Of a stretch of 64,000 nucleotides of DNA, positions 1 to 64,000 are shown piece after piece. The position numbers and the translations under genes are program-made. The notes under the pieces are model-generated. The model did not search any database. It was given only the letters and a program-made list of their open reading frames with translations, and had not been told where the DNA came from. Positions within the stretch are counted from its first letter, which is position 1. Every line of letters starts with the position of its first letter. This DNA comes from Butyrivibrio sp. (GTDB lineage Bacteria > Bacillota > Clostridia > Lachnospirales > Lachnospiraceae): the NCBI RefSeq assembly GCF_015056685.1, contig NZ_SVFW01000006.1, positions 44,522 through 108,521 on the forward strand, written 5' to 3'.

Positions 1-890
1 TCAAGGCATATGCCAACGAAAATGGTGTTGATATTGTAGGAGACATCCCGATCTATGTGGCATTTGACAGCGCTGATACATGGGCTAATCCGGAACTTTT
101 CCAGCTTGATAAAGATAACGTTCCTACAGATGTTGCAGGATGCCCACCGGATGCATTCAGTGCAACAGGCCAGCTTTGGGGCAATCCTTTATACAGGTGG
201 GATTACCACAAGAAAACAGGCTACAAGTGGTGGATGAAGAGACTTGCCCACTGCTTTAAACTCTATGATGTCGTAAGAATTGACCACTTCAGAGGCTTTG
301 ATGAGTACTATGCAATTCCATATGGTAACCTGACAGCTGAGATCGGTGAGTGGAGAAAAGGCCCTGGAATCGAGCTTTTTGATGTCATGAAAAAGGAACT
401 TGGCCAGCAGAGAGTTATTGCAGAGGATCTTGGCTTTTTGACTCCTTCTGTAATAAAGCTTGTTAAAAAGACAGGCTTCCCCGGAATGAAGATCCTTGAA
501 TTTGCTTTCGATTCAAGAGAGGAGAGCGACTATCTTCCTCACAACTATACAAAGAACTGCATTGTTTATACAGGAACTCACGACAATGAAACCTGCAGAG
601 CCTGGTTCGATGCACTTCCAAGAAGCGACAAGAGATTTGCCAAGGAATATCTTGGAATCACATACTCAAAAGATGCAGTTAAAGCTATGATCAGATCGGC
701 TTTTGCCAGCGTATCTGACACAGCCATCATTCCAATGCAGGACTATCTGGAACTTGGTGCAGAGGCAAGGATCAATACTCCTTCAACACTCGGTGGCAAC
801 TGGGTATGGCGTATGAGAAAGGATGCTCTTTCAGATTCTCTTTGCAAGAGAATGTATGACTATGCTAGAATCTATGGAAGATTGAGATAA
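1..890 (+). CDS. malQ: 4-alpha-glucanotransferase (GH77 amylomaltase), N-terminus lies outside the window
   Basis: The frame is open from the window edge. Translation KAYANENGVDIVGDIPIYVAFDSADTW, RIDHFRGF and YTGTHDN are typical MalQ motifs. Stop at 888-890. Confidence 0.85.
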   Translation, partial: KAYANENGVDIVGDIPIYVAFDSADTWANPELFQLDKDNVPTDVAGCPPDAFSATGQLWGNPLYRWDYHKKTGYKWWMKRLAHCFKLYDVVRIDHFRGFDEYYAIPYGNLTAEIGEWRKGPGIELFDVMKKELGQQRVIAEDLGFLTPSVIKLVKKTGFPGMKILEFAFDSREESDYLPHNYTKNCIVYTGTHDNETCRAWFDALPRSDKRFAKEYLGITYSKDAVKAMIRSAFASVSDTAIIPMQDYLELGAEARINTPSTLGGNWVWRMRKDALSDSLCKRMYDYARIYGRLR

Positions 891-966
891 AGAAAAACAG
901 ATCCGATGGCGTGTGGAAAATCCATGCGGCATCGGACTTGTAGTTTCATAGAGGTAGGTGGAAGTT

Positions 967-1998
967 ATGTCGGATATTACAATAGTTGAGATTGCGAAAA
1001 GATGCGGCGTTGGTGTTAGCACTGTATCCAGAGCAATCAATGACCACTCTGATATCAATCCTGAAACCAAAAAAAGGATTCTTGAGGTAATAAAGGAAAC
1101 AGGCTATGTTCCCAATAACAGCGCAAGGAATTTGAAGCGAACAGATGCCAAATGCATTGCTGTTCTGGTAAAGGGAATTACCAATCCATTTTTTACCCCG
1201 ATGATACAAATAGCAGAACAGGAAGCGGAGAACCGCAAGTATGCTCTGGTCCTCAGACATGTTGAGGCATATGAGGATGAGCTGGATGTGGCTCTTGAGT
1301 TGGAAAAAGAAAAGAGGCTTCGCGGCATTATATTTATGGGAGGAAGTTCAAGACATTCTTCTTCCAAGATAAAACAGCTTAATGTGCCGGTTGTTTTTGC
1401 TACCATTGGTTCGGAAGTATCAGAAAAATTAAGTAAAAAAGAGTACTCGACAGTATCTGTGGATGATCTGCTTGAAAGCCGCAAGATGACTGAGTATCTG
1501 ATCGGACTTGGACATAAAAAGATCGCGATCTTATCTGAAGGTAGCGATAAGCCATCCATAGTAAAGCTTCGTCTTGAAGGATATATAGAGGCACTTAAGG
1601 AAAATGGCATAGAGATCAATGAAAATCTTATCCGTCTGGTTGATAAGAGAATCTATTCCATGGAAAACGGCTACCAGACCACTAAGGCTCTAATTGAGTC
1701 CGGTGAAGAGTTCTCGGCTCTTTATTGTATTTCAGACGTACTTGCTGTCGGAGCTCTAAGGGCTTTTGCAGATGCAGGTATAAGAGTGCCTGAGGATGTG
1801 AGCGTGGCTGGCTTTGACGGACAGGATATTGCAAGGTTCTGTGTGCCAAGACTTACAACAGTAAGGCAGCCACTTGAAGACATATCAAAGGCAACAATGA
1901 AGTTATTATTTGACATCATCGACGGTGAAAGTGGTCATCGCCACATTACATTCCCTTGCGAACTGATCGAGGGTGAATCAACCAGGAGGAAATCATGA
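967..1998 (+). CDS. LacI family transcriptional regulator
   Basis: N-terminal HTH ITIVEIAKRCGVGVSTVSRAIN followed by a periplasmic-binding-fold sugar-binding domain. ATG at 967 is preceded by AGGTGGA; the ORF track starts at GTG 958. Confidence 0.85.
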   Translation: MSDITIVEIAKRCGVGVSTVSRAINDHSDINPETKKRILEVIKETGYVPNNSARNLKRTDAKCIAVLVKGITNPFFTPMIQIAEQEAENRKYALVLRHVEAYEDELDVALELEKEKRLRGIIFMGGSSRHSSSKIKQLNVPVVFATIGSEVSEKLSKKEYSTVSVDDLLESRKMTEYLIGLGHKKIAILSEGSDKPSIVKLRLEGYIEALKENGIEINENLIRLVDKRIYSMENGYQTTKALIESGEEFSALYCISDVLAVGALRAFADAGIRVPEDVSVAGFDGQDIARFCVPRLTTVRQPLEDISKATMKLLFDIIDGESGHRHITFPCELIEGESTRRKS

Positions 1999-2546
1999 AC
2001 AAAACAGCGATTTTTTTAGCAAACGGGTTTGAAGAAATTGAGGCACTTACAGTTGTTGATCTTTTAAGAAGAGCTCAGATAGAGATCAGCACAGTTTCAA
2101 TCAGCGATTCTCTTGAGGTTACAGGATCACATAACATAACAGTAAAAGCTGATAAGTTATTTGGTGATGTGAACTTTGATGAAATCGACATGATCATTCT
2201 TCCGGGTGGAATGCCTGGCACAAACAATCTGTTTAACTGTGAACCATTAAGAGAAAAAATCACTGAGTTCAATAATTCCGGAAAGCTTCTCTCTGCAATA
2301 TGTGCTGCACCTACAGTCTATGGCAGAATGGGGCTTCTTGATGGCAAAAAAGCCTGCTGTTATCCGGGCTGCGAAGTGAATCTTAATGGCGCCGATGTAC
2401 AGACATCAGAAGTTACCGTTGATGATAACTTTATAACCAGCCGCGGAATGGGAACAGCAATTCCATTTGGTCTTGCTATCATCGAGAAATTCCAGGGCAA
2501 AAAAGCTGCAGATGAGATGGCAGCAAAAATAGTATATAAACAGTAA
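1995..2546 (+). CDS. DJ-1/PfpI (ThiJ) family protein
   Basis: 183 aa with LPGG and the nucleophile-elbow-like AICAAP motif. The start overlaps the LacI stop (ATGA), suggesting translational coupling. Confidence 0.8.
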   Translation: MNKTAIFLANGFEEIEALTVVDLLRRAQIEISTVSISDSLEVTGSHNITVKADKLFGDVNFDEIDMIILPGGMPGTNNLFNCEPLREKITEFNNSGKLLSAICAAPTVYGRMGLLDGKKACCYPGCEVNLNGADVQTSEVTVDDNFITSRGMGTAIPFGLAIIEKFQGKKAADEMAAKIVYKQ

Positions 2547-2595
2547 GTTCCAGGGAATGTTTCAGAAGACATTCCTGTCTATTGAGGAAAAATAT

Positions 2596-3153
2596 ATGGG
2601 AATAGAGATTGAACGTAAATTCACAGTAAAAGAGCTTCCCAAGGACTTAGACCGATACCCCTACCATGTTATTGAGCAGGGGTATCTTAATGTCCACCCG
2701 GCAGTTAGGGTGCGCAGGGAAGATGACATTTATTACATGACATATAAGGGATCTTCCATGGAAAATGAAGATCCATCGCAGGACGGCCAGAGCAGGCCAA
2801 TAGGTAAAGTAGAATATAACATGCCCCTTGATAAAGAATCTTATGATCATCTTGTGCTCAAGGCTGACGGCAATATGATAAGGAAAAAGAGATACCTTAT
2901 TCCGTTAAACAGCGATGGATTTGATGAAGCTTTTTTTGCGGGTGATCCTGATATAAAAAAAGCTGTAGAAGAGGGAAAGATCAAGATAGAACTGGATATT
3001 TTTGATGCGCCTTTTGAAGGGACTATTCTTGCGGAAGTTGAATTTCCAAGTGAAGAGGCAGCAAGAGCGTATAAGCCGGCAAAGTGGTTCTTTGAGGATG
3101 TTACCGGTGATGTGAAATATAGCAACTCTCACATGAGCTCAGTAAAATTGTGA
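2596..3153 (+). CDS. CYTH-domain protein (triphosphate tunnel metalloenzyme / CyaB-like)
   Basis: N-terminal EIERKF (ExExK) signature. The internal start MGIEIERKF was chosen over the upstream ATG at 2557. Confidence 0.7.
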   Translation: MGIEIERKFTVKELPKDLDRYPYHVIEQGYLNVHPAVRVRREDDIYYMTYKGSSMENEDPSQDGQSRPIGKVEYNMPLDKESYDHLVLKADGNMIRKKRYLIPLNSDGFDEAFFAGDPDIKKAVEEGKIKIELDIFDAPFEGTILAEVEFPSEEAARAYKPAKWFFEDVTGDVKYSNSHMSSVKL

Positions 3154-3209
3154 TTTGATGAGAATTGACTTTTTTAAGATAAATTGTTGTGGAAAAAAAT
3201 ATTCAGCTA

Positions 3210-3218
3210 TGTTATAAT
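3210..3218 (+). promoter_or_regulatory. Candidate extended -10 promoter element for tig (TGTTATAAT)
   Basis: TGnTATAAT match about 85 nt upstream of the tig start. No good -35 was seen. Confidence 0.35.
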
Positions 3219-3300
3219 CTACAAGCGATTGTGCCTAAAAGGCCAGAAGGGTTTAAAAACCCTTTATATAAACAATTTTTAGAAGGAGAATTTAGCAAAA

Positions 3301-4791
3301 ATGAGCGTAACAGTAGAGAAGCTTGAGAAGAGCATGGCTAAGCTTAAGATCGAAGTATCTGCAGAGCAGCTTGAGAAGGCTATCCAGAAGGCCTATGACA
3401 AGAACAAAAACAAGATTCAGATCCCAGGATTCCGTAAGGGTAAGGCTCCTCGTAAGATGATCGAGCAGATGTATGGCAAGGGAGTATTCTATGAGGATGC
3501 TGCTAACGAGCTTATCGAGGAAGAGTATCCTAAGGCTGTAGAGGAGTGTGGAGAAGAGGTTGTTTCTTCACCTAAGATTGATGTTGAGCAGCTTGAGGCT
3601 GGTAAGGATTTCATCTTTACAGCAGAAGTAGCTCTTAAGCCTCCGGTTAAGCTTGGTAAATATAAGGGTGTAGAGGCTGAGAAGATGGATCTCGAAGTAT
3701 CTGACAGCGATGTTGATGCTGAGATCGACAAGCAGAGAAATACAAACGCAAGAACAGTAGAAGTAACAGACAGAGCTGTTAAAGATGGCGATATCGTTAC
3801 TCTTGATTTCGAAGGATTTGTTGATGGAGTTGCATTCGAAGGTGGTAAGGGAACAGATTATCCTCTTACAATCGGTTCAGGTGCTTTCATTCCTGGATTC
3901 GAAGAGCAGCTTGTTGGATTTGAAATTGGTAAGGAAGGCGATGTTAACGTAACATTCCCTGAAGATTACCAGGCTGACAACCTTGCTGGCAAGGCTGCAA
4001 CATTCAAGTGCACAGTTAAGGCTATCAAAGCTAAAGAGCTTCCTGAGCTCAACGATGAGTTCGCTAGCGATGTATCTGATTTCGATACACTTGCTGAGTA
4101 CAAGGAAGATGTTAAGAAGAAACTCGTAGAGAGAAAGACAAACGAAGAGAAGGCTAAGAGAGAGGACGCTGTAGTTAAGGCTGTTATCGAAGATTCTGAG
4201 ATGGAACTTCCAGAAGCTATGGTTGAGACTCAGGCTAGACAGATTGTTAATGATTTTGCTCAGAGACTTCAGATGCAGGGCATGAGCATGGATCAGTACC
4301 TTCAGTATACAGGCAACACTGTAGACAAGATGATCGAGCAGGTTAAGCCACAGGCTATCGAAAGAATCCAGGCTAGACTTGTTCTTGAGGAAGTTGCTAA
4401 GGCTGAGAACATCACAGTTAGCGATGAGGACTTTGAAGAAGAACTCAAGAAGATGGCTGAGCAGTACAAGATGGAACTCGACAAGCTTAAAGAGCTTATG
4501 TCAGAGTCTGAGCAGAAGACAATGAGAAGTGACCTTGCTGTTCAGAAAGCTGCTGATTTCCTTGTAGAGAATGTTAAAGAAGTAGCTAAAAAGAAAGCTA
4601 CAAAGAAGGCTGACGATGCTGAAGAAAAGCCAGCAAAGAAGACAGCTGCAAAGAAGACTACAAAGAAAGCAGACGATGCTGAGGAAAAGCCTAAGAAGAC
4701 AGCTACAAAGAAAGCTGCTAAGAAGGATGACGACGCAGAAGAGAAGCCTAAGAAGACAACAAGAAAGAAAAAGACAGAAGAAGAGGCTTAA
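3301..4791 (+). CDS. tig: Trigger factor with an extra Lys-rich repetitive C-terminal tail
   Basis: MSVTVEKLEKSMAKLKIEV..., GFRKGKAP ribosome-binding motif and an FKBP-type PPIase core (GFIPGFEEQLVG). The tail is KKADDAEEKP(A/K)KKT repeated three times. Confidence 0.92.
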   Translation: MSVTVEKLEKSMAKLKIEVSAEQLEKAIQKAYDKNKNKIQIPGFRKGKAPRKMIEQMYGKGVFYEDAANELIEEEYPKAVEECGEEVVSSPKIDVEQLEAGKDFIFTAEVALKPPVKLGKYKGVEAEKMDLEVSDSDVDAEIDKQRNTNARTVEVTDRAVKDGDIVTLDFEGFVDGVAFEGGKGTDYPLTIGSGAFIPGFEEQLVGFEIGKEGDVNVTFPEDYQADNLAGKAATFKCTVKAIKAKELPELNDEFASDVSDFDTLAEYKEDVKKKLVERKTNEEKAKREDAVVKAVIEDSEMELPEAMVETQARQIVNDFAQRLQMQGMSMDQYLQYTGNTVDKMIEQVKPQAIERIQARLVLEEVAKAENITVSDEDFEEELKKMAEQYKMELDKLKELMSESEQKTMRSDLAVQKAADFLVENVKEVAKKKATKKADDAEEKPAKKTAAKKTTKKADDAEEKPKKTATKKAAKKDDDAEEKPKKTTRKKKTEEEA

Positions 4792-4842
4792 TTAACTCTG
4801 TATATTTAAGCACAACAATTTATAGAGATATAGATTATAAAG

Positions 4843-4888
4843 AGGATTCTTGCGCAAGCTAAATGCTTGCGCGAGAATCTTTTTTTCT
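4843..4888 (+). terminator. Rho-independent terminator of tig
   Basis: GATTCTTGCGCAAGC / GCTTGCGCGAGAATC stem followed by TTTTTTT. Confidence 0.8.
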
Positions 4889-4891
4889 TTG

Positions 4892-4955
4892 GAAGACAGA
4901 GGGACGGTTCTAATGACTTGTTTTTATAAGTCATTAGAACCGTCCCTCTGTCTTC
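4892..4955. repeat. REP-like long perfect hairpin (28-bp stem), member of a small dispersed repeat family
   Basis: GAAGACAGAGGGACGGTTCTAATGACTT gttttta TAAGTCATTAGAACCGTCCCTCTGTCTTC. The core GGGACGGTTCTAATGACTTA recurs at 62410-62449, 63687-63739 and 63742-63795. Confidence 0.8.
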
Positions 4956-5057
4956 TTGATGTAGCATTTTATAAAAATGTTAGATTTATAGTGTTAATTA
5001 ATATAGTGAAACGTACGATAAACAGATAAGTAATAGTCTTTTTATTAAGGGTGATTA

Positions 5058-8000
5058 ATGTTCATGACTATTAAATCAGTACTTAATAAAAGAATAGTTG
5101 CAATATCTATGTCATTTGTGTTGGCAGCATCTGTCATCAATTTGACATCTTTTGCCAAGCCCGAAAAAGATGATGCGAAAGTCATCAGTAGTTTTCTAGA
5201 ACTTCCTGAGGGTATCGCTACCCAGCATCTATCTGTGGGGGATCCTTTTGAAAAGATAATATTCCCGGATAATTTAATAGCATATGTGGTAAGTGAAGGT
5301 GGAGAAGCTTCGTCACTTCTATCTTCTGATGAGTCTGCAGTTTCACTTAGCGCTTCAAGTGGAGATTCGGCAGATGCTGCAGCAAGCAGTAGCAGTTCAC
5401 TAGACGAGGCAGATGCTGCTGCAAGCGCATCAACTGAAGAAGAGTCTTCCGATGCAGCAACAGCAGGAAGTATGGTCGATGCCAATACTGATAGTAGTGA
5501 AAGCGGCTCTTACAAAAAGGAAAATGCAAATGAAGGTGATTCCTCTGCCACAAATAATACTATAGATGGATCAGGTAGTGAGAAAGAAAAGGAAAGCGAA
5601 AACGGCACAGATAATGCGGGAAACAACGGCGAAAATAACAGCGATGGAAATGGAGAAGCAGAGGCTGCAAGTGAAGGGGCAAAAGGAACAGAGACTGGAA
5701 CAACGTCAGAAGATACTCCTGGTGGTAATAAGGATGGTGAAAACAGCAATTCTGTAAATGAGCAGGATGACGAAGATAGTGATTCTGCCAGTGACCAGGT
5801 GGCTGAAGATACTGACTCCGGAAACGGAGATGAGGAAGGCAATGGTAATTCTGAAAATGAAGATGTAGATTCTGATAATGATCATGATAATAGCTCAAAC
5901 AGTGAAGAAAACGATAATTCAGGCGATGCTTCAGGTGACAGCGCAAAGCTGACATTTTGGGAGAGACTGTTTGGAAGGATGACAGTTTATGCTGCTGAAG
6001 AAGATGATGATAAGACATCATCTTACATAGCACCCGGAGATTACAACGAAGACGATACGGAAGATGATATTGATAAAGAAGATGATGAGAGAACTCTTGA
6101 AGAAATCTCGATTTCAGTAATAGAGTGGAAGCTTGATGGCACTAAGAGTACTTCGGAGGATTTTAGTACTAAGGAACCCGGGGCGGTATTTGTTTACTTC
6201 CCTGTTATTTCTGATGAATACAGGATTGAGAGTGATTTTCCAACTATCACTGTATATGTGGATGAGAAAAAAGAAGATGAAGAAGCAGTTTCTTTTGAAC
6301 AGACAAGTATTATAAATGGCGTTTCAATAACTGTGAAGGCAGCCGAAGGAGTATTCCCGAAAGGTGCGCGCCTTATTGTAAGCGAAGTTTCTCAAAGTGA
6401 AGAGACGCAGATATTAGATGCTGTAGAAAAAGAAAGAACTGATGATGTAAATGTAGCTGCATCGTACTCTTTTGATATAAAGGTCGTTGATAAGGATGGA
6501 AATGAGCTGCAGCCTGATACTTCAAAGGGTGAAGTAAAGGTTAGCTTTTCTCTGGTGGAAGTGGCAAATGATAACCTTGATACAGGAGTTTATCATGTGG
6601 CAGATGAAGCGGGAGACCTTAATGCGTCAAAGCTTGATGCAGAAACTAGTGGAAATGAAGTTACTGTAGAGACCGACGGCTTTTCTTTTTACACTGTTGA
6701 GTTCACCTATGGGAAGATCGAATACTCAATTGAAGGCGGCGGAAGGGTATTTCTTTCAGAAATCCTTGATGCAGTGGGACTTAAAGGAACTGCCACAGAT
6801 GCAAGGTCAAGCAATGAGGACCTGGTCAGTGTAAAAAGAGATGACGAAGGCGAGATATATCTTGTTTCCAACAGGGAGTTTCATTCGGATGAAAAGCTTG
6901 AAGTGGATATTAGCGGCATAACCTATGAGATTCTTATGACCGATGCGGCTGTTACTGCAAGTGGTGGTACTTTAGTATATGACGATGATTTTAATAAGTC
7001 TGCAAGTGATCTGGTAAAAGAGATTCTTGGTGGCGGAATAGCTGCAACTAACGAATCAAGAACGGGAACAGTATATACATTTTCAAATGGACTTGCGGAT
7101 GTAGGAATAGATGCAGGAATTATTCTTGATACAAGCGGAAAGATTGCTGGTGGAACTGATGCGCAGCTTAATTCAATTAAAGACTCTGCTTATAGCTATG
7201 GCGGACATACGTCCACCTTGGAGTTTTCACTGGTTGCAAATGGGCCTCTTTTGACATTTAATTATGCTTTCGCTTCAGGAGAGTTTAATCAGCCACCAAA
7301 ATATAATGATATATTTGGACTCTTTGTAAGTGTCAATGGTGGAGCATATGATAATATTGCGCTTATAACAAGGACAAATGGAAGCCAGGTTCCTGTCACC
7401 ATAAATAACTTAAGAGCCGGTGTTGACGGCACTGAGATGAGTGGTGGTACCAGTACTACTTTAGGAGGACTTCACAGTCTTTTTACAGAAAAGCAAATAC
7501 AAATTAATGGCGGTAGTATTAATGGAGTTTCTAATGTTTTTACAGCCCAAAAACAGGTTAATATTGGAGATACAGTAAAGATCAAGCTTGCAATCTGTGA
7601 TATATCAGATACTGCTGTTAATTCGTATATTTTTATTGAAGCAGGCTCTCTTTCTTTCCATGCCCCTGAGTCTGAAATTGGATATATTGATGAAGAGCTT
7701 AATAACCTTGATCCATCGTCACTTTTTGAAATAACAACTGATGATGGAACAGTTCTTAGTATTACTTCATCAGGAAGCGGAACAATACCACTTATAGGTA
7801 CTGATGACAACGGAACACCTTATAACATTATTGATACTGCTGTAGCTATAGTAAAAAAAGGTACCGGTGGATACGGAGATTCACCTCCACAGCTGCTGGC
7901 TATTCCTCCAAGGCCAATAGCTGAAGATATAGATCCAAGTGGCGGAGGGATATCTGCTGATCCTGAGACGGTTTCAGTTATTTTCCCAGCTCCTGATCCT

Positions 8001-10178
8001 ACGAAACCTTCACAGAAATACAGGCTTTATGATAAAGATGGCAATGAGATCCCGGGAAGAGACTGGGTGGATGCGCCAACGGATGGGACTCCTTTGACAT
8101 TTGGAGGACTTGATGAAGATACTGATTATATTATAAAGACCTGGATTCCGGCTACAGAAAGTAATTTCAAATCCGAAATTTCTGAAGGTACAACGGTACA
8201 TACAAGACTAAACCCTGTGGATCTTTTACGTATCATTGTTACTGAACCTGATAAAAAGACCATAGTCGCAGACGGCGAGTATCATTCATTTGTTTGTACT
8301 TCTGACCCGGCTGATGCGATCCTCAGATATTCAATTGGTGATGATAAGCATTACGGGTACTCTACGCCTATTTTTAAGGACGTTGGTCAGTATACAGTCT
8401 ACTATCAGGCGGCCAAGGTTGGCTATGTGACTGAATATGGAAGCATGATAATAACCATATTGCCACCTGAAAAAGAGACAATTGTGGATCTTGAAAATGA
8501 GGATGTGGAAAGCTCAATTTCCTCTGTAAAGGCTGATAAACTCTCGGATTATACGGATGAGCAGACAGGAGATAAGGTCAGAGTAAGGCTTTTGGTAACT
8601 CCTAAAAAACCTGAAGATATTGATAGTGGCATTGTAAATAGCGTCACTTCCAAGATAGAAAGCCTTTATGACAGCTCAAATCTTGATAATGTGAAAAAAG
8701 AGTTTTTGGATATTGGAGTAACAAGGCGAATCAATGATGAAGATCCTGAGAATATCCATGACCTTGACAGGACAATAGAGATTGAAGTCGGCTTTGATAT
8801 GACTGATAAGGAAGACTTTAAACTTGTCAGAGAACACGATGGAGAAGTCCTTGCCTTTGCTTCACTTTCAGACAGGCCAACAGATGACTATGTTGATGGC
8901 ACTGTATATTTTGGTGAAAATGTGATCTGCATCTATTCAAGGTACTTTTCTACATATGTTCTTTCATATGTAGTTCCTGTGGAAGTAGTTCCGGAGCCGG
9001 AACCAGAGCCTGAACCAGAACCACAGCCTGAGCCAACGCCAACTCCTACACCGGAGCCACAGCCTGAGCCTAAGCCAGAGCCTAAACCGGAACCAAAGCC
9101 TGCACCAGCGCCAACTCCGGAGCCTACACCTGATCCGGAAGTAAAACATGAGGAAGTGGTTTATACTCCGGCCCTAGTGGAAGTGCCAGCGCCTCCTGTG
9201 ATCATAACTCCGGGAAGAGCTCCCAAGACCAGTGGATTTTATGTTGGAAAGTTTACAGGAGTGTGGATTCTTATCCTTGAGGCAATTATTACAGTTTTCC
9301 TTGCAGGCATATATATTTACATAGGTGAAAAGAAAAAGGACAAGCTGTGGTATAAAGACGGCTGGAAGTCAATATGCCGCGTGGGACTTTTGATAATGGC
9401 TGTTTCTTTTATCCTTATATTCAGGCTTAACCAGGACTATATAAAGTCTAAGGCTATGTACGATGAAGTAAAGAATGAATATGTCACTACTTCATCAGGA
9501 AACGCCGGTAAGATGACAGTTACAAGCGCGGCTGTAAGTAAGACTGTAGCAGAGTCTTTTGGCTATGCGGATGAGCAGGTGCTTGTGACGAGTGCGTCAA
9601 ATGACTGGTGGAATCTTGCTCAGGTCAACGTAAAAGAAATGAGCAAAGACTATGTGGATGTCGTTGGATGGATAATGTTTGAAAACGAGGATATAAGCTA
9701 TCCTATAGTTTATAGCGGCGATAATACGACTTATCTTGAGACTGCATACAATGGAGAGTGGGCCAATGCCGGAGCGATATTTGTAGATGGTCTTTCAACA
9801 CCTGATTTTAACGATCCCAATACTCTGATCTATGGCCATAATATGGGTAATCTTACCATGTTTGGTAAACTCAAATTCTATGAGAATGACAAAGAGTATT
9901 ATGACGAGCACAAATTCTTCCAGATATTTACGAAGGACAAGGTTTACCGCTATCAGATATTTGCCTGCAAACTGATCTCTGACGATCACGAGATCTATTA
10001 TGCATATGGAAAGGATCCAAGGCATTACTGGAGTGCACTCAGTGATATCATCAAGAATGCAGATGTTGAATCAAGTGTTGCGCCTCAGAGCCTTGACCAT
10101 ATAGTTACGCTCTCTACCTGTACTTACGATGACTCCATGAGACTTGTTATATGTGCGGCAAGAGTTGATGAGCACTAA
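5058..10178 (+). CDS. Giant (1706 aa) secreted surface protein fused in frame to a C-terminal class B sortase domain
   Basis: Signal peptide, a ~250-aa acidic S/D/E/N/G low-complexity region, beta-rich repeats, a PEPEPEP..PKPEPKP linker, then a sorting-signal-like segment, a second TM helix and a sortase B domain (YGHNM, TLSTC, R). Confidence 0.85.
9219..9345 (+). other. Internal cell-wall-sorting-signal-like segment (APKTSG, hydrophobic helix, KKKDK)
   Basis: Translation [43 protein letters not shown] has the tripartite layout of a sortase substrate C-terminus, but it sits inside the ORF. Confidence 0.55.
9606..10175 (+). other. Class B sortase catalytic domain of the 5058-10178 ORF
   Basis: [26 protein letters not shown] (His, codons around 9831-9845), IVTLSTC (Cys codon 10119-10121), downstream Arg residues. 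Confidence 0.8.
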
Positions 10179-11317
10179 TTTGTTGGTGGCGGAGCATTTT
10201 GCGGAGCCGACGGCATTTCTGAAATGCCTTTAGAACCGGTATCTTGTGGTACCGGTTCTTTTATTGCATTATTATTGGTTTCAGCTGGGGCACCTTCTGT
10301 AGTTGGCATGTTATCTGTAGGAGGAGCATTTTCTGAAGCACTGTTATTTTCTTCGGGAGCTTCATTTAACTGAGATGCATTTTGATTATCAGGTGCTATT
10401 TGCAGATCAGGATTGTTGTTGCCTTCGGATGGGATGTCGGGATTTTGCAGGCTCTCGGGATCATCAATTGGGATTTGCTTATCAGTTGTGTTTTCCTCCG
10501 GAATCTCACCTGGAATTTCAGAAGGACCATTTCCGTTACCTTCAGCACCAGAGTACTCTGAGAGTATCTCTTTTACGGGGAGTGACTTATAAACATCTTT
10601 AAGGGCTGATAAGTCCTGGCTGTTATCACCGGTAAAAGAATCTGTTTCATTATCAGGGTTGCTATCAGCTATTTGCTTCATGGCTTCGAACCTTCCTGTA
10701 CTCATACCGGAGCCTATGGCTTCCTGCCTTGAAGCTATATCAGATTCAAGGAGGCAAAGACTGATTTTGCTATCATCAAAAGCTTCGGTTATATCACCAG
10801 AAAGATCACTGTAAGAGCGTTCACTTCCGGGGACGACATCAATTAGTATTGAGGCATCGTCACCGAGGAGATAATTGTTTTCCTGTAAAACAGCAACTGT
10901 TTCTGATAGTGCATCGGAAAGAGTTTTGTTTTTCAGACTATCACTAAGGGCATCAACAACCTCGGCAGCATCGTCATTGAGGGCGGTTACGTTTATTACC
11001 CTGTTCAGTCTGTTTAAGGTGTATTCTATGGATGGATTTACATCGACTGTAACATAGGAATAAGCAAGAGCTGTCTCGTACATATAGGAGAGGCCTGCAG
11101 CAATGATGATAAGGGCAGCAGCCGCATATGGCAGAAATAATCTGTACATGCTTTGATGCCTGTTTTTTTTGCCTCTTATATGACAGGTTGTTGGCGAGTC
11201 TGCAATGACTGATATTTCCTGGCCGACGTCAAAGTTACCGGCTATTTTTCTAAAGCATCCGTCATCGCAAAGAACGGCACATATTCTTTTCTTTTTTTCC
11301 ATTACAATTGCGTGCAT
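10175..11317 (-). CDS. RsgI-like anti-sigma factor
   Basis: RsgI_N-like N-terminus [25 protein letters not shown], a single TM helix, an extracytoplasmic VDVNPSIEY segment and a Pro/Asn/Glu-rich low-complexity tail. It lies directly downstream of the sigma gene, and its stop overlaps the convergent giant ORF by 4 nt. Confidence 0.7.
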
Positions 11318-11328
11318 GATCTGTCCCT

Positions 11329-12081
11329 TTACAAATTTGATGGAGAGTTAGTTATAAACCACATATATTCTGAAAGCTGTGGATAATCACCATTTATTAT
11401 CAGTGTTGCAGTGATTATGTAGCGTCTGTATCTATCCAGCATTTTTCTTGATATTCGGCTTTTTTCCTCGAGTTCTTTCATTGGAAGAGTTTTTGAACGT
11501 TTCATTTTCTGCAGCAGTTCTTCTGAAGTTAACATCGCCTTTACAGCCTTAGCGCATGCTCTCTTAGTCTTTTCCGTGCAGGGGGAGCATTTTGTCAGAT
11601 CCATAAAGCTAAAACCATAGTCAGTAAGCTTGCTGCTGATCTCTGCTATCTCATCTTTTACAGTTACCTGATGGTCTATGGAATCTTGTTTTAAATAAGA
11701 AATATCTGCTGATTTTTCCTTGAGCTCAAATGAAATAGGAGACTCCTTGTCCTCATCTATTTCTCCTTCAAAAAGGTAGGGTTCTACGCTAAACTCGCAT
11801 TCATGGTGCTTTGCCTTTCTCATATGATCAAGAATCCTTCTCTTTATGACCAGATTTGCAAAACTTGAGAAAGCTCCTTTGGAAATATCGTAAGAATCGA
11901 TAGCTTCAAGGAAAGCGCTAAGTGCAATGGAGTACTCATCATCACTTTCTGTTATGAATCTTCCCACACATTTATATGCACAGTATTTTATGTATCCTGT
12001 GTTTTTTTCAATAAAAGAATTCAGCTGAGCCGGAGTATTTTTTACCTCTATGACTTCTTCGCTAAATGCATTCTTTTCCAT
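11329..12081 (-). CDS. SigI-like alternative sigma-70 family factor
   Basis: A region-2-like segment (DDEYSIALSAFLEAIDSYDISKGAFSSFANLVIKRRILDHMRK) and a C-terminal helical domain. The start MEKNAF (ATG 12081) is preceded by GGGAG. It is paired with an RsgI-like gene. Confidence 0.7.
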   Translation of the reverse strand: MEKNAFSEEVIEVKNTPAQLNSFIEKNTGYIKYCAYKCVGRFITESDDEYSIALSAFLEAIDSYDISKGAFSSFANLVIKRRILDHMRKAKHHECEFSVEPYLFEGEIDEDKESPISFELKEKSADISYLKQDSIDHQVTVKDEIAEISSKLTDYGFSFMDLTKCSPCTEKTKRACAKAVKAMLTSEELLQKMKRSKTLPMKELEEKSRISRKMLDRYRRYIITATLIINGDYPQLSEYMWFITNSPSNL

Positions 12082-12106
12082 AATTAACTCCCGAGTATAT
12101 TGAATT

Positions 12107-12135
12107 ATTCGAATATGGATGGACAAAGAATGGGG
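12107..12135 (-). promoter_or_regulatory. Candidate sigma-I type autoregulatory promoter (ACCCC ... CGAA)
   Basis: The minus strand reads ctACCCCattctttgtccatccatattCGAAtaatt about 25-55 nt upstream of the sigma start. Sigma-I promoters are known for a C-rich -35 and a CGWA -10. The spacing here (20 nt) is uncertain. Confidence 0.25.
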
Positions 12136-12248
12136 TAGCCCGCCAAAAAAGATTTTTTGAATTTTTTTAATGTGACCCCACTATATTTGTTTGCTTGCAA
12201 GAAATATTACTGTGAGGAACTAAAAATAAATTAAAAATGGAGGAATCT

Positions 12249-12986
12249 ATGATGAAAAGAATAATTGGAACAATGACAGCAATAGCTTCGGCGATTATAA
12301 TGCTTGCAACCGTGCAGGTTACAGCCATGGCAGCACCTCAGGCAAAAGATGCGCAGCCACCTGCTCAGGGAGCGGCACCTGTCCAGGGCGAAGCGCCAAA
12401 GGGCGGACAGGCACCAAAAGAGGGTGAGCAGCCACCGGAAATGCCTGATGCATCAGGAGCTGCAAGTACCGGTGAAGCACCTGAAAAGCCAGAGGGTGAA
12501 GCTCCTAAAGAAGAGCCTAAGGATGGAGAAAAGCCTTTAGCAGACGCAGATATGACAACTTTGCTTGAAAATCTTCTTGAGGCAATCGAAGCTCTGGATG
12601 ATGAAGATGTAAAAGAAAACATTACAGAATTATATGATGCATTTGTAGATGCCCTTGATGCAGAGCAGGCAGCAATAGATGCAGAATCTGATGAAGACAC
12701 ATTAGCTGAAGTTAAGCAGGCTGTTGAAGATGCGAGAGCAGCGCTGCAGAGCGCTTTGGAAGAAGCAGGAATCGATTTTGACCTTGAACCAAAGACAGGT
12801 GATGAAGCGCCAAAGGCTATAGAGGATGGTGAAGAGTTATCCGAAGAAATTGCACCAAAGGATGCAGAGCCTGCCGTAAATGAAGATGGAAGTGCTGATG
12901 AATCTGTTGAGAAGACAAGCCCTATCAAGAAGATTGGAAACGCAATAAAGAGCTTTTTTAACAAATTATTCAAAAAGAGCGAATAA
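12249..12986 (+). CDS. Secreted acidic Pro/Ala/Glu-rich protein of unknown function
   Basis: Signal peptide MMKRIIGTMTAIASAIIMLATVQVTAMA, a PEGEAPKEEPK low-complexity region and an acidic helical C-terminal half. GGAGG lies 5-6 nt before ATG 12249. Divergent from the sigma gene. Confidence 0.6.
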   Translation: MMKRIIGTMTAIASAIIMLATVQVTAMAAPQAKDAQPPAQGAAPVQGEAPKGGQAPKEGEQPPEMPDASGAASTGEAPEKPEGEAPKEEPKDGEKPLADADMTTLLENLLEAIEALDDEDVKENITELYDAFVDALDAEQAAIDAESDEDTLAEVKQAVEDARAALQSALEEAGIDFDLEPKTGDEAPKAIEDGEELSEEIAPKDAEPAVNEDGSADESVEKTSPIKKIGNAIKSFFNKLFKKSE

Positions 12987-13015
12987 TTAAGAGTTTATTA
13001 AATTGTGCGAAAGAC

Positions 13016-13044
13016 TTTCAAAAAACAGTATTTAGCCGTATAAT
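13016..13044 (+). promoter_or_regulatory. Candidate sigma-A promoter of clpP (TTTCAA-17-TATAAT)
   Basis: Perfect -10 at 13039-13044 and a weak -35 at 13016-13021. Confidence 0.4.
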
Positions 13045-13089
13045 ATAGTGTGGTTGTGTATAGTTTTTTAGCTGTGCAGACCACACTAT
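13045..13089 (+). promoter_or_regulatory. 10-bp inverted repeat overlapping the predicted clpP transcription start
   Basis: ATAGTGTGGT (13045-13054) and ACCACACTAT (13080-13089). Either an operator or a 5' UTR hairpin. It does not match the CtsR or CIRCE consensus. Confidence 0.3.
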
Positions 13090-13143
13090 TTAGGTTTAGT
13101 GGTAAATAATGCTTTTTGATAAGGCAAGGTTGGAGGACAGATA

Positions 13144-13746
13144 ATGAGTTTAATACCTTATGTCATTGAACAAACAAGCCGTGGAGAGAGATCTTATGAT
13201 ATTTACTCCAGACTTTTAAAAGAAAGAATCGTATTCCTTGGTGAGGAAGTTAATGCTACATCAGCAAGTATTGTTGTTGCACAGCTTCTTTTCCTTGAGG
13301 CAGAGGATCCTAACAAGGATATCCACATGTATATCAACAGCCCAGGAGGAGAGATCACTTCCGGAATGGCTATCTACGATACAATGCACTACATCAAGTG
13401 TGATGTAAGCACAATCTGTATCGGTATGGCTGCCAGCATGGGTGCATTCCTTCTTGCAGGTGGTGCAAAGGGGAAGAGAATGGCACTTCCTAACGCTGAA
13501 GTTATGATCCATCAGCCACTTGGCGGAACACAGGGCCAGGCTACAGAAATTGAGATTGCTGCAAAGCACATCCTCAGAACAAAAGAGAAGATGAACAGAA
13601 TGCTTGCAGAAAATACAGGAAAGACATATGAGCAGGTTTGCGCAGATACAGAGCGTGATAACTGGCTTTCAGCTCAGGAAGCTCTTGACTACGGTCTTAT
13701 CGATTCAATCATTGAGAATCGTCCTGTAGAAAAGGAATCTAAGTAA
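13144..13746 (+). CDS. clpP: ATP-dependent Clp protease proteolytic subunit
   Basis: [19 protein letters not shown], active-site context [14 protein letters not shown], and MIHQPLGG. Confidence 0.95.
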
Positions 13747-13760
13747 TCAAAGGAGATGTT

Positions 13761-15029
13761 ATGGCAGGAAAAAATTCCGGAGAGATCAGGTGCTCTTTTT
13801 GTAACAAGACACAGGATCAGGTAAAAAAGTTAATAGCAGGACCTGCAGGAGTATATATTTGTGATGAATGCGTTGAGATATGCGCAGATATCATAGAGGA
13901 AGAGTTCGAGGACGAGCCTGTCGCAGCCAGCGAAAAGAACATCAATCTTCTTAAGCCGGTTGAGATCAGAAACTTTCTTGATGAGTATGTAATCGGACAG
14001 GATGAAGCTAAAAAGGTTTTAGCAGTTTCTGTTTATAACCATTACAAGAGAGTTCTTGCTCCTAAGAGCGAGGACAAAAACGATGTTGAGCTTCAAAAGA
14101 GTAACATTATCATGATCGGACCTACAGGTTCAGGTAAAACATATCTTGCACAGACACTTGCCAAGATCATAAATGTTCCTTTTGCTATCGCTGATGCTAC
14201 TACTCTTACTGAGGCAGGTTATGTTGGTGAGGACGTTGAGAATATTCTCCTTAAACTTATCCAGAATGCTGACTACGATATTGAGAGAGCTCAGTACGGA
14301 ATTGTTTATATCGATGAGATTGATAAGATCACTAAAAAGAGTGAGAACGTATCTATAACAAGAGATGTTTCAGGTGAAGGTGTACAGCAGGCACTTCTTA
14401 AGATCGTAGAAGGTACTGTTGCAAGTGTTCCACCTCAGGGCGGAAGAAAGCATCCTCATCAGGAGCTTATCCAGATTGATACAAGCAATATCCTCTTCAT
14501 CTGCGGCGGTGCATTTGATGGTCTTGATAAGATTGTTGAGGCAAGACTTGACAGAAATTCAATCGGATTCAATGCAGAGATTGCTGATAAGTCAGAAAGA
14601 GAGATCGGAGAGGTCCTTAAAGAGGTAACACCTCAGGATCTTGTTAAGTTTGGTCTCATTCCTGAGTTTGTAGGACGTGTGCCGATCACAGTTACTTTGG
14701 AAGGTCTTTCCAAGGAAGCTTTGGTCAAGATCCTTACAAAGCCAAGGAATGCCCTTGTTAAGCAGTATCAGAAGCTCTTTGACTTCGATGATGTTAAGCT
14801 TACATTCGAGGATGAAGCAGTTCAGAGAATTGCAGAGATGGCTTACGAGAGAGAAACAGGAGCCCGTGGACTTCGCTCCATTATGGAGAAGACTATGATG
14901 GATGTTATGTATCAGATTCCTTCTGATGACACCATCAGCGAGTGTGTTATCACAGATGCTTCTGTAGATGGCACAAGCCAGCCACTCATCGTCCACAAGG
15001 ACAGCAAGAAATTAAAACAGGCTAAATAA
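13761..15029 (+). CDS. clpX: ATP-dependent Clp protease ATP-binding subunit ClpX
   Basis: N-terminal zinc ribbon CSFCNK..CDECV, Walker A GPTGSGKT, Walker B YIDEIDK. Confidence 0.95.
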
Positions 15030-15036
15030 AAAATAA

Positions 15037-15079
15037 AAGCTGTGAGAAATGAGAGATCATTTTTCACAGCTTCTTTTTT
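15037..15079. terminator. Bidirectional terminator between convergent clpX and engB
   Basis: AAGCTGTGAGAAA ... TTTTTCACAGCTT hairpin flanked by A- and T-runs. Confidence 0.7.
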
Positions 15080-15686
15080 AAGCTTCAGTTGAAGGAGATG
15101 CTTCCGTGAGCAGTTCATCCATGAAGTCGTAGATTTCCTGTCTGCCTTCTTTGGATAATGCTGAATATGGGAAGATTTTAATTTCATCAGGAAGGCCAAG
15201 GCCGTTCCTTAACATGTTCAGGTGCTTCTCGCGCTGAGAAGGCTTGATCTTATCAGCCTTGGTTGCAATGATAACCGGCTGGAAGCCCTGATGAACGATC
15301 CATTTGTACATCTGAACGTCGTTGGCTGAAGGTTCGTGACGAATATCGATAAGAAGGAAAACTCTAAGGAGCTGCTTGGATGTGTGGAGATAGTTCTCAA
15401 TCATTTTTCCCCACTGTTCCTTAACCTTTTCAGGAACACGAGCAAATCCGTATCCCGGAAGGTCTACAAGGTAGAACTCGTTGTTTATATTGTAGTAGTT
15501 GATTGTCTGAGTCTTTCCAGGCTCCTGTGAAGTTCTGGCATAGTTTTTACGATTCATTATGCCGTTAATGAGTGAGCTTTTGCCTACATTACTTTTTCCT
15601 GCGAAGGCAAATTCAGGAAACTGATTGTCTGGAAGTGTGCTTGTGATTCCACAAACTGTTTCAAGATTTACATTTTTAATAACCAT
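15078..15686 (-). CDS. engB: Ribosome biogenesis GTP-binding protein YihA/YsxC
   Basis: G1 GKSNVGKSSLIN, G3 DLPGYG, G4 TKADK. Confidence 0.9.
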   Translation of the reverse strand: MVIKNVNLETVCGITSTLPDNQFPEFAFAGKSNVGKSSLINGIMNRKNYARTSQEPGKTQTINYYNINNEFYLVDLPGYGFARVPEKVKEQWGKMIENYLHTSKQLLRVFLLIDIRHEPSANDVQMYKWIVHQGFQPVIIATKADKIKPSQREKHLNMLRNGLGLPDEIKIFPYSALSKEGRQEIYDFMDELLTEASPSTEA

Positions 15687-15789
15687 GCTATTCTCTCTAT
15701 TCTTTGTAATTGATGCTTAACAATAATCATTGATTAAGTTAAAATTTAAGGTGAATGTTAATACATTATAGCATATTCGGAGGCAGAGT

Positions 15790-16389
15790 ATGGAAACACT
15801 TAAAAAAATGAAGTTAAATTACGTGATTGAAGCCATTGTGATGATTGCTATAGGTGCTGTTCTTATATTCTGGACAGAAGCGAGCCTTCTCATCATGGCG
15901 AGAGCGTTGGCAATCCTGCTGGTAATAGCAGGTGTGATATTTGTATTCAGCTATTTTTTGCATAAAGAGCGCAGCATTGTGATGTCAGGCGGTTTTGCAA
16001 TGGGAGTTATTATTGCAGCCATTGGCGTTTGGATCTTCCTTAAGCCTGATACATTTACCGATTTTATCCCCAAGCTCTTTGGCGTATTTATCCTGCTTAG
16101 CGGACTTATGAATCTGGGACAGACAATCTCTCTTGTCAGCTACAGATATTCGCTTTGGTGGATCTCATTGATCCTTGCAGTAGGAACTATCGGTATGGGA
16201 GCATTTCTTTTGTTTAATCCTAAGGATGCAAAAGAAATAGCGGTGACTATCATCGGAATATTCCTGGTTTATGATGGAATCACCAATCTGTGGACAATAT
16301 CAAGAGTCTCCAAGTATGCAAAGAGAGTTAACCAGGAGATGAATGCTGTCGATGTTGAAGCAGTTGTTGAGGATGTAGATAAAAAGTAA
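15790..16389 (+). CDS. HdeD/DUF308 family membrane protein
   Basis: About six hydrophobic helices with the repeated DUF308-like pattern (GIFLVYDGITNLW). Confidence 0.6.
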   Translation: METLKKMKLNYVIEAIVMIAIGAVLIFWTEASLLIMARALAILLVIAGVIFVFSYFLHKERSIVMSGGFAMGVIIAAIGVWIFLKPDTFTDFIPKLFGVFILLSGLMNLGQTISLVSYRYSLWWISLILAVGTIGMGAFLLFNPKDAKEIAVTIIGIFLVYDGITNLWTISRVSKYAKRVNQEMNAVDVEAVVEDVDKK

Positions 16390-16411
16390 TGCCGGAAATT
16401 GAGGAATAATA

Positions 16412-17602
16412 ATGACATTTGAACCAATAGAGGTATCGCTTGATGAGGGCTGCATTGATGCTTTCATCAGGCGATATCATTTTAATGACAATGAAAAAGC
16501 AGAAATAATAAGAATTTACAGGAAGATTGCTCCAAGAGTTCATGCTATTTTTCACCATATCATCGAAGAGGATGAAGAGGGAAAAAAGTCTGCACTTGTA
16601 GTAGCAAGTCTTGGAAGAGCAATTGATGAGTTTCAGAATAATCTTTTGGAAAAGGGAAATATTCAGGAAGCCTATATTGTTGATTGTCTGGGACTGGATT
16701 TTTTATCACTTGCCTATGAAAAAATAGATGAAAAGCTCCATGAGTCCACAGGTCTTTATGCCGGAGGATATCAGTTTGCAGGAAGTGATGACTTTCCGCT
16801 TGAAAGTATTCCTGAAGCCATGAAAAAGCTTGGACAAAAGAAAATAAGATATAATGACGCCTTTGTGCTTGTTCCCAAAAAGAGTGTTGTGTTTAGGACT
16901 CAACTATTTGAAAAGCAGCAGGAAAAGCATTCCAAGTGTAGTAGCTGCAGCGCTGAAAAATGCGTATACAGGACAAGTGAGTATGCCGGAGCTACAAGAG
17001 TTTTGAAAGATAATGCAGATGTGAAAATAGATTTGTCGAAAGAGAAGAGAGAAAACATGGGAGACGGTGATAAGAGGGCAAAAGGCCTGATCCACCTTTA
17101 TACCGGCGATGGCAAGGGCAAGACTACAGCATCTATCGGACTTGCCATAAGAGCAGCAGGTTCCGGCAAAAAAGTTGTATTCACCCAGTTCATGAAAGGA
17201 AGACAAACATCAGAACTAAACTCTTTTGCCCTGATCCCGAATATTAAAGTCATAAGAAGTGATAAAAACCTCGGCTGGTTCAAAAAGGACTCGGAAGACT
17301 CTGTATCCGCGTTTACCGGCGAACACAACAGAATCCTTACAGAAATAGAAAAACTCGTAAGTAGTGGAGAGTGTGACGTCCTTGTCATGGATGAATCCAC
17401 CTATCCCTACAATTACGGGATTATTGATAAGGACAGATTTGAAGCTTTGATACTAAACAAGCCTGCCTATATGGAAATTGTTTTAACAGGTAGAAATGCA
17501 CCTGACTTTTTTATTGATAATGCAGATTATATTACAGAGATGAAGAAAATAAGGCATCCTTACGACGAAGGCATTGAAGCGCGCCTGGGCATTGAATATT
17601 GA
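16412..17602 (+). CDS. Fusion protein: N-terminal methionine-synthase-activation-like domain plus C-terminal cob(I)yrinic acid a,c-diamide adenosyltransferase (CobO/BtuR type)
   Basis: C-terminal half has KGLIHLYTGDGKGKTTASIGLAIRAAGSGKKVVFTQFMKG and DVLVMDE. The assignment of the ~200-aa N-terminal domain rests on my recollection of the family only. Confidence 0.65.
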   Translation: MTFEPIEVSLDEGCIDAFIRRYHFNDNEKAEIIRIYRKIAPRVHAIFHHIIEEDEEGKKSALVVASLGRAIDEFQNNLLEKGNIQEAYIVDCLGLDFLSLAYEKIDEKLHESTGLYAGGYQFAGSDDFPLESIPEAMKKLGQKKIRYNDAFVLVPKKSVVFRTQLFEKQQEKHSKCSSCSAEKCVYRTSEYAGATRVLKDNADVKIDLSKEKRENMGDGDKRAKGLIHLYTGDGKGKTTASIGLAIRAAGSGKKVVFTQFMKGRQTSELNSFALIPNIKVIRSDKNLGWFKKDSEDSVSAFTGEHNRILTEIEKLVSSGECDVLVMDESTYPYNYGIIDKDRFEALILNKPAYMEIVLTGRNAPDFFIDNADYITEMKKIRHPYDEGIEARLGIEY

Positions 17603-17675
17603 TTATCCAATAAAAAGGGAGAGTATTATGGTTTTAAACATTTTGTTTTTGCCAGAATACTCTCTCTTTGTATGA

Positions 17676-17737
17676 GGGTAAGCACCTAGCGGTGTGGCTG
17701 GTCATTATGCCTCGGGCTCTGAATCCAGGAACAGTAG
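17676..17737 (-). ncRNA. Truncated left arm (5' third only) of the structured arm motif
   Basis: The reverse complement aligns with the first ~60 nt of the other arms (CTACTGTTCCTGGATTCAGAGCCCGAGGC..CCAGCCACACCGCTAGGTGCTTACCC). The remainder is deleted next to TTTGTAT. Confidence 0.5.
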
Positions 17738-17759
17738 GGGTGGCTACTTTTCTGACTAT

Positions 17760-17996
17760 GGGTAATTTTTTAATATTCCGACCTTTTACCCGTGTTTTGT
17801 TAGTACCCATGGGCAATATTTAATTTTCTCTGCCTTTTACCCGAGCTATCAGACATTCATTGGGTAAATCTATTATTTTTTTCATATTTGCCCAAGCTTG
17901 TCCAATAATTCTCGGGTAATAATCATCTCTTTTATTTCCTTACCCAAATCATACACTAACTCATGGGTAAAAACCTGCATTTTGTTCTTTTTGCCC
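17760..17996. repeat. Array of five hairpin units, GGG(T/C)AA-N20-22-TT(A/G)CCC, period 51-52 bp
   Basis: GGGYAA begins at 17760, 17811, 17862, 17914 and 17965. Partners are at 17786, 17837, 17888, 17940 and 17991. Confidence 0.8.
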
Positions 17997-18170
17997 GCAA
18001 TGCTCTTTAAAAATGGACAATACGAGACCATGATTTGAGACCAAAACACTTTTATTGGCACTTTCAATTGGTCCATATAAGATAAATCAGGCTGTTTATA
18101 ATAGAGTTATCTTATATACACAGTTGGCCGAAGACATTGCAACGCAGAGCCGCTTATGCCTCTATGTTAT

Positions 18171-18256
18171 GCACGCCGTCCAGGGAAAATCTATTCTAGC
18201 GTGCCTTGCATCCATATACCTTGCACGCAATCTGATAATAATTCACTTTAGCGTGC
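18171..18256. repeat. Two GCACGC-N22-GCGTGC hairpin units, period 52 bp
   Basis: GCACGC at 18171 and 18223; GCGTGC at 18199 and 18251. Confidence 0.7.
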
Positions 18257-18288
18257 ACGAAGCATCTGTTCAGGACAGTCATATCCTA

Positions 18289-18483
18289 CTACTGTTCTCG
18301 GATTCAGAGCCTGAGGCAGAAAAAACCAGCCACACCGCAGGTGCTTGCCCTTTACTGGTTCTGATGGAAACGCTACAATACCAGGTCCGACGGTGAGTGA
18401 AGAATTACTGTTCCCATCATCCTCACCGTCGGCAAGGTATAGACGGCGTTTCCATCAGGTTCAGTCAAGGGTGGCGCACGCAG
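18289..18483 (+). ncRNA. Right arm of copy 1: ~195-nt candidate structured RNA (unknown class)
   Basis: Starts CTACTGTTCTCGG and ends GGTGGCGCACGCAG. Nested helices carry perfect compensatory variants relative to the other copies (CTGATGGAAACGC / GCGTTTCCATCAG). Confidence 0.55.
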
Positions 18484-18584
18484 CCGATTCACTTACGCAC
18501 ATACAAAAGGAGAGTATTTTAGCAAGTATTAAACACTTATCCACATAAAAGGTAGATGGAGAGTATTCTAATATGCAGTAAATT

Positions 18585-18631
18585 AAAAACCAATCGAGAT
18601 CTAGCCATAGCTATGTGCTCGATTGGTTTTT
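18585..18631. terminator. Bidirectional terminator downstream of the MCP gene
   Basis: AAAAACCAATCGAG ... CTCGATTGGTTTTT. Confidence 0.75.
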
Positions 18632-18658
18632 ATCTTAGCGCTCGCAAGAAAATATGGA

Positions 18659-20392
18659 TTATGAAGGCATTTCTTCCAATGTGAAGAATGCCATTTTTTC
18701 GTTGAGGGTTTCAGCCATGTCACGAAGATCATTTGCTGCACCACTTATGAGAGAAAATGTAGCATTGAGTTCTTCCATTGAAGCATTTGTTTCCTCTGTA
18801 GAAGCGGCATTTTGCTGAGATATAGCAGAAAGCTCTGTGATAATGTCTGAAAATCCTGCCTTAAGCTCATTAAGAAGATGAATTTTCTTGGATATTACCT
18901 TTGTAGAATTGTCTACATTGTTGACGTTTTCTACAACTGCATCCATATCATCTTTTGTAGTATTGAGCTGAGTATTCTGCTCCTGCATGCTCTTTCCGAG
19001 CTCTTCAATAATTTCAACGTTCTTCTGTGACTCTGCAACAAGATTTTCCACTATTTCCTTGATTGAAACGGCAGCGTCCTTTGACTGCTTTGAAAGGTTA
19101 CCAATTTCAGTAGCAACTACTGAGAAACCTTTTCCGTATTCGCCAGCTCTTGCTGCCTCAATTGAAGCGTTAAGAGAAAGAAGATGTGTCTGTTCAGCAA
19201 TTGCAGTAATCATGTTTGAAGCTTCTGCGATGCTCTTAACTGAATCATTAGTAGTGCGAATCTGTGTATGAATGTCTTTCATTGAAGTCATGACATCTTT
19301 ATTTTTACCCATAAGGTCATGAAGTGTATTTACAGTTCTCTGAGCACCTGACATCATTTCATTAGCAGAATTTGAAAGGTCTTCTATTTTTTCTGTAATT
19401 TCGTCAATACTGTCGCCCATCTGGTTAGTATTAGCTACAGAATTTTCCATGCTCTCAGCCTGAGAAGCAGCTCCACGGCTGATATCCTCTACAGCAGCTG
19501 TTATCTGTTCAGCTACATTAGAAGCAGATTCAGCAGAAGATGCAAGCTTTTCACCGGAAAGAGTTACATCATCTGAAAGCTTTTTAGTTGCGCTGATTAC
19601 ATCCTGAAGTTTGTCACGAACCATAGCGGAACTTTCTGCAATTACACCAAGCTCGTCCTTACGGTTGAATGTACGATCATTGATGTAGAAAGAAAGTTCA
19701 CCATCTTCAAGATTTTTAAGACCTGATACAATATCGCGGATTGATCTTGATGAAGTGCTTATAAGATAACGAGCTACACCAAAGTTGAACAGGAAAAAAC
19801 CAATGAATGTAAAAATAATAGAACGAAGCGCTGCGTCCATATTTGCTTTTACGATAGTAGTATCACGTCCTGCAAAAACCATACCAACAACAGAACCATC
19901 AGAGTTCTTAAGTGGAAGATAGTATGCGTACCAATCCTGACCTGCAATCTCAAAATTTGAAGCAAGATATTCATTTCCACTTGTGAGAACTTCGCTTACA
20001 ACTGTCTCTGAAGCTTTTGTTCCTTCCATTCGCTGACCTGTAGTTGCGTCTGTAAGAGATGTAACAAAACGTGTATCACCATAAAATAATGTATAGTGCA
20101 TACCGGTTTTCTCATGGAGTGCATCAAGCTGTGCCTGGTAAATGTCGTGAACTGCTACGTCACCTTTCATAAGCTGGCCATCCTCTGAAAGAGTCCAGTC
20201 ACCTTCAAACTGATTGGATACTTCATCATTTAAAAGAACTGCCGCTGCATGCAAACCCTCTGAAAAAGAAGTGAGATAAGCTTTCTGAATGTTTCTAAAG
20301 CCTATGATACCAACACATGCTGCCATAAGAAGGGCAAGAACTGATGCGATAACAATTATAGTGCGAACCATGTTTCTGTTTTTTGTTTTCAT
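18659..20392 (-). CDS. Methyl-accepting chemotaxis protein with Cache-like sensor domain
   Basis: N-terminal TM helix, an extracytoplasmic ~170-aa sensor, a second TM helix, HAMP, and a conserved MA signalling hairpin ([27 protein letters not shown]). Confidence 0.9.
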
Positions 20393-20443
20393 TTTTGTGT
20401 TTCCTTTCCTTTAATCCTCTAACTCTCGAACCCCTTTTTATTT

Positions 20444-20477
20444 AACAAAAAAGCACGGAACGAAATGTCCCGTGCTA
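20444..20477 (-). terminator. Intrinsic terminator forming the expression platform of the c-di-GMP-I riboswitch
   Basis: The minus strand reads GUAGCACGGgacauuucguuCCGUGCUUUUUUG, about 50 nt upstream of the MCP start codon. It may also stop clpB read-through. Confidence 0.7.
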
Positions 20478-20494
20478 CAAAAAAACCTAATTAA

Positions 20495-20575
20495 AGGTGC
20501 AACTGGCTGACATTTTAAAGTCCCTATAGCTTTGCGCCACAGGCTTTCGCCTGCTTTGCCAAATGTTAAATTTTA
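20495..20575 (-). promoter_or_regulatory. c-di-GMP-I (GEMM-I) riboswitch aptamer in the MCP leader
   Basis: The minus strand reads UUUGGCAAAGCAGGCGAAAGCCUGUGGCGCAAAGCUAUAGGGAC...CAGCCAGUUGCACC. It has the GGCAAA element, a P1 hairpin with a GAAA tetraloop, the (G/A)CGCAAAGC core and the AGCCAGUUGC 3' element of the GEMM-I consensus. Confidence 0.75.
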
Positions 20576-20586
20576 AACTATCGAGA

Positions 20587-20615
20587 ATTATAATGTACAG
20601 TTCCGGTTAATGCAA
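20587..20615 (-). promoter_or_regulatory. Sigma-A promoter TTGCAT-17-TATAAT driving the riboswitch/MCP transcript
   Basis: On the minus strand the -35 is at 20615-20610 and the -10 at 20592-20587. Confidence 0.6.
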
Positions 20616-20691
20616 TATTAATTTTTTGTTTATAAAAAATTTATAAATCGTGCACATGAAAAAAGAAACACATGGCAGCATTTTGGTTATT

Positions 20692-23289
20692 TTATACAAA
20701 AGACTCCGTTTTAGCGATAAGCTCGCCATTTTCCACATCAAAGATGATGGTGTCATGAGGCTTTACCTTATCTTCAAGAATAATCTTGGCAGAAAGAGTT
20801 TCAACATATTTCTGGATATAACGCTTAAGCGGCCTTGCACCATATATAGGATCATAAGCGTTATCAATTACGTAGTCTTTGGCAGCATCATTAAGCTTGA
20901 TACTGATTTCTCTATCAGCAAGACGTTTGTTAAGATCTGCAATTACCAGATCAACAATTCCACTTATGTTGTTCTTGGTAAGAGGCTTAAACATAATGAT
21001 TTCGTCAAGTCTGTTCAGGAACTCGGGTCTAAAGTGAGAACGCAAATCTTCCATTGTGGCCTTTTCAGCATCTTCACTTATTGAACCGTCATCTCTGATA
21101 CCATCAAGCAGATACTGAGCTCCAATATTTGAAGTCATTATCAGGATAGTATTCTTGAAATCTACAGTTCTTCCCTGTGAATCAGTAATTCTTCCGTCAT
21201 CAAGCACCTGAAGAAGAATATTGAATACATCAGGGTGGGCTTTTTCTATCTCATCGAAAAGAACTACAGCATAAGGTTTTCTACGAACTGCCTCAGTAAG
21301 CTGACCACCTTCCTCATAACCTACATATCCTGGAGGTGCTCCTATAAGCCTGGACACACTGTATTTTTCCATGTATTCGCTCATGTCAATTCTGACCATG
21401 TTGTTCTCATCGTCAAAAAGTGACTGGGCAAGACTTTTGGCAAGCTCTGTCTTACCAACACCTGTAGGGCCAAGGAAGAGGAATGAGCCAATTGGCTTAC
21501 TTGGATCCTTGATACCGGCCTTAGATCTCATTATGGCCTCAGATACCTTTACAACGGCATCATCCTGACCAATTACTCTCTGATGAAGCTCATCAGGAAG
21601 ATGAAGAGTTTTGTTTCTCTCACTCTCTGTAAGCTTGTTTACAGGAATGCCTGTCCATCTGCTGATGATTCCGGCAATTTCGTCCTCTGAAACTTTTTCG
21701 TGTACAAGGGCACCGTCTGCCTCTTTTTCTTTGGCTTTTTCCTCAGCCTCTTCAAGCTGTTTTTTGAGAGCAGGGAGCTTTCCATACTGGAGCTCACCGG
21801 CTTTCTCATAGTCGCCATCTCGCTGGGCGATGGCAATCTCTGAATTGATGGTATCAATCTGTTCACGCATTGCTGCAAGCTTATCTACAGCTTCTTTTTC
21901 ATTGGACCACTGAGCTTTTCTGGTATCAAAGTCTTCCTTAAGCTCAGCAAGCTCTTTTTGCAGGTTAGCAAGTCTTTCTTTACTCAGAGAATCATCTTCC
22001 TTTTTTAGGGCTGCCTCTTCAATCTGCAGCTGCATGATTTTACGGTTAAGTTCATCAAGCTCGGCAGGCATTGAATCCATCTCAGTCTTGATGAGAGCAC
22101 AGGCTTCATCCACAAGGTCGATTGCCTTATCTGGAAGAAATCTGTCAGAAATGTACCTGTTGGATAAAACAGCGGCACTAACAAGAGCACTGTCCATGAT
22201 CTTAACGCCGTGGAAGACTTCATATCTCTCTTTTAATCCACGAAGGATACTGATGGTGTCCTCAACTGTAGGCTCTTCAACCATAACAGGCTGGAAACGT
22301 CTCTCAAGAGCGGCATCCTTCTCAATATACTGTCTGTATTCATTGAGGGTAGTAGCGCCGATGCAGTGGAGCTCGCCTCTTGCAAGCATTGGCTTAAGCA
22401 TATTGCCGGCATCCATGGCACCATCTGTTTTACCTGCACCTACAATAAGATGAAGTTCATCTATGAAAAGAATTATCTCTCCATCGGAGGCCTTGACGTC
22501 CTCAAGGACTGCCTTTAATCTCTCCTCGAATTCGCCTCGATACTTGGCACCGGCTACCAGTGCACCCATATCAAGGGAAAAGATCTTTTTATCCTTAAGA
22601 GCAGTTGGCACATCACCGCTTGCAATTCTCTGGGCAAGGGCTTCAACGACTGCAGTCTTGCCGACACCGGGCTCACCGATAAGAACAGGATTGTTCTTGC
22701 TCTTTCTGGACAGGATCCTGATCACATTTCGGATTTCTGTGTCTCTTCCTATTACAGGGTCAAGCTTTTGCTTTTTGGCTTTTTCTACCAGCTCTGTGCC
22801 ATATTTACTTAAGGTGTCATAGGTTGCCTCAGGGTTGTCAGTTGTGACATTTCTGTTGCCTCGTACCTCTGAAAGGACCTGAAGGAATCTGTTCCTGTCG
22901 ATACCAAATTCTCTGAAGATCTCTTTTACTTCTCTGTTGGGCTTCTTAATAAGAGACATAAACAGATGCTCGACGGATACGTACTGATCTCCAAGAGCCT
23001 TGGCTTCATCCTCGGCAGACAAAAGAGCTTTGTTGAGATCTGCTCCGATGTAGGGCTGCCCGCCGGAAACTTTGGTTCTCTTTTCAATGGCGGAGATTAT
23101 CCTGTTTAGGAAAGTTTCCTTATCTATGCCCATTTTCTCTATGAGCTTAGAAATAAGGCTGTCCTCAATAGTCATGAGAGAGTACAGAAGGTGTTCCTGT
23201 TCAATCTCCTGATTTCCATATTCAATAGCCACTTTTTCGCAGCCATTGACAGCTTCGATAGATTTTTGTGTGAATTTCTGTATATTCAT
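20692..23289 (-). CDS. clpB: ATP-dependent chaperone ClpB
   Basis: 865 aa with two AAA+ modules ([16 protein letters not shown]), a coiled-coil middle domain and a Clp_N repeat. Confidence 0.95.
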
Positions 23290-23345
23290 AAAGTTCCCTC
23301 CTCATAAAAAGGATCAATATACATTGTTATTATTGTTCTATTACA

Positions 23346-23373
23346 ACTATAACACAGAAAATGATAATGTCAA
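23346..23373 (-). promoter_or_regulatory. Sigma-A promoter of clpB (TTGACA-16-TATAGT)
   Basis: The minus strand reads atgaTTTGACAttatcattttctgtgtTATAGTtg, about 55 nt upstream of the start codon. Confidence 0.6.
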
Positions 23374-23425
23374 ATCATATTTTTATGAATTACCAGGACT
23401 GGGGCAGAAATTCTTTAAAAGACAA

Positions 23426-23460
23426 TAAAAAACAGGGACTGCGATGAGTACAGTCCCTGC
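23426..23460 (-). terminator. Terminator of the 23509-25299 surface protein gene
   Basis: CAGGGACTG ... CAGTCCCTG hairpin followed, on the minus strand, by a T-run. Confidence 0.75.
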
Positions 23461-23508
23461 TTTTAAGGTGAAGCTATATGAAAGTTTAAAAAGGGTTTCA
23501 ATTAAGTA

Positions 23509-25299
23509 TTATCTGAGAACAGTGTTCTTTGCTGTTTTTCTTATAACTGTGATTGATGTGAATGCTGCAAGGAGGAGAATCATGATTCTTGCAGAAGTAT
23601 TTGTTGTGTCTTCGGTTGATGCTCTTCTTGCGCCGAGTACTGCAGCTTCGTTATTTGTATCTCTTGTTGCTCCAAGGACTGCTCCTTCTTCAGTAGCTGC
23701 TGCCATTGGTACAGGAGTTTCAGCAATTGTTATAGCTGCTGGAGTAAATGGAGCAGGAGTAACTTCGTCTCCAGTAGTTGTATCAGTATCATCATCAGTT
23801 GTGTCTTCACTTGCAGGTGCCGGAGCTGTTGGAACTACTGGATCAGGTATTATTGGTGTAACTATAGGATCTATTTCAGGAACCGGAGTAACTTCTGGTA
23901 TAATCACAGGCTCAGGATCAACTACTGGTTCTGGATCAACTACAGGTTCAGGATCAGGAGTAGGAATAATTTCAGGTTCTGCAAGAAGATCCATAAGGCT
24001 AATGTGATTTAAATATGATCTTTTGCTAGGTGCTGCAAGTTTTTCAAGGATGTTTGGTGTATATTCTACAAGGTTTAAAGTTGGCTCTACAGGAACGTTG
24101 TAGGTCTTATAAACCTTAAGTGGCATCCATGCGTAGTCATAGATCATATCTATATCTGTTATATCATTAACATGATTTTTACCATCTTTATAGGTTAAAG
24201 TATGGCTGTCACCACAATTCCAATCCCATGAAGTTGTGACTGCGTTGTCCATTAGAATACTTCCGGCGCTCATCCAGTATCCCATGCTGTGATCTTCATC
24301 AGTGTTCATGTAGAAGCAGGCATAACCTGGGTTTGTAGTTTCAAGCTGTGCACCGGCTGAATTAAATGTAATAGTGTCATTTTCATCAATTTCAAAATCT
24401 TCAGAGTAGAAAAGACCTATTTCTGAGAAGTTGTGCTCAACATGTATTTTAACCATGTTTCCGGATTTTTCAGCGGCTTCTTCAATAGTGTAGGAACTGC
24501 CGATTGCAAATACAGCGTTTTCATCTGCGTTCTTTTCTACAGAAGCTTTAGCAGGATTATTGTAATAAGTGTTGATTGTATTGTTGTACTGTTCTACAGA
24601 AGTGTATCCAACTGCCTTGATTCTTTCTTCCATTGCAAGGTCTTTTTCATACTGTGCAAGATTTTCTTCGTACTGTGCCTGAAGTCTTTCATTTTCTTGC
24701 TGAACTTCCTCGGCCTTTTCAAGTTCGGCTTGGTTATTAGCTTCTATTTCTTCATTTCTTTTTTCAGTATCAACTACAGCCTGTTCATATTCGGCATCGA
24801 CTGCCTTGTTGTATTCATCAACCTGCTGGTTGTAATTCTCAGCTTCCTGGTTGTACTGGCGGATCTTGTCGTTATCAAGTTCGCCTTCAATCTCAGGCTT
24901 TGTAGGTTCTACAGGGGCAGAAGCTGCGCTTTCTGGTGTTCCATTGTTTTCTTCACTCTGTGCATTTTCATTATTTTCTGTCTCATCGCCTGCGTCATTG
25001 TCATTGGTATCGGATTCATTAACGTCTGCTTCATCATTTGAAGCATTTTCTTCGTCGTTCTCGTTATTTTCATTATTATTGTTGTTTTCAGCAGCTTCGT
25101 TGTTTTCATTTTCTTCGTTGTTTTCACCGGCATCACCGTTCTCATTGCTGTCGTTTGTTTCTTCTTCATTTTCCTGCTGTTCATCTGCGGCGTAGGACTT
25201 AAGACTCATTCCTGCAGCTGATGAAAAAGATACAGCGGCTGAAAGGAAAATGATCATCATGTTCTTTAATTTGTGGTTCCAAAAATTTTTTCTCATCAT
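23509..25299 (-). CDS. Secreted, C-terminally anchored surface protein (acidic Asn/Glu-rich region, coiled coil, beta domain, PEPVVDPEP linker)
   Basis: Start MMRKNFW is preceded by AGGTGAGGGTGA, with signal peptide IIFLSAAVSFSSAAG. The C-terminus is VLGATRD..VLGARRASTEDTTNTSARIMILLLAAFTSITVIRKTAKN (motif, hydrophobic helix, basic tail). Confidence 0.7.
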   Translation of the reverse strand: MMRKNFWNHKLKNMMIIFLSAAVSFSSAAGMSLKSYAADEQQENEEETNDSNENGDAGENNEENENNEAAENNNNNENNENDEENASNDEADVNESDTNDNDAGDETENNENAQSEENNGTPESAASAPVEPTKPEIEGELDNDKIRQYNQEAENYNQQVDEYNKAVDAEYEQAVVDTEKRNEEIEANNQAELEKAEEVQQENERLQAQYEENLAQYEKDLAMEERIKAVGYTSVEQYNNTINTYYNNPAKASVEKNADENAVFAIGSSYTIEEAAEKSGNMVKIHVEHNFSEIGLFYSEDFEIDENDTITFNSAGAQLETTNPGYACFYMNTDEDHSMGYWMSAGSILMDNAVTTSWDWNCGDSHTLTYKDGKNHVNDITDIDMIYDYAWMPLKVYKTYNVPVEPTLNLVEYTPNILEKLAAPSKRSYLNHISLMDLLAEPEIIPTPDPEPVVDPEPVVDPEPVIIPEVTPVPEIDPIVTPIIPDPVVPTAPAPASEDTTDDDTDTTTGDEVTPAPFTPAAITIAETPVPMAAATEEGAVLGATRDTNNEAAVLGARRASTEDTTNTSARIMILLLAAFTSITVIRKTAKNTVLR

Positions 25300-25479
25300 A
25301 ACATTCACCCTCACCTTTCGTTTATATGTGCGTTTCACCCTTTTGTTAGGGTCATAATAACAAGAGCACAATCATAAAAATAATCATAATTGCGCTCTGA
25401 AATGTTTATTAACCAAATGTTTATGATGACTTAATTTTCTTTATTTTTGGGTTATATTTTGTATTGAATTTTTAGAAAA

Positions 25480-25662
25480 TCAAGAAAATTTATTGTTGAC
25501 TTTATCGTATATATAGCCGATACCTTTTAGTTTAGATACAATATCTTGTAATTCATCATTTGAAATATCGAGGCCTTCCTGAAGAGCTTCAAGGCTTCCA
25601 TATTCATCTCGAAGTTTCATGTTTATAAAGCTAAGTAGCATTACAGGGTCCTGTGGAATCAT
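25480..25662 (-). CDS. DUF4250-like small protein
   Basis: 60 aa, MIPQDPVMLLSFINMKLRDEYGSLEALQEGLDI.... AGGAGA lies 7 nt before the ATG. The upstream 30 codons in the ORF track were discarded. Confidence 0.6.
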   Translation of the reverse strand: MIPQDPVMLLSFINMKLRDEYGSLEALQEGLDISNDELQDIVSKLKGIGYIYDKVNNKFS

Positions 25663-25812
25663 GATCTTTCTCCTTTGTTTGTATGTTCTGTGATTATGGC
25701 ATTTTGGCCATGCTGCATTTAACAGTTTATCATTCTGTTTTTTTATCAGCAAGAATAAGCATTTTTAGCCACCCAACATATTGGTTAAAATTTTATAAAT
25801 TACCACATCATG

Positions 25813-25842
25813 TTGAAACGCCCGAAAATAAAGGTGTATAAT
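25813..25842 (+). promoter_or_regulatory. Candidate sigma-A promoter of the polysaccharide cluster (TTGAAA-18-TATAAT)
   Basis: -35 at 25813-25818 and -10 at 25837-25842, about 60 nt upstream of the CpsB-like start. Confidence 0.5.
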
Positions 25843-25904
25843 TATTTTGATATATCATATATTTTTGTGCGGTCATTCGAAAAAGCTAAAAAGGTAGATA
25901 TTAA

Positions 25905-26630
25905 ATGCAAACTTGTATTGATATTCATTGTCATGTAATGCCTGGAGTTGATGATGGTTCACCGGATATGGAAACGAGCCTGAAAATGCTGCAGATAGCT
26001 GAAAAGGATGGCATTGTGGCCATGATCCTGACGCCGCATCATAAGCCTATGCATCATAATGTAAGCCCTGCCCACAACGCATCTTACAAAGATTCTCTTA
26101 AAAGCAAAGCCAAAGATCTTGGATTAAAAATAAAGCTTTATTCCGGAAACGAAATATATTACAGCGAAAAGGTTCTTGAAGAGCTCGAAGAGGGTAAGAT
26201 ATGTACTCTGGCTGGATCTGATTATGTCCTTGTTGAGTTTCATCCAACCAATCCCTATAAAGCGATTCATAATGCAGTTTATCAGTTACTTGGAGCGGGA
26301 TATATTCCTATTATTGCCCATGTTGAAAGATACAGCGACATAGTATCGCATCCATCCTATGTAGAAGAACTCATAGGTATGGGGTGCTATATACAGGTGA
26401 ATGCTTCCAGTGTAATGGGTAAATATGGTTTTGGTATAGCTCATTTTACTAAGAAGTTATTGAAAAAACATCTGGTCCATTTTGTGGCCACTGATGCACA
26501 CGATACAAACAAAAGGGCGCCGCATTTACAGGACTGCAGGAACTATGTGGATAAGAAAATAGGCGCTGATTATGGTCAAAAGATTTTTTGCGATAATCCA
26601 TTAAGCGTTTTAAAAAATGAAGTGATATAA
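25905..26630 (+). CDS. CpsB/YwqE-type PHP-domain protein-tyrosine phosphatase
   Basis: MQTCIDIHCHVMPGVDDG N-terminus plus the histidine motifs HVERY and ATDAHD. Confidence 0.85.
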   Translation: MQTCIDIHCHVMPGVDDGSPDMETSLKMLQIAEKDGIVAMILTPHHKPMHHNVSPAHNASYKDSLKSKAKDLGLKIKLYSGNEIYYSEKVLEELEEGKICTLAGSDYVLVEFHPTNPYKAIHNAVYQLLGAGYIPIIAHVERYSDIVSHPSYVEELIGMGCYIQVNASSVMGKYGFGIAHFTKKLLKKHLVHFVATDAHDTNKRAPHLQDCRNYVDKKIGADYGQKIFCDNPLSVLKNEVI

Positions 26631-26668
26631 ACTGTGCAGCTGATAACAAGTATCAGGGGAGATTTAGT

Positions 26669-27397
26669 GTGAACAAGAGAGATGACATCATCGAAATTAA
26701 TCTTGGGGAATTGTTTGCAATCCTTTTGGGGAGAGCTTTTGTGATCATAACCGCCGGAATCTTTTTTGCCCTGGCGGGACTGTTCGTCAGCAAATTTGTG
26801 CTTCACCCTGTATATGAATCGACAACCAAGATTTATATCCTGAACAAAGAAGAAAACCAGACAGTTACGTATTCTGATGTGCAGATATCCACACAGCTCA
26901 CACAGGACTACGCTGAACTTATAAAGAGCAGATATGTTTTGGAAGAGGTTATCCAAAGGCTCAATCTGATAGAGATGGATTATAAAGACCTCTCAGATGT
27001 TTTAAAGGTTGATACACCTTCTGACACCAGAATTGTTGCAATTACAGTAAGAGACGAAGATCCTCTGATGGCAATGAAGATTGCAAACTGTATCCGTGAA
27101 GTTGCAAGTGAACATATCACAAACGTTATGGATATTGACGCCATCAATGTGGCAGAGACAGCCAATGTTCCCACAGAAAAGGCAAGCCCCAGCGTAGGCA
27201 GATGGACAGTTTTTTCAGGATTTATCGGAGCGGTTATAGTAGCGTTTTTTGTAATACTTGGTTACCTTCTTGATGACACAATAAAGAGCAATGACGATGT
27301 GGAGAGATATCTTGGACTTAGTACACTGGCGCTTGTTCCACTGACTTTAGAGGAACAGGATAAAAAGAAAAATAAGAAAAAAGCAAAGAAGAAGTAA
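26669..27397 (+). CDS. Wzz/CpsC-type chain-length determinant (tyrosine kinase modulator)
   Basis: GTG start preceded by GGGGAG. Two TM helices flank an extracytoplasmic domain, with a Lys-rich tail. Confidence 0.8.
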   Translation: MNKRDDIIEINLGELFAILLGRAFVIITAGIFFALAGLFVSKFVLHPVYESTTKIYILNKEENQTVTYSDVQISTQLTQDYAELIKSRYVLEEVIQRLNLIEMDYKDLSDVLKVDTPSDTRIVAITVRDEDPLMAMKIANCIREVASEHITNVMDIDAINVAETANVPTEKASPSVGRWTVFSGFIGAVIVAFFVILGYLLDDTIKSNDDVERYLGLSTLALVPLTLEEQDKKKNKKKAKKK

Positions 27398-27408
27398 ATG
27401 GGGGATTT

Positions 27409-28233
27409 ATGCAGAACGCGAAGCTTCATTTTAGCCAGTCAGAGAATAATTATCAGATAAAAGAAGCCTATAAGACCTTGCGAAGCAATATTGAGTTCAG
27501 CGGCCAGAATGTGAGGATCATCTCAGTTACCAGCTGTACTCCCGGTGAAGGGAAGACAACTGTAGCCATGGCTCTTGCAAGAGCCTTTGCTGAGGCAGGT
27601 AAAAAGACTATTTTGGTTGACGCGGATATGAGAAAGTCAGTCCTTGTGGGAAGATACAGGACAGGTTCTGTTAGACTTGGACTTACTCATTGTCTTGTTG
27701 GAAGAGAGAGACTTTCAAGTGTTATCTGTGAGACGGATACGCCCAATCTTTACGTTGTATTTAGTGGACCTGTTCCGCCGAACCCCAGTGAGCTTTTGGG
27801 CGGAAGAATCTTTGAAAAGGTCCTTGAGAATATGAAGCAGGTCTTTGACTATGTGATCATAGACACGCCGCCCCTTGGAAGCGTTATTGATGCGGCAGTT
27901 GTCTCGAAGCAATGCGATGGCACTGTAATGGTGATCGAGAGCAATTCCATAAGTTATAGATTTGCCCAAAGGGTAAAAGACCAGCTGGATAAAGCAGGGG
28001 CAAAGATTCTTGGAGTTGTACTTAATAAAGTTGATATTTCAGGAAAAGGCTACTACGGCCACTATGGAAATTATTACGGCAAATACTACGGCAAGTATTA
28101 TGGCAAATACTATGGAAACGGAGAGGATACAGCTGACAAGCAGGTTCGCCCAAAGGCAGCAGAACCGGCACCTCCGGACGATGATGACCTTGATGAACTT
28201 AACTATCTTGCCGGAGTTACAAGAAAAGACTGA
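27409..28233 (+). CDS. CpsD/YwqD-type BY-kinase (protein-tyrosine kinase)
   Basis: Walker A SCTPGEGKTT, Walker A' VDADMRK, Walker B IIDTPP, and a C-terminal tyrosine cluster YYGHYGNYYGKYYGKYYGKYYG. Confidence 0.85.
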   Translation: MQNAKLHFSQSENNYQIKEAYKTLRSNIEFSGQNVRIISVTSCTPGEGKTTVAMALARAFAEAGKKTILVDADMRKSVLVGRYRTGSVRLGLTHCLVGRERLSSVICETDTPNLYVVFSGPVPPNPSELLGGRIFEKVLENMKQVFDYVIIDTPPLGSVIDAAVVSKQCDGTVMVIESNSISYRFAQRVKDQLDKAGAKILGVVLNKVDISGKGYYGHYGNYYGKYYGKYYGKYYGNGEDTADKQVRPKAAEPAPPDDDDLDELNYLAGVTRKD

Positions 28234-28245
28234 TTTTATGGGGAG

Positions 28246-28725
28246 ATGCAGGTGAAAGGAAACATTTTAGGTATTTTTTTTACCATATTAAGCGGGGTTC
28301 TGATAGCACTTATAGTGCTTGCTTATGGAAGAAGCGACAGGATGGCACCGGAGTTCAGATTCTCAGCCCTTAATCTGACTTACGACTCCGAGACTACAGA
28401 CAAAGACTTGCTAGTTGGCATAAATGCGTATGATTCCAGAGATGGAGATCTTACACAGAGAATTGTAGTTGAGAAGGTGGTGCTCAACAGGGATGCCGGA
28501 ACAGCGGTTGTGTACTATGCTGTTGCGGACTATAGCGGGAATGTGACAAAACAGTCCAGAGTATTTCCGGCAGATATAAAAGATATTGATAACAATGGAG
28601 ATGCTGTGGATGTTATGGAGGATGGTCTTTTCCCTGATATGTTATCGGGCGATAAGATGGAAGCCGGCGAAGAAAGCAGTGAGGGGGATTCTTTAGCGGG
28701 GGCATCAACAGAAACTGAAAACTAG
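28246..28725 (+). CDS. Membrane-anchored hypothetical protein (single N-terminal TM helix, small beta domain, acidic tail)
   Basis: ORF within the operon; no family recognised. The start is uncertain (ATG 28246 or GTG 28252). Confidence 0.5.
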   Translation: MQVKGNILGIFFTILSGVLIALIVLAYGRSDRMAPEFRFSALNLTYDSETTDKDLLVGINAYDSRDGDLTQRIVVEKVVLNRDAGTAVVYYAVADYSGNVTKQSRVFPADIKDIDNNGDAVDVMEDGLFPDMLSGDKMEAGEESSEGDSLAGASTETEN

Positions 28726-28737
28726 GAGCGATAGCAA

Positions 28738-29796
28738 ATGCGAGGAGCAGGAAAGGTTTTTCTCATAATCTGGGCTGTGCTTATGACCATTACTACACTT
28801 GGTCTTGCCGGATTTGAGGCAATGAGAATACTTGGAAAATCGAATCTTGACTCTAAATCTGCGACGTCAACACCAATGATGGCGCAGACGGATATGTCTG
28901 TCTCTGAAAGCACAGATGCTTACTGGGAAGAAGATTGGGTACCTTACAACGGAAATGTCTATGATTACAACGATGACATAATAACTTTTTTGATAATGGG
29001 AATCGACAAGGACGACGAAACTGTGGTCAAGGTTGCGGAAGGAACTGATGGAGGCCAGGCGGATGCACTGTTTCTTTTGGTACTAAATCCTCGTGACCAG
29101 TCCATAAAAGTAATTGGAATCAACAGAAACAGCATGACCGATATAGATGTTTACGATGAATATGGAAGATATATGACTACTGTTATAGCTCAGATCGCGA
29201 CCCAGCATGGCTTTGGAGACGGCATGGAAGAGAGCTGTAACTATCAGGTCAAAGCTGTTTCAAATATGTTTTACCAGCTCCCGATACATGGTTATGCGGC
29301 CATAAACATGAGCGCCATCCCAACTATAAATGATCAGGTTGGAGGTGTAGATGTAACAGTTCTGGAGGACCTTACCAAATGGGATAAAACGCTGAAGGAG
29401 GGGGCTCAGGTCCATCTGGAAGGCGACAGTGCTTTTTACTATGTTAAAGCAAGAGATGTACATGTCTTTGGCTCCAATGAAAACAGGCTTGAGAGGCAGA
29501 GGCAGTATCTTGAAGGATTTATAGAAGCTGCAAGAGAGACCACGAAAGAGAATAACAACGCGGCAGTGGATCTCTTTACAGCCATAAGCAGCAAAATGGT
29601 TACCAATATAAGTGCAGATGAAATAAGCTATCTGGCACCATATATTTCTTCATTCAGTTTTAGCTCTGATGACATTATTACCATAAAGGGCGAAAACGTG
29701 AAAAATGGAAAGTTTGAAGAGTTTTATGTGGATGATGATGACCTGTACAAAACAATATTAGAAGTTTTTTATGAAAAAGTTGATGTTGTGGGCTAA
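28738..29796 (+). CDS. LytR-CpsA-Psr (LCP) family glycopolymer transferase
   Basis: N-terminal TM helix and an LCP core, DALFLLVLNPRDQSIKVIGINRNSM. Confidence 0.8.
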   Translation: MRGAGKVFLIIWAVLMTITTLGLAGFEAMRILGKSNLDSKSATSTPMMAQTDMSVSESTDAYWEEDWVPYNGNVYDYNDDIITFLIMGIDKDDETVVKVAEGTDGGQADALFLLVLNPRDQSIKVIGINRNSMTDIDVYDEYGRYMTTVIAQIATQHGFGDGMEESCNYQVKAVSNMFYQLPIHGYAAINMSAIPTINDQVGGVDVTVLEDLTKWDKTLKEGAQVHLEGDSAFYYVKARDVHVFGSNENRLERQRQYLEGFIEAARETTKENNNAAVDLFTAISSKMVTNISADEISYLAPYISSFSFSSDDIITIKGENVKNGKFEEFYVDDDDLYKTILEVFYEKVDVVG

Positions 29797-29800
29797 ATAA

Positions 29801-30562
29801 ATGGATAAAACTAGACGATATATAGTTAGGAAAGCTCTTATAAGTCTTTTTTTGACAATTCTTTTTCTGTTTATGCTTGCAGGATGTGGTCAAAAAGAGG
29901 AAATTGTCAGTACTTCAGAAGAAGGCGGACCGATCATTGATTTCGAAAAATTAAAAAAGGAGAACGGAGATATATTTGCATGGATATATGTTCCGGGAAC
30001 GCCGATCAATGGTCCAATCCTTCAAAATGCAGATGGTGATGACAGTTTTTACGCAAGTCATAATGTGGCAAAAGAACCGGATGCAAAAGGGTGCTTTTAC
30101 ATAGAAGCCGCTAATATGGCAAATATGTGCGATTTTAATGAAGTTGTCCACGGGGTACCGACGGAGGAGCTTAGTAAGTTCCTTGACAGGAGCTATTTTG
30201 AAGAGCAGCAGTACATACATGTATATATGGAGGGAAATGCCCTCATTTATTACATAATGGCTGCTTATACAAGAGAGAATACAAGACTCTTGGAACAATA
30301 TGACTTTTCCTATGCGTCAGGGTGCCAGCAGTTTATTGATGAGATTTATTCCGGCAGGACCATGAACAAGAATATAAGGTCAGGATGGGAGACGGGCCTT
30401 GAGCCCAGCCATTTTCTTTTGACACTTACATCGGATGACAGCGACAGGCAAATTGTGGTAATCGGGTGTCTTGTTGGAGATGCGGCAGGAAAGATTGACA
30501 GAGAAATCGACTGGGGAGATCCGGAAGAGGACTTTTCCACAATAGGTTGGAGCAAGCCTTAA
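29801..30562 (+). CDS. Sortase B-like lipoprotein lacking the catalytic cysteine (putative pseudo-sortase)
   Basis: Lipobox LAGCG. It aligns by eye along the sortase domain of the 5058-10178 ORF: DIFAWIYVPGTPINGPIL, VVHGV in place of IYGHN, and LLTLTSDD in place of VTLSTC. Confidence 0.6.
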   Translation: MDKTRRYIVRKALISLFLTILFLFMLAGCGQKEEIVSTSEEGGPIIDFEKLKKENGDIFAWIYVPGTPINGPILQNADGDDSFYASHNVAKEPDAKGCFYIEAANMANMCDFNEVVHGVPTEELSKFLDRSYFEEQQYIHVYMEGNALIYYIMAAYTRENTRLLEQYDFSYASGCQQFIDEIYSGRTMNKNIRSGWETGLEPSHFLLTLTSDDSDRQIVVIGCLVGDAAGKIDREIDWGDPEEDFSTIGWSKP

Positions 30563-30649
30563 AATGGCCAAAGAGCCACAGCTGGAGGGATCCAGATCAG
30601 ATATAGATGGCTAAGTTGTGTTTTTGAAATTGTATGGAGGCAAATTATT

Positions 30650-31588
30650 ATGAAGAAAATTCTTGCTCTCACAGTTGCAGGTGTTTTGCTTGCATGTTCA
30701 TCACTAAGTGTGTGTGCAGCAGACGGTACCACCAATACGGGATCAAACAGTGTTACTACAGATGATCTGATGAAGCAGATTGAAGAACTGCAGACAAAGC
30801 TTGAAAGTGCAATTAAAGAAAGTGAAACAAGCACCAGTGAGCAGGTTACAACTCTTAGGGAGAGCGTGGCTACTTTGAGAGAGAATGTTGTAACTTTGCA
30901 GGAAAAAATACAGACTCTTAAAGAAGAAATAGCTACTCTTGAAAGCAGTGAGAATGCTAATACCGAAAAAATTGAGGAACTCACCACGAAGATGACTGAG
31001 TATGAAGATGCCCTTGAGTCATATGAAGAGCAGCTATATGTAAACACTGCTCAGCTTGCAAGCCTTACTACTCAGGTTCAGAATCTTGCCAATGCGATTA
31101 ATGCAGGCGGCGGAAAGAGCTCAGGCTCATCAGGTTCATCAGGAGGCTCAGGCGGAGGCGGAGGAAGTTCCTCATCTGCTAACGATTTTTATAAGAGAAA
31201 TAATATAATCGGTTATGGTTCTACAATTGTTGGACAGGGCGGTCACGTTGAGATCAACGGTGGAAAGAGTAATGTAACATTTGTTCTTACTCCTGCTACA
31301 GGCGGACAGCTCACAGCAGCAACTAATTTCTCATCAGGACTTGGTGGAGAACTTCTTAATGTAGTTACTACAAGTTCTCCGGGGGCTTCATTTAAAACTG
31401 CAAAGGTTAATTTCTACGTAAGTGGAGTAAGTGCAGGCGACAACATCGCAGTATATCAGCTTCAGGGAAGTAAGTGGGTTCAGCTTCCTGTAGTTGAGAC
31501 CAGAAAAGATCATGTTATTGTCAACATGACAAGACACGGCACAGTGGCATTTATAAGAGTTCCTGTTCTTGCATACGCAACGAACTGA
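30650..31588 (+). CDS. Secreted coiled-coil protein with Gly/Ser linker and C-terminal beta domain (unknown function)
   Basis: Signal peptide, heptad-like repeats (TLRESVATLRENVVTLQEKIQTLKEEIATLE), and a GSSGSSGGSGGGGGSSS linker. Confidence 0.6.
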   Translation: MKKILALTVAGVLLACSSLSVCAADGTTNTGSNSVTTDDLMKQIEELQTKLESAIKESETSTSEQVTTLRESVATLRENVVTLQEKIQTLKEEIATLESSENANTEKIEELTTKMTEYEDALESYEEQLYVNTAQLASLTTQVQNLANAINAGGGKSSGSSGSSGGSGGGGGSSSSANDFYKRNNIIGYGSTIVGQGGHVEINGGKSNVTFVLTPATGGQLTAATNFSSGLGGELLNVVTTSSPGASFKTAKVNFYVSGVSAGDNIAVYQLQGSKWVQLPVVETRKDHVIVNMTRHGTVAFIRVPVLAYATN

Positions 31589-31632
31589 TAAAGGATTAAG
31601 CTGTCATTTTTGACCTATGAGGGGGCTAATTT

Positions 31633-32334
31633 ATGGCAAAGGCTGCTACAGTACCGGTAAGAGTCGAAAAAGTTCTGGCCGGGCGAAAGATAATTGAGCT
31701 TAATTATCAGGAAATATATGATCATAAGCCCAACATTTATAAGTGGATAAAAAGGGTGTTTGATATAGTCGCATCAAGCGTCGCGATTATCATTCTCTCG
31801 CCCATATTTATAATGACAGCTCTGGCTATCTTTTTGGAGGATGGCGGTCCTGTTTTCTTTACCCAGCAAAGAGCGGGTAAAGACATGAAGAGCTTCAAAA
31901 TATATAAGTTCAGAAGTATGTACAAAAATGCTGAGGCTCAGTTTGAGAGAATGCAGGCACAGAATGAACAGACAGGTCATGCTTTTAAAATCAAGAATGA
32001 TCCAAGAGTTACCCACGTGGGGAAGTTCATAAGGCGCTACTCTATAGATGAACTTCCACAGCTTTTTAACATCATAAAGGGCGACATGAGCATTGTAGGA
32101 CCAAGGCCAATACTTACATCTCAGATGGAGGCATGCAATGCTTACGAGAAACAGCGAACCATCGTAAAGCCCGGACTTACCTGCTACTGGCAGGTATGTG
32201 GGAGAGCCAAGATCAAATGGGATAAGTGGGTTGAACTTGATCTTCAGTATATTCAGGATATGAGCATTGCAAAAGACATAGAGCTAATTTTCCGTACATT
32301 TCCGGCAATCTTCGGCCAGGACGGAGCGTACTAA
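31633..32334 (+). CDS. Undecaprenyl-phosphate sugar phosphotransferase (bacterial sugar transferase, WbaP/EpsL-like)
   Basis: Contains PRVTHVGKFIRRYSIDELPQLFNIIKGDMSIVGPRP. Confidence 0.85.
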   Translation: MAKAATVPVRVEKVLAGRKIIELNYQEIYDHKPNIYKWIKRVFDIVASSVAIIILSPIFIMTALAIFLEDGGPVFFTQQRAGKDMKSFKIYKFRSMYKNAEAQFERMQAQNEQTGHAFKIKNDPRVTHVGKFIRRYSIDELPQLFNIIKGDMSIVGPRPILTSQMEACNAYEKQRTIVKPGLTCYWQVCGRAKIKWDKWVELDLQYIQDMSIAKDIELIFRTFPAIFGQDGAY

Positions 32335-32346
32335 AAAAGTAGAATG

Positions 32347-32379
32347 GGCCTACACAGATAGATTGTGTAGGTCTTTTTT
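32347..32379 (+). terminator. Terminator of the sugar transferase gene
   Basis: CCTACACA ... TGTGTAGG hairpin followed by TTTTTT. Confidence 0.7.
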
Positions 32380-32395
32380 ATTGTGATTTAAGAAA
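32374..32395 (+). repeat. Left copy of the 22-bp direct repeat bracketing element copy 2
   Basis: TTTTTTATTGTGATTTAAGAAA, identical to 33453-33474. Confidence 0.85.
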
Positions 32396-32430
32396 TGTAT
32401 TCCTGTGTATAAACGTAAGTATTGCGCTTA

Positions 32431-32625
32431 CGTACGCCACCATTGACTGAACCTGAGAATAACGCCGTCTATACCTCGCCGACGGTGAGGATGATGGGAA
32501 CAGTAGTTAGATTCATGCACCGTCGGATTCAGCATTATAGCGTTTTCCTCAGAACCCGTCAATGGCTAGCACCTGGCGGTGTGGCTGGGAATTATTGCCT
32601 CGGGATCCAATTCCGAGAACAGTAG
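32431..32625 (-). ncRNA. Left arm of copy 2 (structured arm motif, minus sense)
   Basis: The reverse complement aligns base-for-base with 33167-33361 and with the arms of the other copies. Confidence 0.55.
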
Positions 32626-32643
32626 GGGGTACTTTCTATCTAC

Positions 32644-33100
32644 GGGTAATTTTTTAATTTTCTGACCTTTTGCCCGTATTTTCATAGTATCCATGGGCAA
32701 TATTTAATTTTCTCTGCCTTTTACCCGAGTTATCAAACAATCATTGGGTAAATCTATCATTATTTTCATATTTACCCAAGCTTATTCAATAATTCTCGGG
32801 TAAAAATCATCTCTTTTATTTCTTTACCCTCGCGTCATGTCGAAAAAGATGTACAAGACATGAATAATAGAATAAATGCCAGATCTCATGCCAAACGATT
32901 CTATTCAAGGCATGAAATTATGAGAAAAATCTGACACAGCATGTCGAATTACAAAACAAAGACATGGTATCTGAGTCAAAATCACTAACAACATGTCTGA
33001 ACCACTATACAAAGCATGTAATACTTGCAAAAAATCCTCAAATCATGTCAGAAGCCTATGCACAAGGCATGAAAATCGAGAAAAATCTCTCGCAGCATGC
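32644..33100. repeat. Array of four GGGYAA/TTACCC units followed by five to six CATG(T/C)C/G(A/G)CATG units, period 51-53 bp
   Basis: Unit starts: 32644, 32695, 32746, 32798, 32836, 32887, 32940, 32992, 33044, 33095-33096. Confidence 0.8.
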
Positions 33101-33166
33101 TATAGCCAGGTAAATCTTTATGTTTTCAATATCCCAAGTCTCCAGCTGATTCAATTTCAGCCATCT

Positions 33167-33361
33167 CTACTGTTCTCGGAGTCAGAGCCAGAGGCAATTG
33201 TACCAGCCACACCGCAAGGTGCTTGCCATTGACGTGGTCTGAGGAAAACGCTACAATGCTGCATCCGACTGTGAGATAGAATCTACTGTTCCCATCATCA
33301 TCACCGTCGGCGAGGTATAGACGGCGCTTTCCGCAGGTTCAGTCAATGGTGGCGTACGCAG
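33167..33361 (+). ncRNA. Right arm of copy 2 (structured arm motif, plus sense)
   Basis: Runs from CTACTGTTCTCGGAG to CAGTCAATGGTGGCGTACGCAG. Confidence 0.55.
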
Positions 33362-33452
33362 CCGCAATCTAAAATTTTTAGAGAGTTAGAGAAGTCACTT
33401 ACGCATATACAAAATGTAAGTATCCTTCGAAAGCTTTGCATCACCTTTATAA

Positions 33453-33474
33453 TTTTTTATTGTGATTTAAGAAA
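33453..33474 (+). repeat. Right copy of the 22-bp direct repeat bracketing element copy 2
   Basis: TTTTTTATTGTGATTTAAGAAA. Confidence 0.85.
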
Positions 33475-33522
33475 GTTATTTCTTTTTAATGATAGTTAAT
33501 GTTCATTTAATTGTATTTTTTC

Positions 33523-33531
33523 GGGGGGGGG
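33523..33531 (+). repeat. Homopolymeric G9 tract in the putative promoter region of the 33609 gene
   Basis: The sequence ttgtattttttcGGGGGGGGGtagact lies 78 nt upstream of the start codon. Confidence 0.9.
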
Positions 33532-33608
33532 TAGACTAGAAGTGTAACTGTGTGGGATGGCTTTTGATATAAAAAGCCAGAGGTTCTCTTTGAAAGAGAG
33601 GTAAATTG

Positions 33609-34742
33609 ATGAAACTAAGTAGATTATTTGCGGTCGCTTTAAGCGGATTGCTGTTTATTCAGGCACCGGTTGTTGTGTTGGCAGAGGAATCTTATCAGGA
33701 TGGTAATTTGTATAAGTGTGATGATGAAAAAGAAGACTACTTATTTGTAGGGCATAATGGTTTTTTCTTATCTGAAGATGAACATCAAGATTATGAAAAA
33801 GTTTATGATACAGGAAGCGCTTTTAAAGAAGTCACAGATGATAGTGCCGATGGCAAAGAATATGGAGCAGGCTATGCCTTTGATTGTCAACAGAGTCCAA
33901 GTTCCGGCTATGTTGGTGGACTAACATCAAATTTGGTTGGGTTTGAGACGACCTTGTCAGAAGACCAAGTGGTAAAACTTCAATATATCGGTAATGAAAC
34001 TGATAAACCTTATAGATTGAGCCTGACAACTGCTTCATCCGAATCAGGAACAAGTGGTGGTGAAGAAGGACAATCATCAGGAGAATCAGGAGAACAGGGA
34101 ACGACTACAGAGCCAATTACAGAACCCACTTCGGAGTCAACTACAGAACCTACCACAGAACCTACTACGGAGCCAACTACAGAGCCAACTGTAGAGCCAG
34201 CACAGCCAGAAACTCCAGCAGAAGAAAATGTAGAGCCTACACCAGTTGTTGTAACTGAAAATACCAATAATAGTCAGCCTGCAGCACCAGCTGATGAACC
34301 ACAGCAGCCAGCAAATCAGGAACCTCAGGCGCCTGATACGACAGGTAGGATCAATATAATAAGCACAGCAGTAGGCAATGCACTTCCAACTACTGAACTT
34401 GGAAACGCAGAGGTTCCTACCAGAACATTGTCTCTTGATATATTTAGTATTACTCCTGCCCAAATGACAGCAGCAGTAAGCGATACAGTAAAAAGTGCGC
34501 CAGCAGATGGAAATGTAGTTATTGAAACAAATACTATCTCATGCCTTGATAATAATATGGTTCAGGCGTTTGCACAGAGACCGGACGTTGCTATCAGCAT
34601 AGTATTCAAAAATAAAGAAGGACAAAAACTAAAAGTAACAATTCCTGCCGGATATCCTGTTACAACTCTTCTTGATGAAAATGGTTACTGCGGATATATG
34701 CACCTTGTAGATATTTTTGGTGCTACTGTTCTGTCAGAGTAA
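33609..34742 (+). CDS. Secreted protein with (TEPT)n linker, unknown function
   Basis: Signal peptide MKLSRLFAVALSGLLFIQAPVVVLA, a TEPTTEPTTEPTTEPTVEP repeat, and AGAGAGG before ATG 33609. Confidence 0.65.
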   Translation: MKLSRLFAVALSGLLFIQAPVVVLAEESYQDGNLYKCDDEKEDYLFVGHNGFFLSEDEHQDYEKVYDTGSAFKEVTDDSADGKEYGAGYAFDCQQSPSSGYVGGLTSNLVGFETTLSEDQVVKLQYIGNETDKPYRLSLTTASSESGTSGGEEGQSSGESGEQGTTTEPITEPTSESTTEPTTEPTTEPTTEPTVEPAQPETPAEENVEPTPVVVTENTNNSQPAAPADEPQQPANQEPQAPDTTGRINIISTAVGNALPTTELGNAEVPTRTLSLDIFSITPAQMTAAVSDTVKSAPADGNVVIETNTISCLDNNMVQAFAQRPDVAISIVFKNKEGQKLKVTIPAGYPVTTLLDENGYCGYMHLVDIFGATVLSE

Positions 34743-34785
34743 GATTTAGAAATTGCTAAAATGGATTAGAATTGATGATTATTAC

Positions 34786-34818
34786 GAATGCTTACGCCAC
34801 CGGCGTAAGCATTCTTTT
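34786..34818 (+). terminator. Terminator of the 33609-34742 gene
   Basis: GAATGCTTACGCC accg GCGTAAGCATTC followed by TTTT. Confidence 0.75.
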
Positions 34819-34896
34819 ATTATCAATTCACAATTGTTAAGGGTATACAAAGCATTCGAGGGGGAGTGGTTTGGATAAACGTAAGTATTGCGCTCC

Positions 34897-35088
34897 TATA
34901 CGCCACCATTGACTGAACCTGAGGAAAACGCCGTCTATACCTCGCCGACGGTGAGAATGATGGGAACAGTAATTCTTCACTCACCGTCGGCCCCAGCATT
35001 GTAGCGTTTTCATCAGAACCAGTAAAGGGCAAGCACCTAGCGGTGTGGCTGTTTTTTCTGCCTCAGGCTCAAAATCCAGGAACAGTTG
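34897..35088 (-). ncRNA. Left arm of copy 3 (minus sense)
   Basis: The reverse complement aligns with the other arms. It looks chimeric: the 5' half resembles arm 1R and the 3' half resembles arm 2L. Confidence 0.5.
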
Positions 35089-35110
35089 AGGCGGACGCTT
35101 TTCTACCTAC

Positions 35111-35353
35111 GGGCAATTTTTTAATTTTCCGACCTTTTACCCGTGTTTTATTAGTGCCCATGGGTAATATTTAATTTTCTCTGACTTTTACCCGAGTTAT
35201 CAAACAATCATTGGGTAAATCTATCATTATTTTCATATTTACCCAAGCTTATTCAATAATTCTCGGGTAAAAATCATCTCTTTTAGTTCTTTACCCAAAT
35301 CATTCACTAAACTAACTCATGGGTAAAAACCTGCATTTTGTTCTTTAGTACCC
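35111..35353. repeat. Five GGGYAA-N20-22-TTACCC hairpin units, period 51-52 bp (last interval 56)
   Basis: Starts at 35111, 35162, 35213, 35265 and 35321. Confidence 0.8.
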
Positions 35354-35585
35354 GCAATGCTCTTTAAAAAAATGGGTCAAGTCCTATTTTATAAGCTAAA
35401 TCAGGCTGTTTATAATAGAGTTATCTTATATGCACAGCTGGCCGTAGACATTGCAATGCATAGTCGCTTATACCTCTTTGTTTTGCATGCTTGATCATAC
35501 ATCTATCTTTTAGGCAGTAAGGCAATGTATGTTAAATTGAAGAGATAAGCTCCTCATATCGAACTTGCAAATTATCATCTATCCT

Positions 35586-35783
35586 TTACTGTTCTCGGAT
35601 TCAGAGCCCGAGGCACTTAAAACCAGCCACACCGAAGGTGCTTGCCCTTGACGGGTTCTGAGGGAAACGCTACAATGCTGAATCCGATGGTGAAAGAATC
35701 TATCTACTGTTCCCATCATCCTCACCGTCGGCTCGCAGGCCAGGGCGTTTTCCCTCAGGTTCAGTCAGGGGTGGCGTACAGAG
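35586..35783 (+). ncRNA. Right arm of copy 3 (plus sense)
   Basis: Runs from TTACTGTTCTCGGATTCAGAGCCCGAGGC to CAGTCAGGGGTGGCGTACAGAG. It carries compensatory changes and G.U pairs. Confidence 0.55.
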
Positions 35784-35914
35784 CCAATTTACTTATGTTT
35801 TTCAATCTTCATAATCAACAAAATTCATCTATTATTCTTATCAAATTTACACTATAGACTAACGCAATATCGCATGAGTACAATTAATTCATCGATATTC
35901 TTGGGGAGGTCTAT

Positions 35915-36718
35915 ATGTTTTGTACATGTCACTATTTTAGCCACGTTTTAAATCACAATACGGAGATTAATGTTGTAATTCCGACTCCTGAAGGAAATGA
36001 GCAGATTACTGCTACAGGGAAAGATATGCGTTATGACTATGAGAATGGTCTTCCTGTAGTTTATTTGTTGCATGGAGCTTTTGGAGACAACAGCTCATGG
36101 TCAAGGTTTTCAAGCATAGAAAGATACGCTCAGGCACATAACTGCATTGCGGTAATGGCGGGCGTTGAAAATAGTTTTTATCAGGATATGGCACGGGGAG
36201 GCCAGTACTATACATATATGACAAAAGAACTGCCGGAGTACATTACACGCATATTCCCGGCATCAAAGAAAAGAGAAGATACGTATGTTGCAGGGCTTTC
36301 TATGGGAGGATACGGAGCCTGGTTTTTAGCACTTTCAAGACCCGATATTTATTCAAAGGCTGCATCAATGTCAGGAGCTCTTGATATCGTGCGACTTCAT
36401 GATGAAGCAATGGCCGGTAAAGTGGATAACCCATTCCCTTGGGAGGATGCTTTTGGTGAAGCGGCAGGCCACCTTGAAGGGAGCGACAGAGACCTGTTTG
36501 CATTATTAAAAAGAGATATGGAAAACGGACAGGTTCCAGAACTGTACCAGTCATGCGGCACAGAAGACTTTTTATATAAGCTCAATCAGGGAGTTCATGA
36601 GAAACTTGAAAAAATGGGAGTGAAGAGCATTTACAAAGAAGTTCCTGATCATATGCACAACTGGGATTTTTGGGATCTGGAGATCAGGAGCATCCTTGAC
36701 TGGATGTTTCCGGCATAA
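35915..36718 (+). CDS. Esterase family protein (alpha/beta hydrolase; putative acetyl/tributyrin esterase type)
   Basis: Nucleophile elbow GLSMGGYGA and an N-terminal pattern typical of the esterase D-like family. Confidence 0.7.
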   Translation: MFCTCHYFSHVLNHNTEINVVIPTPEGNEQITATGKDMRYDYENGLPVVYLLHGAFGDNSSWSRFSSIERYAQAHNCIAVMAGVENSFYQDMARGGQYYTYMTKELPEYITRIFPASKKREDTYVAGLSMGGYGAWFLALSRPDIYSKAASMSGALDIVRLHDEAMAGKVDNPFPWEDAFGEAAGHLEGSDRDLFALLKRDMENGQVPELYQSCGTEDFLYKLNQGVHEKLEKMGVKSIYKEVPDHMHNWDFWDLEIRSILDWMFPA

Positions 36719-36808
36719 TTGAAGCAGATTCTAAAAATGCACATTATTATAAAAATGAACTGATGAGTAAAGTGAATTCTCTATATTTGAAAGGATTAGG
36801 AGTATCCC

Positions 36809-39328
36809 ATGAAAATTTGTAAAAAGTTAAACAGCATAAAAAAGACTGATTACGGATATCTGGCTGAACTTGACAAAGCATACATGAAGATATGTTTTTT
36901 AACCGACAGCATTGTCAGAATTAAAGTATCTTTTGGAGATATTGCAGATGCTGATAAGCCTGAAGGATCATACGTGCTTCAGATGACTGGCTGGGATGAC
37001 AGACTTGATTTCCTTTTTGAAGACAGAAAGCATGTAACTCCACTTAAAGCTCTATTAGAGGAAAAAGAAAATGAGATATGTCTGAAGACTGATTCAGTAT
37101 GTCTTTTGCTGGAAAAGAACCCGCTTAGCATAAAGCTTGTGGATAAAGATGGCGATGTCATTTATGAAGGTGTAAAAGGAAGCCCATTTATAAAGGATGC
37201 TAATAACAGAGTAACCGGTTACACCAGAATGAATGAGGACGACTGCTTCTATGGTTTTGGTGAAAAGACTGGTCCAATAAACAAGAATAAGGACTTTATC
37301 AGAGAACGAGCCACCGATTGCTGGAGCTACGATCCTGAAAAGTGCGACACCATGTATAAGCACATTCCTTTTTATTTAAGGCTCGACAGGCAGGCAAGGA
37401 AGGCAACGGGACTTTTTTATAACAATTTCCATGAATCAGTATTTAATATGGGAAAAGAAAAGAGTAATTACTGGCCAAGATACACATACTTCCAGGCTGA
37501 CGGCGGCGATCTTGATCTTTTTGTATTCACCGGCCCATCCATAAAAAATGTGCTGGATGATTATACAGCTCTGACGGGAAGACCGGCTCTTTTACCTAAA
37601 AGAGCTCTTGGCTATCAGGGGTCATCAATGTACTATTCGGAGCTTGAAAAAGACTCTGACAAGGCGCTTATTGAATTTGTGGAGACTGTCAGAAGAAAGG
37701 GATTCCCAATTGACGGATTCCATCTGTCTTCCGGCTATACATCATACGACAATAAGAGGTGCGTATTTACCTGGAATAAAGAAAGGTTCCCTGATCCAAA
37801 GGGATATTTTGCAAAGATGAACGAGCTTGGGGCGCAGAACGTTCCTAATGTTAAGCCGGGAATTCTTTTGATGCATCCAAAGTTTGATGAGTTCAAAAAG
37901 GAAGGCGTTTTTGTAAGAGACAGTGAAAATGATAAAGAACCGGCTGTAGGTTCCTGGTGGGGAGGCCCCGGGGCATTTTGGGATTACACAAGCCCTAAGG
38001 GAAGAGAACTGTGGAAAAAATATCTTACAGAGACTGTTATTGATATTGGAACCAATTCTATTTGGGATGATAACTGCGAATATGACAGTCTTTTGGACCA
38101 CGACAGCAAGTGCGACTACGACGGCGAGGGCGGCAGGATCGGCGAGTTCAAGCCTGTTATGTGCACCATCATGAGTAAGCTTGCCTGTGAAGCGGTAAAA
38201 GAGCATGACAAGAGCAAAAGACCTTATGTTGTTTGCCGAAGTGGTAGCAGCGGAATTCAGAAATACGCTCAGAACTGGGTTGGTGATAACTGCACAGCGT
38301 GGAGAACTTTAAAACACAATATACCGACCATGCTTGGAGTGGGACTATCAGGCCAACCTAATACAGGCTGTGATATTGGCGGTTTTGCGGGACCGGCACC
38401 TGAAGAAGAGCTCTTTGTCAGATGGGTGCAGCATGGCATATTCCAGCCAAGATTTTCAATTCATTCGGCAAGTAGTGACAACACTGTAACAGAACCGTGG
38501 ATGTATTCAAGACAGACTGACAGGATAAGAAATGCAATCCTGCTTAGATATCGCATGCTTCCTCATTTCTATTCACTGGAGTATGAAGCTCATGTGACCG
38601 GTGCTCCGATAATGAGGCCTCTTGTCTATGAGTTCCAAAATGATGAGAACGTCTATGAAGAAAACTTTGAGTTTATGCTTGGAAAAGACCTGCTTGTGGC
38701 AAATGTTCTTGAAAAGGGACAGATAGTAAAAGATATTTATCTTCCTGAAGGCTGTAAATGGTTTGATCTTGAGAACAACTTTAAATGCTACGAAGGTGGA
38801 CAGGTGATATCTATTCCTGTAAATATCAACTCTATCCCGAGATTCTTGAGGGAGGGTGCAATACTGCCAACGGCTCTCAATCAGCCTATGAATGCGGAAA
38901 AAGACCCGGTGACGGATTTAAGCCTCACATTTGTTCCGTATACAGATGGAAAAGAGCATGTATCAGAGTATATATATTACGATGATGACGGCTGCAGCAA
39001 TGATTTCGAGGACGGAGTATACAGAAAGACCACTATTACCATGAGTGGCAGCGGTGTAATAGATATCTCATTTAAGGGCGAGGGCACTTATAAAGATACT
39101 GTGGAAACAGTGGTGGCGACAGTTGTGTATAAAGAGAAAGCGCCTTTGTGGATATCCTTTGAAGACAAGAAGCTAACTCACATTTTGGACAGGGAAAAGT
39201 TTGAAGCATCCGATAACTGCTGGTATTATAGCGAGACCTTGAGAGCAGCACTCATTAAGTTTAGGAATCCAAAGCACGATGCCAGCCTCAAAGTGTCATT
39301 TGAAGAGTTTGATCTTATTGGGATGTGA
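36809..39328 (+). CDS. Glycoside hydrolase family 31 (alpha-glucosidase/alpha-xylosidase type)
   Basis: 839 aa with a GH31 catalytic region (KPGILLMHP, IWDDNCEY, TGCDIGGFAG). Confidence 0.85.
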   Translation: MKICKKLNSIKKTDYGYLAELDKAYMKICFLTDSIVRIKVSFGDIADADKPEGSYVLQMTGWDDRLDFLFEDRKHVTPLKALLEEKENEICLKTDSVCLLLEKNPLSIKLVDKDGDVIYEGVKGSPFIKDANNRVTGYTRMNEDDCFYGFGEKTGPINKNKDFIRERATDCWSYDPEKCDTMYKHIPFYLRLDRQARKATGLFYNNFHESVFNMGKEKSNYWPRYTYFQADGGDLDLFVFTGPSIKNVLDDYTALTGRPALLPKRALGYQGSSMYYSELEKDSDKALIEFVETVRRKGFPIDGFHLSSGYTSYDNKRCVFTWNKERFPDPKGYFAKMNELGAQNVPNVKPGILLMHPKFDEFKKEGVFVRDSENDKEPAVGSWWGGPGAFWDYTSPKGRELWKKYLTETVIDIGTNSIWDDNCEYDSLLDHDSKCDYDGEGGRIGEFKPVMCTIMSKLACEAVKEHDKSKRPYVVCRSGSSGIQKYAQNWVGDNCTAWRTLKHNIPTMLGVGLSGQPNTGCDIGGFAGPAPEEELFVRWVQHGIFQPRFSIHSASSDNTVTEPWMYSRQTDRIRNAILLRYRMLPHFYSLEYEAHVTGAPIMRPLVYEFQNDENVYEENFEFMLGKDLLVANVLEKGQIVKDIYLPEGCKWFDLENNFKCYEGGQVISIPVNINSIPRFLREGAILPTALNQPMNAEKDPVTDLSLTFVPYTDGKEHVSEYIYYDDDGCSNDFEDGVYRKTTITMSGSGVIDISFKGEGTYKDTVETVVATVVYKEKAPLWISFEDKKLTHILDREKFEASDNCWYYSETLRAALIKFRNPKHDASLKVSFEEFDLIGM

Positions 39329-39347
39329 GCGATATAAGGATTCAAGT

Positions 39348-39383
39348 AGATACAAAGCTGTGCTTGCACAAAGCTTTGTATCT
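39348..39383 (+). terminator. Hairpin terminator after the GH31 gene
   Basis: AGATACAAAGCT ... AAGCTTTGTATCT followed by ATTTG (a weak T-run). Confidence 0.5.
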
Positions 39384-39629
39384 ATTTGAAGACTGAACGG
39401 ACATGAGGAAGTAGCACGATAGTGCGGATTCCGAATGAGCGTAGGATTGCGAGAACGAAGTGTAGCAATCCGTATATCGCGAAACAAATAATTTGTTGTG
39501 CAACGTGCATATAATTTTTAAGGAATATCAATATTTTGTGTCCAATATTTACAGAGGTACAAAATAACGATATAATAAATTATGGTATTTTTATACAAAA
39601 GCCTGCAATTAAACTTAGGAGGGAAAGAA

Positions 39630-41069
39630 ATGAAAAAGAAAGTTATTTCAATGGTATTGTCAGGAATGATGATCATGTCCCTGGCAGCATGCGGAGAAAC
39701 AGCCGCAGACACTACTGCACCTGCAGCAGAGGAAACACCAAAGGCTGAGACGGCGACAGAGACTCCAGCGGCAGAGACTCCGGCAGCCGAGACTGCTGAT
39801 GCTTCAGCTGCAGCTTATGATCCTGCAACAGCAGGTGATGTAACTGTTGGATTTGGATGGTGGGGCAACCAGGTTCGTGATGAAGTTACAAAGGCTGCAT
39901 GTGATCACTTCACAGAACTTTATCCAAATGTTACTTTTAACCTCAATTCTCAGGCATGGAATGACTACTGGGCACAGATGACAAGCTTCTCATCAAGTGA
40001 TACACTGCCAGATCTTATGCAGCAGGATTACGCATACTTTGAGCAGTGGGTTGAGGCAGGAGACCTTCTTGACTTAACGCCTTATGTTGAGAGCGGTGCA
40101 CTTGATCTTTCAAAGATTCCTGAGAGTATCGTAAACACAGGTAAGAGCGCAAGCGACGGACACATCTACGCTGTCTGCGCAGGTATGAACGCTCCGGCTC
40201 TTTCATACAACAAGACACTTACAGATGAACTTGGAATCACAGTTCCTGATAACATGACATGGGATCAGTTCGCAGAGATTTCAAAACAGATTTATGACGC
40301 AAAGGGAATCGGTGTTGTATGGCACAACTTCAACTCTGAGAACCCAATTGCATACTTTGCTCGTGGCAAGGGCCACAACGCACTCTTTGAAGCAGATGGC
40401 GTAACAGTTAGTGAAGAAGAGATGACTGAGTTCTATACACGTCTTCAGAACGCTGTAGCTGAAGGATGGCTCTTCGATACAGATAAGTTCGCATCTGTTG
40501 ACACAGCTACAATTCCTCAGAGCCCACTTGTATATGGTTCAGATCCTAGCGTAAGAAGCTGGTGCTCATTTAACTTCTCAAACCAGTACATGGCATTCTG
40601 CGATGCAGCTAAGGCTGATGGAATCGAGCTTGGTATCTCAACATGGCCAGAGGACAACGGAGCACAGGCTAACTACCTTAAGCCTTCTCAGTTCTTCTCA
40701 ATCACAACAGATACTCAGAATCCTGATCTTGCAGTAGCAATCCTTAACTACCTCATCAACGATGTTGAGGCCAACACACTTCTTAGAGCAGAGCGTGGTG
40801 TTCCGGCTAACAGTGAAGTAGCTGCAGCTATTGCTGATACAGTATCACAGACAGACTACACATATCCTATCATTGTTGAGTATCTTGATATGGTATCAAA
40901 GAATTCAACAGCAATCTTCCCTCCACTTCCTGGATATGCAGGAACAGTTAACACAGACGTTATCGAGGGAATAACAAGCAGAGCACTTTCAAAGAATCCT
41001 ACAGATACACCTGCAGACCTTGCAAAGGCATTCGTAGAGGGTGCAAATAAGGTAGCAGCTGATTATTGA
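39630..41069 (+). CDS. CUT1 sugar ABC transporter substrate-binding lipoprotein
   Basis: MKKKVISMVLSGMMIMSLAACG lipobox. AGGAGGG lies before ATG 39630. Family 1 solute-binding fold. Confidence 0.85.
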   Translation: MKKKVISMVLSGMMIMSLAACGETAADTTAPAAEETPKAETATETPAAETPAAETADASAAAYDPATAGDVTVGFGWWGNQVRDEVTKAACDHFTELYPNVTFNLNSQAWNDYWAQMTSFSSSDTLPDLMQQDYAYFEQWVEAGDLLDLTPYVESGALDLSKIPESIVNTGKSASDGHIYAVCAGMNAPALSYNKTLTDELGITVPDNMTWDQFAEISKQIYDAKGIGVVWHNFNSENPIAYFARGKGHNALFEADGVTVSEEEMTEFYTRLQNAVAEGWLFDTDKFASVDTATIPQSPLVYGSDPSVRSWCSFNFSNQYMAFCDAAKADGIELGISTWPEDNGAQANYLKPSQFFSITTDTQNPDLAVAILNYLINDVEANTLLRAERGVPANSEVAAAIADTVSQTDYTYPIIVEYLDMVSKNSTAIFPPLPGYAGTVNTDVIEGITSRALSKNPTDTPADLAKAFVEGANKVAADY

Positions 41070-41107
41070 TCTGGGGAATAACAGTTTTACCTTAAGTAAT
41101 TGAACCA

Positions 41108-41157
41108 AAGAGAGGCGTTATTTTTATAACTTATAAACTGGCGCCTCTCTTTTTTTA
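41108..41157 (+). terminator. Hairpin terminator/attenuator between the binding-protein and permease genes
   Basis: AGAGAGGCG ... CGCCTCTCT followed by TTTTTT. Confidence 0.7.
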
Positions 41158-41196
41158 CAAAAATTACTGGACATCAGGAAGAAAGGGGAGAGTTCT

Positions 41197-42105
41197 ATGG
41201 ATAAAAAGAAAAGCTTCCGCCAATGGATTGGGCAGGAGAAAGTGGCAGGCTATGTGTTCAGTTTGCCGTTTATCATTGGTTTTTTGATGTTCATGCTTAT
41301 ACCGATGATACTATCGCTGTATTTTTCATTTTGTAAGTACGACATTCAAAACCCTGCAAAATTTATTGGCCTTAGGAATTATATCAACATTTTTACCGAT
41401 GACACATCATTTTGGAAAGCCTTAAGGGTTACCTGCTATTACGCACTTATTGGCACACCATTAAAGGTTGTTTTCGCTCTTATCATCGCTCTTATTTTGG
41501 CAAAAGATACAAAGCTTACAGGTTTTTATCGTGCAGCATACTACCTTCCTTCAATCATTGGAGGATCAGTTGCTGTAGCAATTCTTTGGAGAAGAATGTT
41601 TGAACCCACAGGCACTATCAATGCCATTCTTTCAGTTGTGTATCCCGGAATATCCAATTTTAACTGGTTTGGAGAGGGAAGCGCAATCTGGGTTCTCATT
41701 ATCTTAACTGTCTGGCAGTTTGGATCATCGATGCTTATTTTCCTTTCATCACTTAAGCAGATCAACCGCGAATTGTACGAGGCTGCGGAAGTTGATGGAG
41801 CTAACAAGTGGAGACAGTTTTGGAGGATAACACTTCCTCTGTTGACTCCAACTATTTTCTTTAATCTGGTACAGCAGACGATCAACTCGTTCCTTGCTTT
41901 CACACAGAGTAAACTTATTACAGATGGTCAGCCAAACGACAGCACATTGTTCTATACATTGTATGTGTACAAAAAAGCATTCCCTAACATGGGAAAGAGC
42001 CAGATGGGTTATGCATCAGCTCTTGCATGGATAATGCTCATCATTATTTCCGCTGTAACAGCTCTGTTGTTCTGGAGCCGTAGCAAGTGGGTATATGAAG
42101 ATTAA
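41197..42105 (+). CDS. Sugar ABC transporter permease (MalF/UgpA-like)
   Basis: Six TM helices and the EAA loop YEAAEVDGANKWRQFWRITLP. Confidence 0.9.
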   Translation: MDKKKSFRQWIGQEKVAGYVFSLPFIIGFLMFMLIPMILSLYFSFCKYDIQNPAKFIGLRNYINIFTDDTSFWKALRVTCYYALIGTPLKVVFALIIALILAKDTKLTGFYRAAYYLPSIIGGSVAVAILWRRMFEPTGTINAILSVVYPGISNFNWFGEGSAIWVLIILTVWQFGSSMLIFLSSLKQINRELYEAAEVDGANKWRQFWRITLPLLTPTIFFNLVQQTINSFLAFTQSKLITDGQPNDSTLFYTLYVYKKAFPNMGKSQMGYASALAWIMLIIISAVTALLFWSRSKWVYED

Positions 42106-42120
42106 GGGGAGGCGTTTATT

Positions 42121-42966
42121 ATGAATACGAAAAGAAAGATCTTGGATTTGATCTATCATATACTGGTACTTTTTGGAGCCTTTGTTATGATCTATCCGCT
42201 TTTGTGGATGATCTTCAGCTCTTTTAAACCGACAACTTATGTTCTTCCAACTGCAAAACAGCTCATTCCGTCAGTATGGACACTGGACAACTACAAGACA
42301 GGATGGAAGGGATTTATGGGTTATACCTTCGCAACCTTCTTTAAGAATTCCTTCTTTATTTCCATCACATCAACCTTTGGAACTCTGATTTCATCATCAC
42401 TTGTGGCTTATGCGCTTCAGAGACTTGACTTTAAGCTTAAAAAGCCTTTGTTCATTCTGGTGTTGTCCACAATGATGCTTCCACCACAGATTCTGATGAT
42501 TCCTCAGTACATGTGGTTTAGAAGACTTGGCTGGGTTGGTACTTACTTCCCAATGATCCTGCCATACTTCTTTGCCATTCAGGGATTCTTTGTATACCTT
42601 ATCATGAACTTTATTCAGGGCGTGCCAAAAGAGCTGGATGAGGCTGCCAAGATTGACGGCTGCTCTTTTTACGGAATATACTTCAGGATCATCCTGCCAC
42701 TTATCGTACCAGCCATGATCACAAGTGCCATCTTCTCATTTATCTGGAGATGGGATGATTACCTTTCAGCTTTACTCTATGTTACAAAGCCTGAAATGAG
42801 ACCAATATCACTGGCACTTAAGCTCTTTAACGATCCATCAGCCGGTTCAGATATCGGTGCAACACTTGCTATGTCAACACTTTCAATCGTTCCTGCAACA
42901 ATTCTTTTCCTTATATTCCAGAAGTCACTGGTTGAGGGAATTGCAAGCTCAGGTATTAAGGGATGA
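42121..42966 (+). CDS. Sugar ABC transporter permease (MalG/UgpE-like)
   Basis: EAA loop DEAAKIDGCSFYGIYFRIILP. Confidence 0.9.
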   Translation: MNTKRKILDLIYHILVLFGAFVMIYPLLWMIFSSFKPTTYVLPTAKQLIPSVWTLDNYKTGWKGFMGYTFATFFKNSFFISITSTFGTLISSSLVAYALQRLDFKLKKPLFILVLSTMMLPPQILMIPQYMWFRRLGWVGTYFPMILPYFFAIQGFFVYLIMNFIQGVPKELDEAAKIDGCSFYGIYFRIILPLIVPAMITSAIFSFIWRWDDYLSALLYVTKPEMRPISLALKLFNDPSAGSDIGATLAMSTLSIVPATILFLIFQKSLVEGIASSGIKG

Positions 42967-43082
42967 TATCAATAAAAATACGTAAAATAGTGTAATAAAT
43001 AATAAGAATGATCTCTCGCATAGTGAAATAATGAATATGCGAGAGATTATTAGTTTTCGTTCATAAGGGAAGGGGTAAAAAA

Positions 43083-44480
43083 ATGAGGTATGAAGCAGGA
43101 AAAATGAAGGATGTAAACATTGCCTATATAGGCGGTGGCTCCAGAGGCTGGGCCTGGACTTTTATGACAGACCTGGCGCTTGATGATGAGATTTCAGGAA
43201 CCATAAGACTCTATGACCTTGATGAGAAGGCAGCTGAGAACAATGCTGTAATAGGAAATACTCTTATGGCGCGAGGTGACGCGAAGGGTGACTGGAAGTT
43301 TGAAGTTAAGAACTCACTGGAAAGTGCCCTGACAGGCTGTGACTTTGTAGTTATCTCAATCTTGCCGGGAACTTTTGATGAGATGGAGTCGGACGTACAT
43401 CTGCCTGAGAGGCTTGGGGTATATCAGTCAGTTGGTGACACTGCAGGGTGCGGAGGAATGATCCGTGCTCTAAGGACTATTCCCATGTTCACTGAGATTG
43501 CAGATGCTATCAGGAAGTATTCACCTGACGCATGGGTAATTAATTATACTAACCCTATGTCACTTTGCGTGAAGGCTCTTTATGAGGCATATCCTCAGAT
43601 CAAGGCCTTTGGTTGCTGCCATGAAGTATTCGGAACACAGAAGGTTTTACAGACAATTTATGAAAAAGAGACAGGTGAAAAGATTCCCGATTGGCATGAC
43701 GTTTTTGTAAATGTAGTCGGAATCAATCATTTCACATGGTTTACAGAGAGTTCATATAAGGGAATAGATCTTTTCCCTATCTACAGAAGTTATATTGATA
43801 AGCACTTTGATGAAGGTGTTTCTCTTGAGAGTGAGAACTGGCTCAATGCGAACTTTGTCTGCAAGCACAGGGTCAAGATGGATCTTTTTAACAGATATGG
43901 ACTGATTGCGGCAGCAGGTGACAGACATCTTGCAGAGTTTATGCCGGGCAATGAATATCTAAAAGACCCTGAGACAGTAACCAAGTGGAATTACGCTCTG
44001 ACAAGTGTTGAGTGGAGGAAAAAAGACTTAGAGGACAGGCTTGAAAGAAGTAAGCGCCTTGTAAGTGGCGAAGAAAAGATGGAGCTTAAAGAGACCGGAG
44101 AAGAGGGAATACTTCTTATTAAGGCTCTCTGCGGTCTTAGCAGGTTTGTAAGTAACGTAAATATTCCAAATTATGCGCTTCAGATCCCTAATCTTCCGGC
44201 AAATGCGATTGTCGAGACCAATGCTGTTTTCTCAAGAGATTCCATTAGACCAATCTTTGCCGGTGCTATAAAAGAGGATGTGAAAAAACTCATCGACCCT
44301 CATGTAAAGAACCACGAGAGAATCTACAAAGCTGCTACAACATGCGACAGAGCTCTTGTCTATGAGGCTTTTGAAAATGATCCACAGTTCATCGGCAAGA
44401 ACTGCTCTGTAGAAGATATTCACAAGCTTGTGGATGATATGATTGATAATACTAAGACTTACCTTCCTAAGGGATGGTAA
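43083..44480 (+). CDS. Glycoside hydrolase family 4 (NAD/Mn-dependent glycosidase)
   Basis: N-terminal Rossmann IAYIGGGSRGW and the CHEV catalytic region GCCHEVFG. Confidence 0.8.
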   Translation: MRYEAGKMKDVNIAYIGGGSRGWAWTFMTDLALDDEISGTIRLYDLDEKAAENNAVIGNTLMARGDAKGDWKFEVKNSLESALTGCDFVVISILPGTFDEMESDVHLPERLGVYQSVGDTAGCGGMIRALRTIPMFTEIADAIRKYSPDAWVINYTNPMSLCVKALYEAYPQIKAFGCCHEVFGTQKVLQTIYEKETGEKIPDWHDVFVNVVGINHFTWFTESSYKGIDLFPIYRSYIDKHFDEGVSLESENWLNANFVCKHRVKMDLFNRYGLIAAAGDRHLAEFMPGNEYLKDPETVTKWNYALTSVEWRKKDLEDRLERSKRLVSGEEKMELKETGEEGILLIKALCGLSRFVSNVNIPNYALQIPNLPANAIVETNAVFSRDSIRPIFAGAIKEDVKKLIDPHVKNHERIYKAATTCDRALVYEAFENDPQFIGKNCSVEDIHKLVDDMIDNTKTYLPKGW

Positions 44481-44511
44481 AAAAACATTTTTAATTTAAT
44501 AGATATGATTT

Positions 44512-44552
44512 CCCCTTAAGCAAGCGAAATGGCCTCTTAAGGGGATTTTTTT
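44512..44552 (+). terminator. Terminator after the GH4 gene
   Basis: CCCCTTAAG ... CTTAAGGGG followed by ATTTTTTT. Confidence 0.8.
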
Positions 44553-44601
44553 GACTTATGCAGAATGAATAAAGTTGTTATTTTATTGTGACACTTATGA
44601 T

Positions 44602-44610
44602 TGGTATAAT
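44602..44610 (+). promoter_or_regulatory. Extended -10 promoter element (TGGTATAAT) for the GAF-ABC operon
   Basis: TGnTATAAT about 55 nt upstream of ATG 44664. Confidence 0.45.
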
Positions 44611-44663
44611 GTATATATAAATATTTTATCCTACTAATTTTGTACTTTATATGAGGTGGATCA

Positions 44664-45881
44664 ATGGCGGGAAAAGGCGATAATATTTCAGTATTATGGA
44701 AAATCATGCAGGCACTGGATGAGGAACAGGTTGAAAACGGCATTTCGGAGGCAATGGAGACGCTGCTTAAAAGTATAGAAGCTGAGTCTGCGGCCGTCTG
44801 GATAAAGAATCCTGAAAATAAGCACATTTACTGTATTGTGTCCGTTGGAGAGGACAATCTGACGGGTTTTTCCATAGAGTATGGTCAGGGCCTTGTGGGA
44901 GAAGCTTGCGACAGCACAGAGATGACAAGTGTTTCTGATGCAGCAAATGACGAGCGATTCCCTGCAGGTAAAGATGAGGTCAGCGGTATTGAAATGAAAA
45001 ATGTCGTTTTCGTGCCGATGACATTAAGGAAAGAGACCGTTGGCTGCATAGAGATAATAAACAGGGCCAAGAGTGGGGAGTTTAGCGACGAAGACAAATA
45101 TATCATGCATTCTCTTGCAGGACTTATTCCCATGGTCATAGAGGAGAAGGGATATAACTACGCAGCGCAAACAGAAAAGAAGGTAATAATGTCCCTTAGA
45201 GGTGTCAAAAAGGACTATCCCTCAGGAATGGATGTGGTTCATATCCTTAAGGGCGTTGATCTTGATGTATACGAAAATGAGCTCTTAGTAATCCTGGGTG
45301 AGAGCGGCTGCGGAAAATCTACTCTTCTTAACATAATCGGAGGTATGGACAGTCTAACTGAAGGCAGCATTACCGTTGATGGAAAAGACTTTTCACATCC
45401 TACGGAAAAAGAACTGGTGGATTTCAGAAGGGATTCGATAGGTTTTATTTTTCAGTCCTATAATCTGATGCCAAACCTGACAGCTCTTGAAAATGTAAGG
45501 TTTATAGCGGAGATTTGTAAGAATCCGGGAGATCCGGAAGAAGCAATTGCTAAGGTAGGACTTACAGACAGGGCCGGCAATTACCCCTCTATGATGAGTG
45601 GAGGACAGCAACAGAGAGTCTCAATCGCCAGAGCTATAGTCAAGAATCCAAGAATCATTCTTGCAGATGAACCTACGGCAGCACTTGATTTTACTACAGG
45701 ACAGGAGGTTTTGGTTCTTATAGAAGAGCTTATAGCAAGCAGTAAGACGTCAGTGGTAATGGTTACACACAACGTGGAGATAGCCAAGATGGCAAACCGG
45801 GTAGTGAGAGTAAGAAACGGTAAGATTTCCAGTATACGTATCAACTCGTGGCCTATGAAAGCGGCAGACATTGTCTGGTGA
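44664..45881 (+). CDS. GAF domain fused to a MacB/LolD-type ABC transporter ATP-binding domain
   Basis: The N-terminal ~165 aa are GAF-like (VWIKNPENKHIYCIV..GLVGEA..VFVPM). The C-terminal half has Walker A GESGCGKST, signature SGGQQQRV and Walker B ILADEPT. Confidence 0.75.
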   Translation: MAGKGDNISVLWKIMQALDEEQVENGISEAMETLLKSIEAESAAVWIKNPENKHIYCIVSVGEDNLTGFSIEYGQGLVGEACDSTEMTSVSDAANDERFPAGKDEVSGIEMKNVVFVPMTLRKETVGCIEIINRAKSGEFSDEDKYIMHSLAGLIPMVIEEKGYNYAAQTEKKVIMSLRGVKKDYPSGMDVVHILKGVDLDVYENELLVILGESGCGKSTLLNIIGGMDSLTEGSITVDGKDFSHPTEKELVDFRRDSIGFIFQSYNLMPNLTALENVRFIAEICKNPGDPEEAIAKVGLTDRAGNYPSMMSGGQQQRVSIARAIVKNPRIILADEPTAALDFTTGQEVLVLIEELIASSKTSVVMVTHNVEIAKMANRVVRVRNGKISSIRINSWPMKAADIVW

Positions 45882-45890
45882 TGGTGATTT

Positions 45891-48800
45891 ATGAAAAAGA
45901 CATTTTGGACAGATGCACTAAGGAATATCCAAAAAAGAATAGTCTCATGGTTGTCAATAGTCGCAATAGTGCTTATCGGTACCAGCGTCATATTGGGGCT
46001 TAGGTTTACTTTTACGTCTCTTTCTTCTGTGGGAGAGAGGTATATTACCGAGCATAACTATAAAGACCTGAATATAGCCTGCAGCATGGGTGTCACTGAA
46101 AAAGAAGTGGAAGATATACGTTCTATTGAGGGAGTGGCGGATGCTGAAGGAGTAGTTGCTTTTACGGGCCAACTTGGATTTTCAGGGAAAAACATTGGTG
46201 CGCTGATCATCTCAGTAACTGAGAGAATCAGTGTGCCTTATGCTGTAGAAGGCGATTTACCCAAAGAAAACGGTCAGTGCGCCATAAATCCCGAACTTGC
46301 GGATAAGCTGGGCGTAAGCATCGGAGATACCATAACTATCGTGGTTTCTGCAGCCCGCATTGACAATGTACTTACGGAAAAGAAGTTTACTGTTACAGGA
46401 ATAGCCGGACATCCCGACTATATGGAGAGAGGAAGAATAGATTTCTGCATTCTTCCGATAGACTCCTTTGACACATCACTTAGCGCTTTTGATTATACAG
46501 CAGTTTATGTCGAGGCTGATACGCCAAAGGGCGCCATATTTTCGGACAGGAAATATAATGATGCCGTAAAAGAAGTATATGACAGAGTCATGGCAAGAAT
46601 TGACGATATGACGATTGAAAGGAAAAAGACTCTTTCCGATGACCTTGATAGTGAGTATAAAAAAGCTGAGGACAAGGCAAATACAGAGCTTTCAAAAGCA
46701 AAGAAGCAGATTGACGATGCGCAGAAGGAGTTTGATGAGAAAATAGGAGAAGCGGAAAAAAAGATAGAGGATGGAAAAAAGGAGTATGAAGAGGGCGAGG
46801 CAAAAGCTGAAAGGGAGCTTAGCGCAGCCGCCAAGCAGATAAAGGATGGTGAGGAAGAATACAACACTAAGATAGCCGATGGGCAAAGGCAGCTTGAAGA
46901 AGCTGAAAAGAAAATGGAGGATGAGCTGTCTTACAATAAATGGAGGTTGTTTGACGGATTCCTGCAGCTTGATGAGGCTGAGAAAAAGCTCAAAGAAAAG
47001 GAAGAGGAGTATAACGCGGGTAGAGATAAGCTCATCAGAGGAAAAGAAGAACTGGACAAAGGCTGGGAGGAGTATAACAGCGGTATCAGCAGGATTGATG
47101 AGGTCCTCGATAGTGAGACAATAGATATTATAATAGAAGGCTGTGAGGGGTATTATGAAGATCCTGAGATAACCGATGAAGATAAAGAGCAGATCAGGGA
47201 TATTATTATTCCGGAGCTTATGGATTCAAAGAGTAAAGATGCTCTGGCCAAAGGCTATGCTGTCATGGATGTATATGATTTTGCTATGGCTGAGGTTGAT
47301 CCAAAGGTCTTGGAGGTATTTGATGAGATAACTGGTATAAGCGATTTCAGGGCTGGTCTTGATAAACTTTCGGAAGGTAAGAAAAAACTGGATGATGGCC
47401 AGAGGGAGTATGAAAATGGCTTGAAAGAGCTTGAAGAGGCGAGAAAGCTTCTTGATCAGGGGTGGTACTCTTTGGAACAGGGAAGAAGAGAGCTGGCTGA
47501 TGGTCAGGCGGAGCTTGCTAAAAGAGAGCCTGAGGCAAGAAAACAGCTTGCTGATGCCAAGGCAGATTTCGAAGTTCAAAAAGCTGATGGTGCAAAACAG
47601 CTTGAAGATGCCAAAAACACTTATGCCATAAAGAAAAAAGAAGCTGAGGACCAGCTTGCAGCGGCGAAAGAAGAACTGGATGAAGGTATAAGACAGTTTA
47701 ACGAACAAAAAGAGAAGGGTGAAAAAGAACTTGCCGAGGCAAGGGAAAAATATGATAAAGCCTACAATGAGGCAATGGATACTCTTGCAAGTGTAAAAAA
47801 GCAGATAGATGAGGCCAAAAACAGGGATTGCCAGTGGTTTGTCCAGACCAGAGATGCCAATGTTTATTTTGTGGAATTTAAGTCTTACTGTGGTGTGTTA
47901 AAAAATGTAGGCAGGGTATTCACGCCTATATATGCCGGAATTGTTATTATTGTATGTTTTTTTACCATGGCTATAATCGTGGAGGAGCAGTCCAAGCAGA
48001 TCGGAACCTGTAAGGCACTTGGAATGTACAAGACAGAGATAAGAAAAAAGTATCTTCTGTTTGGCGTTACAGCAGCGGTTCTTGGCGCTTTAGCAGGAAT
48101 CGGCGGAGGACTTGCTTTTGAAAAAATGATCTGCAATTCATTGAACGCTTCCTTTGTGTTTAATGTAGAGCATGTATTCAGGATTATGCCTATTATCATA
48201 ATGCCGGTGGGTGCAGCTATTGTCACAGCTTTTGCGGTGGTGTGGTCGTCGGAAAAAATATTATCCTGCTCCGCTGTAGGACTTGTAAGCGGCAATGAGC
48301 CGGCAAAGAGAGGACGCAGTAAGGCTTGGAAAAACAGTAGAGGAAGCGTTTACTTCAGGCTGATCATGAATAATTTCATGATGGATATCGGTCGAGAGAC
48401 TGTTTCAATCGTCATAATCCTTGTGTGTGTATTTGTTATAGGACTTGGAAGCAGCATAAAATTCGGTCACTACAGTGCTCTTAAGAATCAGGTTGAGAAC
48501 ATAAACAGATATGATCTTACAGTTACACTTTCTGATAATGTCACCGATGAAGAAAGGGCGAAGATTGAAGAAAAAATTCAGAATTTCGACTACATGGAAG
48601 TTTGTAAGATAGGAGGAGTTCTTCAGACCGGAAAAGGACAGACTCTTTCAGAAATATATGTGATCTATGATACAGAAAGATTTAAAGAATTCTATAAGCT
48701 TGAAAATGGGAAAGGAAAGGAAATTGAAGTCTTTGATGATGGTCTTATGGTCACGTTGGAAATGTTGGAAAAGAATGGCCTGAAGGACAAAGAGAATGTG

Positions 48801-49457
48801 ACACTGATAACAGATTCTCTTGATATAGCGAAACTTACCATAAAGGGCCACTACCTTCTTCATGTGGGAAAAGGTGGTGTAATGACAGCGAAATACTATA
48901 AAACTGCCTTTGGTAAAGATCCTGCATTAAATACTTACATGATAAAGGTCAAAGATCAGGATCCGAAAAGCGTAGCTGATATGTTGTCAGAATATGAAGG
49001 AATCTCGGCAATACATCTTTCTGATGAGGTGCTTGACCAGAAGGCGTCAATGTCAAGGCTTTATACTATTGTGGTATTTGTTGTGATCGGTTTCTCGATC
49101 ATTCTGTCGTTTATGATTCTTTTGAATCTGAGCAATATTCTGGTAGCCCACAGAATGAAAGAGTTACTTACCATGAAAGTAAATGGCTTTTCAAATGCGG
49201 AGGTCATAGGATATCTTGTAAGAGAAGTGCTTGTGACAACAGGACTTGGAATAATATTGGGATTATTGGTGGGAATTCCAGCCACATATTTTATCATTCA
49301 GGGAGTTGAATCCGAGGGATTCATGTTCCTTAGAAAGACCTATGTGGCTGCATGGGCGCTGGCAGTTTCCTGTGAAGTAATATTTGCACTGTTAATCTAT
49401 TCTATATCTTTCAGCAAAATAAAGAAGATTCCGTTAACAGATATAACAAAGTACTAA
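45891..49457 (+). CDS. Giant (1188 aa) FtsX/MacB-type ABC permease with a ~400-aa coiled-coil extracytoplasmic insertion
   Basis: N-terminal TM helix, a long heptad-rich E/K region (about aa 240-640), and two FtsX-type 3-4 TM bundles separated by a second extracytoplasmic domain. Confidence 0.75.
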   Translation: MKKTFWTDALRNIQKRIVSWLSIVAIVLIGTSVILGLRFTFTSLSSVGERYITEHNYKDLNIACSMGVTEKEVEDIRSIEGVADAEGVVAFTGQLGFSGKNIGALIISVTERISVPYAVEGDLPKENGQCAINPELADKLGVSIGDTITIVVSAARIDNVLTEKKFTVTGIAGHPDYMERGRIDFCILPIDSFDTSLSAFDYTAVYVEADTPKGAIFSDRKYNDAVKEVYDRVMARIDDMTIERKKTLSDDLDSEYKKAEDKANTELSKAKKQIDDAQKEFDEKIGEAEKKIEDGKKEYEEGEAKAERELSAAAKQIKDGEEEYNTKIADGQRQLEEAEKKMEDELSYNKWRLFDGFLQLDEAEKKLKEKEEEYNAGRDKLIRGKEELDKGWEEYNSGISRIDEVLDSETIDIIIEGCEGYYEDPEITDEDKEQIRDIIIPELMDSKSKDALAKGYAVMDVYDFAMAEVDPKVLEVFDEITGISDFRAGLDKLSEGKKKLDDGQREYENGLKELEEARKLLDQGWYSLEQGRRELADGQAELAKREPEARKQLADAKADFEVQKADGAKQLEDAKNTYAIKKKEAEDQLAAAKEELDEGIRQFNEQKEKGEKELAEAREKYDKAYNEAMDTLASVKKQIDEAKNRDCQWFVQTRDANVYFVEFKSYCGVLKNVGRVFTPIYAGIVIIVCFFTMAIIVEEQSKQIGTCKALGMYKTEIRKKYLLFGVTAAVLGALAGIGGGLAFEKMICNSLNASFVFNVEHVFRIMPIIIMPVGAAIVTAFAVVWSSEKILSCSAVGLVSGNEPAKRGRSKAWKNSRGSVYFRLIMNNFMMDIGRETVSIVIILVCVFVIGLGSSIKFGHYSALKNQVENINRYDLTVTLSDNVTDEERAKIEEKIQNFDYMEVCKIGGVLQTGKGQTLSEIYVIYDTERFKEFYKLENGKGKEIEVFDDGLMVTLEMLEKNGLKDKENVTLITDSLDIAKLTIKGHYLLHVGKGGVMTAKYYKTAFGKDPALNTYMIKVKDQDPKSVADMLSEYEGISAIHLSDEVLDQKASMSRLYTIVVFVVIGFSIILSFMILLNLSNILVAHRMKELLTMKVNGFSNAEVIGYLVREVLVTTGLGIILGLLVGIPATYFIIQGVESEGFMFLRKTYVAAWALAVSCEVIFALLIYSISFSKIKKIPLTDITKY

Positions 49458-49471
49458 AGAATCGAGGCTTC

Positions 49472-50626
49472 ATGAGTAAAGCAGATGATTTCACCTTTTA
49501 TGACAGATTCTACAAAATAGTAAGAGCTACGATTGCAAGGATCATCGCGCGAAGGTTTAATTTTTCAGGCGAAACTCTGCCCCAAGGTCTGGGACCGAGA
49601 TTTATTCTGTGCAATCACAATACTGATGTCGATTTTCTTTTTCTGGTTTCTGTATCCGAGGAACCTATGGATTTTGTCGCTACCGAGGCCATGATGAGAA
49701 TAGGCCCTCTGGCAAGATGGGCGGCCAAGACCTTTAAACCTATCCTTCATGATAAGGGGAGTAAGGGAGTTTCCACATTAAAGAGTATTACAGAAAGAAT
49801 AAGGGCCGGAAGAAGTGTCATGCTTTTTCCTGAAGGAAACAGGTCTTTTGATGGAAAAACACGTGATATTTCCGATGCCATTGGCAAGATTGCCAGGATG
49901 ACGGGTGCAACTCTGGTAGTATACAGGCTGACAGGAGGGTATCTTACAACTCCAAGGTGGGGCCGGGGCATAAGAAAAGGAAAAATCAGGGGACAAATTG
50001 CAAGGATACTGTCTTCTGATGAGCTAAAGAACATGACTGCTTCCGATGTTCTTAAAGTTATCAGAGAAGGAATATATACTGATGCCTACAAAGAGCAGGA
50101 AACGGAAAGAGTAAGATTTGAGTATTCAGACAGAGCTATGTATCTGGAGACACTTTTGTTCTGCTGTCCCTGCTGTAAGAAAATAGGGACTATGCATTCA
50201 CGGAAAGATAAGCTTGTTTGCAGCTGCGGCTATAAACTTACTTTGGATGAGTATGGATATTTAAGTGATGAGAAAAATGAGCCATTTTCTATTACAGATG
50301 CCTGCAACCGGCAAAAAAAGCTGCTGGAAGAGCTTTTAGAAGATAAAGAAAAAGAGATATTATGGCAGGATGAGGTTACGGTTTCAAAAGTGACATATGA
50401 CCACAAAATCCTTGCCAGTAAAAAAAGCACTCTTTTAGCCTGTCATGATCATCTCATGATAGGAGAAGAGTGCCTTGAAAAAACTGCAATAAGCAGTGTG
50501 GATATAGTTCAGAGAAACAGACTCAGTATCCATGAAAAAAACAGATCTGAGCACTATGAGATAACCGGGCCGGATACATTTAATGCGGTCAAGTATCTGC
50601 TTTGGTACCAAAAATCCTACTCCTGA
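49472..50626 (+). CDS. PlsC-family acyltransferase with a C-terminal Cys-rich (zinc-ribbon-like) extension
   Basis: HX4D motif CNHNTDVD, FPEGNRS, and a C-terminal CCPCCKK...CSCGYKL. Confidence 0.7.
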   Translation: MSKADDFTFYDRFYKIVRATIARIIARRFNFSGETLPQGLGPRFILCNHNTDVDFLFLVSVSEEPMDFVATEAMMRIGPLARWAAKTFKPILHDKGSKGVSTLKSITERIRAGRSVMLFPEGNRSFDGKTRDISDAIGKIARMTGATLVVYRLTGGYLTTPRWGRGIRKGKIRGQIARILSSDELKNMTASDVLKVIREGIYTDAYKEQETERVRFEYSDRAMYLETLLFCCPCCKKIGTMHSRKDKLVCSCGYKLTLDEYGYLSDEKNEPFSITDACNRQKKLLEELLEDKEKEILWQDEVTVSKVTYDHKILASKKSTLLACHDHLMIGEECLEKTAISSVDIVQRNRLSIHEKNRSEHYEITGPDTFNAVKYLLWYQKSYS

Positions 50627-51974
50627 AAAGAATTATGTTGAATATAACAAATAATCCGGTGAATATGGCAAGACACATATATGGTTTAACCGGGGCTACG
50701 GTGGCAAGGAGCATTATCGGGAAACCAAAAACAATAGCCGGGAAGTTCTGATAAACCATGTTGTCTGCAGCCGGAGTCTGAAAATCGTGATCAACTTCTC
50801 TGAGTAATATAGTGCCTGTTCCGGCAGTTCCCGTGAGCATTCCAAACATCATAAGGAACTGCTCTTTTTTGTATTCAGGAAAGAGTTTATCAGCTACAAG
50901 ACGGTTATATACGAAGGTTACAATAAGACCTGCAATTCCTAAAATGAGCAGAACAAGCCAGCTGTCTATGAGTACATTGATCCTGATTGCGGCGATTCCT
51001 GAGACAACCATGAGATCAAAAAAGAAATTGCTGATTCTTGTCATAAGGAAATCGTTTATATATTCCCTGTGTATCACGTGCTTTTGGGTTAGCTTTCTCA
51101 TTATGGTTTTCATAAGTGAGGCGATGATGACACCAAGAAGGAAGTTAAATCCGAAGATAACGGAGCGCATTCCGGGTATAAGCATGCTCAAATATTTCAT
51201 AACTACGAAGGTTAAAAGATAAGCCGTTGTTGTAAATGAGAGCTGAATTGTGATCTTATCCATGCTTTCCTGCATGGGAATTTCGTTACTGCCCTGAATG
51301 TCAGAGGTTGAGAGATATTCTGCCTTTTGGATAGGTTGTTCAATCTGTCCTTTTTTCTTAAGGACGTTCAGATAGATAACGCCTCCGATACTGGCACTTA
51401 AAAATCCCATGGCTGCAATGGAAAGACCAAAACTTTTGCCTCCGGTAAAACCAAAATCGGTTTCATAAATATTGCCGTAATTAAGAGCCTGTCCGGTTCC
51501 CTGACCATAACCAAATGGGAGAAGAACACCGGCAGCCTTAAAGAAATTTGGTATGAGCATCCCGGCTGCGATAGAAATAGCAAGACCTACAACACCCTGA
51601 AGAAGATAGGTGGATACAGTAGTAATGCCGGTATTAAAAATTTCTGTAAGACGTTTTTTGGAAGTGGCAGCTTTTTGTGATTTAAAGGTTGTGGCGATAA
51701 AACCAAGAGCAAGAGAGTGATAGGTTATTATTTCGAGATTTGACGAGCCATTGGTTCCAAAAAAGTAAGTCTCCAGAATTTCCTGCCCAAATATGATCTT
51801 ATACAAAAATGATATTAAAAGAAGTATAAGTCCGCCAAGAACCGATGCAGGAATAAGAGAATTGTGGAGTGGCTTGATCAGACGCTTCAAGGTGTTGGCT
51901 GTTATAACAGCTAAAAGCAGAACCGAAACAAGAAGTAAGCCGCCCCATACATTGTAGTCAGCAAAATTATTCAT
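50589..51974 (-). CDS. Sodium/glutamate symporter (GltS/ESS family)-like membrane transporter
   Basis: About 12 TM helices, with an N-terminal pattern (LKRLIKPLHNSLIPASVLGGLILL) resembling GltS. The convergent 38-nt overlap with the acyltransferase gene makes the 3' end slightly uncertain. Confidence 0.55.
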   Translation of the reverse strand: MNNFADYNVWGGLLLVSVLLLAVITANTLKRLIKPLHNSLIPASVLGGLILLLISFLYKIIFGQEILETYFFGTNGSSNLEIITYHSLALGFIATTFKSQKAATSKKRLTEIFNTGITTVSTYLLQGVVGLAISIAAGMLIPNFFKAAGVLLPFGYGQGTGQALNYGNIYETDFGFTGGKSFGLSIAAMGFLSASIGGVIYLNVLKKKGQIEQPIQKAEYLSTSDIQGSNEIPMQESMDKITIQLSFTTTAYLLTFVVMKYLSMLIPGMRSVIFGFNFLLGVIIASLMKTIMRKLTQKHVIHREYINDFLMTRISNFFFDLMVVSGIAAIRINVLIDSWLVLLILGIAGLIVTFVYNRLVADKLFPEYKKEQFLMMFGMLTGTAGTGTILLREVDHDFQTPAADNMVYQNFPAIVFGFPIMLLATVAPVKPYMCLAIFTGLFVIFNIILFRSRIFGTKADT

Positions 51975-51998
51975 TTTTCCCCCTCTTTTTAATTGTTA

Positions 51999-52874
51999 TT
52001 ATACTGTAGTTTTGGCAAGTGATGTTTCGTTTAACGGTATGAAAACAGGGTGTTCCTTTGGAGTTTCATTTGGCTGGTGAAGAACCATCATAAGTTTTCC
52101 GTCAAAGGTTTTAAAGAGCATGCCGTGGCCGCCATCTTTATCAAAGAGAGGTTTCTCATCTATGGTCCAGTTACCATCGATGTTTCCGTTATCGGAGCGG
52201 GCAATGGCTTCTGCGTAGCCACCTTCTGAGATGCTTGCCCAGAGCATGATGAGTTCTCCGTTTTCAAGGCGGTGCATGAAGGGACCATCTGTAACATAGC
52301 AGATCTCATTGCGAAGTCTGTGCTGCATTCCCTTTACCCATGGCTTTGCCTGGGAAGCTTTGAATAAGGTTACAGGCTCTGATACGGGGCGAGTCAGATC
52401 ATCAGAGAGTTCAACAGAGCAAATCTCCCCATCTGCGAGGTCTACCCACTCATGGCTGAATACCATATATGGCTTTCCTTCAGGGGATAGATAGAAGGTT
52501 CCATCAAGGCTGTTCCATTCATCAGGAGTTATTTTGCCGTCACTGTGAACTTTAAATGGTCCAAGAGGGCTTTCAGATGACAGGATCATGGTGCCTTTTT
52601 TATCGAGAGCTTCAGAATTAAATGTCGCAAACATGTAAAAAGTGTTATTGTAAATATGTACTTCAGGAGCCCAGTAGTTTTTGTCAGCCCAGAAATTTTC
52701 AGGCTTGTGGAATACTTCAAAAGGACCGTCCCAGTTTACCAGGTCCTTACTGGTATAGCAGTCAAAGCCATCGGCGAGTCCCCAACAGGTCTTGGCTCTT
52801 GTTCCGTACATGTAATATGTGTCTTTATAAGGTAATACAAAGGGATCACGGATGTTGATTTCTTCAAGTGTCAT
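51999..52874 (-). CDS. Glycoside hydrolase family 43 (beta-xylosidase/alpha-L-arabinofuranosidase type)
   Basis: IRDPFVLPYKDTYYMYGT, YWAPEV and a five-bladed propeller pattern. Confidence 0.85.
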   Translation of the reverse strand: MTLEEINIRDPFVLPYKDTYYMYGTRAKTCWGLADGFDCYTSKDLVNWDGPFEVFHKPENFWADKNYWAPEVHIYNNTFYMFATFNSEALDKKGTMILSSESPLGPFKVHSDGKITPDEWNSLDGTFYLSPEGKPYMVFSHEWVDLADGEICSVELSDDLTRPVSEPVTLFKASQAKPWVKGMQHRLRNEICYVTDGPFMHRLENGELIMLWASISEGGYAEAIARSDNGNIDGNWTIDEKPLFDKDGGHGMLFKTFDGKLMMVLHQPNETPKEHPVFIPLNETSLAKTTV

Positions 52875-52968
52875 AGTAAAAACCTCGTTTTTGTTTTTAA
52901 TTTTATCACATGGATTTTTTTATAGAATCACTATTTTTGACATAAAAACAGAAAAAAGTGGAGGAAGG

Positions 52969-53841
52969 ATGTATAAGGAAGTATACAAAGGGGAATATGA
53001 CGGAGTAGCTGTGGGGAGAGTTGTAAGAAATCAGAATTTTACCACCAGCATTTCCTATTATCACAATGAGTATCAGATACAGTATATCTTTGATGGTGAG
53101 AGATATTTCTTTTCCGATGGCACGTGTTATCGCATGGTTCCGGGGACCATAACCATAATTGATAAAACAAAGATCCCAAAGACCAATATTATAGGCGGCA
53201 GCAGCCATGACAGGCTTCTTATTGAGATAAAAGAGAGCTTCATTTCTCCCTTGTGCGCTCTTCTTGGGATTGATATAAAGGAATTTTTTGGAAGCCATCA
53301 CGGAGTTTATCAGGTTTCTGACAACCCCTGCATTCAGGAAACGGTGGCCCGTATAGAGGAGCTTGCGATGGGCAAAAGAGATGAGACAACTTCCGGGAAG
53401 ATAAAGCTTGCTGTCATGGAGATGTTCCTCAGGGCTTCAGAGTGGGAAGATAATAAAATAGGCAAATTTGATGAAATCGGGATTCAGCCTCATATTGAGA
53501 AGCAGAGAAAGGTTCATCAGGTTGCGGATTACATAGCGGAAAACTATGACAGGATTGAGAGTGTATCAGCCCTTGCGAATCAGTTCTATATGAGCAAGGC
53601 TTATCTTTGCAGGATATTCAGAGAGGTTACAAACTTCACCATATCTGAGTACATCAACCTCTATAGGATTGCGGCCAGCAAGCAGTTCCTTATGAAGGAA
53701 GAAATGAGCATGGCTGAGATAGCGAACCGCTTGGGGTATGATAGCCTCACGTATTTTGAGAGAGTTTTTAAAAAGCAGATGACCGTCACTCCGCTGCAGT
53801 ACAGGAAAAGTATCGTCAGCAAGGAAACGCGGTCAAAATAA
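52969..53841 (+). CDS. AraC family transcriptional regulator (cupin sensor plus HTH)
   Basis: Start MYKEVYKGEY is preceded by GGAGGAAGG. C-terminal HTH_18 pattern (SKAYLCRIFREVTNFTISEYINLYRI..LGYDSLTYFERVFKK). Confidence 0.85.
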   Translation: MYKEVYKGEYDGVAVGRVVRNQNFTTSISYYHNEYQIQYIFDGERYFFSDGTCYRMVPGTITIIDKTKIPKTNIIGGSSHDRLLIEIKESFISPLCALLGIDIKEFFGSHHGVYQVSDNPCIQETVARIEELAMGKRDETTSGKIKLAVMEMFLRASEWEDNKIGKFDEIGIQPHIEKQRKVHQVADYIAENYDRIESVSALANQFYMSKAYLCRIFREVTNFTISEYINLYRIAASKQFLMKEEMSMAEIANRLGYDSLTYFERVFKKQMTVTPLQYRKSIVSKETRSK

Positions 53842-53926
53842 TGAGTTTTTGGTGCGGTAAATATAGTTTGAAAAAACGATGAGTTTTCACTTTGTTGTCA
53901 GATATGCCCAAAAATATTGAACACAG

Positions 53927-53975
53927 GCGTCTTTGGTTGTAAGATTTACACAACAAAGACGTCTTTTATTTTTCT
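53927..53975 (+). terminator. Terminator after the AraC-family gene
   Basis: GGCGTCTTTGGTTGT ... ACAACAAAGACGTC followed by TTTTATTTTT. Confidence 0.75.
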
Positions 53976-54039
53976 TTTTACAATTCTAAATGATGAACAG
54001 AATAATAAGAGTATGATGAGAAGGATTTAGGAGGGGAAC

Positions 54040-55440
54040 ATGAAGAAGAAAATTGTTAGTTGTTTACTGGCAGTAGCTATGGTTGCGGGGTCAATTGTTG
54101 GTTGTGGAAGCCAGCCTGAGCAGGCGCCTTCAGATAGTCAGGCTCCTGCAGCTGAGTCAAAGGAAGAAGCTCCTGCAGCTGAGGCAAAAGAGGAAGCGTC
54201 TGCAGAGACACCTTCATCTGACGAGCCTATCACACTCAGAATGGCATGGTGGGGATCACAGGACAGACACGATAAGACAATTGCAGCAATCGAGCTGTAT
54301 GAAAGCCTTAATCCAAACGTAAAGATTGAATACGAATACTATTCATTTGATGACTATTTTACAAAGTTAAAGACACTGGTTGCTTCCGATGAGGTTTGGG
54401 ATGTATTCCAGCTTGGCGGAAACTTCCCAATGTATCTTGATAAGATCTATCCTCTTGATGAGTTCATTTCTTCAGGAGTTGTGGATGTTTCAAAGATCTC
54501 TGAGGCAAACCTTAAGACCACAAGGCAGACAGATGGCACACAGCTTGGTCTTACAAATGGTATAAACACTTATGGTATAGCATATGACCCTGCTATGTTT
54601 GAAGAGGCAGGAGCTGCCCTTCCTACAGATGACTGGACATGGGAAGATTATCAGAAGGCAGCAGATCTCATTACAGAAAAGCTTGGAATCTTTGGTTCAT
54701 CAACATTCCTTACATCAGATTTCATCGCAGGCTGCTCGACATATATTGCTCAGCAGGGAGACCTTGGACAGAACAGCTTCTTTAACCTTGATCTCACAGG
54801 AATGGGATTTGATGATCCACAGATGCTTGCTCCATTTATTCAGATGAGAGCAGACATGATAAAGAAGGGTTCATACCCGGATGCAGGTGCATCAGCAGAA
54901 GTTACTAACATCGAGAATGATTTCCTTGTAACAGGCGAAGCAGCTATGACCTGGGTTGCTGTTAACCAGTTCCCAACAATTTACAACGTATGTGCTGAAC
55001 AGGGAAGAGAGCTTGCACTTGCTCATTTACCAAAGGTAACTGCCAGCGGTAACTCCGGAACTTTGATCCAATCCTCCCAGATGTTGTGTGTTTCACAGGA
55101 TTCAGAGCATAAAGAGGCCGCTGCAGCATTTATAAGCTGGTTTGAAAATGATATAGATTGCAACAATATCCTTCAGGCTGAGAGAGGCATTCCTGCAAAC
55201 GAGGATGTAAGAGCAGCACTTGCTGCATCAGCAACGCCGGCACAGCAGATCATGTACGACTATGTTGATGCAGTCAGCAAGATGCCTACACCAAAGGAGT
55301 ACAACGTTCTTTCTCCGGACGGACAGGATCAGGTACAGGACAATTACCTCAATTACATTCAGCAGGTTGTAAACGGAGAGATCACAGCATCTGAAGCAGC
55401 AGAAAAGACATATGCAGATGCCGAGGCTATTTTCAAGTAA
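54040..55440 (+). CDS. CUT1 sugar ABC transporter substrate-binding lipoprotein
   Basis: Lipobox IVGCGS, an acidic linker, and a family 1 solute-binding fold (RMAWWGSQDRH). Confidence 0.85.
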   Translation: MKKKIVSCLLAVAMVAGSIVGCGSQPEQAPSDSQAPAAESKEEAPAAEAKEEASAETPSSDEPITLRMAWWGSQDRHDKTIAAIELYESLNPNVKIEYEYYSFDDYFTKLKTLVASDEVWDVFQLGGNFPMYLDKIYPLDEFISSGVVDVSKISEANLKTTRQTDGTQLGLTNGINTYGIAYDPAMFEEAGAALPTDDWTWEDYQKAADLITEKLGIFGSSTFLTSDFIAGCSTYIAQQGDLGQNSFFNLDLTGMGFDDPQMLAPFIQMRADMIKKGSYPDAGASAEVTNIENDFLVTGEAAMTWVAVNQFPTIYNVCAEQGRELALAHLPKVTASGNSGTLIQSSQMLCVSQDSEHKEAAAAFISWFENDIDCNNILQAERGIPANEDVRAALAASATPAQQIMYDYVDAVSKMPTPKEYNVLSPDGQDQVQDNYLNYIQQVVNGEITASEAAEKTYADAEAIFK

Positions 55441-55452
55441 TAAATGATTTTA

Positions 55453-55488
55453 AATCCTGCTCGTAAATTAAAGCGAGCAGGATTTTTT
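55453..55488 (+). terminator. Intra-operon hairpin (attenuator) after the binding-protein gene
   Basis: AATCCTGCTCG ... CGAGCAGGATT followed by TTTTA. Confidence 0.6.
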
Positions 55489-55521
55489 ATACCAAAGGAA
55501 ATTATAAAAGGGGAGTCAGAT

Positions 55522-56439
55522 ATGGGAGATACGAAGAAGAAAACAGAAACCCTGAGTAGATTTCTGAACAGCGATGCTGTTGTGGGGCATGTCTTTGCGG
55601 CGCCATTTATCTTTGGGTTTGTATGTTTTTCATTCATTCCGATATGCATGTCGCTGTATTATTCTTTTACCGATTATTCACTGGGAAGCAAGATTGCGGT
55701 ATTTGTAGGACTTAAGAACTTTCTTATGCTTTTTAAGGATGAGGTGTTCATCAAGTCTATAAACAAGACACTTCAATATGTCTTTATCGCTGTTCCTATA
55801 AAGCTTTCTTTTGCCCTCCTGGTGGCATTTGTGCTTACAAGAAAGAGCAAAATGGTGACTTTATACAGGTCTTTGTACTATGTACCATCACTTGTAGGAG
55901 GTTCTGTAGCTGTTGCCCTTGTATGGAAACAGCTATTTGCAAGAAAAGGTCTTTTTAACTCAGTACTCGTAAATATGGGCTTTGAGAAGATCAACTGGTT
56001 TGGAAGCGAGGCCCTTGCCATCTATCCGCTTATTCTCATGGCAGTGTGGCAGTTTGGATCTTCAATGATCATTTTTGCAGCGGGGTTAAAAGAAATACCG
56101 ACAACCTACTACGAGGCAGCAGAAATTGACGGTGCAAACGGATTTCAGAGGTTCTTTAAGATAACACTTCCATGCCTGTCACCAATTATTCTTTACAATC
56201 TGATAATGCAGACAATATCTGCGTTTATGACATTTACTCAGGCATTTGTCATTACAGGCGGTGGCCCTAACAACGCCACAATGCTCTATGCCCTTAATGT
56301 TTACAATCAGGCATTTAAGTACAACAACATGGGCTATGCCTGCGCTATGAGCTGGGTAATGCTGATAGTAATGAGCCTTATCACACTTATCATATTCAGA
56401 ACTTCCAAATTCTGGGTATTTAGTGAGTCAGAAGGTTAA
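55522..56439 (+). CDS. Sugar ABC transporter permease (MalF/UgpA-like)
   Basis: Start MGDTKKK is preceded by GGGGAG. EAA loop YEAAEIDGANGFQRFFKITLP. Confidence 0.9.
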   Translation: MGDTKKKTETLSRFLNSDAVVGHVFAAPFIFGFVCFSFIPICMSLYYSFTDYSLGSKIAVFVGLKNFLMLFKDEVFIKSINKTLQYVFIAVPIKLSFALLVAFVLTRKSKMVTLYRSLYYVPSLVGGSVAVALVWKQLFARKGLFNSVLVNMGFEKINWFGSEALAIYPLILMAVWQFGSSMIIFAAGLKEIPTTYYEAAEIDGANGFQRFFKITLPCLSPIILYNLIMQTISAFMTFTQAFVITGGGPNNATMLYALNVYNQAFKYNNMGYACAMSWVMLIVMSLITLIIFRTSKFWVFSESEG

Positions 56440-56450
56440 AGGGGGCAGTC

Positions 56451-57293
56451 ATGAGAGAAAAGAAAATTGCGAGAAAAACTTTATATCACATTCTGGTGCT
56501 GCTCTTTGGGTTTATCATGATCTACCCGGTTTTATGGATGATAAGCGGCTCATTTAAGGATAATTCTGAGATCTTAAGAGGTACTTTAAGCCTTGTGCCT
56601 GCTGAATTTAAAGCTTCAAATTATCACACGGGCTGGAAGGGCTTTGGCGGAACCACATTTGCTACGTTCTTTAAGAACTCAATTTTTGTAACGACTGTTG
56701 CGACTTTTGGAACGGTTCTGTCTTCATCACTTGTTGCATACTCTTTTTCCAGAATAAAGTTCAGAGGAAGAAATCTGTGGTTCACATTTATGCTGGCTAC
56801 CATGATGCTTCCTGGGCAGGTTATCATGATCCCGCAGTACCTTATTTATTACAGACTGGGCCTGGTTCCGGGATATGTTCCACTTATCTTACCGTATTTT
56901 TGCGGGCAGGCTTTCTTTATATATCAGATGATGCAGTTTATGCAGGGAATACCAAGGGAACTTGATGAAGCTGCCAAAATAGATGGCTGCAGTAAGTATG
57001 GAATTTACTCAAGGATCGTTCTTCCACTTTTGAAACCCGCGATTGTGACAACTATCATCATTCAGTTTTACTGGAAATGGGATGATTACATGGGACCACT
57101 TCTTTATTTATCAAGACCACAGTCTTACACGGCTTCCATTGCCATTAAGCTGTTTGCAGATTCCGCTTCAGTTACTGATTACGGCGCAATGTTTGCCATG
57201 TCTACCCTGTCTTTGATCCCGGTATTTTTGATATTCCTTTTCTTTAACAAATATCTCGTTGAAGGAATAGGAACCAGCGGCCTGAAAGGATGA
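56451..57293 (+). CDS. Sugar ABC transporter permease (MalG/UgpE-like)
   Basis: EAA loop DEAAKIDGCSKYGIYSRIVLP. Confidence 0.9.
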   Translation: MREKKIARKTLYHILVLLFGFIMIYPVLWMISGSFKDNSEILRGTLSLVPAEFKASNYHTGWKGFGGTTFATFFKNSIFVTTVATFGTVLSSSLVAYSFSRIKFRGRNLWFTFMLATMMLPGQVIMIPQYLIYYRLGLVPGYVPLILPYFCGQAFFIYQMMQFMQGIPRELDEAAKIDGCSKYGIYSRIVLPLLKPAIVTTIIIQFYWKWDDYMGPLLYLSRPQSYTASIAIKLFADSASVTDYGAMFAMSTLSLIPVFLIFLFFNKYLVEGIGTSGLKG

Positions 57294-57297
57294 CTTT

Positions 57298-58695
57298 ATG
57301 GATGAGACTAAAGTTCTATTTCAAACATCAAATAAACTTGTGCAAAAACTATATGATGCTGCAGAAGAAAAGTGCAGGCTCAACATAAAGTCTTTTGCCG
57401 GAAGAAGGGTCCTTATAGAGGGCGGCGGCTACAACAAGGTCTGGATTGAGACTCAGCCTATGGGCGGAGCTATGTATGCAAAAAGAGATCTGGAAGTTGC
57501 CTATAACAATCAGAAAATCTTCATGGATCATCAAAGGGAAGACGGCAGGCTCCCCGGAAGCATAGAGTGCAGGGATAGCAGGCTCATTCCACAGTTCGAT
57601 AAGTTTCAGGGTTTTTGTTTTCCTGCTCCTGCGCTTGATGTGTACTATCTTACAGGTAAAAAAAGTGATTACCTCGATCAGCTTTACGAGGTCTTAAGGA
57701 AATATGACGAGTATCTGTGGAAATACAGAGATTCTGATAATGACGGGTGTCTTGAGAGCTGGTGCAGATATGACACCGGAGAAGACAATGCTGTCAGGTA
57801 TGGAAATGCCCCTGATTACTGGGAAAGTAACGAGGCACCAAAAAACTACGATGTTGTCCCTATGGCTTCCATGGATTTCATGAGCTTTTCCTACGCTGCT
57901 AGGGAGACAATGGCAGAGATTGCCAGGATAAAAGGCGACAACGCGCTATATGAAAGTCATATGATAGATGCAAATACAATAAAAATGAGAACCAAAATGG
58001 CCCTGTGGGACGGGGTTAGTGGTGCATTTTTTGACAGAGATAAGAATCACAATAAGTTGCCAACACTTATCCACAACAATCTGAGAATGATGTACTGGAA
58101 CAGTATGACAAGAGAAGAAGCTGACAGGTTTGTCAGTGTGCATTTGTTGAATGAAAAAGAGTTTTGGACCAATATGCCACTTCCGTCAGTTTCAGTGTCA
58201 GATCCTTTATACAGAAATGATACTGAGAATAACTGGAGCGGTCAGCCTCAGGCTCTTACCTTCCAAAGAGCAATCGATGCAATGGAAAACTATGGCTATT
58301 ACAGCCTGATCCCCAAGCTTGGCCGAAAGCTTTTTGAGGCAATAGGTGAGGACTGCATTTTTGTTCAGCAGTACGACCCATTCACCATGAAGCCTTCACT
58401 TCACAGTGTTTCCGGAGGCCAGGATGCCTATGGACCTGCAATGCTCTCGGTTTTGGAATATGTGAGCAGAATGTACGGGGTTGTGGTAAAAAGAGATAAA
58501 CTCATCTGGAGCAGTATAAAAGAAGATGAGGGCTTTTATGAACAGCATATAAATGGTCATATTTACAGGATTGAACAGGGACAAAATAAGGCTTATGCTT
58601 TTATTGACGGGAAGGAAAGTTTTTCTTTTGACAGAGGAAAGCGCATCGAAACGGATATGGAAGGAAAGGAGCATTTAAAAGAAAATGACCTATAA
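57298..58695 (+). CDS. Putative (alpha/alpha)6-barrel glycoside hydrolase (trehalase/GH63-like fold)
   Basis: Operon position between ABC permeases and GH28. The motifs DNDGCLESW and TGEDNAVRY are reminiscent of six-hairpin glycosidases. The family assignment is tentative. Confidence 0.45.
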   Translation: MDETKVLFQTSNKLVQKLYDAAEEKCRLNIKSFAGRRVLIEGGGYNKVWIETQPMGGAMYAKRDLEVAYNNQKIFMDHQREDGRLPGSIECRDSRLIPQFDKFQGFCFPAPALDVYYLTGKKSDYLDQLYEVLRKYDEYLWKYRDSDNDGCLESWCRYDTGEDNAVRYGNAPDYWESNEAPKNYDVVPMASMDFMSFSYAARETMAEIARIKGDNALYESHMIDANTIKMRTKMALWDGVSGAFFDRDKNHNKLPTLIHNNLRMMYWNSMTREEADRFVSVHLLNEKEFWTNMPLPSVSVSDPLYRNDTENNWSGQPQALTFQRAIDAMENYGYYSLIPKLGRKLFEAIGEDCIFVQQYDPFTMKPSLHSVSGGQDAYGPAMLSVLEYVSRMYGVVVKRDKLIWSSIKEDEGFYEQHINGHIYRIEQGQNKAYAFIDGKESFSFDRGKRIETDMEGKEHLKENDL

Positions 58696-59986
58696 TATTC
58701 TGGATTATGGAGCAGTAGCCGACGGAAAAACAAAATGTACATCTGCTATACAGGCGGCAATAGATGCCTGTACTAAAAAAGGCGGAAGAGTTGTGGTGCC
58801 GGCAGGAACATTTTTATCAGGTACACTTCGCCTCAGGTCCAATGTGAATCTGCATTTAGAGCATGGAGCAGTTCTTTTGTCCAGTCTTGATGAAGCGGAT
58901 GTTATTGATTATTTCAAGGATGGCGACGAGGACAATGAGGTTGACGGCTGGGAAGGCGGTTGCTTTTTATTTGCGCTTCATGAAAAGAATATTGCGATAA
59001 CCGGAACGGGAACAATTGATGGTCAGGGGAGAAATGCTTTTTTTGACGATGATGATCCTGAGACTGCTAAAAATGGTAGTCCTTTAAATGTCAGAGGCTT
59101 CAGGCCCAGAATGAGCTATCTTGAGGATGTGGAAAACCTTACTGTTACAGATGTTACCTTTTTTGACTCCGCATTCTGGACCCTTCACATGGCAGGCTGC
59201 AGGAATGTCAGAATAGAGAACATTGTTATTGATAATGACAAAAGAGGTCCTAATAATGACGGAATAGACCCGGATTGCTGCCAGAATGTGATCATTAAGG
59301 GCTGCAGGATAAAGACAGGCGATGACAGCATCGTACTTAAATCCACAACTCCAATGTTTAAAAAGTACGGGGATTGCAAGGATATAGTGGTTAATGGATG
59401 TCTTTTGTCATCAAATTGCTCGGGGATCAAGATTGGAACTGAGACCTTTGGAGATATTCACGACATAATCATCTCTGACTGTATAGTTCGTGACTGCATC
59501 AGAGGCATTGGCATCTGGTCAAGGGATGGCGGCGAGATCTACAACATCGATATCCACCATGTTCGCGGAACAACCAGGAATTTTGTAGATTGCAAGGATA
59601 GAAGGACCGGCGTTTGGAACTGGTGGGGGGAAGGTGAACCCCTGGCCATTACTGCAACCAAGCGAGATGGCGTGGACAGGCTCCCGGGAAAAGTCAGGGA
59701 TATAAATATCGATCACGTTTTTATTACCTGTGAGTCACCCATAATCATGGCTGGAGAAGACTATTCTCCTATCGAAAATATCAGCGTCACTGAGTCAAAA
59801 TTTGTTTTCAAGAATCAAAGTGGCAAGACAGAGCTTATTCTTGATGAGCGCCCATCCGACAGGGGCCGCTACCCTGTTAAGACGGGATATACCTACCTTA
59901 GGAATGTAGAGAACATAACGATAGATGCAGAATTTATCGTAGATAAGAGCATGGAAAAACTTATTGAACAAGATAATGAGGAATAA
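58685..59986 (+). CDS. Glycoside hydrolase family 28 (polygalacturonase-like)
   Basis: YNILDYGAVADGKT, NNDGIDPD, GDDSIVLKS and GIKIGTE parallel beta-helix motifs. The start overlaps the upstream gene by 11 nt. Confidence 0.85.
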   Translation: MTYNILDYGAVADGKTKCTSAIQAAIDACTKKGGRVVVPAGTFLSGTLRLRSNVNLHLEHGAVLLSSLDEADVIDYFKDGDEDNEVDGWEGGCFLFALHEKNIAITGTGTIDGQGRNAFFDDDDPETAKNGSPLNVRGFRPRMSYLEDVENLTVTDVTFFDSAFWTLHMAGCRNVRIENIVIDNDKRGPNNDGIDPDCCQNVIIKGCRIKTGDDSIVLKSTTPMFKKYGDCKDIVVNGCLLSSNCSGIKIGTETFGDIHDIIISDCIVRDCIRGIGIWSRDGGEIYNIDIHHVRGTTRNFVDCKDRRTGVWNWWGEGEPLAITATKRDGVDRLPGKVRDINIDHVFITCESPIIMAGEDYSPIENISVTESKFVFKNQSGKTELILDERPSDRGRYPVKTGYTYLRNVENITIDAEFIVDKSMEKLIEQDNEE

Positions 59987-60024
59987 GTGCACATTATTAT
60001 GGTAAAATAATATTTAGTCAATAC

Positions 60025-60062
60025 AGCCAGTGGAGGCGTGGGGCTTCCGCTGGCTTTTTCTT
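60025..60062 (+). terminator. Terminator after the GH28 gene
   Basis: GCCAGTGGAGGC ... GCTTCCGCTGGC followed by TTTTTC. Confidence 0.65.
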
Positions 60063-60156
60063 TTAGAAAGTAGGTGGGTGCGCTTGCATAATTGCATTAT
60101 ATATGCGATAAAAGAAATAGTGTTGATTGATATTTCAAAAAAGGAGTAAAAGTGTT

Positions 60157-62307
60157 ATGAAAAGAAAACAGATTTTGGCAGCTCTTTTGACAGGATGCTT
60201 GTTACTTGCCGGGTGCGGAACTGCAGCTGATAGTGCGGTAACTGAAACTCCTGCCGAGGGGGCAAGTAAGGAAGAGGTGGCAGCAGATGCATCAACAGAC
60301 ACTGCTAGTGCTGAGTCTTCCGAAGAAACAGCTCAGGCTGAAAGCGAATCTTATGTTGTTGATGGAGGAAGTCCCTGGATAAACTCCAACATCAAAGAAA
60401 ATGTTGTTAACAGTGATAAGGCTTCTGCAAAAGATGATCTGAATCTTGCGGTTAACTATGACTGGGCAATCACAGCAGAAATACCGGATGGATACAGTTC
60501 TTATGACAGCTTTACTGAAGTATCTCAGATAATTGATGATAAGGCACTTGAAACCTTGAAGGATGAGACAATTACCGGGCATGATGCTGAACTTGCAAGA
60601 GCATATTATAATGCTTTTCTTGATTGGGATGACCGAAATGCAAAAGGGCTTTCACCGTTGGAGCCATTTGTTAAAGATATTGAATCTCTTTCAAGCATAG
60701 AAGATGTAACAGAATTCATACTGGATAATGACAGATCAAACTTTACCCCTACTTTGGTTGGAATTGGAAACGTGGGTGATTTGACAGATTCATCAAGGTA
60801 TGTGACAAATGTGGATCATTCAAGCCTTCTACTGGGAGATTCTGCGGAGTATAAAGAGTTTAGCACAGTTGGAAAGTTAAAGTATGATGCCTACAGGAGC
60901 CTGTTTTCCAATATGATGACAAGGCTGGGATATACTAATGATGAGGCTGATAAGTATTACGATGCATGCTTTTCTTTTGAGTCAGCTCTTTCTGAGAAAG
61001 TATATACTTCGCTGGAAAACAGCGATCCTGCAATCTATGACAAGATACTTAACTATTATGAGCCAGAGGAAATGGCAGCTTTGGCTCCTAATTTCCCAAT
61101 GGATGAATTTATAAAGGAAAATGGCTACGACAATGCAAAGGTATTTCTTGTAACAGAGCCGGATGCTTTGGCAAAGATTTCAGATCTTTATACATCGGAC
61201 AACCTTGAGAACATCAAGGGATATTTCATGGTTCAGACGGTTTTGGGATGTACAACTGACCTTGACAGAGAGGCATTCGATGCAAGACTTGAGGCACAGC
61301 GTTCTATATATGGTGCATCAGGTACTCTTTCTGATGAAAAATATGCATATGCATATGTAAATGCAGCATTGCCTGAAGCTATGGAAAAGGCATATATGGC
61401 AAAGTATGATGTCACTGAGACAAAAAAAGAAGTGACGCAGTTATGCAAAGATGTAGCGGATGTTTATAGGGAAATGCTCGAAAACGAGGACTGGCTTTCT
61501 GACGAGACAAGAGAATATGCAATGGAAAAACTTGACTCATTGGAAATCAATGTGGTTGAGCCAAAAGAATACGTGGATTACAGTGGCCTTGATTTAAATG
61601 GTCTTACTTATTTTGAAATACAGAAAGCACTTGCTGATTTTAGTTGGGAGCTTGATAAAGAACGAACAAACGGAACTGTAAATAAGAATCTCTGGGAAGG
61701 TATGTCAACACTTGAAACTAATGCTTACTATGACCCAACGGCCAATTCTATTAACATTCTTCTTGGAATACTTGATGGAGTTTTTTATGGCGATGATAAG
61801 TCAAAAGAGGAGATATATGCAGGAATCGGAGCTGTTATCGGACATGAGATAAGTCATGCTTTTGATACAAACGGAGCTCAGTTTGACAAGGATGGTAATT
61901 ACAGCAATTGGTGGACTGATGAAGATTACAGTGCCTTCCAGGAAAGAGCGCAGAAACTTATAAACTACTACGATGGAATAACAGTATTTGGCGATGAAAA
62001 AGTTACCGGTTCTCTGGTACAGACTGAAGCAATTGCAGACATGGCAGGCCTTAAAGCAATGCTTACACTGGCATCCAAGGAAGAAAGCTTTGACTATAAA
62101 AAGTTCTTTGAGAGCTATGCTAATGTGTGGAAGAATATTTCTACTTATGAAGCTATTTATTCACAACTCACTCAGGATGCGCATCCATTAGATTATTTAA
62201 GAGTAAATGTAACTTCCCAGCAGTTTGATGAATTCTATGAAGCGTTCGACGTAAAAGAAGGCGATGGAATGTATCTTGCTCCGGAAGACAGAATCCTGAT
62301 CTGGTAA
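60157..62307 (+). CDS. pepO: M13 family metalloendopeptidase lipoprotein (PepO-like)
   Basis: Start MKRKQILAALLTGCLLLAGCG (lipobox) is preceded by AAGGAG. Zinc motif VIGHEISHAFD and the downstream E of the M13 family. Confidence 0.85.
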   Translation: MKRKQILAALLTGCLLLAGCGTAADSAVTETPAEGASKEEVAADASTDTASAESSEETAQAESESYVVDGGSPWINSNIKENVVNSDKASAKDDLNLAVNYDWAITAEIPDGYSSYDSFTEVSQIIDDKALETLKDETITGHDAELARAYYNAFLDWDDRNAKGLSPLEPFVKDIESLSSIEDVTEFILDNDRSNFTPTLVGIGNVGDLTDSSRYVTNVDHSSLLLGDSAEYKEFSTVGKLKYDAYRSLFSNMMTRLGYTNDEADKYYDACFSFESALSEKVYTSLENSDPAIYDKILNYYEPEEMAALAPNFPMDEFIKENGYDNAKVFLVTEPDALAKISDLYTSDNLENIKGYFMVQTVLGCTTDLDREAFDARLEAQRSIYGASGTLSDEKYAYAYVNAALPEAMEKAYMAKYDVTETKKEVTQLCKDVADVYREMLENEDWLSDETREYAMEKLDSLEINVVEPKEYVDYSGLDLNGLTYFEIQKALADFSWELDKERTNGTVNKNLWEGMSTLETNAYYDPTANSINILLGILDGVFYGDDKSKEEIYAGIGAVIGHEISHAFDTNGAQFDKDGNYSNWWTDEDYSAFQERAQKLINYYDGITVFGDEKVTGSLVQTEAIADMAGLKAMLTLASKEESFDYKKFFESYANVWKNISTYEAIYSQLTQDAHPLDYLRVNVTSQQFDEFYEAFDVKEGDGMYLAPEDRILIW

Positions 62308-62341
62308 TGGATCAATAAGAAATATATGTTGTAGATTAACG

Positions 62342-62383
62342 AGAGGATTACTGCAAACCTGTTTGGTTACGCAGTAATCCTCT
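62342..62383 (+). terminator. Terminal hairpin of copy 4, doubling as the pepO terminator (faces inward)
   Basis: AGAGGATTACTGC ... GCAGTAATCCTCT followed by TAATTTGTAT. Confidence 0.6.
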
Positions 62384-62409
62384 TAATTTGTATATGCGTA
62401 AGTGAGTTA

Positions 62410-62449
62410 GAAGACACTGGGACGGTTCTAATGACTTATGAAGACACTG
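62410..62449. repeat. REP-like unit (partial) nested in the left arm extension of copy 4
   Basis: GAAGACACTGGGACGGTTCTAATGACTTATGAAGACACTG shares its core with 4892-4955. Confidence 0.7.
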
Positions 62450-62487
62450 ATATGTATAAGCTTAAGGAATTGGTAAATGCTTAGTTC

Positions 62488-62679
62488 CGTACGCCACCAT
62501 TGACTGAGCCTGAGGAAAACGCCTTGGCCATAGAGCCGACGGTGAGGATGATGGGAACAGTAGATTATCACGCACCGTCGGATTCAGCATTGTAGCGTTT
62601 TCCTCAGAACCCGTCAATGGCAAGCACCTACGGTGTGGCTGGGTGTTATTGCCTCAGGCTCCAAATCCGAGAACAGTAG
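62488..62679 (-). ncRNA. Left arm of copy 4 (minus sense)
   Basis: The reverse complement aligns with 63460-63655, and all long-range helices are perfect. Confidence 0.55.
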
Positions 62680-62680
62680 T

Positions 62681-63321
62681 GGTGGCTACTTTCAAGGATA
62701 TGTGTGACTATATGTCTGCGTCTTTCAATGTATAGAGAGCGAAGATTATGTTTTGGAAACATAGCCCGTTTTTTGAACTTACAACACCAGTCGTCAAGTT
62801 TTTTGACTTGCGTTTTTGGGCATATACGGCCTTTTTTGAAGTTACCACACCATTATATAGATGATCATATGTTTCAGTTTACTCATCCAATGGATGTGGC
62901 AATCCACTTTTTTCTCGTATATGCCCATTTTCGCTTCCTGAAAATTTTGTCGATGGATGTGTTAACTTAAAAGTATGACTATATACCCAGTTCCTCATGT
63001 TCAATTCATTCCATACGTCGTGAAGAATAATGGTTTGGGCATATAGCGCTTTGGAGAGCTTCCAGCCACCTTTGATTCTTACTATTTTGGGCATATAGCA
63101 GCTTTTTGCGAGGCCAGCCACCCCTCAAATGGGCATATAGGCTGATTTCAAGCCTCTGGCCACCCGTTAAAATGGTGGCTGTGGACGGATAATTACCGTA
63201 TATGCCCAATCGTCTGCGATAAAACTATGACGAGGGGTGGCTGCAAGCCTAAAATCAGGCTATATACCCAAAATCGGTTTTTTTACGGGTGGCTGAGGTA
63301 TTGAAAACGAGCTATATGCCC
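62681..63321. repeat. Array of about ten bipartite modules: box A (T)GGGCATATAG and box B CCAGCCACC, in both orientations
   Basis: Forward box A at 62818, 63037, 63089 and 63131. Reverse box A (TATAT(G/A)(C/T)C(C)) at 62709, 62918, 62980, 63199, 63261 and 63313. Same-orientation spacings are 42, 52, 52, 62 and 62 bp. Confidence 0.75.
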
Positions 63322-63459
63322 AAAGACAATGCTTTCGGCTCTCTAAACTACTACTACCTATAGAGTGGACACATACAAACTTCCTTTAGCCCCACTTTCG
63401 TATGCAACATGCTGCATGCGAAAACTGGCGCGCCAGCGTTTTCTTAAAAGCAGCCGCAT

Positions 63460-63655
63460 CTACTGTTCTCGGAATTGGAGTCAGAGGCATTTTAAACCAG
63501 CCACACCGCTAGGTGCTTGCCATTGACGGGTTCTGAGGAAAACGCTACAATTCTGAATCCGACGGTGCTAGAAAATCTACTGTTCCCATCATCATCACCG
63601 TCGGCAGAGCTGGCAAGGCGTTTTCCTCAGACTCAGTCAATGGTGGCGTACGCAG
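63460..63655 (+). ncRNA. Right arm of copy 4 (plus sense), reference copy for the structural model
   Basis: Helices: CCATTGAC 63520-27 with GTCAATGG 63636-43; CTGAGGAAAACGC 63533-45 with GCGTTTTCCTCAG 63618-30; CCGACGGTG 63559-67 with CACCGTCGG 63596-604. Confidence 0.55.
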
Positions 63656-63686
63656 TTACAACCTATACTTTTCTAAGAAGTTAAAT

Positions 63687-63795
63687 GGACGGTTGAGAGA
63701 ATTGCTTTTAATAAGTCATTAGAACCGTCCCGGTGTCTTGTGGACGGTTGAGTGACTTGCTTTTAATAAGTCATTAGAACCGTCCCGGTGTCTTC
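63687..63795. repeat. Two tandem REP-like units nested in the right arm extension of copy 4
   Basis: GGACGGTTGAG(A/T)GA(A/C)TTGCTTTTAATAAGTCATTAGAACCGTCCCGGTGTCTT occurs twice (63687-63739 and 63742-63795). Confidence 0.75.
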
Positions 63796-63825
63796 TTTCA
63801 ACATACTTACGCTTATACAAATAAA

Positions 63826-63867
63826 GAGGAATACTGCGTAACCAAACAGGTTGGCAGTATTCCTCTC
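63826..63867 (-). terminator. Terminal hairpin of copy 4 facing inward from the right-hand gene
   Basis: AGAGGAATACTGC ... GGCAGTATTCCTCT. On the minus strand it is followed by TTTATTTGTAT. Confidence 0.5.
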
Positions 63868-63937
63868 GTTAATCTCTTATGCGTAAAAAACTTAATAAGG
63901 GTTGAAATTTAATTTATCACTTGCGATAGAAAAATTT

Positions 63938-64000
63938 TTACAGTGATTTTATTCGGTTAATGGCCTCTACTGTGTTTTCGTAGCTTCCAAAAGCTGTGAG
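63938..64000 (-). CDS. Possible 3' end (20 codons) of a minus-strand gene continuing beyond the window
   Basis: The open frame from the window edge reads ...LTAFGSYENTVEAINRIKSL-stop. It is too short to identify. Confidence 0.25.
   Translation of the reverse strand, partial: LTAFGSYENTVEAINRIKSL

Follow-up and report, generated by a model that had tools for sequence, protein, structure and literature searches.

A single ORF in the 64-kb window (the whole stretch of Butyrivibrio sp. DNA that was analysed; 64,000 nucleotides) encodes an adhesin-like surface protein, a sorting signal and a class B sortase in one chain. The ORF begins with ATG and, as a sequence-only reading had claimed for the junction, its translation passes through without a stop codon or change of frame. 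Along the chain lie a signal peptide, an acidic low-complexity region, β-sandwich domains, a Pro-rich stalk, the motif RAPKTSG, a first transmembrane segment (TM1), a K/R-rich loop, a second transmembrane segment (TM2) and SrtB; Kyte-Doolittle hydropathy finds exactly three hydrophobic segments, which are the signal peptide, TM1 and TM2. Sortase biology takes enzyme and substrates to be distinct proteins that encounter each other in the membrane. On balance we think it probable that a sortase substrate and its own dedicated class B sortase are joined here in a natural translational fusion, whose product would cleave and anchor itself. A search of open-access literature and bioRxiv found no relevant description of natural sortase-substrate fusions or of Butyrivibrio sortases. 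The ORF and its N-terminal surface part (herein the passenger) comprise the following features.

5058..10178, + strand: whole fused ORF, 1706 aa and stop codon; ORF translation, with an identical protein on other contigs
5058..5156, + strand: Sec signal peptide, aa 1-33; hydropathy peak at aa 13-31, n-region with K6, K11 and R12, hydrophobic core, SFA|KPE
5295..6047, + strand: acidic D/E/S/G/N-rich low-complexity region, ~aa 80-330; composition (13.5% D, 13.1% E, 19% S)
6105..6707, + strand: N-proximal β domain, ~aa 350-550; common to full-length fused Butyrivibrio relatives (L007, L009-L014; 33-40% identity)
7008..7652, + strand: choice-of-anchor L domain, aa 651-865; NF038133 (E 4.6e-27; 94.9 bits against a cut-off of 27), and PF26766 on relatives
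8442..8969, + strand: pre-stalk β domain, aa 1129-1304; homologous to the domain before the sorting signal in split substrates (35% identity to L022, E 2e-23; matches also in L018, L015 and L017)
8970..9215, + strand: Pro-rich stalk, aa 1305-1386; sequence and composition

The signal peptide is probably cleaved at SFA|KPE. It had been recognized from the sequence by itself, as had the acidic region, a choice-of-anchor-type segment and the stalk; hydropathy and composition agree with the first two, the third falls within the NF038133 match, above its cut-off, and the PEPEP...PKPEPKP stretch occupies aa 1305-1365. By fold search the passenger is a long series of Ig/FnIII-like domains, the matches being only Ig/FnIII/MAM-type ectodomains and one S-layer protein. 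An enzymatic passenger was rejected on these matches and on a PDB sequence search, which returned no match.

The C-terminal part of the chain is a sortase domain with its catalytic residues in place.

9600..10175, + strand: class B sortase (SrtB, MEROPS C60B) catalytic domain, ~aa 1515-1706; profiles, PDB sequence matches, AlphaFold and Foldseek
9837..9839, + strand: catalytic His1594 (LIYGHNM); invariant alignment column
10119..10121, + strand: catalytic Cys1688 (TLSTC); invariant alignment column
10140..10142, + strand: catalytic Arg1695; invariant alignment column

Of the profiles proposed in the sequence-only reading, Pfam Sortase matches aa 1546-1703 (E 1.3e-10), and TIGR03064 srtB scores 123 bits, below the equivalog cut-off of 153.75 and with only profile positions 57-234 aligned. 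The window sortase is a diverged clade within class B and not an equivalog of the TIGR03064 seed set. All 15 of the 15 PDB sequence matches are class B or SrtB-family sortases, the best being C. difficile SrtB (5gyj, E 6e-23); 3psq/Spy0129 is also among these matches, its class B label coming from the Foldseek comparison. In an AlphaFold (AF2) model covering aa 1365-1706, pLDDT exceeds 90 across the catalytic domain, and the top 19 Foldseek hits against the PDB are all class B sortases (E 1e-17 to 1e-12), with classes A, C and E at ~1e-7. An alignment of 65 sequences shows no variation at H1594, C1688 or R1695, and every fused relative keeps all three. Profiles, fold and invariant columns together bear out the complete SrtB, with His, Cys and Arg, that had been read from the sequence; with this intact triad, the domain is a putative transpeptidase. 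We regard it as improbable that the enzyme acts as a polymerase, joining passenger units to one another, or the passenger to another surface protein, into a fibre instead of to peptidoglycan. Pilus-associated class B sortases do occur among the sequence and fold matches (S. pneumoniae type II pilus, 4y4q; S. pyogenes Spy0129, 3psq) and the passenger is a long chain of Ig/FnIII-like domains, but the best sequence match is a housekeeping-type SrtB, that of C. difficile, and no pilin operon was seen among the neighboring genes.

Between passenger and enzyme lies a junction with the parts of a sorting signal.

9216..9236, + strand: sorting motif RAPKTSG, R1387-G1393; motif conservation in fused and split relatives
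9261..9323, + strand: TM1, V1402-I1422, hydrophobic part of the sorting signal, including Glu1408; hydropathy (Kyte-Doolittle peak 2.44, 19-residue window) and a helix in the AlphaFold model
9324..9380, + strand: K/R-rich loop, predicted cytoplasmic, G1423-R1441; net charge +4, counterpart of the charged tail of a sorting signal
9372..9428, + strand: TM2, I1439-L1457, the sortase's own anchor, predicted N-in/C-out; aligned with the single TM of stand-alone SrtB relatives, hydropathy and model
9429..9599, + strand: juxtamembrane helix and low-confidence linker, ~aa 1458-1514; AlphaFold model

The tripartite layout and the second TM helix before the sortase, both noticed earlier, are present; the RAPKTSG call also stands, except that its start was placed 3 nt too far downstream, at the Ala codon (nt 9219) instead of at 9216. 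The predicted scissile bond, T1391|S1392, lies between nt 9230 and 9231, and APKTS(G) is the putative recognition motif of the fused sortase. TM1 is followed by GEKKKDK...R (net +4), as expected of the charged tail of a sorting signal (CWSS). Approximately 280 further in-frame residues (TM2 and the sortase) place the signal internally and not at the extreme C terminus; this internal position is the defining difference from an ordinary CWSS. The CWSS models TIGR01167 and PF00746 match neither the window junction nor that of L007. After the passenger the chain has just two TMs, joined by a basic loop; by hydropathy and the positive-inside rule, such a hairpin with a +4 loop predicts that the sortase domain lies outside the cell. 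In the AlphaFold model the motif region is disordered (pLDDT < 50) and undocked from the active site, and the model was uninformative as a test of docking.

The same elements occur as split pairs at 12 loci (L015, L017, L018, L022, L023, L041, L043, L050, L053, L057, L058 and L070). Here a large surface protein ends in xAPxTGD or SPKTSD, a TM, a K/R tail and a stop codon, with a homologous srtB directly downstream. Such pairs, found in Butyrivibrio MC2021 and AE3009, the MAGs RUI192 and RGIG8607, Pseudobutyrivibrio ACV-2 and others, resemble the window in having a homologous sortase (35-47% identity), a large surface protein with a homologous last domain and the same gene order, so that the two arrangements are co-linear; they differ in the stop codon after the charged tail, which falls at the position of the window's K/R-rich loop, and in having srtB as a separate gene. 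Judged from the reading frames, the srtB start at L018 (ATG of MNKK...) most likely overlaps the substrate stop codon. The L023 tail passes the cut-off of the TIGR01167 LPXTG-anchor model (17.9 against 15.9) and the L015 tail falls just under it (14.7). PKTS-type motifs are present in ordinary split substrates too (SPKTSD in L022 and L053). The split pairs of related Lachnospiraceae identify the junction as a genuine sorting signal, belonging to this SrtB clade, that has lost its stop codon. The sequence-only reading had named orthologs with a stop codon between the two parts as a possible refutation; such pairs do exist in related Lachnospiraceae, but the fusion is still conserved across Butyrivibrio, and the reading is supported.

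Fused genes are present in 11 Butyrivibrio species genomes, five of them from cultured isolates (AE2015, Su6, NC2007, INlla14 and VCB2006). The identical protein recurs on 14 contigs drawn from JGI, ENA and Logan, three assembly sources, and AE2015 and Su6 carry the same fused ORF with 98% identity over the junction-plus-sortase segment. More distant fused ORFs, 1615-1816 aa long, were identified in NC2007, INlla14, VCB2006 and four MAGs, with two further contig-cut cases; their sortases are only 40-55% identical. At 50% identity there are at least 12 protein clusters whose representatives (1515-1852 aa) have a C-terminal sortase and the same layout, and YGHNM...TL[SA]TC...R is kept in all fused relatives. 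We give almost no credence to an assembly or sequencing artefact, or to a recent pseudogene-like accident joining two genes. A one-base change can switch states, as seen at L015 and L017, where 1 nt within an A10 tract separates the split frame from the fused one, but at the window junction homopolymers do not exceed A5 and composition shows no break, the same ORF recurs across the assemblies and two cultured isolates, and diverged lineages retain the fusion with catalytic residues intact; a frameshift merger is effectively refuted. Conservation of the fused state across Butyrivibrio genomes and clusters argues for an evolved architecture rather than an error.

Fused relatives share the motif R-A-P-x-T-x-D. 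Among 23 distinct fused junction strings (one of them the mis-parsed P0123), Ala is present in all, Pro in 21, and Arg, Thr and the Asp two residues after Thr in 20 each; Thr is replaced by Met in one lineage (L007, L008 and P0002), and Pro by Ala in another (L013 and P0008). The fifth position may be G, N, S, H, R, D or K, and the low-complexity flanks are unconserved. Split forms adhere to the motif more strictly than fused ones do, and the difference could reflect relaxed or lost processing. Alternatively, the protein might be permanently tethered in the membrane as an uncleaved bifunctional molecule: RAPxTxD would be a relic, the TM hairpin would hold the passenger, and the sortase would act on other substrates or use the passenger as a localization or binding module. 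Decayed motifs in some fused lineages (RAPKMGD, RAARTND, the variable fifth residue) are consistent with this, as are the lack of a CWSS model match and the undocked motif. PF26766-bearing relatives also differ in their C-terminal anchor, which is a plain TM, an xPxTG motif and TM, or a fused sortase; those of Pseudobutyrivibrio have a plain C-terminal TM and no motif, so membrane tethering is viable for this protein family. We nevertheless consider permanent tethering unlikely, though deserving of some weight, since R, A, P, T and D are kept while the sortases have diverged so far and the adjacent linker is unconserved, PKTS-like variants are found in ordinary split substrates as well, the catalytic triad is retained everywhere, and no other sortase or candidate substrate lies within the 64-kb window. 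In most fused relatives, though not in the window protein, a third hydrophobic segment lies between the two TMs; if membrane-spanning, it would place their sortase inside the cell.

The best-supported account of the fusion remains that the protein would cut itself at APKT|S, in cis or in trans, and become anchored to the wall. Such a gene would have arisen from an adjacent substrate-srtB pair through loss of the stop codon and intergenic spacer. The signal peptide would route the chain through Sec, TM1 and the basic loop would stop transfer in the manner of an ordinary sorting signal, and TM2 would re-insert N-in/C-out, exporting the sortase so that passenger and enzyme come to lie adjacent outside the cell on a helical hairpin. 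Cys1688 of the same chain or of a neighboring copy would then attack T1391-S1392 to form an acyl-enzyme, whose resolution by the amine of a peptidoglycan precursor would fix a mature passenger of ~1,360 residues to the wall. The remainder (SGFYVGK...TM1-loop-TM2-SrtB) would stay in the membrane as a two-TM sortase able to process further copies; the fate of a sorting-signal remnant becomes a question, as the remnant here is the enzyme. Fusion would also ensure 1:1 co-production and co-localization of enzyme and substrate. A stricter version, which we judge quite unlikely, is an obligate self-sorting "auto-sortase", each molecule of which would cut its own internal sorting signal and fix its own passenger to the wall in cis and near single-turnover, with fused and split states in the sister species MC2021 and AE3009 interconvertible or co-produced via slippage at a junction A10 tract; if true, it would be a Gram-positive counterpart of an autotransporter. 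Scanning metagenomes for length variants of the A tract at the MC2021/AE3009 junction gave no matches.

Several known systems share elements of this arrangement. S. aureus IsdC/SrtB and B. anthracis SrtB have the class B fold, the catalytic triad and a dedicated sortase encoded beside its substrate, but the genes are separate, the context is heme uptake and the motifs are different. The S. aureus SrtB motif is NPQTN, cut as NPQT|N, so that a residue other than Gly is tolerated after Thr. Engineered self-cleaving sortase fusion tags place sortase and LPXTG in one recombinant, self-processing chain and are built on artificial soluble SrtA; the window protein likewise joins enzyme and recognition motif but is natural, membrane-embedded, of class B, conserved by selection and opposite in domain order. 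Type V autotransporters of Gram-negative bacteria, which carry passenger and display machinery in one polypeptide, often cleaved apart later, offer an analogy only, as fold, chemistry and envelope are unrelated and there is no homology. The nearest solved sortase by sequence is C. difficile SrtB (substrates CD2831, CD3246, CD3392 and CD2537), also of class B fold. Its substrates carry (S/P)PxTG, mostly SPKTG, and like the window combine an xPKTG-form motif, a hydrophobic segment and a charged tail (PMC5569036). In C. difficile, enzyme and substrates are separate and one sortase serves several substrates, whereas the window has one polypeptide, the motif APKTS and an internal instead of a C-terminal signal.

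The fusion would provide "Rosetta stone" proof of substrate-enzyme pairing and of APxT(G/S)D specificity for a large unstudied Lachnospiraceae SrtB clade, and the cultured strains that carry it allow a direct test, on a native protein, of whether a sortase acts in cis or in trans. Display tags that anchor or ligate themselves could be modeled on it as a natural template, and it points to how abundant rumen fiber degraders attach very large adhesin-like proteins to their walls.

Expression signals precede the ORF.

4840..4947, + strand: two terminator-like hairpins 3' of the upstream trigger-factor gene
5047..5054, + strand: Shine-Dalgarno-like AAGGGTGA, 3 nt before the ATG at 5058; sequence

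The two hairpins after the trigger-factor gene show the fusion gene to be a transcription unit of its own. Control by a C. difficile-like c-di-GMP riboswitch was rejected, since no such aptamer is present in the 5' leader; the window's single c-di-GMP-I aptamer is found upstream of a gene for a chemotaxis receptor. A functional link to the adjacent SigI/RsgI pair was likewise rejected, with synteny seen only in the near-identical AE2015 and Su6. Other fused genes have no conserved partner and lie among genes for sugar-sensing two-component systems, sugar-binding proteins or GH5; one (P0122) adjoins flagellin genes.

The sequence-only reading had described a large surface protein, its own sorting signal and a class B sortase joined in one reading frame, and the layout that it proposed is borne out. 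By hydropathy, the 1706-aa protein has only three hydrophobic segments: a signal peptide, the helix of the sorting signal (TM1) and the membrane anchor of the sortase (TM2). The features, all on the forward strand, are:

Window 5058-10178: uninterrupted open reading frame, ATG start, 1706 codons, no internal stop or frame shift
aa 1-33: signal peptide, ending SFA/KPE (hydropathy)
aa ~80-330: acidic, D/E/S/G/N-rich low-complexity region
aa 651-865: choice-of-anchor L domain (NF038133, E = 4.6e-27)
aa 1305-1386: PEPEP/PKPEPKP stalk
R1387-G1393 (nt 9216-9236): sorting-signal motif RAPKTSG
V1402-I1422: TM1 (hydropathy)
I1439-L1457: TM2 (hydropathy)

In the mature part, the acidic region is followed by beta-rich domains, among them the choice-of-anchor domain suspected earlier, and then by the stalk and RAPKTSG; the sortase domain lies after TM2. 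The loop between TM1 and TM2 has 19 residues and a net charge of +4. Glu1408 (window 9279-9281) sits in the middle of TM1, and the 56% identical cluster representative P0122 likewise has a Glu in TM1 (LLLILELLLIG); such an acid, conserved and buried in the sorting-signal helix of this two-TM subgroup, may be paired with TM2 through Arg1441 or Arg1456.

The C-terminal domain is a sortase (Pfam Sortase, E = 1.3e-10) and has the expected catalytic residues, His1594, Cys1688 and Arg1695, in invariant alignment columns. Its score against TIGR03064 (srtB) is 123 bits, under the equivalog cut-off of 153.75. Assignment to class B by sequence is upheld by the PDB, in which 15 of 15 matches are class B or SrtB-family sortases, Spy0129 (3psq) having a generic name in this search and taking its class B label from the Foldseek search; the best match is C. 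difficile SrtB (5gyj, E = 6e-23). An AlphaFold model of aa 1365-1706, based on a 65-sequence alignment (mean pLDDT 83.8; catalytic domain >90), contains two long helices at the TM1 and TM2 positions. Foldseek ranks only class B sortases among the 19 best PDB matches of this model (E = 1e-17 to 1e-12), with classes A, C and E reaching only ~1e-7.

An assembly or sequencing artefact is effectively excluded as the source of the fusion. The identical 1706-aa protein is found on 14 contigs (JGI, ENA and Logan assemblies) with unchanged neighbours, and the cultured Butyrivibrio strains AE2015 and Su6 have fused ORFs as well (1707 aa and 1671 aa, respectively), whose junction-plus-sortase segment is 98% identical to that of the window. 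No homopolymer in the junction DNA exceeds 5 bases, and GC content is continuous across the junction, without a break. The fusion gene is preceded by terminator-like hairpins of its own, by an AT-rich leader and by a Shine-Dalgarno-like AAGGGTGA. The window therefore belongs to a rumen Butyrivibrio close to AE2015 and Su6, whose ClpP and ClpX are 100% identical to its own.

In 80 species-representative genomes, the reading frame was followed upstream from the sortase match; this gave full-length fused ORFs of 1615-1816 aa in Butyrivibrio NC2007, INlla14, VCB2006 and four MAGs, plus two truncated by contig ends; the sortase domains of these relatives are only 40-55% identical to that of the window. 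In an exhaustive HMMER search covering 1.84 billion 50%-identity representatives, at least 12 clusters had a C-terminal sortase (1515-1852 aa). P0122 also combines choice-of-anchor L and sortase, with the junction GRAPKTDN and two TMs, and the more distant fused member P0240 has IAPNTGD and two TMs. Every fused family member retains YGHNM...TL(S/A)TC...R. Among 23 distinct fused junction strings, including one that was mis-parsed (P0123), the motif residues recur as R in 20, A in all, P in 21 and T in 20, and an Asp follows two residues past the Thr in 20; the linker immediately N-terminal of the motif is low-complexity and unconserved.

Most fused relatives (the junctions of loci L007 and L009-L014; P0002-P0008 and P0123-P0131) have, between TM1 and the sortase anchor, a third and weaker hydrophobic segment with K/R on either side (e.g., ALLILGIIVITTAKFFA); it is absent from the window protein, AE2015, Su6, P0122 and P0240. 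A membrane-spanning segment here would place the sortase of those relatives in the cytoplasm; the segment probably lies at the interface or is re-entrant.

A check for stop-separated orthologues, suggested at the outset, recovered 12 related Lachnospiraceae loci with a split substrate and a homologous srtB, the large surface-protein gene lying directly upstream on the same strand. All 12 substrates close with a canonical tripartite signal and then a stop, for example ...GARAPQTGDNLPVVWVWVIVLLAGVGLIGFSAFELKRFKRGDFKKKR in Butyrivibrio MC2021 (L015) and AE3009 (L017), ...LRAPNTGD-TM-YRREDR in L018, ...SAAPKTGD-TM-GKRKRK in L023 and ...RSPKTSD-TM-RARRKEQE in L022. The L023 tail scores above the TIGR01167 LPXTG-anchor cut-off and the L015 tail marginally below it. 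PKTS, the window's variant, is also seen in split substrates (SPKTSD in L022 and L053). The split substrates share homology in their last domain with aa 1129-1304, the last domain of the window's passenger, and the parts follow in the same order. Judged from these sequence comparisons, the junction is a real sorting signal. In a neighbour-joining tree of the sortase domains, all fused forms share one clade with several split forms, and the fusion is therefore derived from such a gene pair; we hold the architecture and this origin with high confidence.

In MC2021 and AE3009 (L015:7880-8015 and L017:7945-8080), the substrate stop comes directly after an A10 run (TTC AAAAAAAAAA GATAAG); the sortase frame is open ahead of the run and, before any ATG, codes for a segment homologous to the extra hydrophobic one of the fused proteins. 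One added A would restore the fusion. This arrangement suggests that the frame switches by transcriptional slippage or phase variation, or that a frameshift occurred recently. From the run to the start of the sortase, 8 synonymous and 13 non-synonymous codon differences separate the two species. At three other loci (L047:4646-7864, L062:4517-7753 and L063:5114-7804), large proteins encoded directly upstream of srtB, their genes overlapping its start by ~50 nt in a different frame, have RRVAPPNTGD or RRVTPPKTGQ near the end, no hydrophobic segment after the motif and an acidic tail; such proteins would carry a sortase motif but lack a membrane stop-transfer signal.

Among solved enzymes the closest is C. 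difficile SrtB, and the window motif has the form of its (S/P)PxTG sorting signals (PMC5569036). Beyond the observed architecture, enzyme class, triad, motif conservation and split equivalents, we infer a route in which the chain would be exported by Sec, transfer would halt at TM1 and the basic loop, and TM2 would re-insert, leaving the sortase domain outside too. Cys1688 would then attack the T1391-S1392 bond, in cis or from an adjacent copy, moving the passenger (the N-terminal surface-protein part) onto peptidoglycan, while a two-TM sortase remnant would persist. We favour this self-processing step with modest confidence. Counting against it, the motif is not docked in the AlphaFold model of aa 1365-1706, the sorting-signal models TIGR01167 and PF00746 do not match the window junction, and the motif is kept less strictly in the fused forms than in the split ones, with T replaced by M in one lineage and P by A in another. 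These three points would suit the chief rival, an uncleaved, membrane-tethered bifunctional protein; set beside the recurring motif and the invariant triad, we consider it unlikely, and a pilus-type polymerase role very improbable. The fusion is conserved and is present in cultured strains; it makes cis versus trans action of the sortase directly testable.

The components and the chemistry are already known; what sets this protein apart is that substrate and enzyme are covalently joined in one chain, inside which the sorting signal lies. Searches of open-access papers and bioRxiv gave no account of natural substrate-sortase fusions, nor of Butyrivibrio sortases beyond genome notes, and public records of the protein read "class B sortase" only or give its two Pfam domains.

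The AlphaFold model of aa 340-1310 (mean pLDDT 87.3) is a row of beta-sandwich domains. By fold it matches Ig/FnIII/MAM ectodomains from adhesion receptors, and also the S-layer protein Sap of B. anthracis, with no enzyme fold among the matches; a PDB sequence search with the passenger gave no match. The closest unfused homologues (P0271-P0280; 42-46% identity, 1372-1573 aa), from Pseudobutyrivibrio and relatives, have one TM and a short charged tail at the C terminus, without a PxTG motif. Other passenger relatives carry KSPQTGD or VPDTG and then a TM, and the Butyrivibrio ones a fused sortase. Given these varied C termini, the fusion is a further "choice of anchor" open to an adhesin-like wall protein, in a family in which membrane anchor, sortase signal, and sortase signal with fused sortase alternate.

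A second kind of partner-sortase fusion, also in frame and 417-460 aa long, comprises a TM, a putative signal peptidase I-like domain (GSMEPTIP...THRV...TKGDAN, assigned by eye), two TMs and SrtB. It occurs in Agathobacter, Lachnobacterium and other Lachnospiraceae (L027, L029, L038, L039, L042, L048, L052, L061, L072 and L075; ORF ends at ~8600-8830 of each locus). In streptococcal pilus loci, the signal-peptidase-like SipA works with a class B sortase, an arrangement of which these fusions are reminiscent.

Convergent with the fusion gene, window 10175-12126 (reverse strand) encodes an RsgI-like anti-sigma factor (RsgI_N, RsgI_M) and a sigma factor containing sigma-70 region 2, possibly SigI-type judging from its RsgI partner. 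The rsgI stop overlaps the fusion stop by 4 nt, leaving no space for an intervening terminator; this synteny is found in AE2015 and Su6 only. Elsewhere in the window, a c-di-GMP-I riboswitch aptamer (20495-20570, reverse strand; 54.5 bits, cut-off 35) precedes a gene for a Cache-domain methyl-accepting chemotaxis protein (18659-20392, reverse strand), and a Clostridiales-1 sRNA (RF01699, 108 bits) lies at 39330-39479 (forward strand).

Follow-up and report, generated by a model that had tools for sequence, protein, structure and literature searches.

Non-coding intergenic elements with mirrored arms and central hairpin arrays in Butyrivibrio genomes

The window under study, that is, the whole 64,000-nt stretch of Butyrivibrio sp. 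DNA that was analysed, harbours a non-coding element at positions 32374-33474, between the intrinsic terminator of a sugar-transferase gene and a gene at 33606-34742. An earlier reading of the sequence alone had described it as a gene-free block with two mirrored arms, and both points were borne out: the longest ORF in the element has 79 aa, and the two arms are connected by three pairing blocks with 84-91% complementarity. A coding potential of the arm was rejected, since its 67-aa frame is lost in other copies, where it is broken by a 2-nt indel. All the described features lie where stated, give or take a few bases, although other copies reach further out, to a terminal hairpin module. The features of the element and its flank are as follows.

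32346-32379, plus strand: intrinsic terminator of the sugar-transferase gene (terminator scan), in the flank and outside the element, its T-run overlapping the start of the left 22-mer
32404-32420, plus strand: left outer motif, in the variant form TGTGTATAAACGTAAGT; the terminal hairpin module present in most other copies is lost here
32425-32630, plus strand: left arm, the 205-nt module on its inward-reading strand (nhmmer, 224 bits; included in the 109-arm alignment)
32534-32562, minus strand: putative outward sigma-70-like promoter in the left arm (TTGACG, 17 nt, TATAAT; 11/12 in the promoter scan)
32642-32832, plus strand: array 1, four GGGYAA-N20-TTRCCC hairpins (GGGTAA...TTACCC) with a period of 51-53 nt, the inward strand being T-rich
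32836-33100, plus strand: array 2, five to six CATGYC-N15-GRCATG hairpins (CATGTC-N15-GACATG) with a period of about 52 nt
33161-33364, minus strand: right arm, an inverted copy of the 205-nt module (nhmmer, 222 bits)
33229-33257, plus strand: putative outward promoter in the right arm (TTGACG, 17 nt, TACAAT), facing the gene at 33606-34742
33397-33452, minus strand: right outer segment, with the motif TTTGTATATGCGTAAGT and a 39-nt terminal module (AAAATTATAAAGGTGATGCAAAGCTTTCGAAGGATACTTACA)
32421-32506 with 33283-33368: arm pairing block 1, 91%
32518-32588 with 33203-33273: arm pairing block 2, 90%
32594-32625 with 33167-33198: arm pairing block 3, 84%

The centre of the element had been taken for a single array of 51-53-bp hairpin units; the period was confirmed, but two distinct arrays lie end to end. 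Array 2 goes with the right arm, and both together were 90-93% identical to at least seven contig ends of strain AE2015. The left arm with array 1 matched the left half of the element spanning 34870-35797 at 87% identity along ~425 nt. Across the copies, the hairpin units fell into at least six families of 27-36 nt with 15-22-nt centres, appearing in runs of up to seven with periods of 51-52, 63 and 74-75 nt, and they were confined to the elements. Their palindromes were GGGTAA..TTACCC, CATGTC..GACATG, GGGATAA..TTATCCC and CGGATAA..TTATCCG, and also ATGACCTA..TAGGTCAT and GGGCATATA..TATATGCCC. The G+C content was 29-34% in the arrays versus ~50% in the arms, and the inward-reading strand was T-rich in 82 out of 106 arrays. 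The units inside one array are direct tandem copies; moreover, homologous arrays at different loci had loops and linkers of the same content in the same order, the arm-proximal units being common and the differences consisting of truncations at the far end. Regarding promoters within the arrays, no clear excess was found on either strand at 9/12, while at 10/12 there was a small outward excess (19 vs. 5), which homologous copies may inflate.

The element is flanked by an exact 22-nt direct repeat, TTTTTTATTGTGATTTAAGAAA, found at 32374-32395 and 33453-33474 (both on the plus strand) as had been reported. The proposal of a long target-site duplication, or of an att core, was not supported, as only one out of 23 arm pairs, the present one, has a long flanking repeat; the longest flanking direct repeats of the other pairs measured 7-11 nt, which is the range of mismatched left/right controls, in a test that duplications of ≤4 bp in A/T-rich DNA could escape. 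A 20-nt flanking repeat at locus L015 was an artefact within the palindromic outer hairpin, and no short duplication was found at the ends of L015 and L034, both of which keep the two terminal modules. Furthermore, the counterpart in strain Su6 lacks the left copy of the 22-mer and retains the right one with a single change, and the empty allele found in sister strains is without the 16-nt part ATTGTGATTTAAGAAA. On these four grounds, a long target duplication or att core was rejected as a feature of the family, and the 22-mer is best taken as a local duplication peculiar to this copy.

Three further copies had been reported in the window, and all of them were present, though the left arm of the one near 17610-18585 is cut down.

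17610-18585: second element, with a terminal hairpin, only the last 70 nt of the left arm (17675-17743) and five GGGTAA units (17760-17996)
Right half of the second element: a unique segment, then the full right arm (18285-18486) and the outer motif (18491-18507)
34870-35797: third element, with the left arm (34892-35094), GGGTAA units (35111-35296), a unique segment and the right arm (35582-35787)
62330-63878: fourth element, the most complete, with terminal hairpins at both ends and outer motifs at 62387-62403 and 63805-63821
62482-62685 and 63454-63658: arms of the fourth element

The third element contains a fifth, looser GGGTAA unit reaching ~35347. The fourth element sits between convergent genes, its hairpin beginning 22 nt past the stop codon of a peptidase gene with no intervening terminator; its centre is made of nested GGGCATATAGC/GGCCACC palindromes, and a 55-nt module appears in duplicate at 63686-63794.

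A profile search recovered at least 113 full arms in the genomes of four Butyrivibrio species, with dozens of copies of the non-coding element per genome, each of 1.0-1.6 kb with two mirrored arms around hairpin arrays. At least 27 convergent arm pairs were identified, with 370-2070 nt between the arms (four pairs with one cut-down arm), and apparently solo arms were really elements with an internally deleted partner arm. The arm pattern occurred in at least 89 chunks of the genome collection and, among the matches listed, all but two chance ones belonged to B. proteoclasticus P18, Butyrivibrio sp. Su6, Butyrivibrio sp. AE2015 and the metagenome-assembled genome RGIG9232. The suggestion that this was not a known family was in agreement with Rfam 15, where no match reached the gathering scores and those with E-values up to 10 were at chance level only. 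Moreover, no element match was found in PLSDB or in the GenBank phages (blastn, distant mode) and the arm core was absent from IMG/VR, so a plasmid or phage origin was discarded. Such repeats go unmentioned in two Butyrivibrio genome papers, and the family is apparently undescribed so far.

As the sequence-only reading had stated, there is no transposase or integrase gene in the window, according to Pfam scans of the ORFs checked and to precomputed Pfam annotation. Likewise, no recurrent partner protein was detected among 461 flanking ORFs of at least 100 aa from 89 loci (~600 kb); their clusters comprised only ABC transporters and AraC regulators (the two largest clusters being named by Pfam representatives), and a linked protein gene was rejected on this basis. 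No arm pair around a transposase of its own was found in the same 89 loci. The sole transposases seen, an IS3 inside locus L066 and an IS30-like gene beside locus L035, were insertions into or next to elements, and L066, with its 2-kb interior, was consequently dismissed as an autonomous copy. In terms of genomic position, 84 arms faced the 3′ end of a gene and 25 a 5′ end (77% at 3′ ends).

Near-consensus promoter motifs were found within the arms. A sigma-70 match of at least 10/12 (TTGACG, 17 nt, TAcAAT) was present in 95 of the 109 aligned arms and faced outward. In particular, the −35 box was TTGACG in 93 arms, the spacer was 17 nt long in 103 and the −10 box was TA(c/a/t)AAT in 107, with position 3 being nearly the sole variable one. 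From these consensus matches, we infer that the arms carry putative outward-facing sigma-70 promoters. Furthermore, about 65 arm columns were invariant in more than 100 copies from four species, for which passive recombination offers no obvious account.

The outer motif TTTGTATATGCGTAAGT, already pointed out as lying outside the arms, occurs six times in the window with up to three mismatches, where 0.17 occurrences are expected by chance, and only at the ends of elements. In the whole family, it was found at 80 out of 111 arms, 66 of these 80 having a strong hairpin just before it; for the outer hairpins in the window, the predicted energies lie between −30 and −33 kcal/mol and the z-scores between −5.2 and −6.2. 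Most element ends have a strong hairpin followed by a U-rich tail, both reading inward, and by its match to the consensus the hairpin together with TTTGTATATGCGTAAGT looks like an intrinsic terminator for incoming transcription. The terminal modules are inverted (TGTAGATTAGGGAGAG...CTCTCCCTAATCTACA), and full-length copies thus have TG...CA tips. In Su6, the counterpart carries the 39-nt terminal module (AAAATTATAAAGGTGATGCAAAGCTTTCGAAGGATACTTACA) at either end.

The chromosomal sites of elements were conserved between species, the contents of the elements being less so than the surroundings. For 27 orthologous flanks with 80-99% identity, the identity was just 78-97% in the arms and 7-95% in the outer modules, and the inner arrays were unrelated in 21 out of 24 orthologous-flank comparisons. 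The loci L040 and L048 had both flanks and both end junctions in common with different interiors, while only one flank was common at L026 and L034. In addition, all nine B × D combinations of arm patch alleles were present. A slow evolution of the arms by purifying selection, suggested by one counterpart pair, was rejected because in the 27 pairs the arms differ as much as those of paralogues, contrary to this idea.

An occupied/empty polymorphism, which had been proposed as a check on mobility, was indeed found; it concerns, however, a 3.4-kb block of two elements and a gene and not the element alone. This block (32380-35797) is composed of the present element, one gene and the next element, the right end of which is the right edge of the block. 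In the empty allele, the T-run of the sugar-transferase terminator is joined directly to the DNA upstream of an esterase gene. The two alleles differ by a cluster of substitutions beside the junction, which points to homologous replacement, and not to insertion or excision, as the origin of the empty one. The second element of the window is 100% identical in a sister strain without the block.

Tentatively, and with slightly less than even confidence, these elements are read here as resident, non-coding, modular and recombining intergenic mosaics with insulator-like signals in a small rumen-dwelling clade of Butyrivibrio. Each element is made of two half-units placed head to head, each of them read inward as a hairpin plus TTTGTATATGCGTAAGT, optional small hairpin modules, the 205-nt arm and an AT-rich array of 27-36-nt units; the putative outward arm promoters would form a divergent promoter pair. 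Given these outward promoters and the inward terminator-like ends, we infer a symmetric gene-end insulator, in which incoming transcription would be stopped and outgoing transcription started, the latter being antisense to the neighbouring gene in about three quarters of cases. The central palindromes, spaced at 5, 6 or 7 helical turns, would lie between the divergent promoters, where the DNA would be negatively supercoiled, and may serve for protein binding or cruciform extrusion, although the 52/63/74 periodicity could be a coincidence (p ~0.02-0.05, a rough estimate). Copies would spread and diversify mostly via ectopic homologous recombination and gene conversion; an exchange of modules was observed, in that the arm patches appear in every combination and a given site can have entire arrays and outer modules replaced.

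If this reading is true, the elements would be an unrecognised large intergenic repeat system of a rumen fibre-degrading clade, its copies numbering dozens to probably hundreds in each genome, and a Firmicute counterpart of the mosaic repeats of Neisseria and enterobacteria, its unusual logic being an inward terminator, an outward promoter and phased palindromes between them. Many adjacent genes could then be subject to antisense transcription driven by the elements. Moreover, the 52/63/74-nt periods and the near-invariant arm would provide an entry point for finding a protein that reads the element.

Among the known systems, the NIMEs of Neisseria (dRS3 plus RS units) are non-coding intergenic arrays composed of short inverted repeats interspersed with variable segments of many families; they are syntenic between strains with dynamic content, lie near variable surface-structure loci and rearrangements, are entered opportunistically by IS elements and consist of GC-richer segments in alternation with AT-richer ones (PMC1797815). 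The Butyrivibrio elements are alike in having same-site arrays with differing content, IS insertions, GC/AT alternation and an association with variable loci. In contrast, there is no sequence relation, two 205-nt inverted arms with putative promoters and terminator-like end hairpins always bracket the Butyrivibrio arrays, and their palindromes of 27-36 nt at fixed periods of 52/63/74 nt differ from the 20-nt dRS3 (ATTCCC-N8-GGGAAT). The Butyrivibrio host is a Firmicute in which natural transformation is not known. The Correia repeat-enclosed elements (CREEs) of Neisseria are also non-coding with inverted ends, often near genes, whose expression they affect (PMC1797815), and the Butyrivibrio elements share the first three traits. 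They are, however, ten times larger, with array interiors and no target duplication found. CREEs measure 100-160 bp, are MITE-like with a TA target duplication and carry promoters at their ends. The BOX repeats of S. pneumoniae consist of boxA, a variable number of boxB and boxC, with ends of ~50-60 nt that are not mutually inverted. Both BOX and the bcr repeats of the Bacillus cereus group resemble the present family as modular, non-coding, multi-copy Firmicute repeats with stable folds; to our knowledge, they have no sequence similarity to it and no comparable pair of promoter and terminator has been described for them. Finally, unlike an integron cassette array, the units measure 52-75 nt without ORFs, and no integrase was found among the ORFs checked in the window.

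A non-autonomous transposon, such as a large MITE or foldback element, is an unlikely explanation; the arms or the terminal modules would be the inverted repeats for a transposase encoded elsewhere, and the interior would be a passenger. The inverted ends, with a TGTAGATTAGGGAGAG start, the complementary end and TG...CA tips, are what it would predict, and so are dozens of copies per genome without an ORF and the breaks of assemblies within elements. Furthermore, a single genome has half-units of ~400 to >560 nt that are 87-93% identical at many of its loci, so something copies half-units. However, both a target duplication and an autonomous relative were sought and not found, the former in the 23 arm pairs (bar the 22-mer) and at L015 and L034, the latter in the 89 loci. 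The common sites with swapped contents across species indicate old residents, not recent jumps, and the sole empty allele found is the one attributed to homologous replacement. Typical MITEs are, moreover, much smaller, a size of 1.0-1.6 kb with 205-nt arms being far beyond theirs.

It is likewise unlikely that the elements are a dedicated chromosomal device and not junk, built of promoter-driven supercoils, phased palindromes and shielding terminators or, in a variant, of arms that represent more than 100 paralogous RNAs of ~200 nt with hypervariable loops. If that were true, supercoils pumped into the array would drive cruciform extrusion or cooperative protein binding, and each genome would contain more than 100 topological insulators and recombination hotspots, promoting the exchange of cassettes at surface-polysaccharide and other loci.

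A structured RNA family alone, in which the arms would be genes or processed parts of ~200-nt RNAs with more than 100 paralogues and hypervariable loops and the arrays would belong to the same transcripts, appears rather improbable. The arm folds far better than shuffled sequences on both strands (z-scores of −6.3 and −4.3), a strong putative promoter lies within it, and its variation concentrates in four predicted loops, the stems and one 22-nt loop segment being invariant; for instance, a GCACC/GGUGU hairpin combines an invariant stem with a loop that varies in length and sequence. Compensatory double changes were found at pairs 19-143, 35-127 and 37-125, each in 6-7 arms of one subfamily, and at a fourth pair in two arms, and the wobble-type mismatches on the inward strand (91 A·C vs. 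26 G·U), along with the A-richness, favour the outward-reading strand. These compensatory changes and the wobble bias are a hint of a single-stranded RNA or DNA form, of which the mosaic model has no need. The array hairpins might, in turn, be protein-binding or stabilising. Against this, the overall covariation was weak, with 97.0% of cells pairing vs. 96.4% in shuffles and double changes in only 4 out of 46 pairs, mostly from one subfamily, and quasi-palindrome correction during replication can create the same double changes. The predicted start site is inside the arm; a transcript from the arm promoter would be devoid of the 5′ strands of the long helices, and its sequence was not unusually structured (z-score of +1.05). 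Moreover, no Rfam family was found, the wobble pairs of the array hairpins showed no strand bias (76 vs. 87, with a noisy detector), and periods of whole helical turns argue for a role at the DNA level. The complementarity of the variable patches to their own flanks and arrays was no greater than to those of other copies, and the idea of guide RNAs was rejected for being at the control level.

Very unlikely are single-stranded DNA units, either REP/REPIN-like or IS200/IS605-like (PATE) handled by a Y1 (HUH) transposase, or sites recognised by an IS110-type recombinase. An inverted pair would give one active strand for either fork direction, there is neither target duplication nor coding content, the wobble mismatches are strand-asymmetric, and hairpins with conserved stem bases and variable loops appear at the ends and in the arrays. 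In addition, a phage recombinase in Neisseria uses the small palindromes within NIME arrays as integration sites (PMC1797815). The extragenic position at gene 3′ ends (84 vs. 25) recalls REP/BIME sequences, which are also clustered imperfect palindromes, of the 20-40-nt class. BIMEs probably act in the stabilisation or termination of transcripts, and binding of DNA gyrase and IHF is ascribed to them; successive palindromes in a BIME have opposite orientations, and RAYT transposases are associated with them. In contrast, the present units are direct tandem copies with long conserved arms, and no RAYT or other partner recurs in the 89 loci. Similarly, PATEs share subterminal hairpins and the lack of a target duplication, but the ends of IS200/IS605 elements are not inverted repeats, while those found here are true and symmetric ones that include asymmetric sequence. 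As no partner recurred among the 461 ORFs, no recurrent Y1 or IS110-type candidate emerged from the 89 loci. A related idea of a single-stranded promoter or sso, based on TAGCGT in the arm and a hairpin over the −35 box and spacer, was discarded, as no workable template geometry was found.

Practically no credence is given to the idea that the arrays store guide RNAs or immune memory in a CRISPR-like or TIGR-like manner, the arm being their leader or scaffold, which a conserved flank beside a regular array and the alternation of short conserved with variable segments might suggest. It is already contradicted by loops and linkers conserved in the same order between loci, by the absence of cas, tas or other recurrent genes nearby, by the lack of any match of the element in the phage, plasmid and viral collections, and by variable patches with no complementarity signal.

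Returning to the mosaic reading, elements also mark breakpoints of synteny and border a variable polysaccharide (exopolysaccharide) locus. Draft assemblies break within them, and the elements would be the main cause of assembly fragmentation in these genomes.

The ORF-free element at 32374-33474 was found to be assembled from modules, namely two inverted copies of a 205-nt arm, an interior of palindromic arrays and terminal modules outside the arms. The three further copies in the window proposed by the sequence-only reading were recovered by a profile search and when the element was compared with the whole window by BLAST. The elements and their parts were the following:

17610-18585: first copy; full right arm 18285-18486, left arm reduced to 17675-17743 (BLAST and profile search)
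32374-33474: element under study, bracketed by an exact 22-nt direct repeat (32374-32395 and 33453-33474)
32642-32832: its array 1, four GGGTAA...TTACCC hairpins
32836-33100: its array 2, five to six CATGTC-N15-GACATG hairpins
34870-35797: third copy; arms 34892-35094 and 35582-35787 (profile search)
62330-63878: fourth copy; arms 62482-62685 and 63454-63658 (profile search)

Several claims of that reading were borne out. The 22-nt repeat was exact in the sequence and by a repeat finder, and the inverted arms comprised three paired blocks of 86, 71 and 32 nt, with complementarities of 91%, 90% and 84%, respectively. The element had no credible ORF, a 67-aa frame across the arm being disrupted elsewhere in the family through an indel of 2 nt; neither transposase nor integrase appeared among the window ORFs checked, and Rfam 15 gave no match to the element. 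The hairpin units described between the arms were also present, but they formed two distinct arrays placed end to end and not a single one.

A pattern built from two conserved arm blocks was searched against a species-representative genome collection, where at least 89 chunks matched. The matches listed were confined to four Butyrivibrio species genomes, save two chance hits (Segatella and Flavobacterium). A total of at least 113 full arms was found by profile search, with at least 41 in Butyrivibrio sp. Su6, 29 in Butyrivibrio sp. AE2015, 21 in Butyrivibrio proteoclasticus P18 and 9 in a water-deer rumen Butyrivibrio MAG. At least 27 convergent arm pairs were present (four with one cut-down arm), with inter-arm distances of 370-2070 nt, while solo arms were only apparent, as the partner arm was internally deleted in these elements. 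Many contigs of AE2015 and Su6 break off within an element, a few hundred bases in, so that these repeats are a main cause of assembly breaks. No element match was found in PLSDB plasmids, GenBank phages or IMG/VR, and such repeats go unmentioned in two Butyrivibrio genome papers. Overall, we file the elements as a new intergenic mosaic repeat family.

Of the functional signals in the element, a putative promoter in the arm, recognized by its consensus match, was the clearest. Every arm carried a near-consensus sigma-70 promoter on the strand reading outward, away from the element centre. In the alignment of 109 arms, the -35 box was TTGACG in 93 and the spacer 17 nt long in 103, while the -10 box was TACAAT (94 arms), TAAAAT (10) or TATAAT (3); 95 arms scored at least 10/12. 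The common -10 variation was confined to position 3, the least critical of that box. Moreover, mean column identity was 87% and about 65 columns were invariant, the variation falling into four short patches (columns 44-56, 82-95, 163-177 and 181-195). Since the alleles of these patches were observed in every combination, the arms are mosaics.

The arm also showed internal symmetry, with an interrupted long helix that paired the -35/spacer region with a downstream segment and enclosed a 9-bp hairpin, whose loop opened with an invariant 22 nt. Both strands folded far better than shuffled sequences (z-scores of -6.3 and -4.3). Wobble-type mismatches on the inward strand were 91 A.C versus 26 G.U, a bias towards G.U on the outward strand. 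Covariation support was weak, with 97.0% of cells pairing vs. 96.4% shuffled and compensatory double changes at only 4 of 46 pairs, mostly within one subfamily. An RNA from the predicted start would be devoid of the 5' half of that helix; its folding was not unusual (z-score of +1.05). An arm RNA and a single-stranded-DNA substrate each have some observations in their favour. The preferred mosaic-repeat reading accounts neither for the near-invariance of the arm nor for the compensatory changes and the strand asymmetry.

The interior arrays were built from hairpin or palindrome units of six families or more. In each, the stem base was conserved and 6-9 bp long, the centre measured 15-22 nt and the linker 20-40 nt; in the GGGCATATAGC/GGCCACC family, long palindromes were nested. 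Array periods were sharply defined in all of these families: 51-52 nt (GGGTAA), 51-53 nt (CATGTC), 63 or 74 nt (GGGATAA), 74 nt (ATGACCTA) and 75 nt (CGGATAA). These periods lie near 5, 6 and 7 turns of B-DNA, which would suit phasing at the DNA level, the chance of a coincidence being roughly estimated as low. The G+C content of the arrays was 29-34%, compared to about 50% in the arms, and the T-rich strand read inward in 82 of 106 arrays. In the window, array units were found solely inside the four elements. At seven or more AE2015 loci, there was sequence with 90-93% identity to the right half of the element under study; homologous arrays had their arm-proximal units in common and differed at the far ends. 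Arm and adjacent array thus travel together, the element consisting of two half-units joined head to head.

Outside the arm, the motif TTTGTATATGCGTAAGT appeared in 80 of 111 copies. In the window, as the sequence-only reading had noted for the element ends, it occurred six times with up to three mismatches, solely at those ends (chance expectation, 0.17). A strong hairpin preceded it in 66 of the 80 copies, with a median of -24.7 kcal/mol versus -12.1 in random windows; the end hairpins in the window reached -30 to -33 kcal/mol (z-scores of -5.2 to -6.2), and a U-rich tail followed them in the inward direction. Judged by consensus, this anatomy would be that of an intrinsic terminator acting on transcription that comes in from the adjoining gene. 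The hairpin of the fourth copy began 22 nt past the stop codon of the peptidase gene, the stretch between them holding no further terminator. The copy under study no longer has a terminal hairpin at either end. Full-length copies started with (C/T)TGTAGATTAGGGAGAG, and extra small hairpin modules could lie between terminal module and arm, such as a 55-nt unit duplicated at 63686-63794.

The elements were located mainly downstream of genes, as 84 outward-facing arms met a gene 3' end and 25 a 5' end, counts that span orthologous sites in four related genomes and whose entries are not independent. They often lay between convergent genes, and the window genes were of housekeeping, glycoside-hydrolase and capsule type. 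When 461 flanking ORFs were clustered, the sole families that recurred were ABC transporters and AraC regulators.

The 22-nt repeat had been interpreted as a long target-site duplication or att core, which did not hold for the family. Across 23 arm pairs, the longest flanking direct repeats were 7-11 nt, equal to mismatched flanks; longer ones were seen solely at the element under study (22 nt) and at one other pair, where the repeat was an artefact within a hairpin. Two copies with both terminal modules had no short duplication either. In the Su6 counterpart, the 22-mer (one change) occurred on the right side only, the left carrying an inverted 39-nt terminal module, and a 16-nt part of the 22-mer, ATTGTGATTTAAGAAA, was absent from an empty allele; the 22-mer is therefore a local, one-off duplication. 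A transposon mobilized in trans has some observations in its favour. An occupied/empty polymorphism, which the sequence-only reading had taken as bearing on mobility, does formally exist, but through another mechanism and with a unit larger than the element. Metagenome contigs with an identical esterase presented two alleles, one identical to the window and one in which 32379 was fused directly to 35798, so that the T-run of the transferase terminator met esterase-upstream DNA. The absent 3.4 kb comprised the element under study, the gene 33606-34742 and the next element. Over 12412-21602, a span that takes in the first element, the empty-allele strain matched the window at 100% identity, and all its differences fell in 32271-32372 and at 35813, beside the junctions, which points to allelic replacement by homologous recombination and not to excision or insertion. 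Neither target duplication nor partner gene was present in the data at hand.

Modules were shuffled at fixed sites. For 27 arms with an orthologous distal flank (80-99% identical), arms were 78-97% and the outer 150 nt 7-95% identical, while the inner arrays were unrelated in 21 of 24. In particular, one Su6 and one P18 locus (L040 and L048) had both flanks and both junctions in common and differed in modules, patches and the whole interior. Thus, the elements are old residents of their sites, with contents exchanged among copies. They also coincided with rearrangement points, being linked to synteny breaks and to a variable polysaccharide locus; two loci (L026 and L034) were 98% identical on one flank and had nothing in common on the other.

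In the mosaic-repeat reading, the outer hairpins would terminate incoming transcription, the arm promoters would drive outward transcription, running antisense to the adjoining gene at some three quarters of the arms, and the palindromic centre would lie between divergent promoters. Negative supercoiling between divergent promoters is predicted by the twin-domain model. The centre may bind a protein or extrude cruciforms, and ectopic recombination among copies may maintain and diversify the family. Among known systems, the element comes closest to Neisseria NIMEs (PMC1797815), enterobacterial BIMEs and Correia elements, which work alike in several respects, although sequence-defined tests of membership were negative and the element adds promoter-bearing arms and fixed periods. 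Ordinary IS were inserted into or beside elements, as in NIME arrays: an IS3-type OrfA/OrfB (locus L066, 2828-4341) and, by eye, an IS30-like transposase (locus L035, ~2560-2908).

Other observations were made around the elements. The block 32380-35797, which lies where the capsule/EPS locus ends, was either present in full or missing in full among otherwise 100% identical strains; its 378-aa gene had no Pfam match and carried TEP-type 12-nt tandem repeats (34104-34199). A homopolymeric G tract (33523-33531) between the element and this secreted repeat-protein gene (33606-34742) is a candidate site of slipped-strand phase variation, judging from its sequence: it was G9 in the window and locus L092, G8 in the otherwise identical L091, and TGTGGGGAGGG in Su6. 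Upstream of the esterase gene, TTTTCAATCTTCAT was a fixed boundary (window 35798 onward; loci L012, L030 and L090). Each of four genomes had a different content before it, namely an element, other genes over 4.7 kb, the terminator of another gene or that of the transferase. In MAG RGIG9232 (locus L060, ~3900-5100), three copies of another repeat of ~130-150 nt (ATGACATCTTGAACTAAAT...GCGGATTTCGTG...GGCTTGGTTGAT...) surrounded a tRNA-like sequence immediately inward from an element, and similar sequence lay upstream of the L063 arm. Furthermore, the window held:

5058-10178: gene of a 1706-aa protein, with Pro/Glu-rich tandem repeats at 9003-9118
10175-12126 (-): RsgI-like anti-sigma factor and sigma-70-family (SigI-like) gene pair, beside the former
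18659-20392: methyl-accepting chemotaxis protein gene, its 3' end abutting the element 17610-18585
20495-20570 (-): c-di-GMP-I riboswitch (RF01051; 54.5 bits), upstream of the chemotaxis gene
39330-39479 (+): Clostridiales-1 RNA (RF01699; 108 bits, E = 1e-23), between GH31 and sugar-binding-protein genes

Follow-up and report, generated by a model that had tools for sequence, protein, structure and literature searches.

Mosaic interspersed repeats of rumen Butyrivibrio with helically phased box arrays between inverted arms

Element copies in the window and the array of copy B

The window, i.e., the whole stretch of 64,000 nucleotides of Butyrivibrio sp. DNA that was analysed, contains four copies (A-D) of a non-coding element of about 1-1.5 kb, and the hairpin-like repeat array at 32644-33100 is the centre of one of them, copy B. 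The element is composed of two inverted arms of about 230 bp and of a variable, mosaic centre between them (Table 1). The seven full arms and the one truncated arm of the window align with one another. No ORF of at least 80 aa is present in copy B, and a scan for tRNA and tmRNA genes gave no hits. The genes located beside the elements encode a corrinoid adenosyltransferase, a chemoreceptor, ClpB, a sugar transferase, an esterase, and a GH31 enzyme. These are unrelated housekeeping genes, with which no functional link of the elements was found, and genes of partition or replication functions are absent from among them.

Table 1. Coordinates of the repeat elements in the window and of their component modules
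Feature	Position	Strand	Remarks
Copy A	17615..18507; arm-to-arm 17643-18507	.	left arm truncated, 17643-17760
Copy A, outer hairpin	17615-17665		
Copy A, five GGGYAA units	17760-17996		
Copy A, two GCACGC-N22-GCGTGC units	starts at 18171 and 18223		
Copy A, right arm	18269-18507		promoter 18351-18379 (+)
Copy B	32404-33383		holds the array 32644-33100
Copy B, left arm (module M, directed at centre)	32404..32641	+	nhmmer arm profile, alignments
Copy B, left terminal box TATAAACGTAAGT	32408-32420		
Copy B, outward sigma70-like promoter of left arm, TTGACG-17-TATAAT	32534..32562	-	family-wide conservation
Copy B, GGGYAA-N20-TTRCCC array, 4 units	32644..32829	.	period 51-52 bp, T-rich on + strand
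Copy B, CATGYC-N15/16-GRCATG array, 5 units and a degenerate sixth	32836..33100	.	period 51-53 bp, A-rich on + strand
Copy B, right arm (module M)	33147..33383	-	nhmmer arm profile
Copy B, outward promoter-like site of right arm, TTGACG-17-TACAAT	33229..33257	+	aimed at gene 33606-34742
Copy B, right terminal box	33397-33409		
Copy C	34870..35805	.	left arm 34870-35111, right arm 35569-35805
Copy C, promoters	35026-34998 (left arm); 35648-35676 (right arm)	-; +	
Copy C, four GGGYAA units	35111-35296		
Copy D	62458-63679; 62333..63875 with outer modules	.	
Copy D, left outer modules	62340-62385; 62391-62403; 62405-62450		hairpin; box; small palindrome
Copy D, arms	62458-62701; 63438-63679		left; right
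Copy D, centre	62689-63450		two-box units: GGGCATATA, then CAGCCACC 26 bp on
Copy D, right outer modules	63686-63794; 63805-63817; 63822-63868		two 55-bp small-palindrome copies; box; hairpin

The organization of the copy B array agrees with that described in the original prediction, which was made from the sequence of the window. Units of the GGGYAA-N20-TTRCCC type begin at positions 32644, 32695, 32746, and 32798, and those of the CATGYC-N15/16-GRCATG type at positions 32836, 32887, 32940, 32992, and 33044, with a degenerate tenth unit at about 33096. They follow one another in steps of 51-53 bp, with a single step of 38 bp at the junction of the two unit types. Sixteen perfect inverted hexamers separated by a gap of 14-22 nt are present in this region, as compared to 1.0 +/- 1.2 (maximum 8) in composition-preserving shuffles, while the pattern CATGYC-N14-17-GRCATG matches four times in the window (0.04 matches expected), each time in the copy B array. 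The hexamers are indeed the only well-conserved parts of the units: the identity between units is 88-96% in the twelve box positions of a unit, 34-40% in the loops, and 30-38% in the spacers, and that of loops and spacers within arrays is near random for their composition. As the hexamers alternate every ~26 bp, the reading TTACCC-N19-GGGTAA is as valid as GGGTAA-N20-TTACCC.

The GGGYAA half-arrays of copies A, B, and C are about 90% identical unit for unit, and the other halves of these copies differ. The presence of GGGYAA units in copies A and C, and of two additional GCACGC-N22-GCGTGC units, 52 bp apart, in copy A, had also been recognized correctly. Units of copy D are of a different type than those of copies A, B, and C, and are oriented directly on the left side of the centre and inversely on its right side. 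The mirror symmetry of base composition, T-rich on the left and A-rich on the right, which had been pointed out for copy B, is a family-wide feature, as the left third is T-rich in 22 and the right third is A-rich in 17 of the 24 centres of complete elements.

Unit types, stem variation, and helical phasing across the family

Our search of species-representative genomes with the use of an arm-derived pattern led to the identification of 75 true loci, all of them in Butyrivibrio (B. proteoclasticus P18, Butyrivibrio sp. Su6, Butyrivibrio sp. AE2015, and two MAGs); two further matches to this pattern were due to chance. Additional 20 loci were found in rumen metagenomes. A profile search of Butyrivibrio proteoclasticus-group genomes provided 99 distinct full arms and 24 complete elements, whose centres range in length from 479 to 1163 bp. 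Many loci are located at contig ends, as is expected of a repeat that breaks assemblies. The units are confined to the elements, as 187 of 189 have an arm at a distance of no more than 1300 nt. Elsewhere in the genomes, box motifs of the kind that a regulon or a decoy role would involve are absent, and thus there is no regulon that could point to a binding factor. A BLAST comparison to plasmid and phage collections revealed no match.

Besides the unit types of copy B, the centres contain units of the types GGATAA-N20-TTATCC, (C)ATGACCTA-N20-TAGGTCAT(G), TACGGATAAGA-N17-TCTTATCCGTA, and GCACGC-N22-GCGTGC. The most abundant type, represented by 473 motif copies, consists of GGGCATATA followed 26 bp on by CAGCCACC. 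In most unit types, including those of the window, the boxes are inverted repeats of one another. The GGGCATATA and CAGCCACC boxes are not complementary and can form no hairpin, which indicates that a hairpin cannot be the common principle of these arrays. The spacing of boxes is nearly constant (a gap of N20 in 158/182 GGATAA units, an offset of 26 bp in 140/157 two-box units), and extra half-sites in direct orientation occur about 11 bp away. At least six unrelated box pairs share this one design. Resemblances of TTATCC(C/T)ACA to DnaA boxes, of TGTCGAA to Spo0A boxes, and of GGATAA to Gin/Hin half-sites were considered and dropped because of a misfit of register or orientation.

One possible explanation of such arrays is that outward transcription of each half of the centre yields a long non-coding RNA, rich in A, which ends in the structured arm, and that stems of 6-9 bp with loops of about 20 nt function in this RNA as a protein sponge, a processing substrate, or a scaffold. 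Both sides of the centre are A-rich in the outward sense, which is consistent with this explanation, and the array region folds better than its shuffles. The folding z-scores, however, are similar on both strands (-4.5 and -4.0), and hence do not discriminate. The covariation of stems, which had been part of the original prediction, did not withstand a count of the variants. The T/C and A/G variants in the 13 GGGYAA units of the window form three C.A and four T.G combinations and no C-G, and GGGCAA..TTGCCC is absent, so that none of the 13 units is compensated. In the CATGYC array of copy B, compensation is limited to the unit at 32887, whereas the units at 32992 and 33044 are uncompensated, and in the CATGYC family across all loci, 2 compensated double changes are accompanied by 7 uncompensated ones. 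The position flanking GGATAA shows no Watson-Crick correlation (A-C in 26 units, G-T in 22, A-T in 17, and G-C in 8), and among one-sided box changes, G.T combinations are as frequent as A.C, which indicates no strand bias. Thus, neither a maintenance of base pairing through compensated substitutions nor a strand-specific excess of G.U, which would mark an array of RNA or single-stranded DNA hairpins, could be found in the arrays. The boxes are conserved in sequence themselves, and the proposal of interchangeable, covarying stems finds no support; the boxes of the commonest, non-complementary class keep the same 26-bp offset as the complementary ones. Additionally, the centres themselves revealed no convincing promoter, and Rfam contains no matching family, either at gathering score in or near the elements or in a permissive scan of 32300-33500, in which matches were at chance level (E of at least 1.9). 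Results of these comparisons make the RNA explanation rather unlikely.

The period of about 52 bp, originally described as fixed, is a property of the copy B type of centre, and periods of 42, 63, 74-75, or 84 bp occur in other copies. Units of the GGGYAA type recur every 51-52 bp, those of the CATGYC type every 51-53 bp, ATGACCTA units every 73-75 bp, GGATAA units every 63-66, 71-75, or 84 bp, and two-box units every 41-43, 51-53, 61-64, 102-104, or 114-115 bp. When pooled, these periods (41-43, 51-53, 61-66, 71-75, 84, 102-105, and 114-115 bp) correspond to 4, 5, 6, 7, 8, 10, and 11 helical turns of 10.5 bp, with almost nothing between the classes. Four random spacings matched this coherence at 10-11 bp in 0.7% of trials (p=0.007). 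As the copies are related by descent, their counts are not independent, and the phasing rests on about 11 family/period classes. The copies from metagenomes fall into the same period classes. The periodicity of AA/TT in the 24 centres peaks at 10.5 bp as well (z=15), with only weak signals at the neighbouring harmonics of the unit periods. In this respect, 12 of the 24 centres rank above the 95th percentile of the window controls, and copy B, which is the strongest case, ranks above all 400 controls. No constant helical phase was found between the arrays and the promoters of the arms described below, and this variation argues against the arrays being simple upstream sites of the activator type.

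The constancy of the box offset (~26 bp) and the quantisation of periods in multiples of 10.5 bp bear out the earlier proposal that selection acts on geometry. Homologous arrays devoid of a conserved period or of conserved inverted hexamers, which had been named as evidence to the contrary, were not encountered: the period does vary with the type of centre, albeit by whole turns only. Of the two alternatives raised at that time, stem-loops in RNA or single-stranded DNA and phased sites on double-stranded DNA, our results favour the latter. The conservation of box sequence, offset, helix-locked period, and phased A/T tracts would be expected of double-stranded DNA that is recognized by protein and regularly bent or wrapped, rather than of RNA or single-stranded DNA hairpins, and the explanation by RNA hairpins gives no reason for the quantisation of periods or for the AA/TT phasing. 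With sites repeated at integral numbers of helical turns, the array DNA has the geometry of phased protein-binding arrays.

Arms, outer modules, and history of the elements

Each full arm, both in the window and in the family, contains an outward-facing sigma70-like promoter (TTGACG-17-TAnAAT). The -35 box is TTGACG in 81/99 arms, the spacer is of 17 bp in 91/98, and the -10 box, in which the third position alone varies, is TACAAT in 85 arms, TAAAAT in 12, and TATAAT in 1. The variation of the -10 box solely at its least important position, together with the preservation of the -35 box and the spacer, would be the conservation pattern of real promoters. Canonical terminators were found 3' of only 8/97 arm promoters, and the presence of a self-contained small RNA gene in the arm is therefore unsupported. 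A box, TATATGCGTAAGT, is located outside the arm and always adjoins an arm. In many copies it is followed by a strong hairpin of about 20 bp and then by CCCTAATCTACAG. When read inward, this outer hairpin looks like a terminator, and may act on incoming transcription.

The promoter of the arm is embedded in an imperfect palindrome of 124 nt, and the arm profile matches the opposite strand as well. In the hairpin predicted for this region, a downstream segment pairs with the -35 box and the spacer, and the -10 box is part of an internal loop, across from a non-conserved stretch; the apical hairpin (CCGACGGTG...CACCGTCGG) is invariant, as is its 20-nt loop. Four pairs of the arm hairpin show compensated states (AU 86/CG 8; GC 84/UA 10; GC 82/GU 10/AU 4; AU 76/GC 10/GU 9), although these changes stem largely from one sub-lineage and recombinants. 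On the promoter-sense strand, read outward, G.T cells outnumber A.C cells 309 to 11, and 56 to 10 when only departures at pairs of Watson-Crick consensus are counted, with the caveat that the structure was predicted on that very strand. The folding of the arm DNA is similar in both senses. The excess of G.T over A.C suggests that the promoter-sense strand of the arm may fold, either as RNA or as single-stranded DNA. This excess and the compensated pairs lend some support to the explanation by RNA hairpin arrays. The excess and the outward A-richness of the centres could each be accounted for as well by transcripts that run outward from starts within the centre.

Among 201 core columns of the arm, 71 are invariant in the 99 copies and 128 are conserved in at least 95% of them. 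Arms from the same genome share a mean identity of 86.6%, those from different genomes one of 85.7%, and the closest relative of an arm is usually found in another genome. The two arms of an element resemble each other no more closely than they do the arms of other elements. Judging from these alignments, the arms are old and constrained.

The centres are mosaics of modules that are shared between elements and occur in either orientation. In Butyrivibrio sp. AE2015, one element begins directly after a terminator, with ...CTTTG followed immediately by TATATGCGTAAGT, while the corresponding position of the window, with flanks identical in 96%, contains only a small unrelated palindrome (4893-4956). 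An element of Butyrivibrio sp. Su6 occupies the site orthologous to that of copy B and has a different type of centre; its arms are 84-87% identical to those of copy B, and the identity amounts to 74-78% in the aligned blocks, which extend from each arm into the gene beside it. In the orthologue of copy A found in a MAG, the centre is apparently inverted between the arms, which may also result from a mis-join of the MAG at the repeat. No target-site duplication of at least 9 bp could be detected in 18/20 elements, and inspection of the outermost ends revealed none either. The two long direct repeats (22 bp around copy B and 20 bp at locus L014) are isolated cases and are not consistently placed at the element ends. 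No autonomous parent element was found, the only transposase being that of an IS3-family insertion at locus L054.

These features are relevant for the explanation that the arrays are multiplied recognition hairpins of a selfish element mobilised in trans, which would be recognized as single-stranded DNA by a recombinase or transposase, like the REP/BIME units by RAYT, the ends of IS200/IS605, or integron attC sites. The location of elements directly 3' of terminators, their presence/absence polymorphism between closely similar flanks with a start right after ...CTTTG, the undetectable target-site duplication, the reshuffling of the mosaic centres, the alternating orientation of units, and the conservation of box sequences within each family, as in the families of REP, are all consistent with it. 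However, loops of 15-22 nt on stems of 6-9 bp are unlike those of REP, IS200/IS605, or attC hairpins, and neither the non-complementary two-box units nor the helical phasing fits this explanation. The equal similarity of arms within and between genomes indicates no recent burst, copies are present at orthologous sites in different species, and no gene of an associated enzyme was seen. On balance, mobilisation through single-stranded hairpins is unlikely. That the arrays are a functionless, decaying tandem duplication, in which one chance inverted-repeat unit was amplified and now drifts, is very unlikely: it would account for the almost randomised loops and spacers, the degenerate units of the CATGYC array, and the appearance and disappearance of centre types at the same site in different species, but drift should erode boxes and loops alike, whereas the boxes retain 88-96% identity and the rest 30-40%, independent families keep their spacing and period constant within +/-1 bp, and at least six unrelated box pairs follow one and the same design.

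Proposed function and relation to known systems

The interpretation which in our opinion has about an even chance of being correct is that the array is a series of binding sites of the dimer type, arranged in phase on curved DNA, and forms the core of a two-fold symmetric, conserved element that bears promoters. The boxes would be docking sites for sequence-specific DNA-binding proteins, which would bind as dimers at the inverted boxes, and these sites would form a line on a double helix that is curved. Between the two divergent promoters, protein and DNA may thus assemble cooperatively into a wrapped or bridged complex, which could silence or insulate these promoters and the flanking transcription units, or set their state in another way, while the outer ~20-bp hairpin would terminate incoming transcription. 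Candidate roles of the element include silencing or insulation of the divergent promoters, a boundary between transcription units, and scaffold formation. Two features count against boxes as docking sites. At least six box pairs would need either several binding specificities or an unusual mode of recognition, and two boxes offset by 26 bp would face opposite sides of B-DNA, an arrangement that would be unusual if a simple dimer bound them. The probability not assigned to this interpretation or to the explanations discussed above is left for something else.

Butyrivibrio elements can be classified as mosaic interspersed repeats of bacteria, and constitute a hitherto undescribed, highly conserved family of rumen Butyrivibrio. 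Intergenic repeat families of bacteria already known include REP/BIME, ERIC, and NIME. In the literature searched by us, including the B316 genome paper, we found no description of the repeats reported here, and no described counterpart was found for the array geometry and for arms in which a promoter is embedded in a hairpin.

BIMEs, the bacterial interspersed mosaic elements of enterobacteria, are built of REP units, and NIMEs are intergenic mosaic elements of Neisseria. The Butyrivibrio elements resemble them in being non-coding, intergenic, and multi-copy, in their location just after genes or terminators, in their construction as mosaics of short conserved palindromic units of alternating orientation with variable linkers, and in the presence of several unit families per genome. 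In contrast to BIMEs and NIMEs, they are far larger (1-1.5 kb), are bounded by inverted 230-bp arms that bear promoters, have boxes placed 26 bp apart rather than in a tight hairpin, include one non-palindromic class of units, and have unit periods quantised in helical turns. REP units are short-looped palindromes of about 35 bp that alternate in orientation, and are associated with a cognate RAYT (a Y1 transposase). Alternating orientation and family-specific sequences are found in the Butyrivibrio arrays as well, with loops of 15-22 nt, and to our knowledge there is no RAYT-like partner of these elements. BIMEs are bound by host proteins, such as IHF and gyrase.

Certain plasmid arrays offer another parallel. 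The partition centromere sopC of plasmid F consists of 12 x 43 bp repeats, with an inverted repeat in each, and parC of plasmid R1 is likewise a partition centromere. Centromere and iteron arrays nucleate a cooperative, wrapped or bridged complex of protein and DNA, sometimes around a promoter. The arrays of Butyrivibrio are similar to them in the tandem arrangement of short sequence-specific sites, which are often inverted repeats, at whole-turn spacing. They differ in their presence in dozens of chromosomal copies with several box specificities, in linkers that are near-random in sequence, and in the lack of adjacent partition or replication genes.

The inverted termini, the lack of coding capacity, the high copy number, and the presence/absence polymorphism in close relatives are shared by the Butyrivibrio elements with MITEs. 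The elements differ from MITEs in the lack of target-site duplication and of a detected autonomous parent, as well as in the old age of copies, which are equally diverged within and between genomes and are under strong column-specific constraint. Although inverted arms are present, their classification as MITEs or as transposons with terminal inverted repeats was rejected, as target-site duplications of at least 9 bp were lacking in 18/20 elements and no copy has a transposase of its own. Two other kinds of arrays were also rejected. CRISPR arrays contain identical direct repeats of 23-50 bp and unique spacers of similar length, and are usually located near cas genes. In the Butyrivibrio arrays, conservation is limited to the terminal 6-9 bp on either side of a "repeat", the middle of which has drifted, Tandem Repeats Finder reported no array, and the annotated flanking genes are housekeeping genes and not cas. 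Integron attC sites are defined by the core sites RYYYAAC ... GTTRRRY and extrahelical bases, and occur once per gene cassette. The box pairs of the arrays (GGGYAA/TTRCCC, CATGYC/GRCATG, and others) are different, and there are no cassette ORFs between the units, which excludes attC arrays, including those of CALIN type.

The layout of the predicted arm hairpin, and of the arm only, is similar to that of the Frpo/ssi elements, which are single-stranded-DNA promoters of conjugative plasmids (PMC11541004; Masai and Arai 1997, cited therein). In Frpo/ssi, a long imperfect hairpin pairs the promoter with a complementary region, so that the single strand mimics a duplex promoter (PMC11541004). In the arms of Butyrivibrio elements, the corresponding pairing involves the -35 box and the spacer, and the -10 box is placed in the internal loop. 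These arms differ from Frpo in their chromosomal location, in about 100 copies, rather than in the leading region of a plasmid, and their promoter would work as ordinary duplex DNA too. A more far-reaching interpretation, which we find rather doubtful, is that the elements are devices of chromosomal architecture or insulation, in which a two-fold symmetric complex assembled on phased, curved boxes is combined with hairpin promoters that would be active also in single-stranded DNA, like Frpo. Owing to the inverted orientation of the arms, one active copy would be present on either strand, no matter which of them becomes exposed during replication, repair, or DNA transfer. If this were true, the elements would represent a new class of genome-organising elements, present in about 100 copies, and not selfish junk.

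Few of the known intergenic repeat families unite four features that are found in the Butyrivibrio elements: strong column-specific purifying selection over about 100 old copies, built-in divergent promoters, arrays in which just two short boxes, their 26-bp offset, and a helix-locked period are conserved, and box specificities that are interchangeable. This combination may be the sequence signature of a protein complex that depends on DNA geometry, in bacteria which are important degraders of fibre in the rumen. Identification of the binding proteins could uncover a system of a new kind for nucleoid structuring, insulation, or the control of transcription, and would also explain the observation that draft assemblies of Butyrivibrio genomes break at these elements.

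Structural variation among the elements

Copy B is flanked by the 22-bp direct repeat TTTTTTATTGTGATTTAAGAAA. This is no target-site duplication of the family as a whole, since among the other complete elements only one, at locus L014, has a similar repeat (20 bp). At the site orthologous to copy A in MAG RGIG9232, the GGGTAA array, one of the unit types of element centres, borders on the arm that faces the chemoreceptor gene, whereas in the window it lies on the opposite side (L010:5076-5424 compared with window 17675-17801 and 18289-18574). This implies that either the element centre was inverted through recombination between the inverted arms or the MAG assembly was mis-joined. In locus L054, one element has an IS3-family transposase pair between its arms, of which one is truncated and the other full; the pair most likely represents a secondary insertion into this element.

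A second repeat family of near-perfect, about 64-bp palindromes (GAAGACAGAGGGACGGTTCTAATGACTT...) was also found. Its solitary copy at 4893-4956 follows a terminator and occupies the exact site of the large element in Butyrivibrio sp. AE2015. In copy D, small palindromes are inserted on both sides between the arm and the box outside it, two of them as tandem 55-bp copies. The small palindrome seems to be a REP/MITE-like element in its own right, sharing a landing spot with the large one.

Repeated motif of the arms

Each arm contains the motif CTACTGTTC at two places about 116-120 bp from each other: one upstream of the -35 box, the other past the putative start site, within the invariant apical loop. 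This loop, CUGUUCCCAUCAUCCUC, is C-rich and in this resembles the seed regions found in regulatory RNAs of Firmicutes.

Neighbouring genes and RNAs

The sole gene between copies B and C, located directly downstream of the putative outward promoter of the copy B right arm, encodes a signal-peptide protein with no Pfam match. A full-length Clostridiales-1 RNA directly follows the GH31 glycoside hydrolase gene. A c-di-GMP-I riboswitch precedes the chemoreceptor gene by about 100 nt, which suggests that this chemotaxis receptor is under c-di-GMP control.

Positions of the features (window coordinates unless prefixed with a locus)
Feature	Position	Strand	Details
Small palindromes	4893-4956; 62405-62450; 63686-63794		
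Chemoreceptor gene	18659-20392	-	MCP signalling and Cache domains
c-di-GMP-I riboswitch	20495-20570	-	54.5 bits
Direct repeat, copy B	32367-32388; 33447-33468		22 bp
CTACTGTTC, example pair	33167-33175; 33283-33291		copy B right arm
Signal-peptide protein gene	33606-34742	+	Thr/Glu/Pro-rich 12-bp repeat region 34104-34199
GH31 gene	36809-39328		
Clostridiales-1 RNA	39330-39479	+	108 bits
IS3-family transposase pair	L054:2957-4341		HTH and rve domains

Follow-up and report, generated by a model that had tools for sequence, protein, structure and literature searches.

The region at 62681-63321 forms the central part of copy 4 of a high-copy, non-coding mosaic element of 0.9-1.6 kb and contains eleven bipartite modules, each made of a box A and a box B at a fixed distance, which follow each other at whole turns of the DNA helix. 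We give a probability of about one half to the reading that these modules are protein sites on double-stranded DNA and form a nucleoprotein scaffold with helical phasing, flanked on both sides by an outward promoter. A protein would then bind the modules, the promoters of the flanking arms would fire and the arrays would control them. All positions refer to the window, i.e. the whole stretch of 64,000 nucleotides that was analysed. The element was found in rumen Butyrivibrio of the Butyrivibrio proteoclasticus clade, with four copies in the window; a single genome of that clade has no fewer than 46 arms. We found no description of it in the literature on Butyrivibrio inverted repeats, repeats of the B316 genome, ncRNA covariation and MITE or REP sequences.

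Layout of copy 4

The element is composed of outer terminator hairpins that point inwards, two hairpin arms of ~200 nt and a centre of interchangeable arrays. In copy 4 the left outer hairpin (62330..62387, + strand; TGTAGATTAACGAGAGGATTACTGC...GCAGTAATCCTC and then TTAATTT) is an inward terminator-like stem-loop that is kept in many copies. It is followed by the left outer box TTGTATATGCGTAAGT (62388..62403, + strand), which has its inverted partner in the right outer box (63805..63820, - strand; ACTTACGCTTATACAA on the + strand). The right outer hairpin, likewise inward and terminator-like, lies at 63823..63876 on the - strand. The outer hairpin and box of this side (inverted repeat I12) are 89% complementary to 62333-62414 over 82 nt. 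Across all loci we obtained 81 matches to the outer box at no more than 2 mismatches, always outside an arm. For 63 outer hairpins we counted 126 G.T pairs versus 15 A.C pairs on the inward strand, which folds 3.8 kcal better than the other strand and is followed by a T-run. Between the right arm and its outer box a small palindromic repeat, GGACGGTT...AACCGTCC, is inserted twice in tandem (63686..63794, unstranded; direct-repeat family D8). A related copy was also seen at 4901-4954, outside all elements.

Both arms are imperfect hairpins directed outwards, the left one on the - strand (62483..62681; nhmmer score 223.8) and the right one on the + strand (63458..63657). They are inverted with respect to each other, with 91% complementarity over 143 nt, and qualify as terminal inverted repeats; those of a MITE usually measure 15-40 bp and are far shorter. 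Each arm carries an outward promoter-like TTGACG-17-TACAAT, which a promoter scan placed at 62617-62589 on the - strand in the left arm and which lies at 63523-63551 in the right arm. This pattern is matched at 9 or more of its 12 positions in 115 of 115 arms. The consensus structure of the arm has 44 pairs, 4 of them compensatory, and the majority Watson-Crick pairs include 107 G.U against 15 A.C on the outward strand, a comparison of strands that rests on pair-level counts as the MFE of single sequences is uninformative. Judging by these pairs, the arms clearly appear to act single-stranded on the outward strand. In the hairpin the -35 hexamer and the 17-bp spacer are base-paired, and of the two sides of an internal loop the conserved one contains the -10 hexamer. 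The covarying stems span the predicted start site of the internal promoter, so that either a start further upstream or a single-stranded DNA form is needed. The Frpo/ssi promoters of single-stranded DNA and the 6S RNA mimics of an open promoter resemble the arms in being long imperfect hairpins with selection for folding of one strand. However, the arms are chromosomal, come in inverted pairs and in dozens of copies, and show neither a conjugative context nor an Rfam match to 6S RNA. An ordinary double-stranded promoter explains the arm hexamers equally well. We rejected the arm as a coding sequence: an ORF of 53-55 aa exists on the outward strand and its frame is lost because the copies differ by 2-nt indels in the apical loop.

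The elements reside mostly in 3' intergenic DNA and 79 of the 105 flanking genes point inwards; the predicted outward transcripts would, in 75% of cases, enter the adjacent gene at its 3' end in the antisense direction. We also observed that the elements mark strain-variable gene blocks. Their palindromic repeats of ~1 kb appear to break short-read assemblies: most matches in the AE2015 draft fall into the opening or closing 8-kb block of their contig, and several of the metagenome contigs stop at an element.

Modules and helical spacing

A module spans ~36 bp and reads TTGGGYATATA(G/C), then ~17 variable nucleotides with a T-rich middle and then CAGCCACC; we refer to GGGYATATA as box A and to GCCACC as box B. 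The sequence GGGYATATA occurs nine times in the window, with 0.67 occurrences expected by chance, and all nine are located at 62818-63321. Nine matches were reached in none of 100 shuffles. The first-pass annotation had counted about ten modules in this region. Every coordinate that it gave for a module agrees with the sequence, and we added one degenerate forward module, TTGGAAACATAG ... ACAACACC (62753..62788, + strand), which has homologues in other X-type half-centres and raises the number to eleven. The modules form two dyad-symmetric blocks in which the box B ends face each other, block X with two forward and two reverse modules and block Y with the three forward and three reverse modules that had been described before.

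The first module (module 0; 62681..62716, - strand) abuts the left arm and consists of a box A-like GACATATAG, a spacer and box B GTAGCCACC. In half-centres of this kind its TATAGT and an upstream TTTACA at 16 bp make up a second outward promoter-like site. Block X has a forward module at 62816..62852 (+ strand), with TTGGGCATATAC, 18 nt and the weaker box B variant CCACACC, and two reverse modules on the - strand, one at 62892..62928 (box B variant GCCACATCC, box A at 62918-62926) and one at 62955..62990 (box B variant CACATCC, box A GGGTATATA at 62980-62988). The forward modules of block Y are F1 (63035..63070), F2 (63087..63122) and F3 (63129..63164), all on the + strand; F1 reads TTGGGCATATAG, N17, CCAGCCACC, and box A is GGGCATATA in all three, starting at 63037, 63089 and 63131. 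The reverse modules R1 (63174..63209), R2 (63236..63271) and R3 (63288..63323) are on the - strand, with GGTGGCT at 63174, 63236 and 63288 and box A at 63199-63207, 63261-63269 and 63313-63321, respectively. The box B end of R1 faces F3, and R3 forms the inverted repeat I23 with F2. A tail on the + strand (63324..63457), which is kept in several sister copies, connects block Y to the right arm.

The gap between box A and box B is 19 nt in six out of six modules of block Y. Over the whole set of 92 related loci it has this length in 125 of 131 modules, and box A was found 237 times in total. The 25 complete centres contain 94 modules. Of these 25 centres 21 have boxes A and B, box A as the exact GGGCATATA, and the spacing classes are unchanged; the absence of the boxes from other copies or the random spacing that the first-pass annotation had named as a refutation is thus not what we see. 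High information content is confined to the two boxes, apart from a weak T-run in the middle of the site, and complementarity between forward and reverse modules is limited to the boxes as well. Each module may be read by a protein or a pair of proteins with two DNA-reading parts ~2.5 turns apart. The likeness of box B to the CCAGCCACACC segment inside every arm, which had been pointed out before, is real, and copies 1 and 4 do have a GGTGGCTAC box that abuts their left arm on its inner side. In the predicted arm transcript two segments match box B in the same sense.

The distances between modules of the same orientation are 52, 42, 62, 52 and 62 bp, as originally listed. Neighbouring modules fall into spacing classes of 32, 41-42, 50-53, 61-64, 103-104 and 114-115 bp, each within ~1 bp of a multiple of 10.5, and the circular resultant of the spacing is 0.90 at a period of 10.3-10.5 bp; the underlying counts are inflated by the shared descent of the copies and represent only ~6 independent spacing classes. 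The description of the sites as bipartite, bidirectional and spaced by whole turns is therefore borne out and is strengthened by the 25 complete sister elements. Sister copies also contain five further, unrelated array types, whose periods (51-52, 63-66, 71-75 and 84 bp) together with the module spacings correspond to 3-8 helical turns. The AA/TT power spectrum peaks at 10.25-10.5 bp (z ~12), which is partly a harmonic of the unit lengths. From F2 to F3 the distance is 42 bp in copy 4 and at locus L045 and mostly 51-52 bp elsewhere, and the copies with the longer distance carry a 10-bp insert (CGAGCGCTCA or similar). With whole-turn spacing the bound proteins would lie on one face of the DNA and may form a wrapped or looped higher-order complex. 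The modules show no helical phasing with the arm or the arm promoter (resultant ~0.1), hence a face-specific contact with RNA polymerase is unsupported.

Sister centres and competing readings

Copies 1-3 of the window are without A/B modules and have other site types instead. Boxes A and B are thus one interchangeable type of cassette and not a signature of the family. Depending on the copy, the centre is filled by one or another of at least six interchangeable array types, among them GGGTAA, GGATAA and GGTCATG arrays, and the half-centres have a fixed orientation relative to the nearest arm. In the ~760 kb sampled, all site types occurred only within 1.5 kb of an arm, with the modules 0-400 bp inward of the arms.

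The comparison of strains bears on the question of whether the modules serve recombination. In strain Su6 the ortholog of copy 2 has conserved arms and flanks and a wholly different centre. A 3.58-kb block consisting of copy 2, a gene and copy 3 is present in some strains and absent in others with identical flanking proteins; it ends exactly at a terminator T-run, and the T-run on both sides is also a terminator tail. Copy 2 is flanked by a 22-bp direct repeat. These observations, as well as the dyad clusters of three plus three and two plus two modules with integral-turn spacing, which recall the accessory sites of res, would suit accessory or synaptic sites of a recombinase or transposase that is encoded elsewhere and moves the elements or exchanges their centres. 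By analogy with res, cer or subterminal-repeat sites the modules might then assemble a dyad-symmetric synaptic complex. We consider this unlikely. The sites are central and not terminal, and with at least six unrelated site types equally many enzymes would be needed. The search in and beside the 25 complete and 11 solo elements gave no recombinase or transposase gene, except for an IS in L074 that is an unrelated insertion. Orthologues of most copies exist in other species, so that these copies are old and stable, and homologous recombination via the ~200-bp arms can account for the exchange of centres. We searched for an empty site of a single element, at which the short target-site duplication of a MITE might show, and found none, the only empty site being that of the 3.58-kb block; at the locus of copy 3 Su6 and P18 have different genes.

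The first-pass annotation had also proposed transposase or recombinase end-binding sites, iterons or partition-type centromeres. The bipartite, bidirectional and phased sites that suggested these classes are present, but each of the named candidates fails in its defining features. The end sites of transposons such as Tn7, Mu and Tn402 are clustered at both termini in inverted orientation and the transposase is encoded inside, whereas here the modules are central, the outer ends have a different sequence and a transposase gene is missing. A MITE is usually shorter than 600 bp and has a related autonomous IS with matching ends; the elements exceed this size and, L074 aside, none of the 25 complete and 11 solo copies contains a transposase. 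Foldback and subterminal-repeat transposons (Drosophila FB, maize En/Spm) and tandem-repeat MITEs such as DTC84 of the clam share the long inverted arms and the internal arrays of short repeats in both orientations, and are further similar in being non-coding, with a repeat number that varies by copy. However, these systems are eukaryotic and have their arrays in the terminal arms, where the transposase binds. In the Butyrivibrio element the arrays are central and the arms consist of unique sequence with RNA-type covariation.

Plasmid iterons are 17-22-bp tandem direct repeats that are phased with the helix and adjoin a rep gene, and a partition centromere is an array of ParB or ParR sites beside a parAB operon, with one or a few per replicon. 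The arrays share with them the tandem phased sites, the bipartite form (P1 parS) and the two opposed sets (R1 parC), and IncQ oriV also combines iterons with the inverted hairpins ssiA/ssiB, which are strand-specific and on opposite strands. On a plasmid, however, an iteron array or centromere is present once per replicon, adjoins the rep or par genes and has a period of 11-43 bp. Here each unit is a 36-bp site, either orientation is used, the periods are 42-84 bp, several specificities exist and a chromosome has dozens of copies. The flanks contain housekeeping genes and no rep or par gene, and the whole element gave no match to PLSDB plasmids. These points speak against iterons as well as centromeres. 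As a DnaA box, TTATCC(C/T)AC was rejected, since by inspection it matches TTATCCACA at only 6 of 9 positions.

A more general version holds that the arrays are purely architectural or titrating, either like iterons and centromeres or as sites for nucleoid proteins or gyrase in the manner of BIME-2, and unlinked to the arm promoters; they would organise the chromosome or soak up a DNA-binding protein. Repeats that are phased at periods of 5-8 turns, with their A/T tracts likewise in phase, agree with this, as do the high density of copies and arms and the lack of a phase relation between arrays and arms. Formal analogues are F sopC, with 43-bp units that each contain an inverted repeat, and P1 parS, with its box A and box B and an IHF bend. 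We nevertheless rate this version as quite unlikely, as neither par or rep genes nearby nor a plasmid match were found, dozens of copies are at odds with the one or few of centromeres and iterons, and several specificities are hard to fit to a single nucleoid protein.

The composition of the element is that of a BOX- or BIME-type mosaic: two terminal modules with variable internal tandem modules, high-copy and intergenic. The BIMEs of enterobacteria are alternating REP units with fixed linker motifs that bind IHF, gyrase and Pol I. They are similar in their short palindromic alternating units, high copy number, position at gene 3' ends and proposed role as protein scaffolds, but they are ~35-bp G+C-rich hairpins of one family that are mobilised by RAYT transposases. 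The Butyrivibrio element has several families of bipartite or long-spacer palindromes between arms of ~200 nt, and no RAYT-like gene was seen. The modules (GGGYATATA, GCCACC, GGATAA and others) look unlike the G+C-rich REP stem. The BOX elements of Streptococcus pneumoniae have the structure boxA-(boxB)n-boxC, with variants in S. suis (Croucher et al. 2011, PMC3049150). They too are high-copy, non-coding, intergenic and modular, enriched downstream of genes, with partly complementary terminal modules and variable internal tandem modules, and the module types differ between related species (PMC3049150). However, only 1-2 internal module types in one orientation and no helical quantisation are reported for BOX (PMC3049150). 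The present element has at least six site types in both orientations, periods of 3-8 turns and a promoter-like site in each arm. BOX elements are also shorter (~100-300 bp versus 0.9-1.6 kb) and appear to have no sequence similarity to it.

A CRISPR array consists of identical direct repeats of 23-47 nt in one orientation with unique spacers of similar length, and was rejected because here conservation is limited to the boxes, the sequence between them varies, modules point either way and the linkers have 5-25 nt. In viral contigs the arm pattern had no match; three single matches to the GTRGGATAA palindrome and two to the A/B module were judged, not calculated, to be near chance.

The arrays could also be functionless slippage minisatellites in selfish DNA whose boxes are conserved through recent shared ancestry. 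Near-identical tandem arrays exist, e.g. the 74-bp units in L027, the change of the F2-to-F3 distance from 52 to 42 bp is a 10-bp deletion between CTCA direct repeats, and the 3' intergenic DNA in which most elements reside is tolerant. We find this improbable: the older arrays have kept the boxes and their exact gaps of 19-20 nt while linkers and inter-box segments diverged, and all six spacing classes are within ~1 bp of multiples of 10.5, a pattern that slippage by itself would not predict.

The remaining question is whether the centre acts as DNA or as RNA. Compensatory changes and G.U pairs on one strand, which we take as signs of a structured RNA, were found in the arms and not in the centre. 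For the palindromes GTRGGATAA-N20-TTATCCYAC of sister arrays the R/Y positions were combined as GT 34, AC 25, AT 22 and GC 11, which is not Watson-Crick correlated, and there is no strand bias relative to the arm. RNA hairpins were therefore rejected for the palindromic arrays, which we read as protein sites on double-stranded DNA. A scan of the window at the Rfam gathering thresholds returned only Clostridiales-1 and a c-di-GMP-I riboswitch, both outside the elements, an E-value scan of 62300-64000 returned chance matches only, and the search for tRNA and tmRNA returned none. The small hairpins with swapped stem halves that had been reported between the boxes exist (AGGCT..AGCCT in F3, AGCCT..AGGCT in R2), but their support is weak, as the homologues of F3 in other copies have lost 2 of 5 hairpin pairs and the mean folding z-score of 60 distinct inter-box segments is ~ -0.9 on either strand. 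That the modules act single-stranded, as repeated units of a long ncRNA or of ssDNA with the boxes as protein- or RNA-binding motifs and a small hairpin in the inter-box segment, is very improbable: the flanking arms on their outward strand, the small dyad in each module class with its stem swapped between F3 and R2 and the sense of box B in the arm transcript point that way, but the hairpins are weak, strand-equal and lost among homologous modules, the palindromic arrays lack covariation and a G.U strand bias, spacing in 10.5-bp steps is meaningless for RNA, forward and reverse modules share a strand and Rfam gave no match. Finally, the modules were rejected as sigma-70 promoters. The geometry of TGGCTG-N17-TATATG fits and the hexamers match poorly; 15% (A to B) and 6% (B to A) of the modules match the -35 hexamer at 4 or more positions, compared to 17% at control offsets.

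Proposed role and meaning for Butyrivibrio

Each array is situated between, and upstream of, the two outward sigma-70-type promoters that we predict in the arms, and a regulatory or architectural scaffold for the divergent outward transcripts is thus its most likely role. Several points speak against the scaffold, the missing phase relation to the arm among them: at least six site types would require several proteins or one that is unusually flexible, and no gene for a candidate binding protein was seen in or adjoining any element.

A wider and less probable picture is one in which Butyrivibrio chromosomes carry dozens to hundreds of dispersed operator-array hubs that together act as a genome-wide modular system for regulation and insulation. 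Each hub would be a cassette of phased sites for one of several different proteins, and the cassettes would be exchangeable between loci via the conserved arms; transcripts from the promoter-bearing arms would reach the 3' ends of the adjacent genes in antisense and the inward terminators would insulate the hub. Such a system would have no described bacterial counterpart.

If the arrays are indeed scaffolds, they would be a bacterial interspersed repeat with an internal logic that is legible from sequence alone: bipartite sites of fixed geometry that follow each other at whole turns and come in several interchangeable specificities, together with structured arms and outward promoters. In an important fibre-degrading rumen bacterium they would then offer a tractable system for higher-order protein-DNA complexes on dispersed repeats and for their effects on neighbouring genes.

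Bipartite modules and their spacing

The first-pass annotation had described bipartite modules at 62681-63321, in the centre of copy 4 of the element, and the window sequence matches that description. In this 41% G+C DNA from a rumen Butyrivibrio, box A (GGGYATATA) occurs nine times in the 64 kb, every time between 62818 and 63321; the shuffle expectation was 0.67 and nine occurrences were reached in no shuffle. Each box A of the copy 4 centre is followed by box B on the same strand. Box B reads (C)AGCCACC in the six modules of the three-forward, three-reverse block (63035-63323) and CCACACC or CACATCC in an older-looking block (62681-62990). With a degenerate forward module on the plus strand that had previously been missed (62753-62788), the centre holds 11 modules. 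They fall into two blocks; in each, the reverse modules come after the forward ones and the box B ends point towards each other.

The modules are absent from copies 1-3 of the window and present in 21 of the 25 complete centres, which bears out the recurrence in sister copies on which the original description depended. Box A occurs 237 times over all fetched loci, and in 125 of 131 cases exactly 19 nt separate GGGYATATA from GCCACC. When 209 distinct modules were aligned, information content was high only in TTGGGYATATA(G/C) and (C)AGCCACC; the middle of the module has a weak T-run and the linkers show no conservation. Complementarity between forward and reverse modules is limited to the boxes, and hence the module blocks are not long hairpins.

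The same-orientation spacings in copy 4 were measured as 52, 42, 62, 52 and 62 bp, as previously reported. Most homologues show 51-52 bp where the window shows 42 bp, and the difference is a 10-bp indel between CTCA repeats. Neighbouring boxes A of the same orientation are 32, 41-42, 50-53, 61-64, 103-104 or 114-115 bp apart, with a circular resultant of 0.90 at a period of 10.3-10.5 bp compared to 0.5-0.7 at 9.5, 11.5 or 12 bp. When unrelated arrays are included, the independent classes lie at about 32, 42, 52, 63, 74 and 84 bp, i.e. 3 to 8 turns of 10.4-10.5 bp. The proposed spacing by whole helical turns thus holds in the sister copies. Many of the spacing counts are inherited rather than independent, so the argument rests on roughly six classes, none of which departs by more than about 1 bp from a multiple of 10.5; as a rough estimate, inferred rather than computed, this would occur by chance with a probability below 0.001. 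In the spectrum of AA/TT content over the 25 centres, a sharp peak stands at 10.25-10.5 bp (z about 12), which is partly a common harmonic of the unit lengths, and weak autocorrelation maxima were observed inside units at 19-22, 29-31 and 42-43 bp.

The host element and its arms

All four copies of this non-coding element in the window are intergenic (copy 1, about 17655-18520; copy 2, about 32400-33420; copy 3, about 34866-35810; copy 4, about 62330-63876). Each has two conserved inverted arms of ~200 nt around a variable centre of 470-1220 bp. The arms of copy 4 are conserved hairpins at 62483-62681 (minus strand) and 63458-63657 (plus strand) and share 143 nt at 91% complementarity. Flanking genes point into the element in 79 of 105 cases; the genes on either side of copy 4, for an M13 peptidase and an aminotransferase, are convergent.

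An arm-derived pattern returned more than 92 stretches among the matches listed from a species-representative genome collection; among these, all except one chance match belong to Butyrivibrio (B. proteoclasticus P18, sp. Su6, sp. AE2015 and the MAGs RGIG9232 and RGIG1500). The pattern had no match in viral contigs and the element none on plasmids. A profile search of the fetched loci detected 117 arms and 25 complete elements, and one genome carries at least 46 arms. The element appears to break assemblies: most matches in the AE2015 draft fall in a terminal 8-kb block (first or last) of their contig, and several metagenome contigs break off where it lies. For the exact ClpB and esterase proteins of the window, the only matches were metagenome contigs from ENA, JGI and Logan. 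The window also contains a c-di-GMP-I riboswitch (54.5 bits; 20495-20570, minus strand) upstream of a Cache/MCP chemoreceptor gene (18659-20392), a full-length Clostridiales-1 RNA (108 bits; 39330-39479, plus strand) between GH31 and sugar-binding protein genes, and three tandem lysine-rich coding repeats of 57-60 nt (4576-4749) within the ORF at 3301-4791.

The arm forms a long imperfect hairpin with an RNAalifold consensus of −53 kcal/mol and 44 pairs, four of them with compensatory double changes. Nearly all one-sided pair changes are G.U on the centre-outward strand (G.U 268 vs A.C 16 overall; 107 vs 15 for pairs that are Watson-Crick in the majority), and C>T exceeds G>A by 5:1 at paired positions compared to only 1.1:1 at unpaired ones. 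It follows from this excess and this skew that selection acts on a single-stranded form of the arm, RNA or single-stranded DNA, with outward polarity on both sides. An outward TTGACG-17-TACAAT, matching in at least 9 of its 12 positions, is kept in each of the 115 arms, including those of copies 1-3, with TAAAAT and TATAAT as −10 variants. The −10 sits in an internal loop, in the conserved side (1.68 bits) and facing the variable one (0.78 bits), a layout resembling an open-promoter mimic or a single-stranded-DNA promoter. Half-centres of the older-looking kind have a further TTTACA-16-TATAGT, placed 25 nt upstream of the arm; its TATAGT is box A of the module abutting the arm (62681-62716 in copy 4). 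The covarying arm stems extend across the predicted start site of the internal promoter, so that explaining them calls for either a longer transcript from upstream or single-stranded DNA. On its outward strand each arm has two copies of an invariant motif, CTACTGTTC(C/T)C, one at the inner end and the other within the apical loop of 28 nt (e.g. 63460-63470 and 63577-63590), which suggests a repeated recognition motif for a putative partner.

Outside each arm lies a conserved box, TTGTATATGCGTAAGT, plus optional small inserted palindromes, and many copies have a conserved outer hairpin followed by a T-run. Those of copy 4 (62330-62387 and 63823-63876) have homologues in the 92 loci from the arm-pattern search (L001-L092). 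The inward strand of such hairpins tolerates G.U (126 vs 15), as expected for terminators, and the outer hairpins look like element-borne terminators for flanking genes reading into the element. A small palindromic repeat of a separate kind, GGGACGGTTCTAATGACTT...AAGTCATTAGAACCGTCCC, is present at 4901-4954, 62418-62445 and 63686-63794; it is solitary at 4901, and in copy 4 and many sister copies it is inserted, single or tandem, between arm and outer box.

Exchange of centres and presence of copies

Centres are mosaics of ~300-bp half-centres, each in a fixed orientation relative to the nearest arm. Further array types, of like construction, are GTRGGATAA-N20-TTATCCYAC (periods 63-66, 71-75 and 84 bp), TACGGATAAGA-N-TCTTATCCGTA (75 bp), TAGGTCATG-N36-CATGACCTA (73-74 bp), (A)TGGGTAA-N20-TTACCC(G) (51-52 bp; window copies 1-3) and CATGTC/GGCATG (right half of copy 2). 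Sampling of about 760 kb yielded sites of any type only at distances of up to 1.5 kb from an arm.

At the loci of copies 1, 2 and 4, other species carry orthologous copies. For copy 2, flanks and arms are conserved in Su6 (window 32628-33164 vs sister locus L030:6816-7598) and the centre is wholly different, of the A/B type there and GGGTAA plus CATGTC in the window, which argues that centres are exchanged between copies. Copy 3 is missing in Su6 and P18, where other genes occupy its locus. Among strains with 100% identical flanking proteins, one form lacks a whole 3.58-kb block (window 32335-35914 vs L101:4840-5001; also L104, L105 and L107) made up of copy 2, a gene for a 378-aa secreted TEPT-repeat protein and copy 3. 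The block ends fall exactly at the T-run of the upstream gene's native terminator, which directly abuts CAATCTTCAT in the form without the block. Copy 2 is bracketed by a perfect direct repeat of 22 bp, TTTTTTATTGTGATTTAAGAAA (32374-32395 and 33453-33474), possibly a long target duplication or a scar left by recombination. In copy 1 the big hairpin of the left arm is missing (17655-17690); as the orthologue in MAG RGIG9232 (L069) has it, the window strain evidently lost it by deletion between the outer box and AAGCACCT.

Proposed duplex recognition and alternative readings

The first-pass annotation had also proposed small hairpins between the boxes of two modules. The stem in the third forward module is not kept in homologous modules and inter-box folding is marginal on either strand (mean z −0.9), so this part of the description is weak. 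Of 92 GGATAA palindromes, 87 have a 20-nt spacer; over the whole set the R/Y position reads GT in 34, AC in 25, AT in 22 and GC in 11, with Watson-Crick pairs rarer than under independence; oriented by the nearest arm, these palindromes show no G.U bias. The conserved boxes, the exact spacing within sites, the whole-turn spacing between sites and the lack of covariation fit sequence-specific recognition of duplex DNA in the centre. As sigma-70 promoters the modules fit in neither direction.

We give a probability of about 0.5 to the reading that the A/B modules are phased duplex-DNA binding sites for putative proteins, which would assemble into a one-faced, probably wrapped, multi-protein complex, the array being one of several exchangeable types between two outward promoters and arms. 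The phase of the modules is not tied to the arm, and a link of the arrays to promoter control is suggested by position only. It is rather unlikely that the modules are accessory sites for recombination or transposition. The transposase ends, iterons and centromeres initially suggested do resemble them in possible mode of action, but each fails on membership. Purely architectural or titrating sites are a less probable explanation again, closely followed by neutral minisatellites, and modules acting as RNA or single-stranded DNA would be the most improbable.

No Rfam family matches the element and we found no description of it in the literature. The nearest described kinds are BOX elements (PMC3049150) and BIMEs, which share its mosaic, high-copy, 3'-intergenic nature. 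However, the element is three to ten times larger and has a centre composed of several site arrays that are interchangeable and helically quantised. A promoter-like site is conserved in its arms, which show strand-specific covariation, and the element is flanked by inward terminators. It is conceivable, with the odds clearly against it, that the element represents a dispersed system of a new kind, with a regulatory or insulating role.
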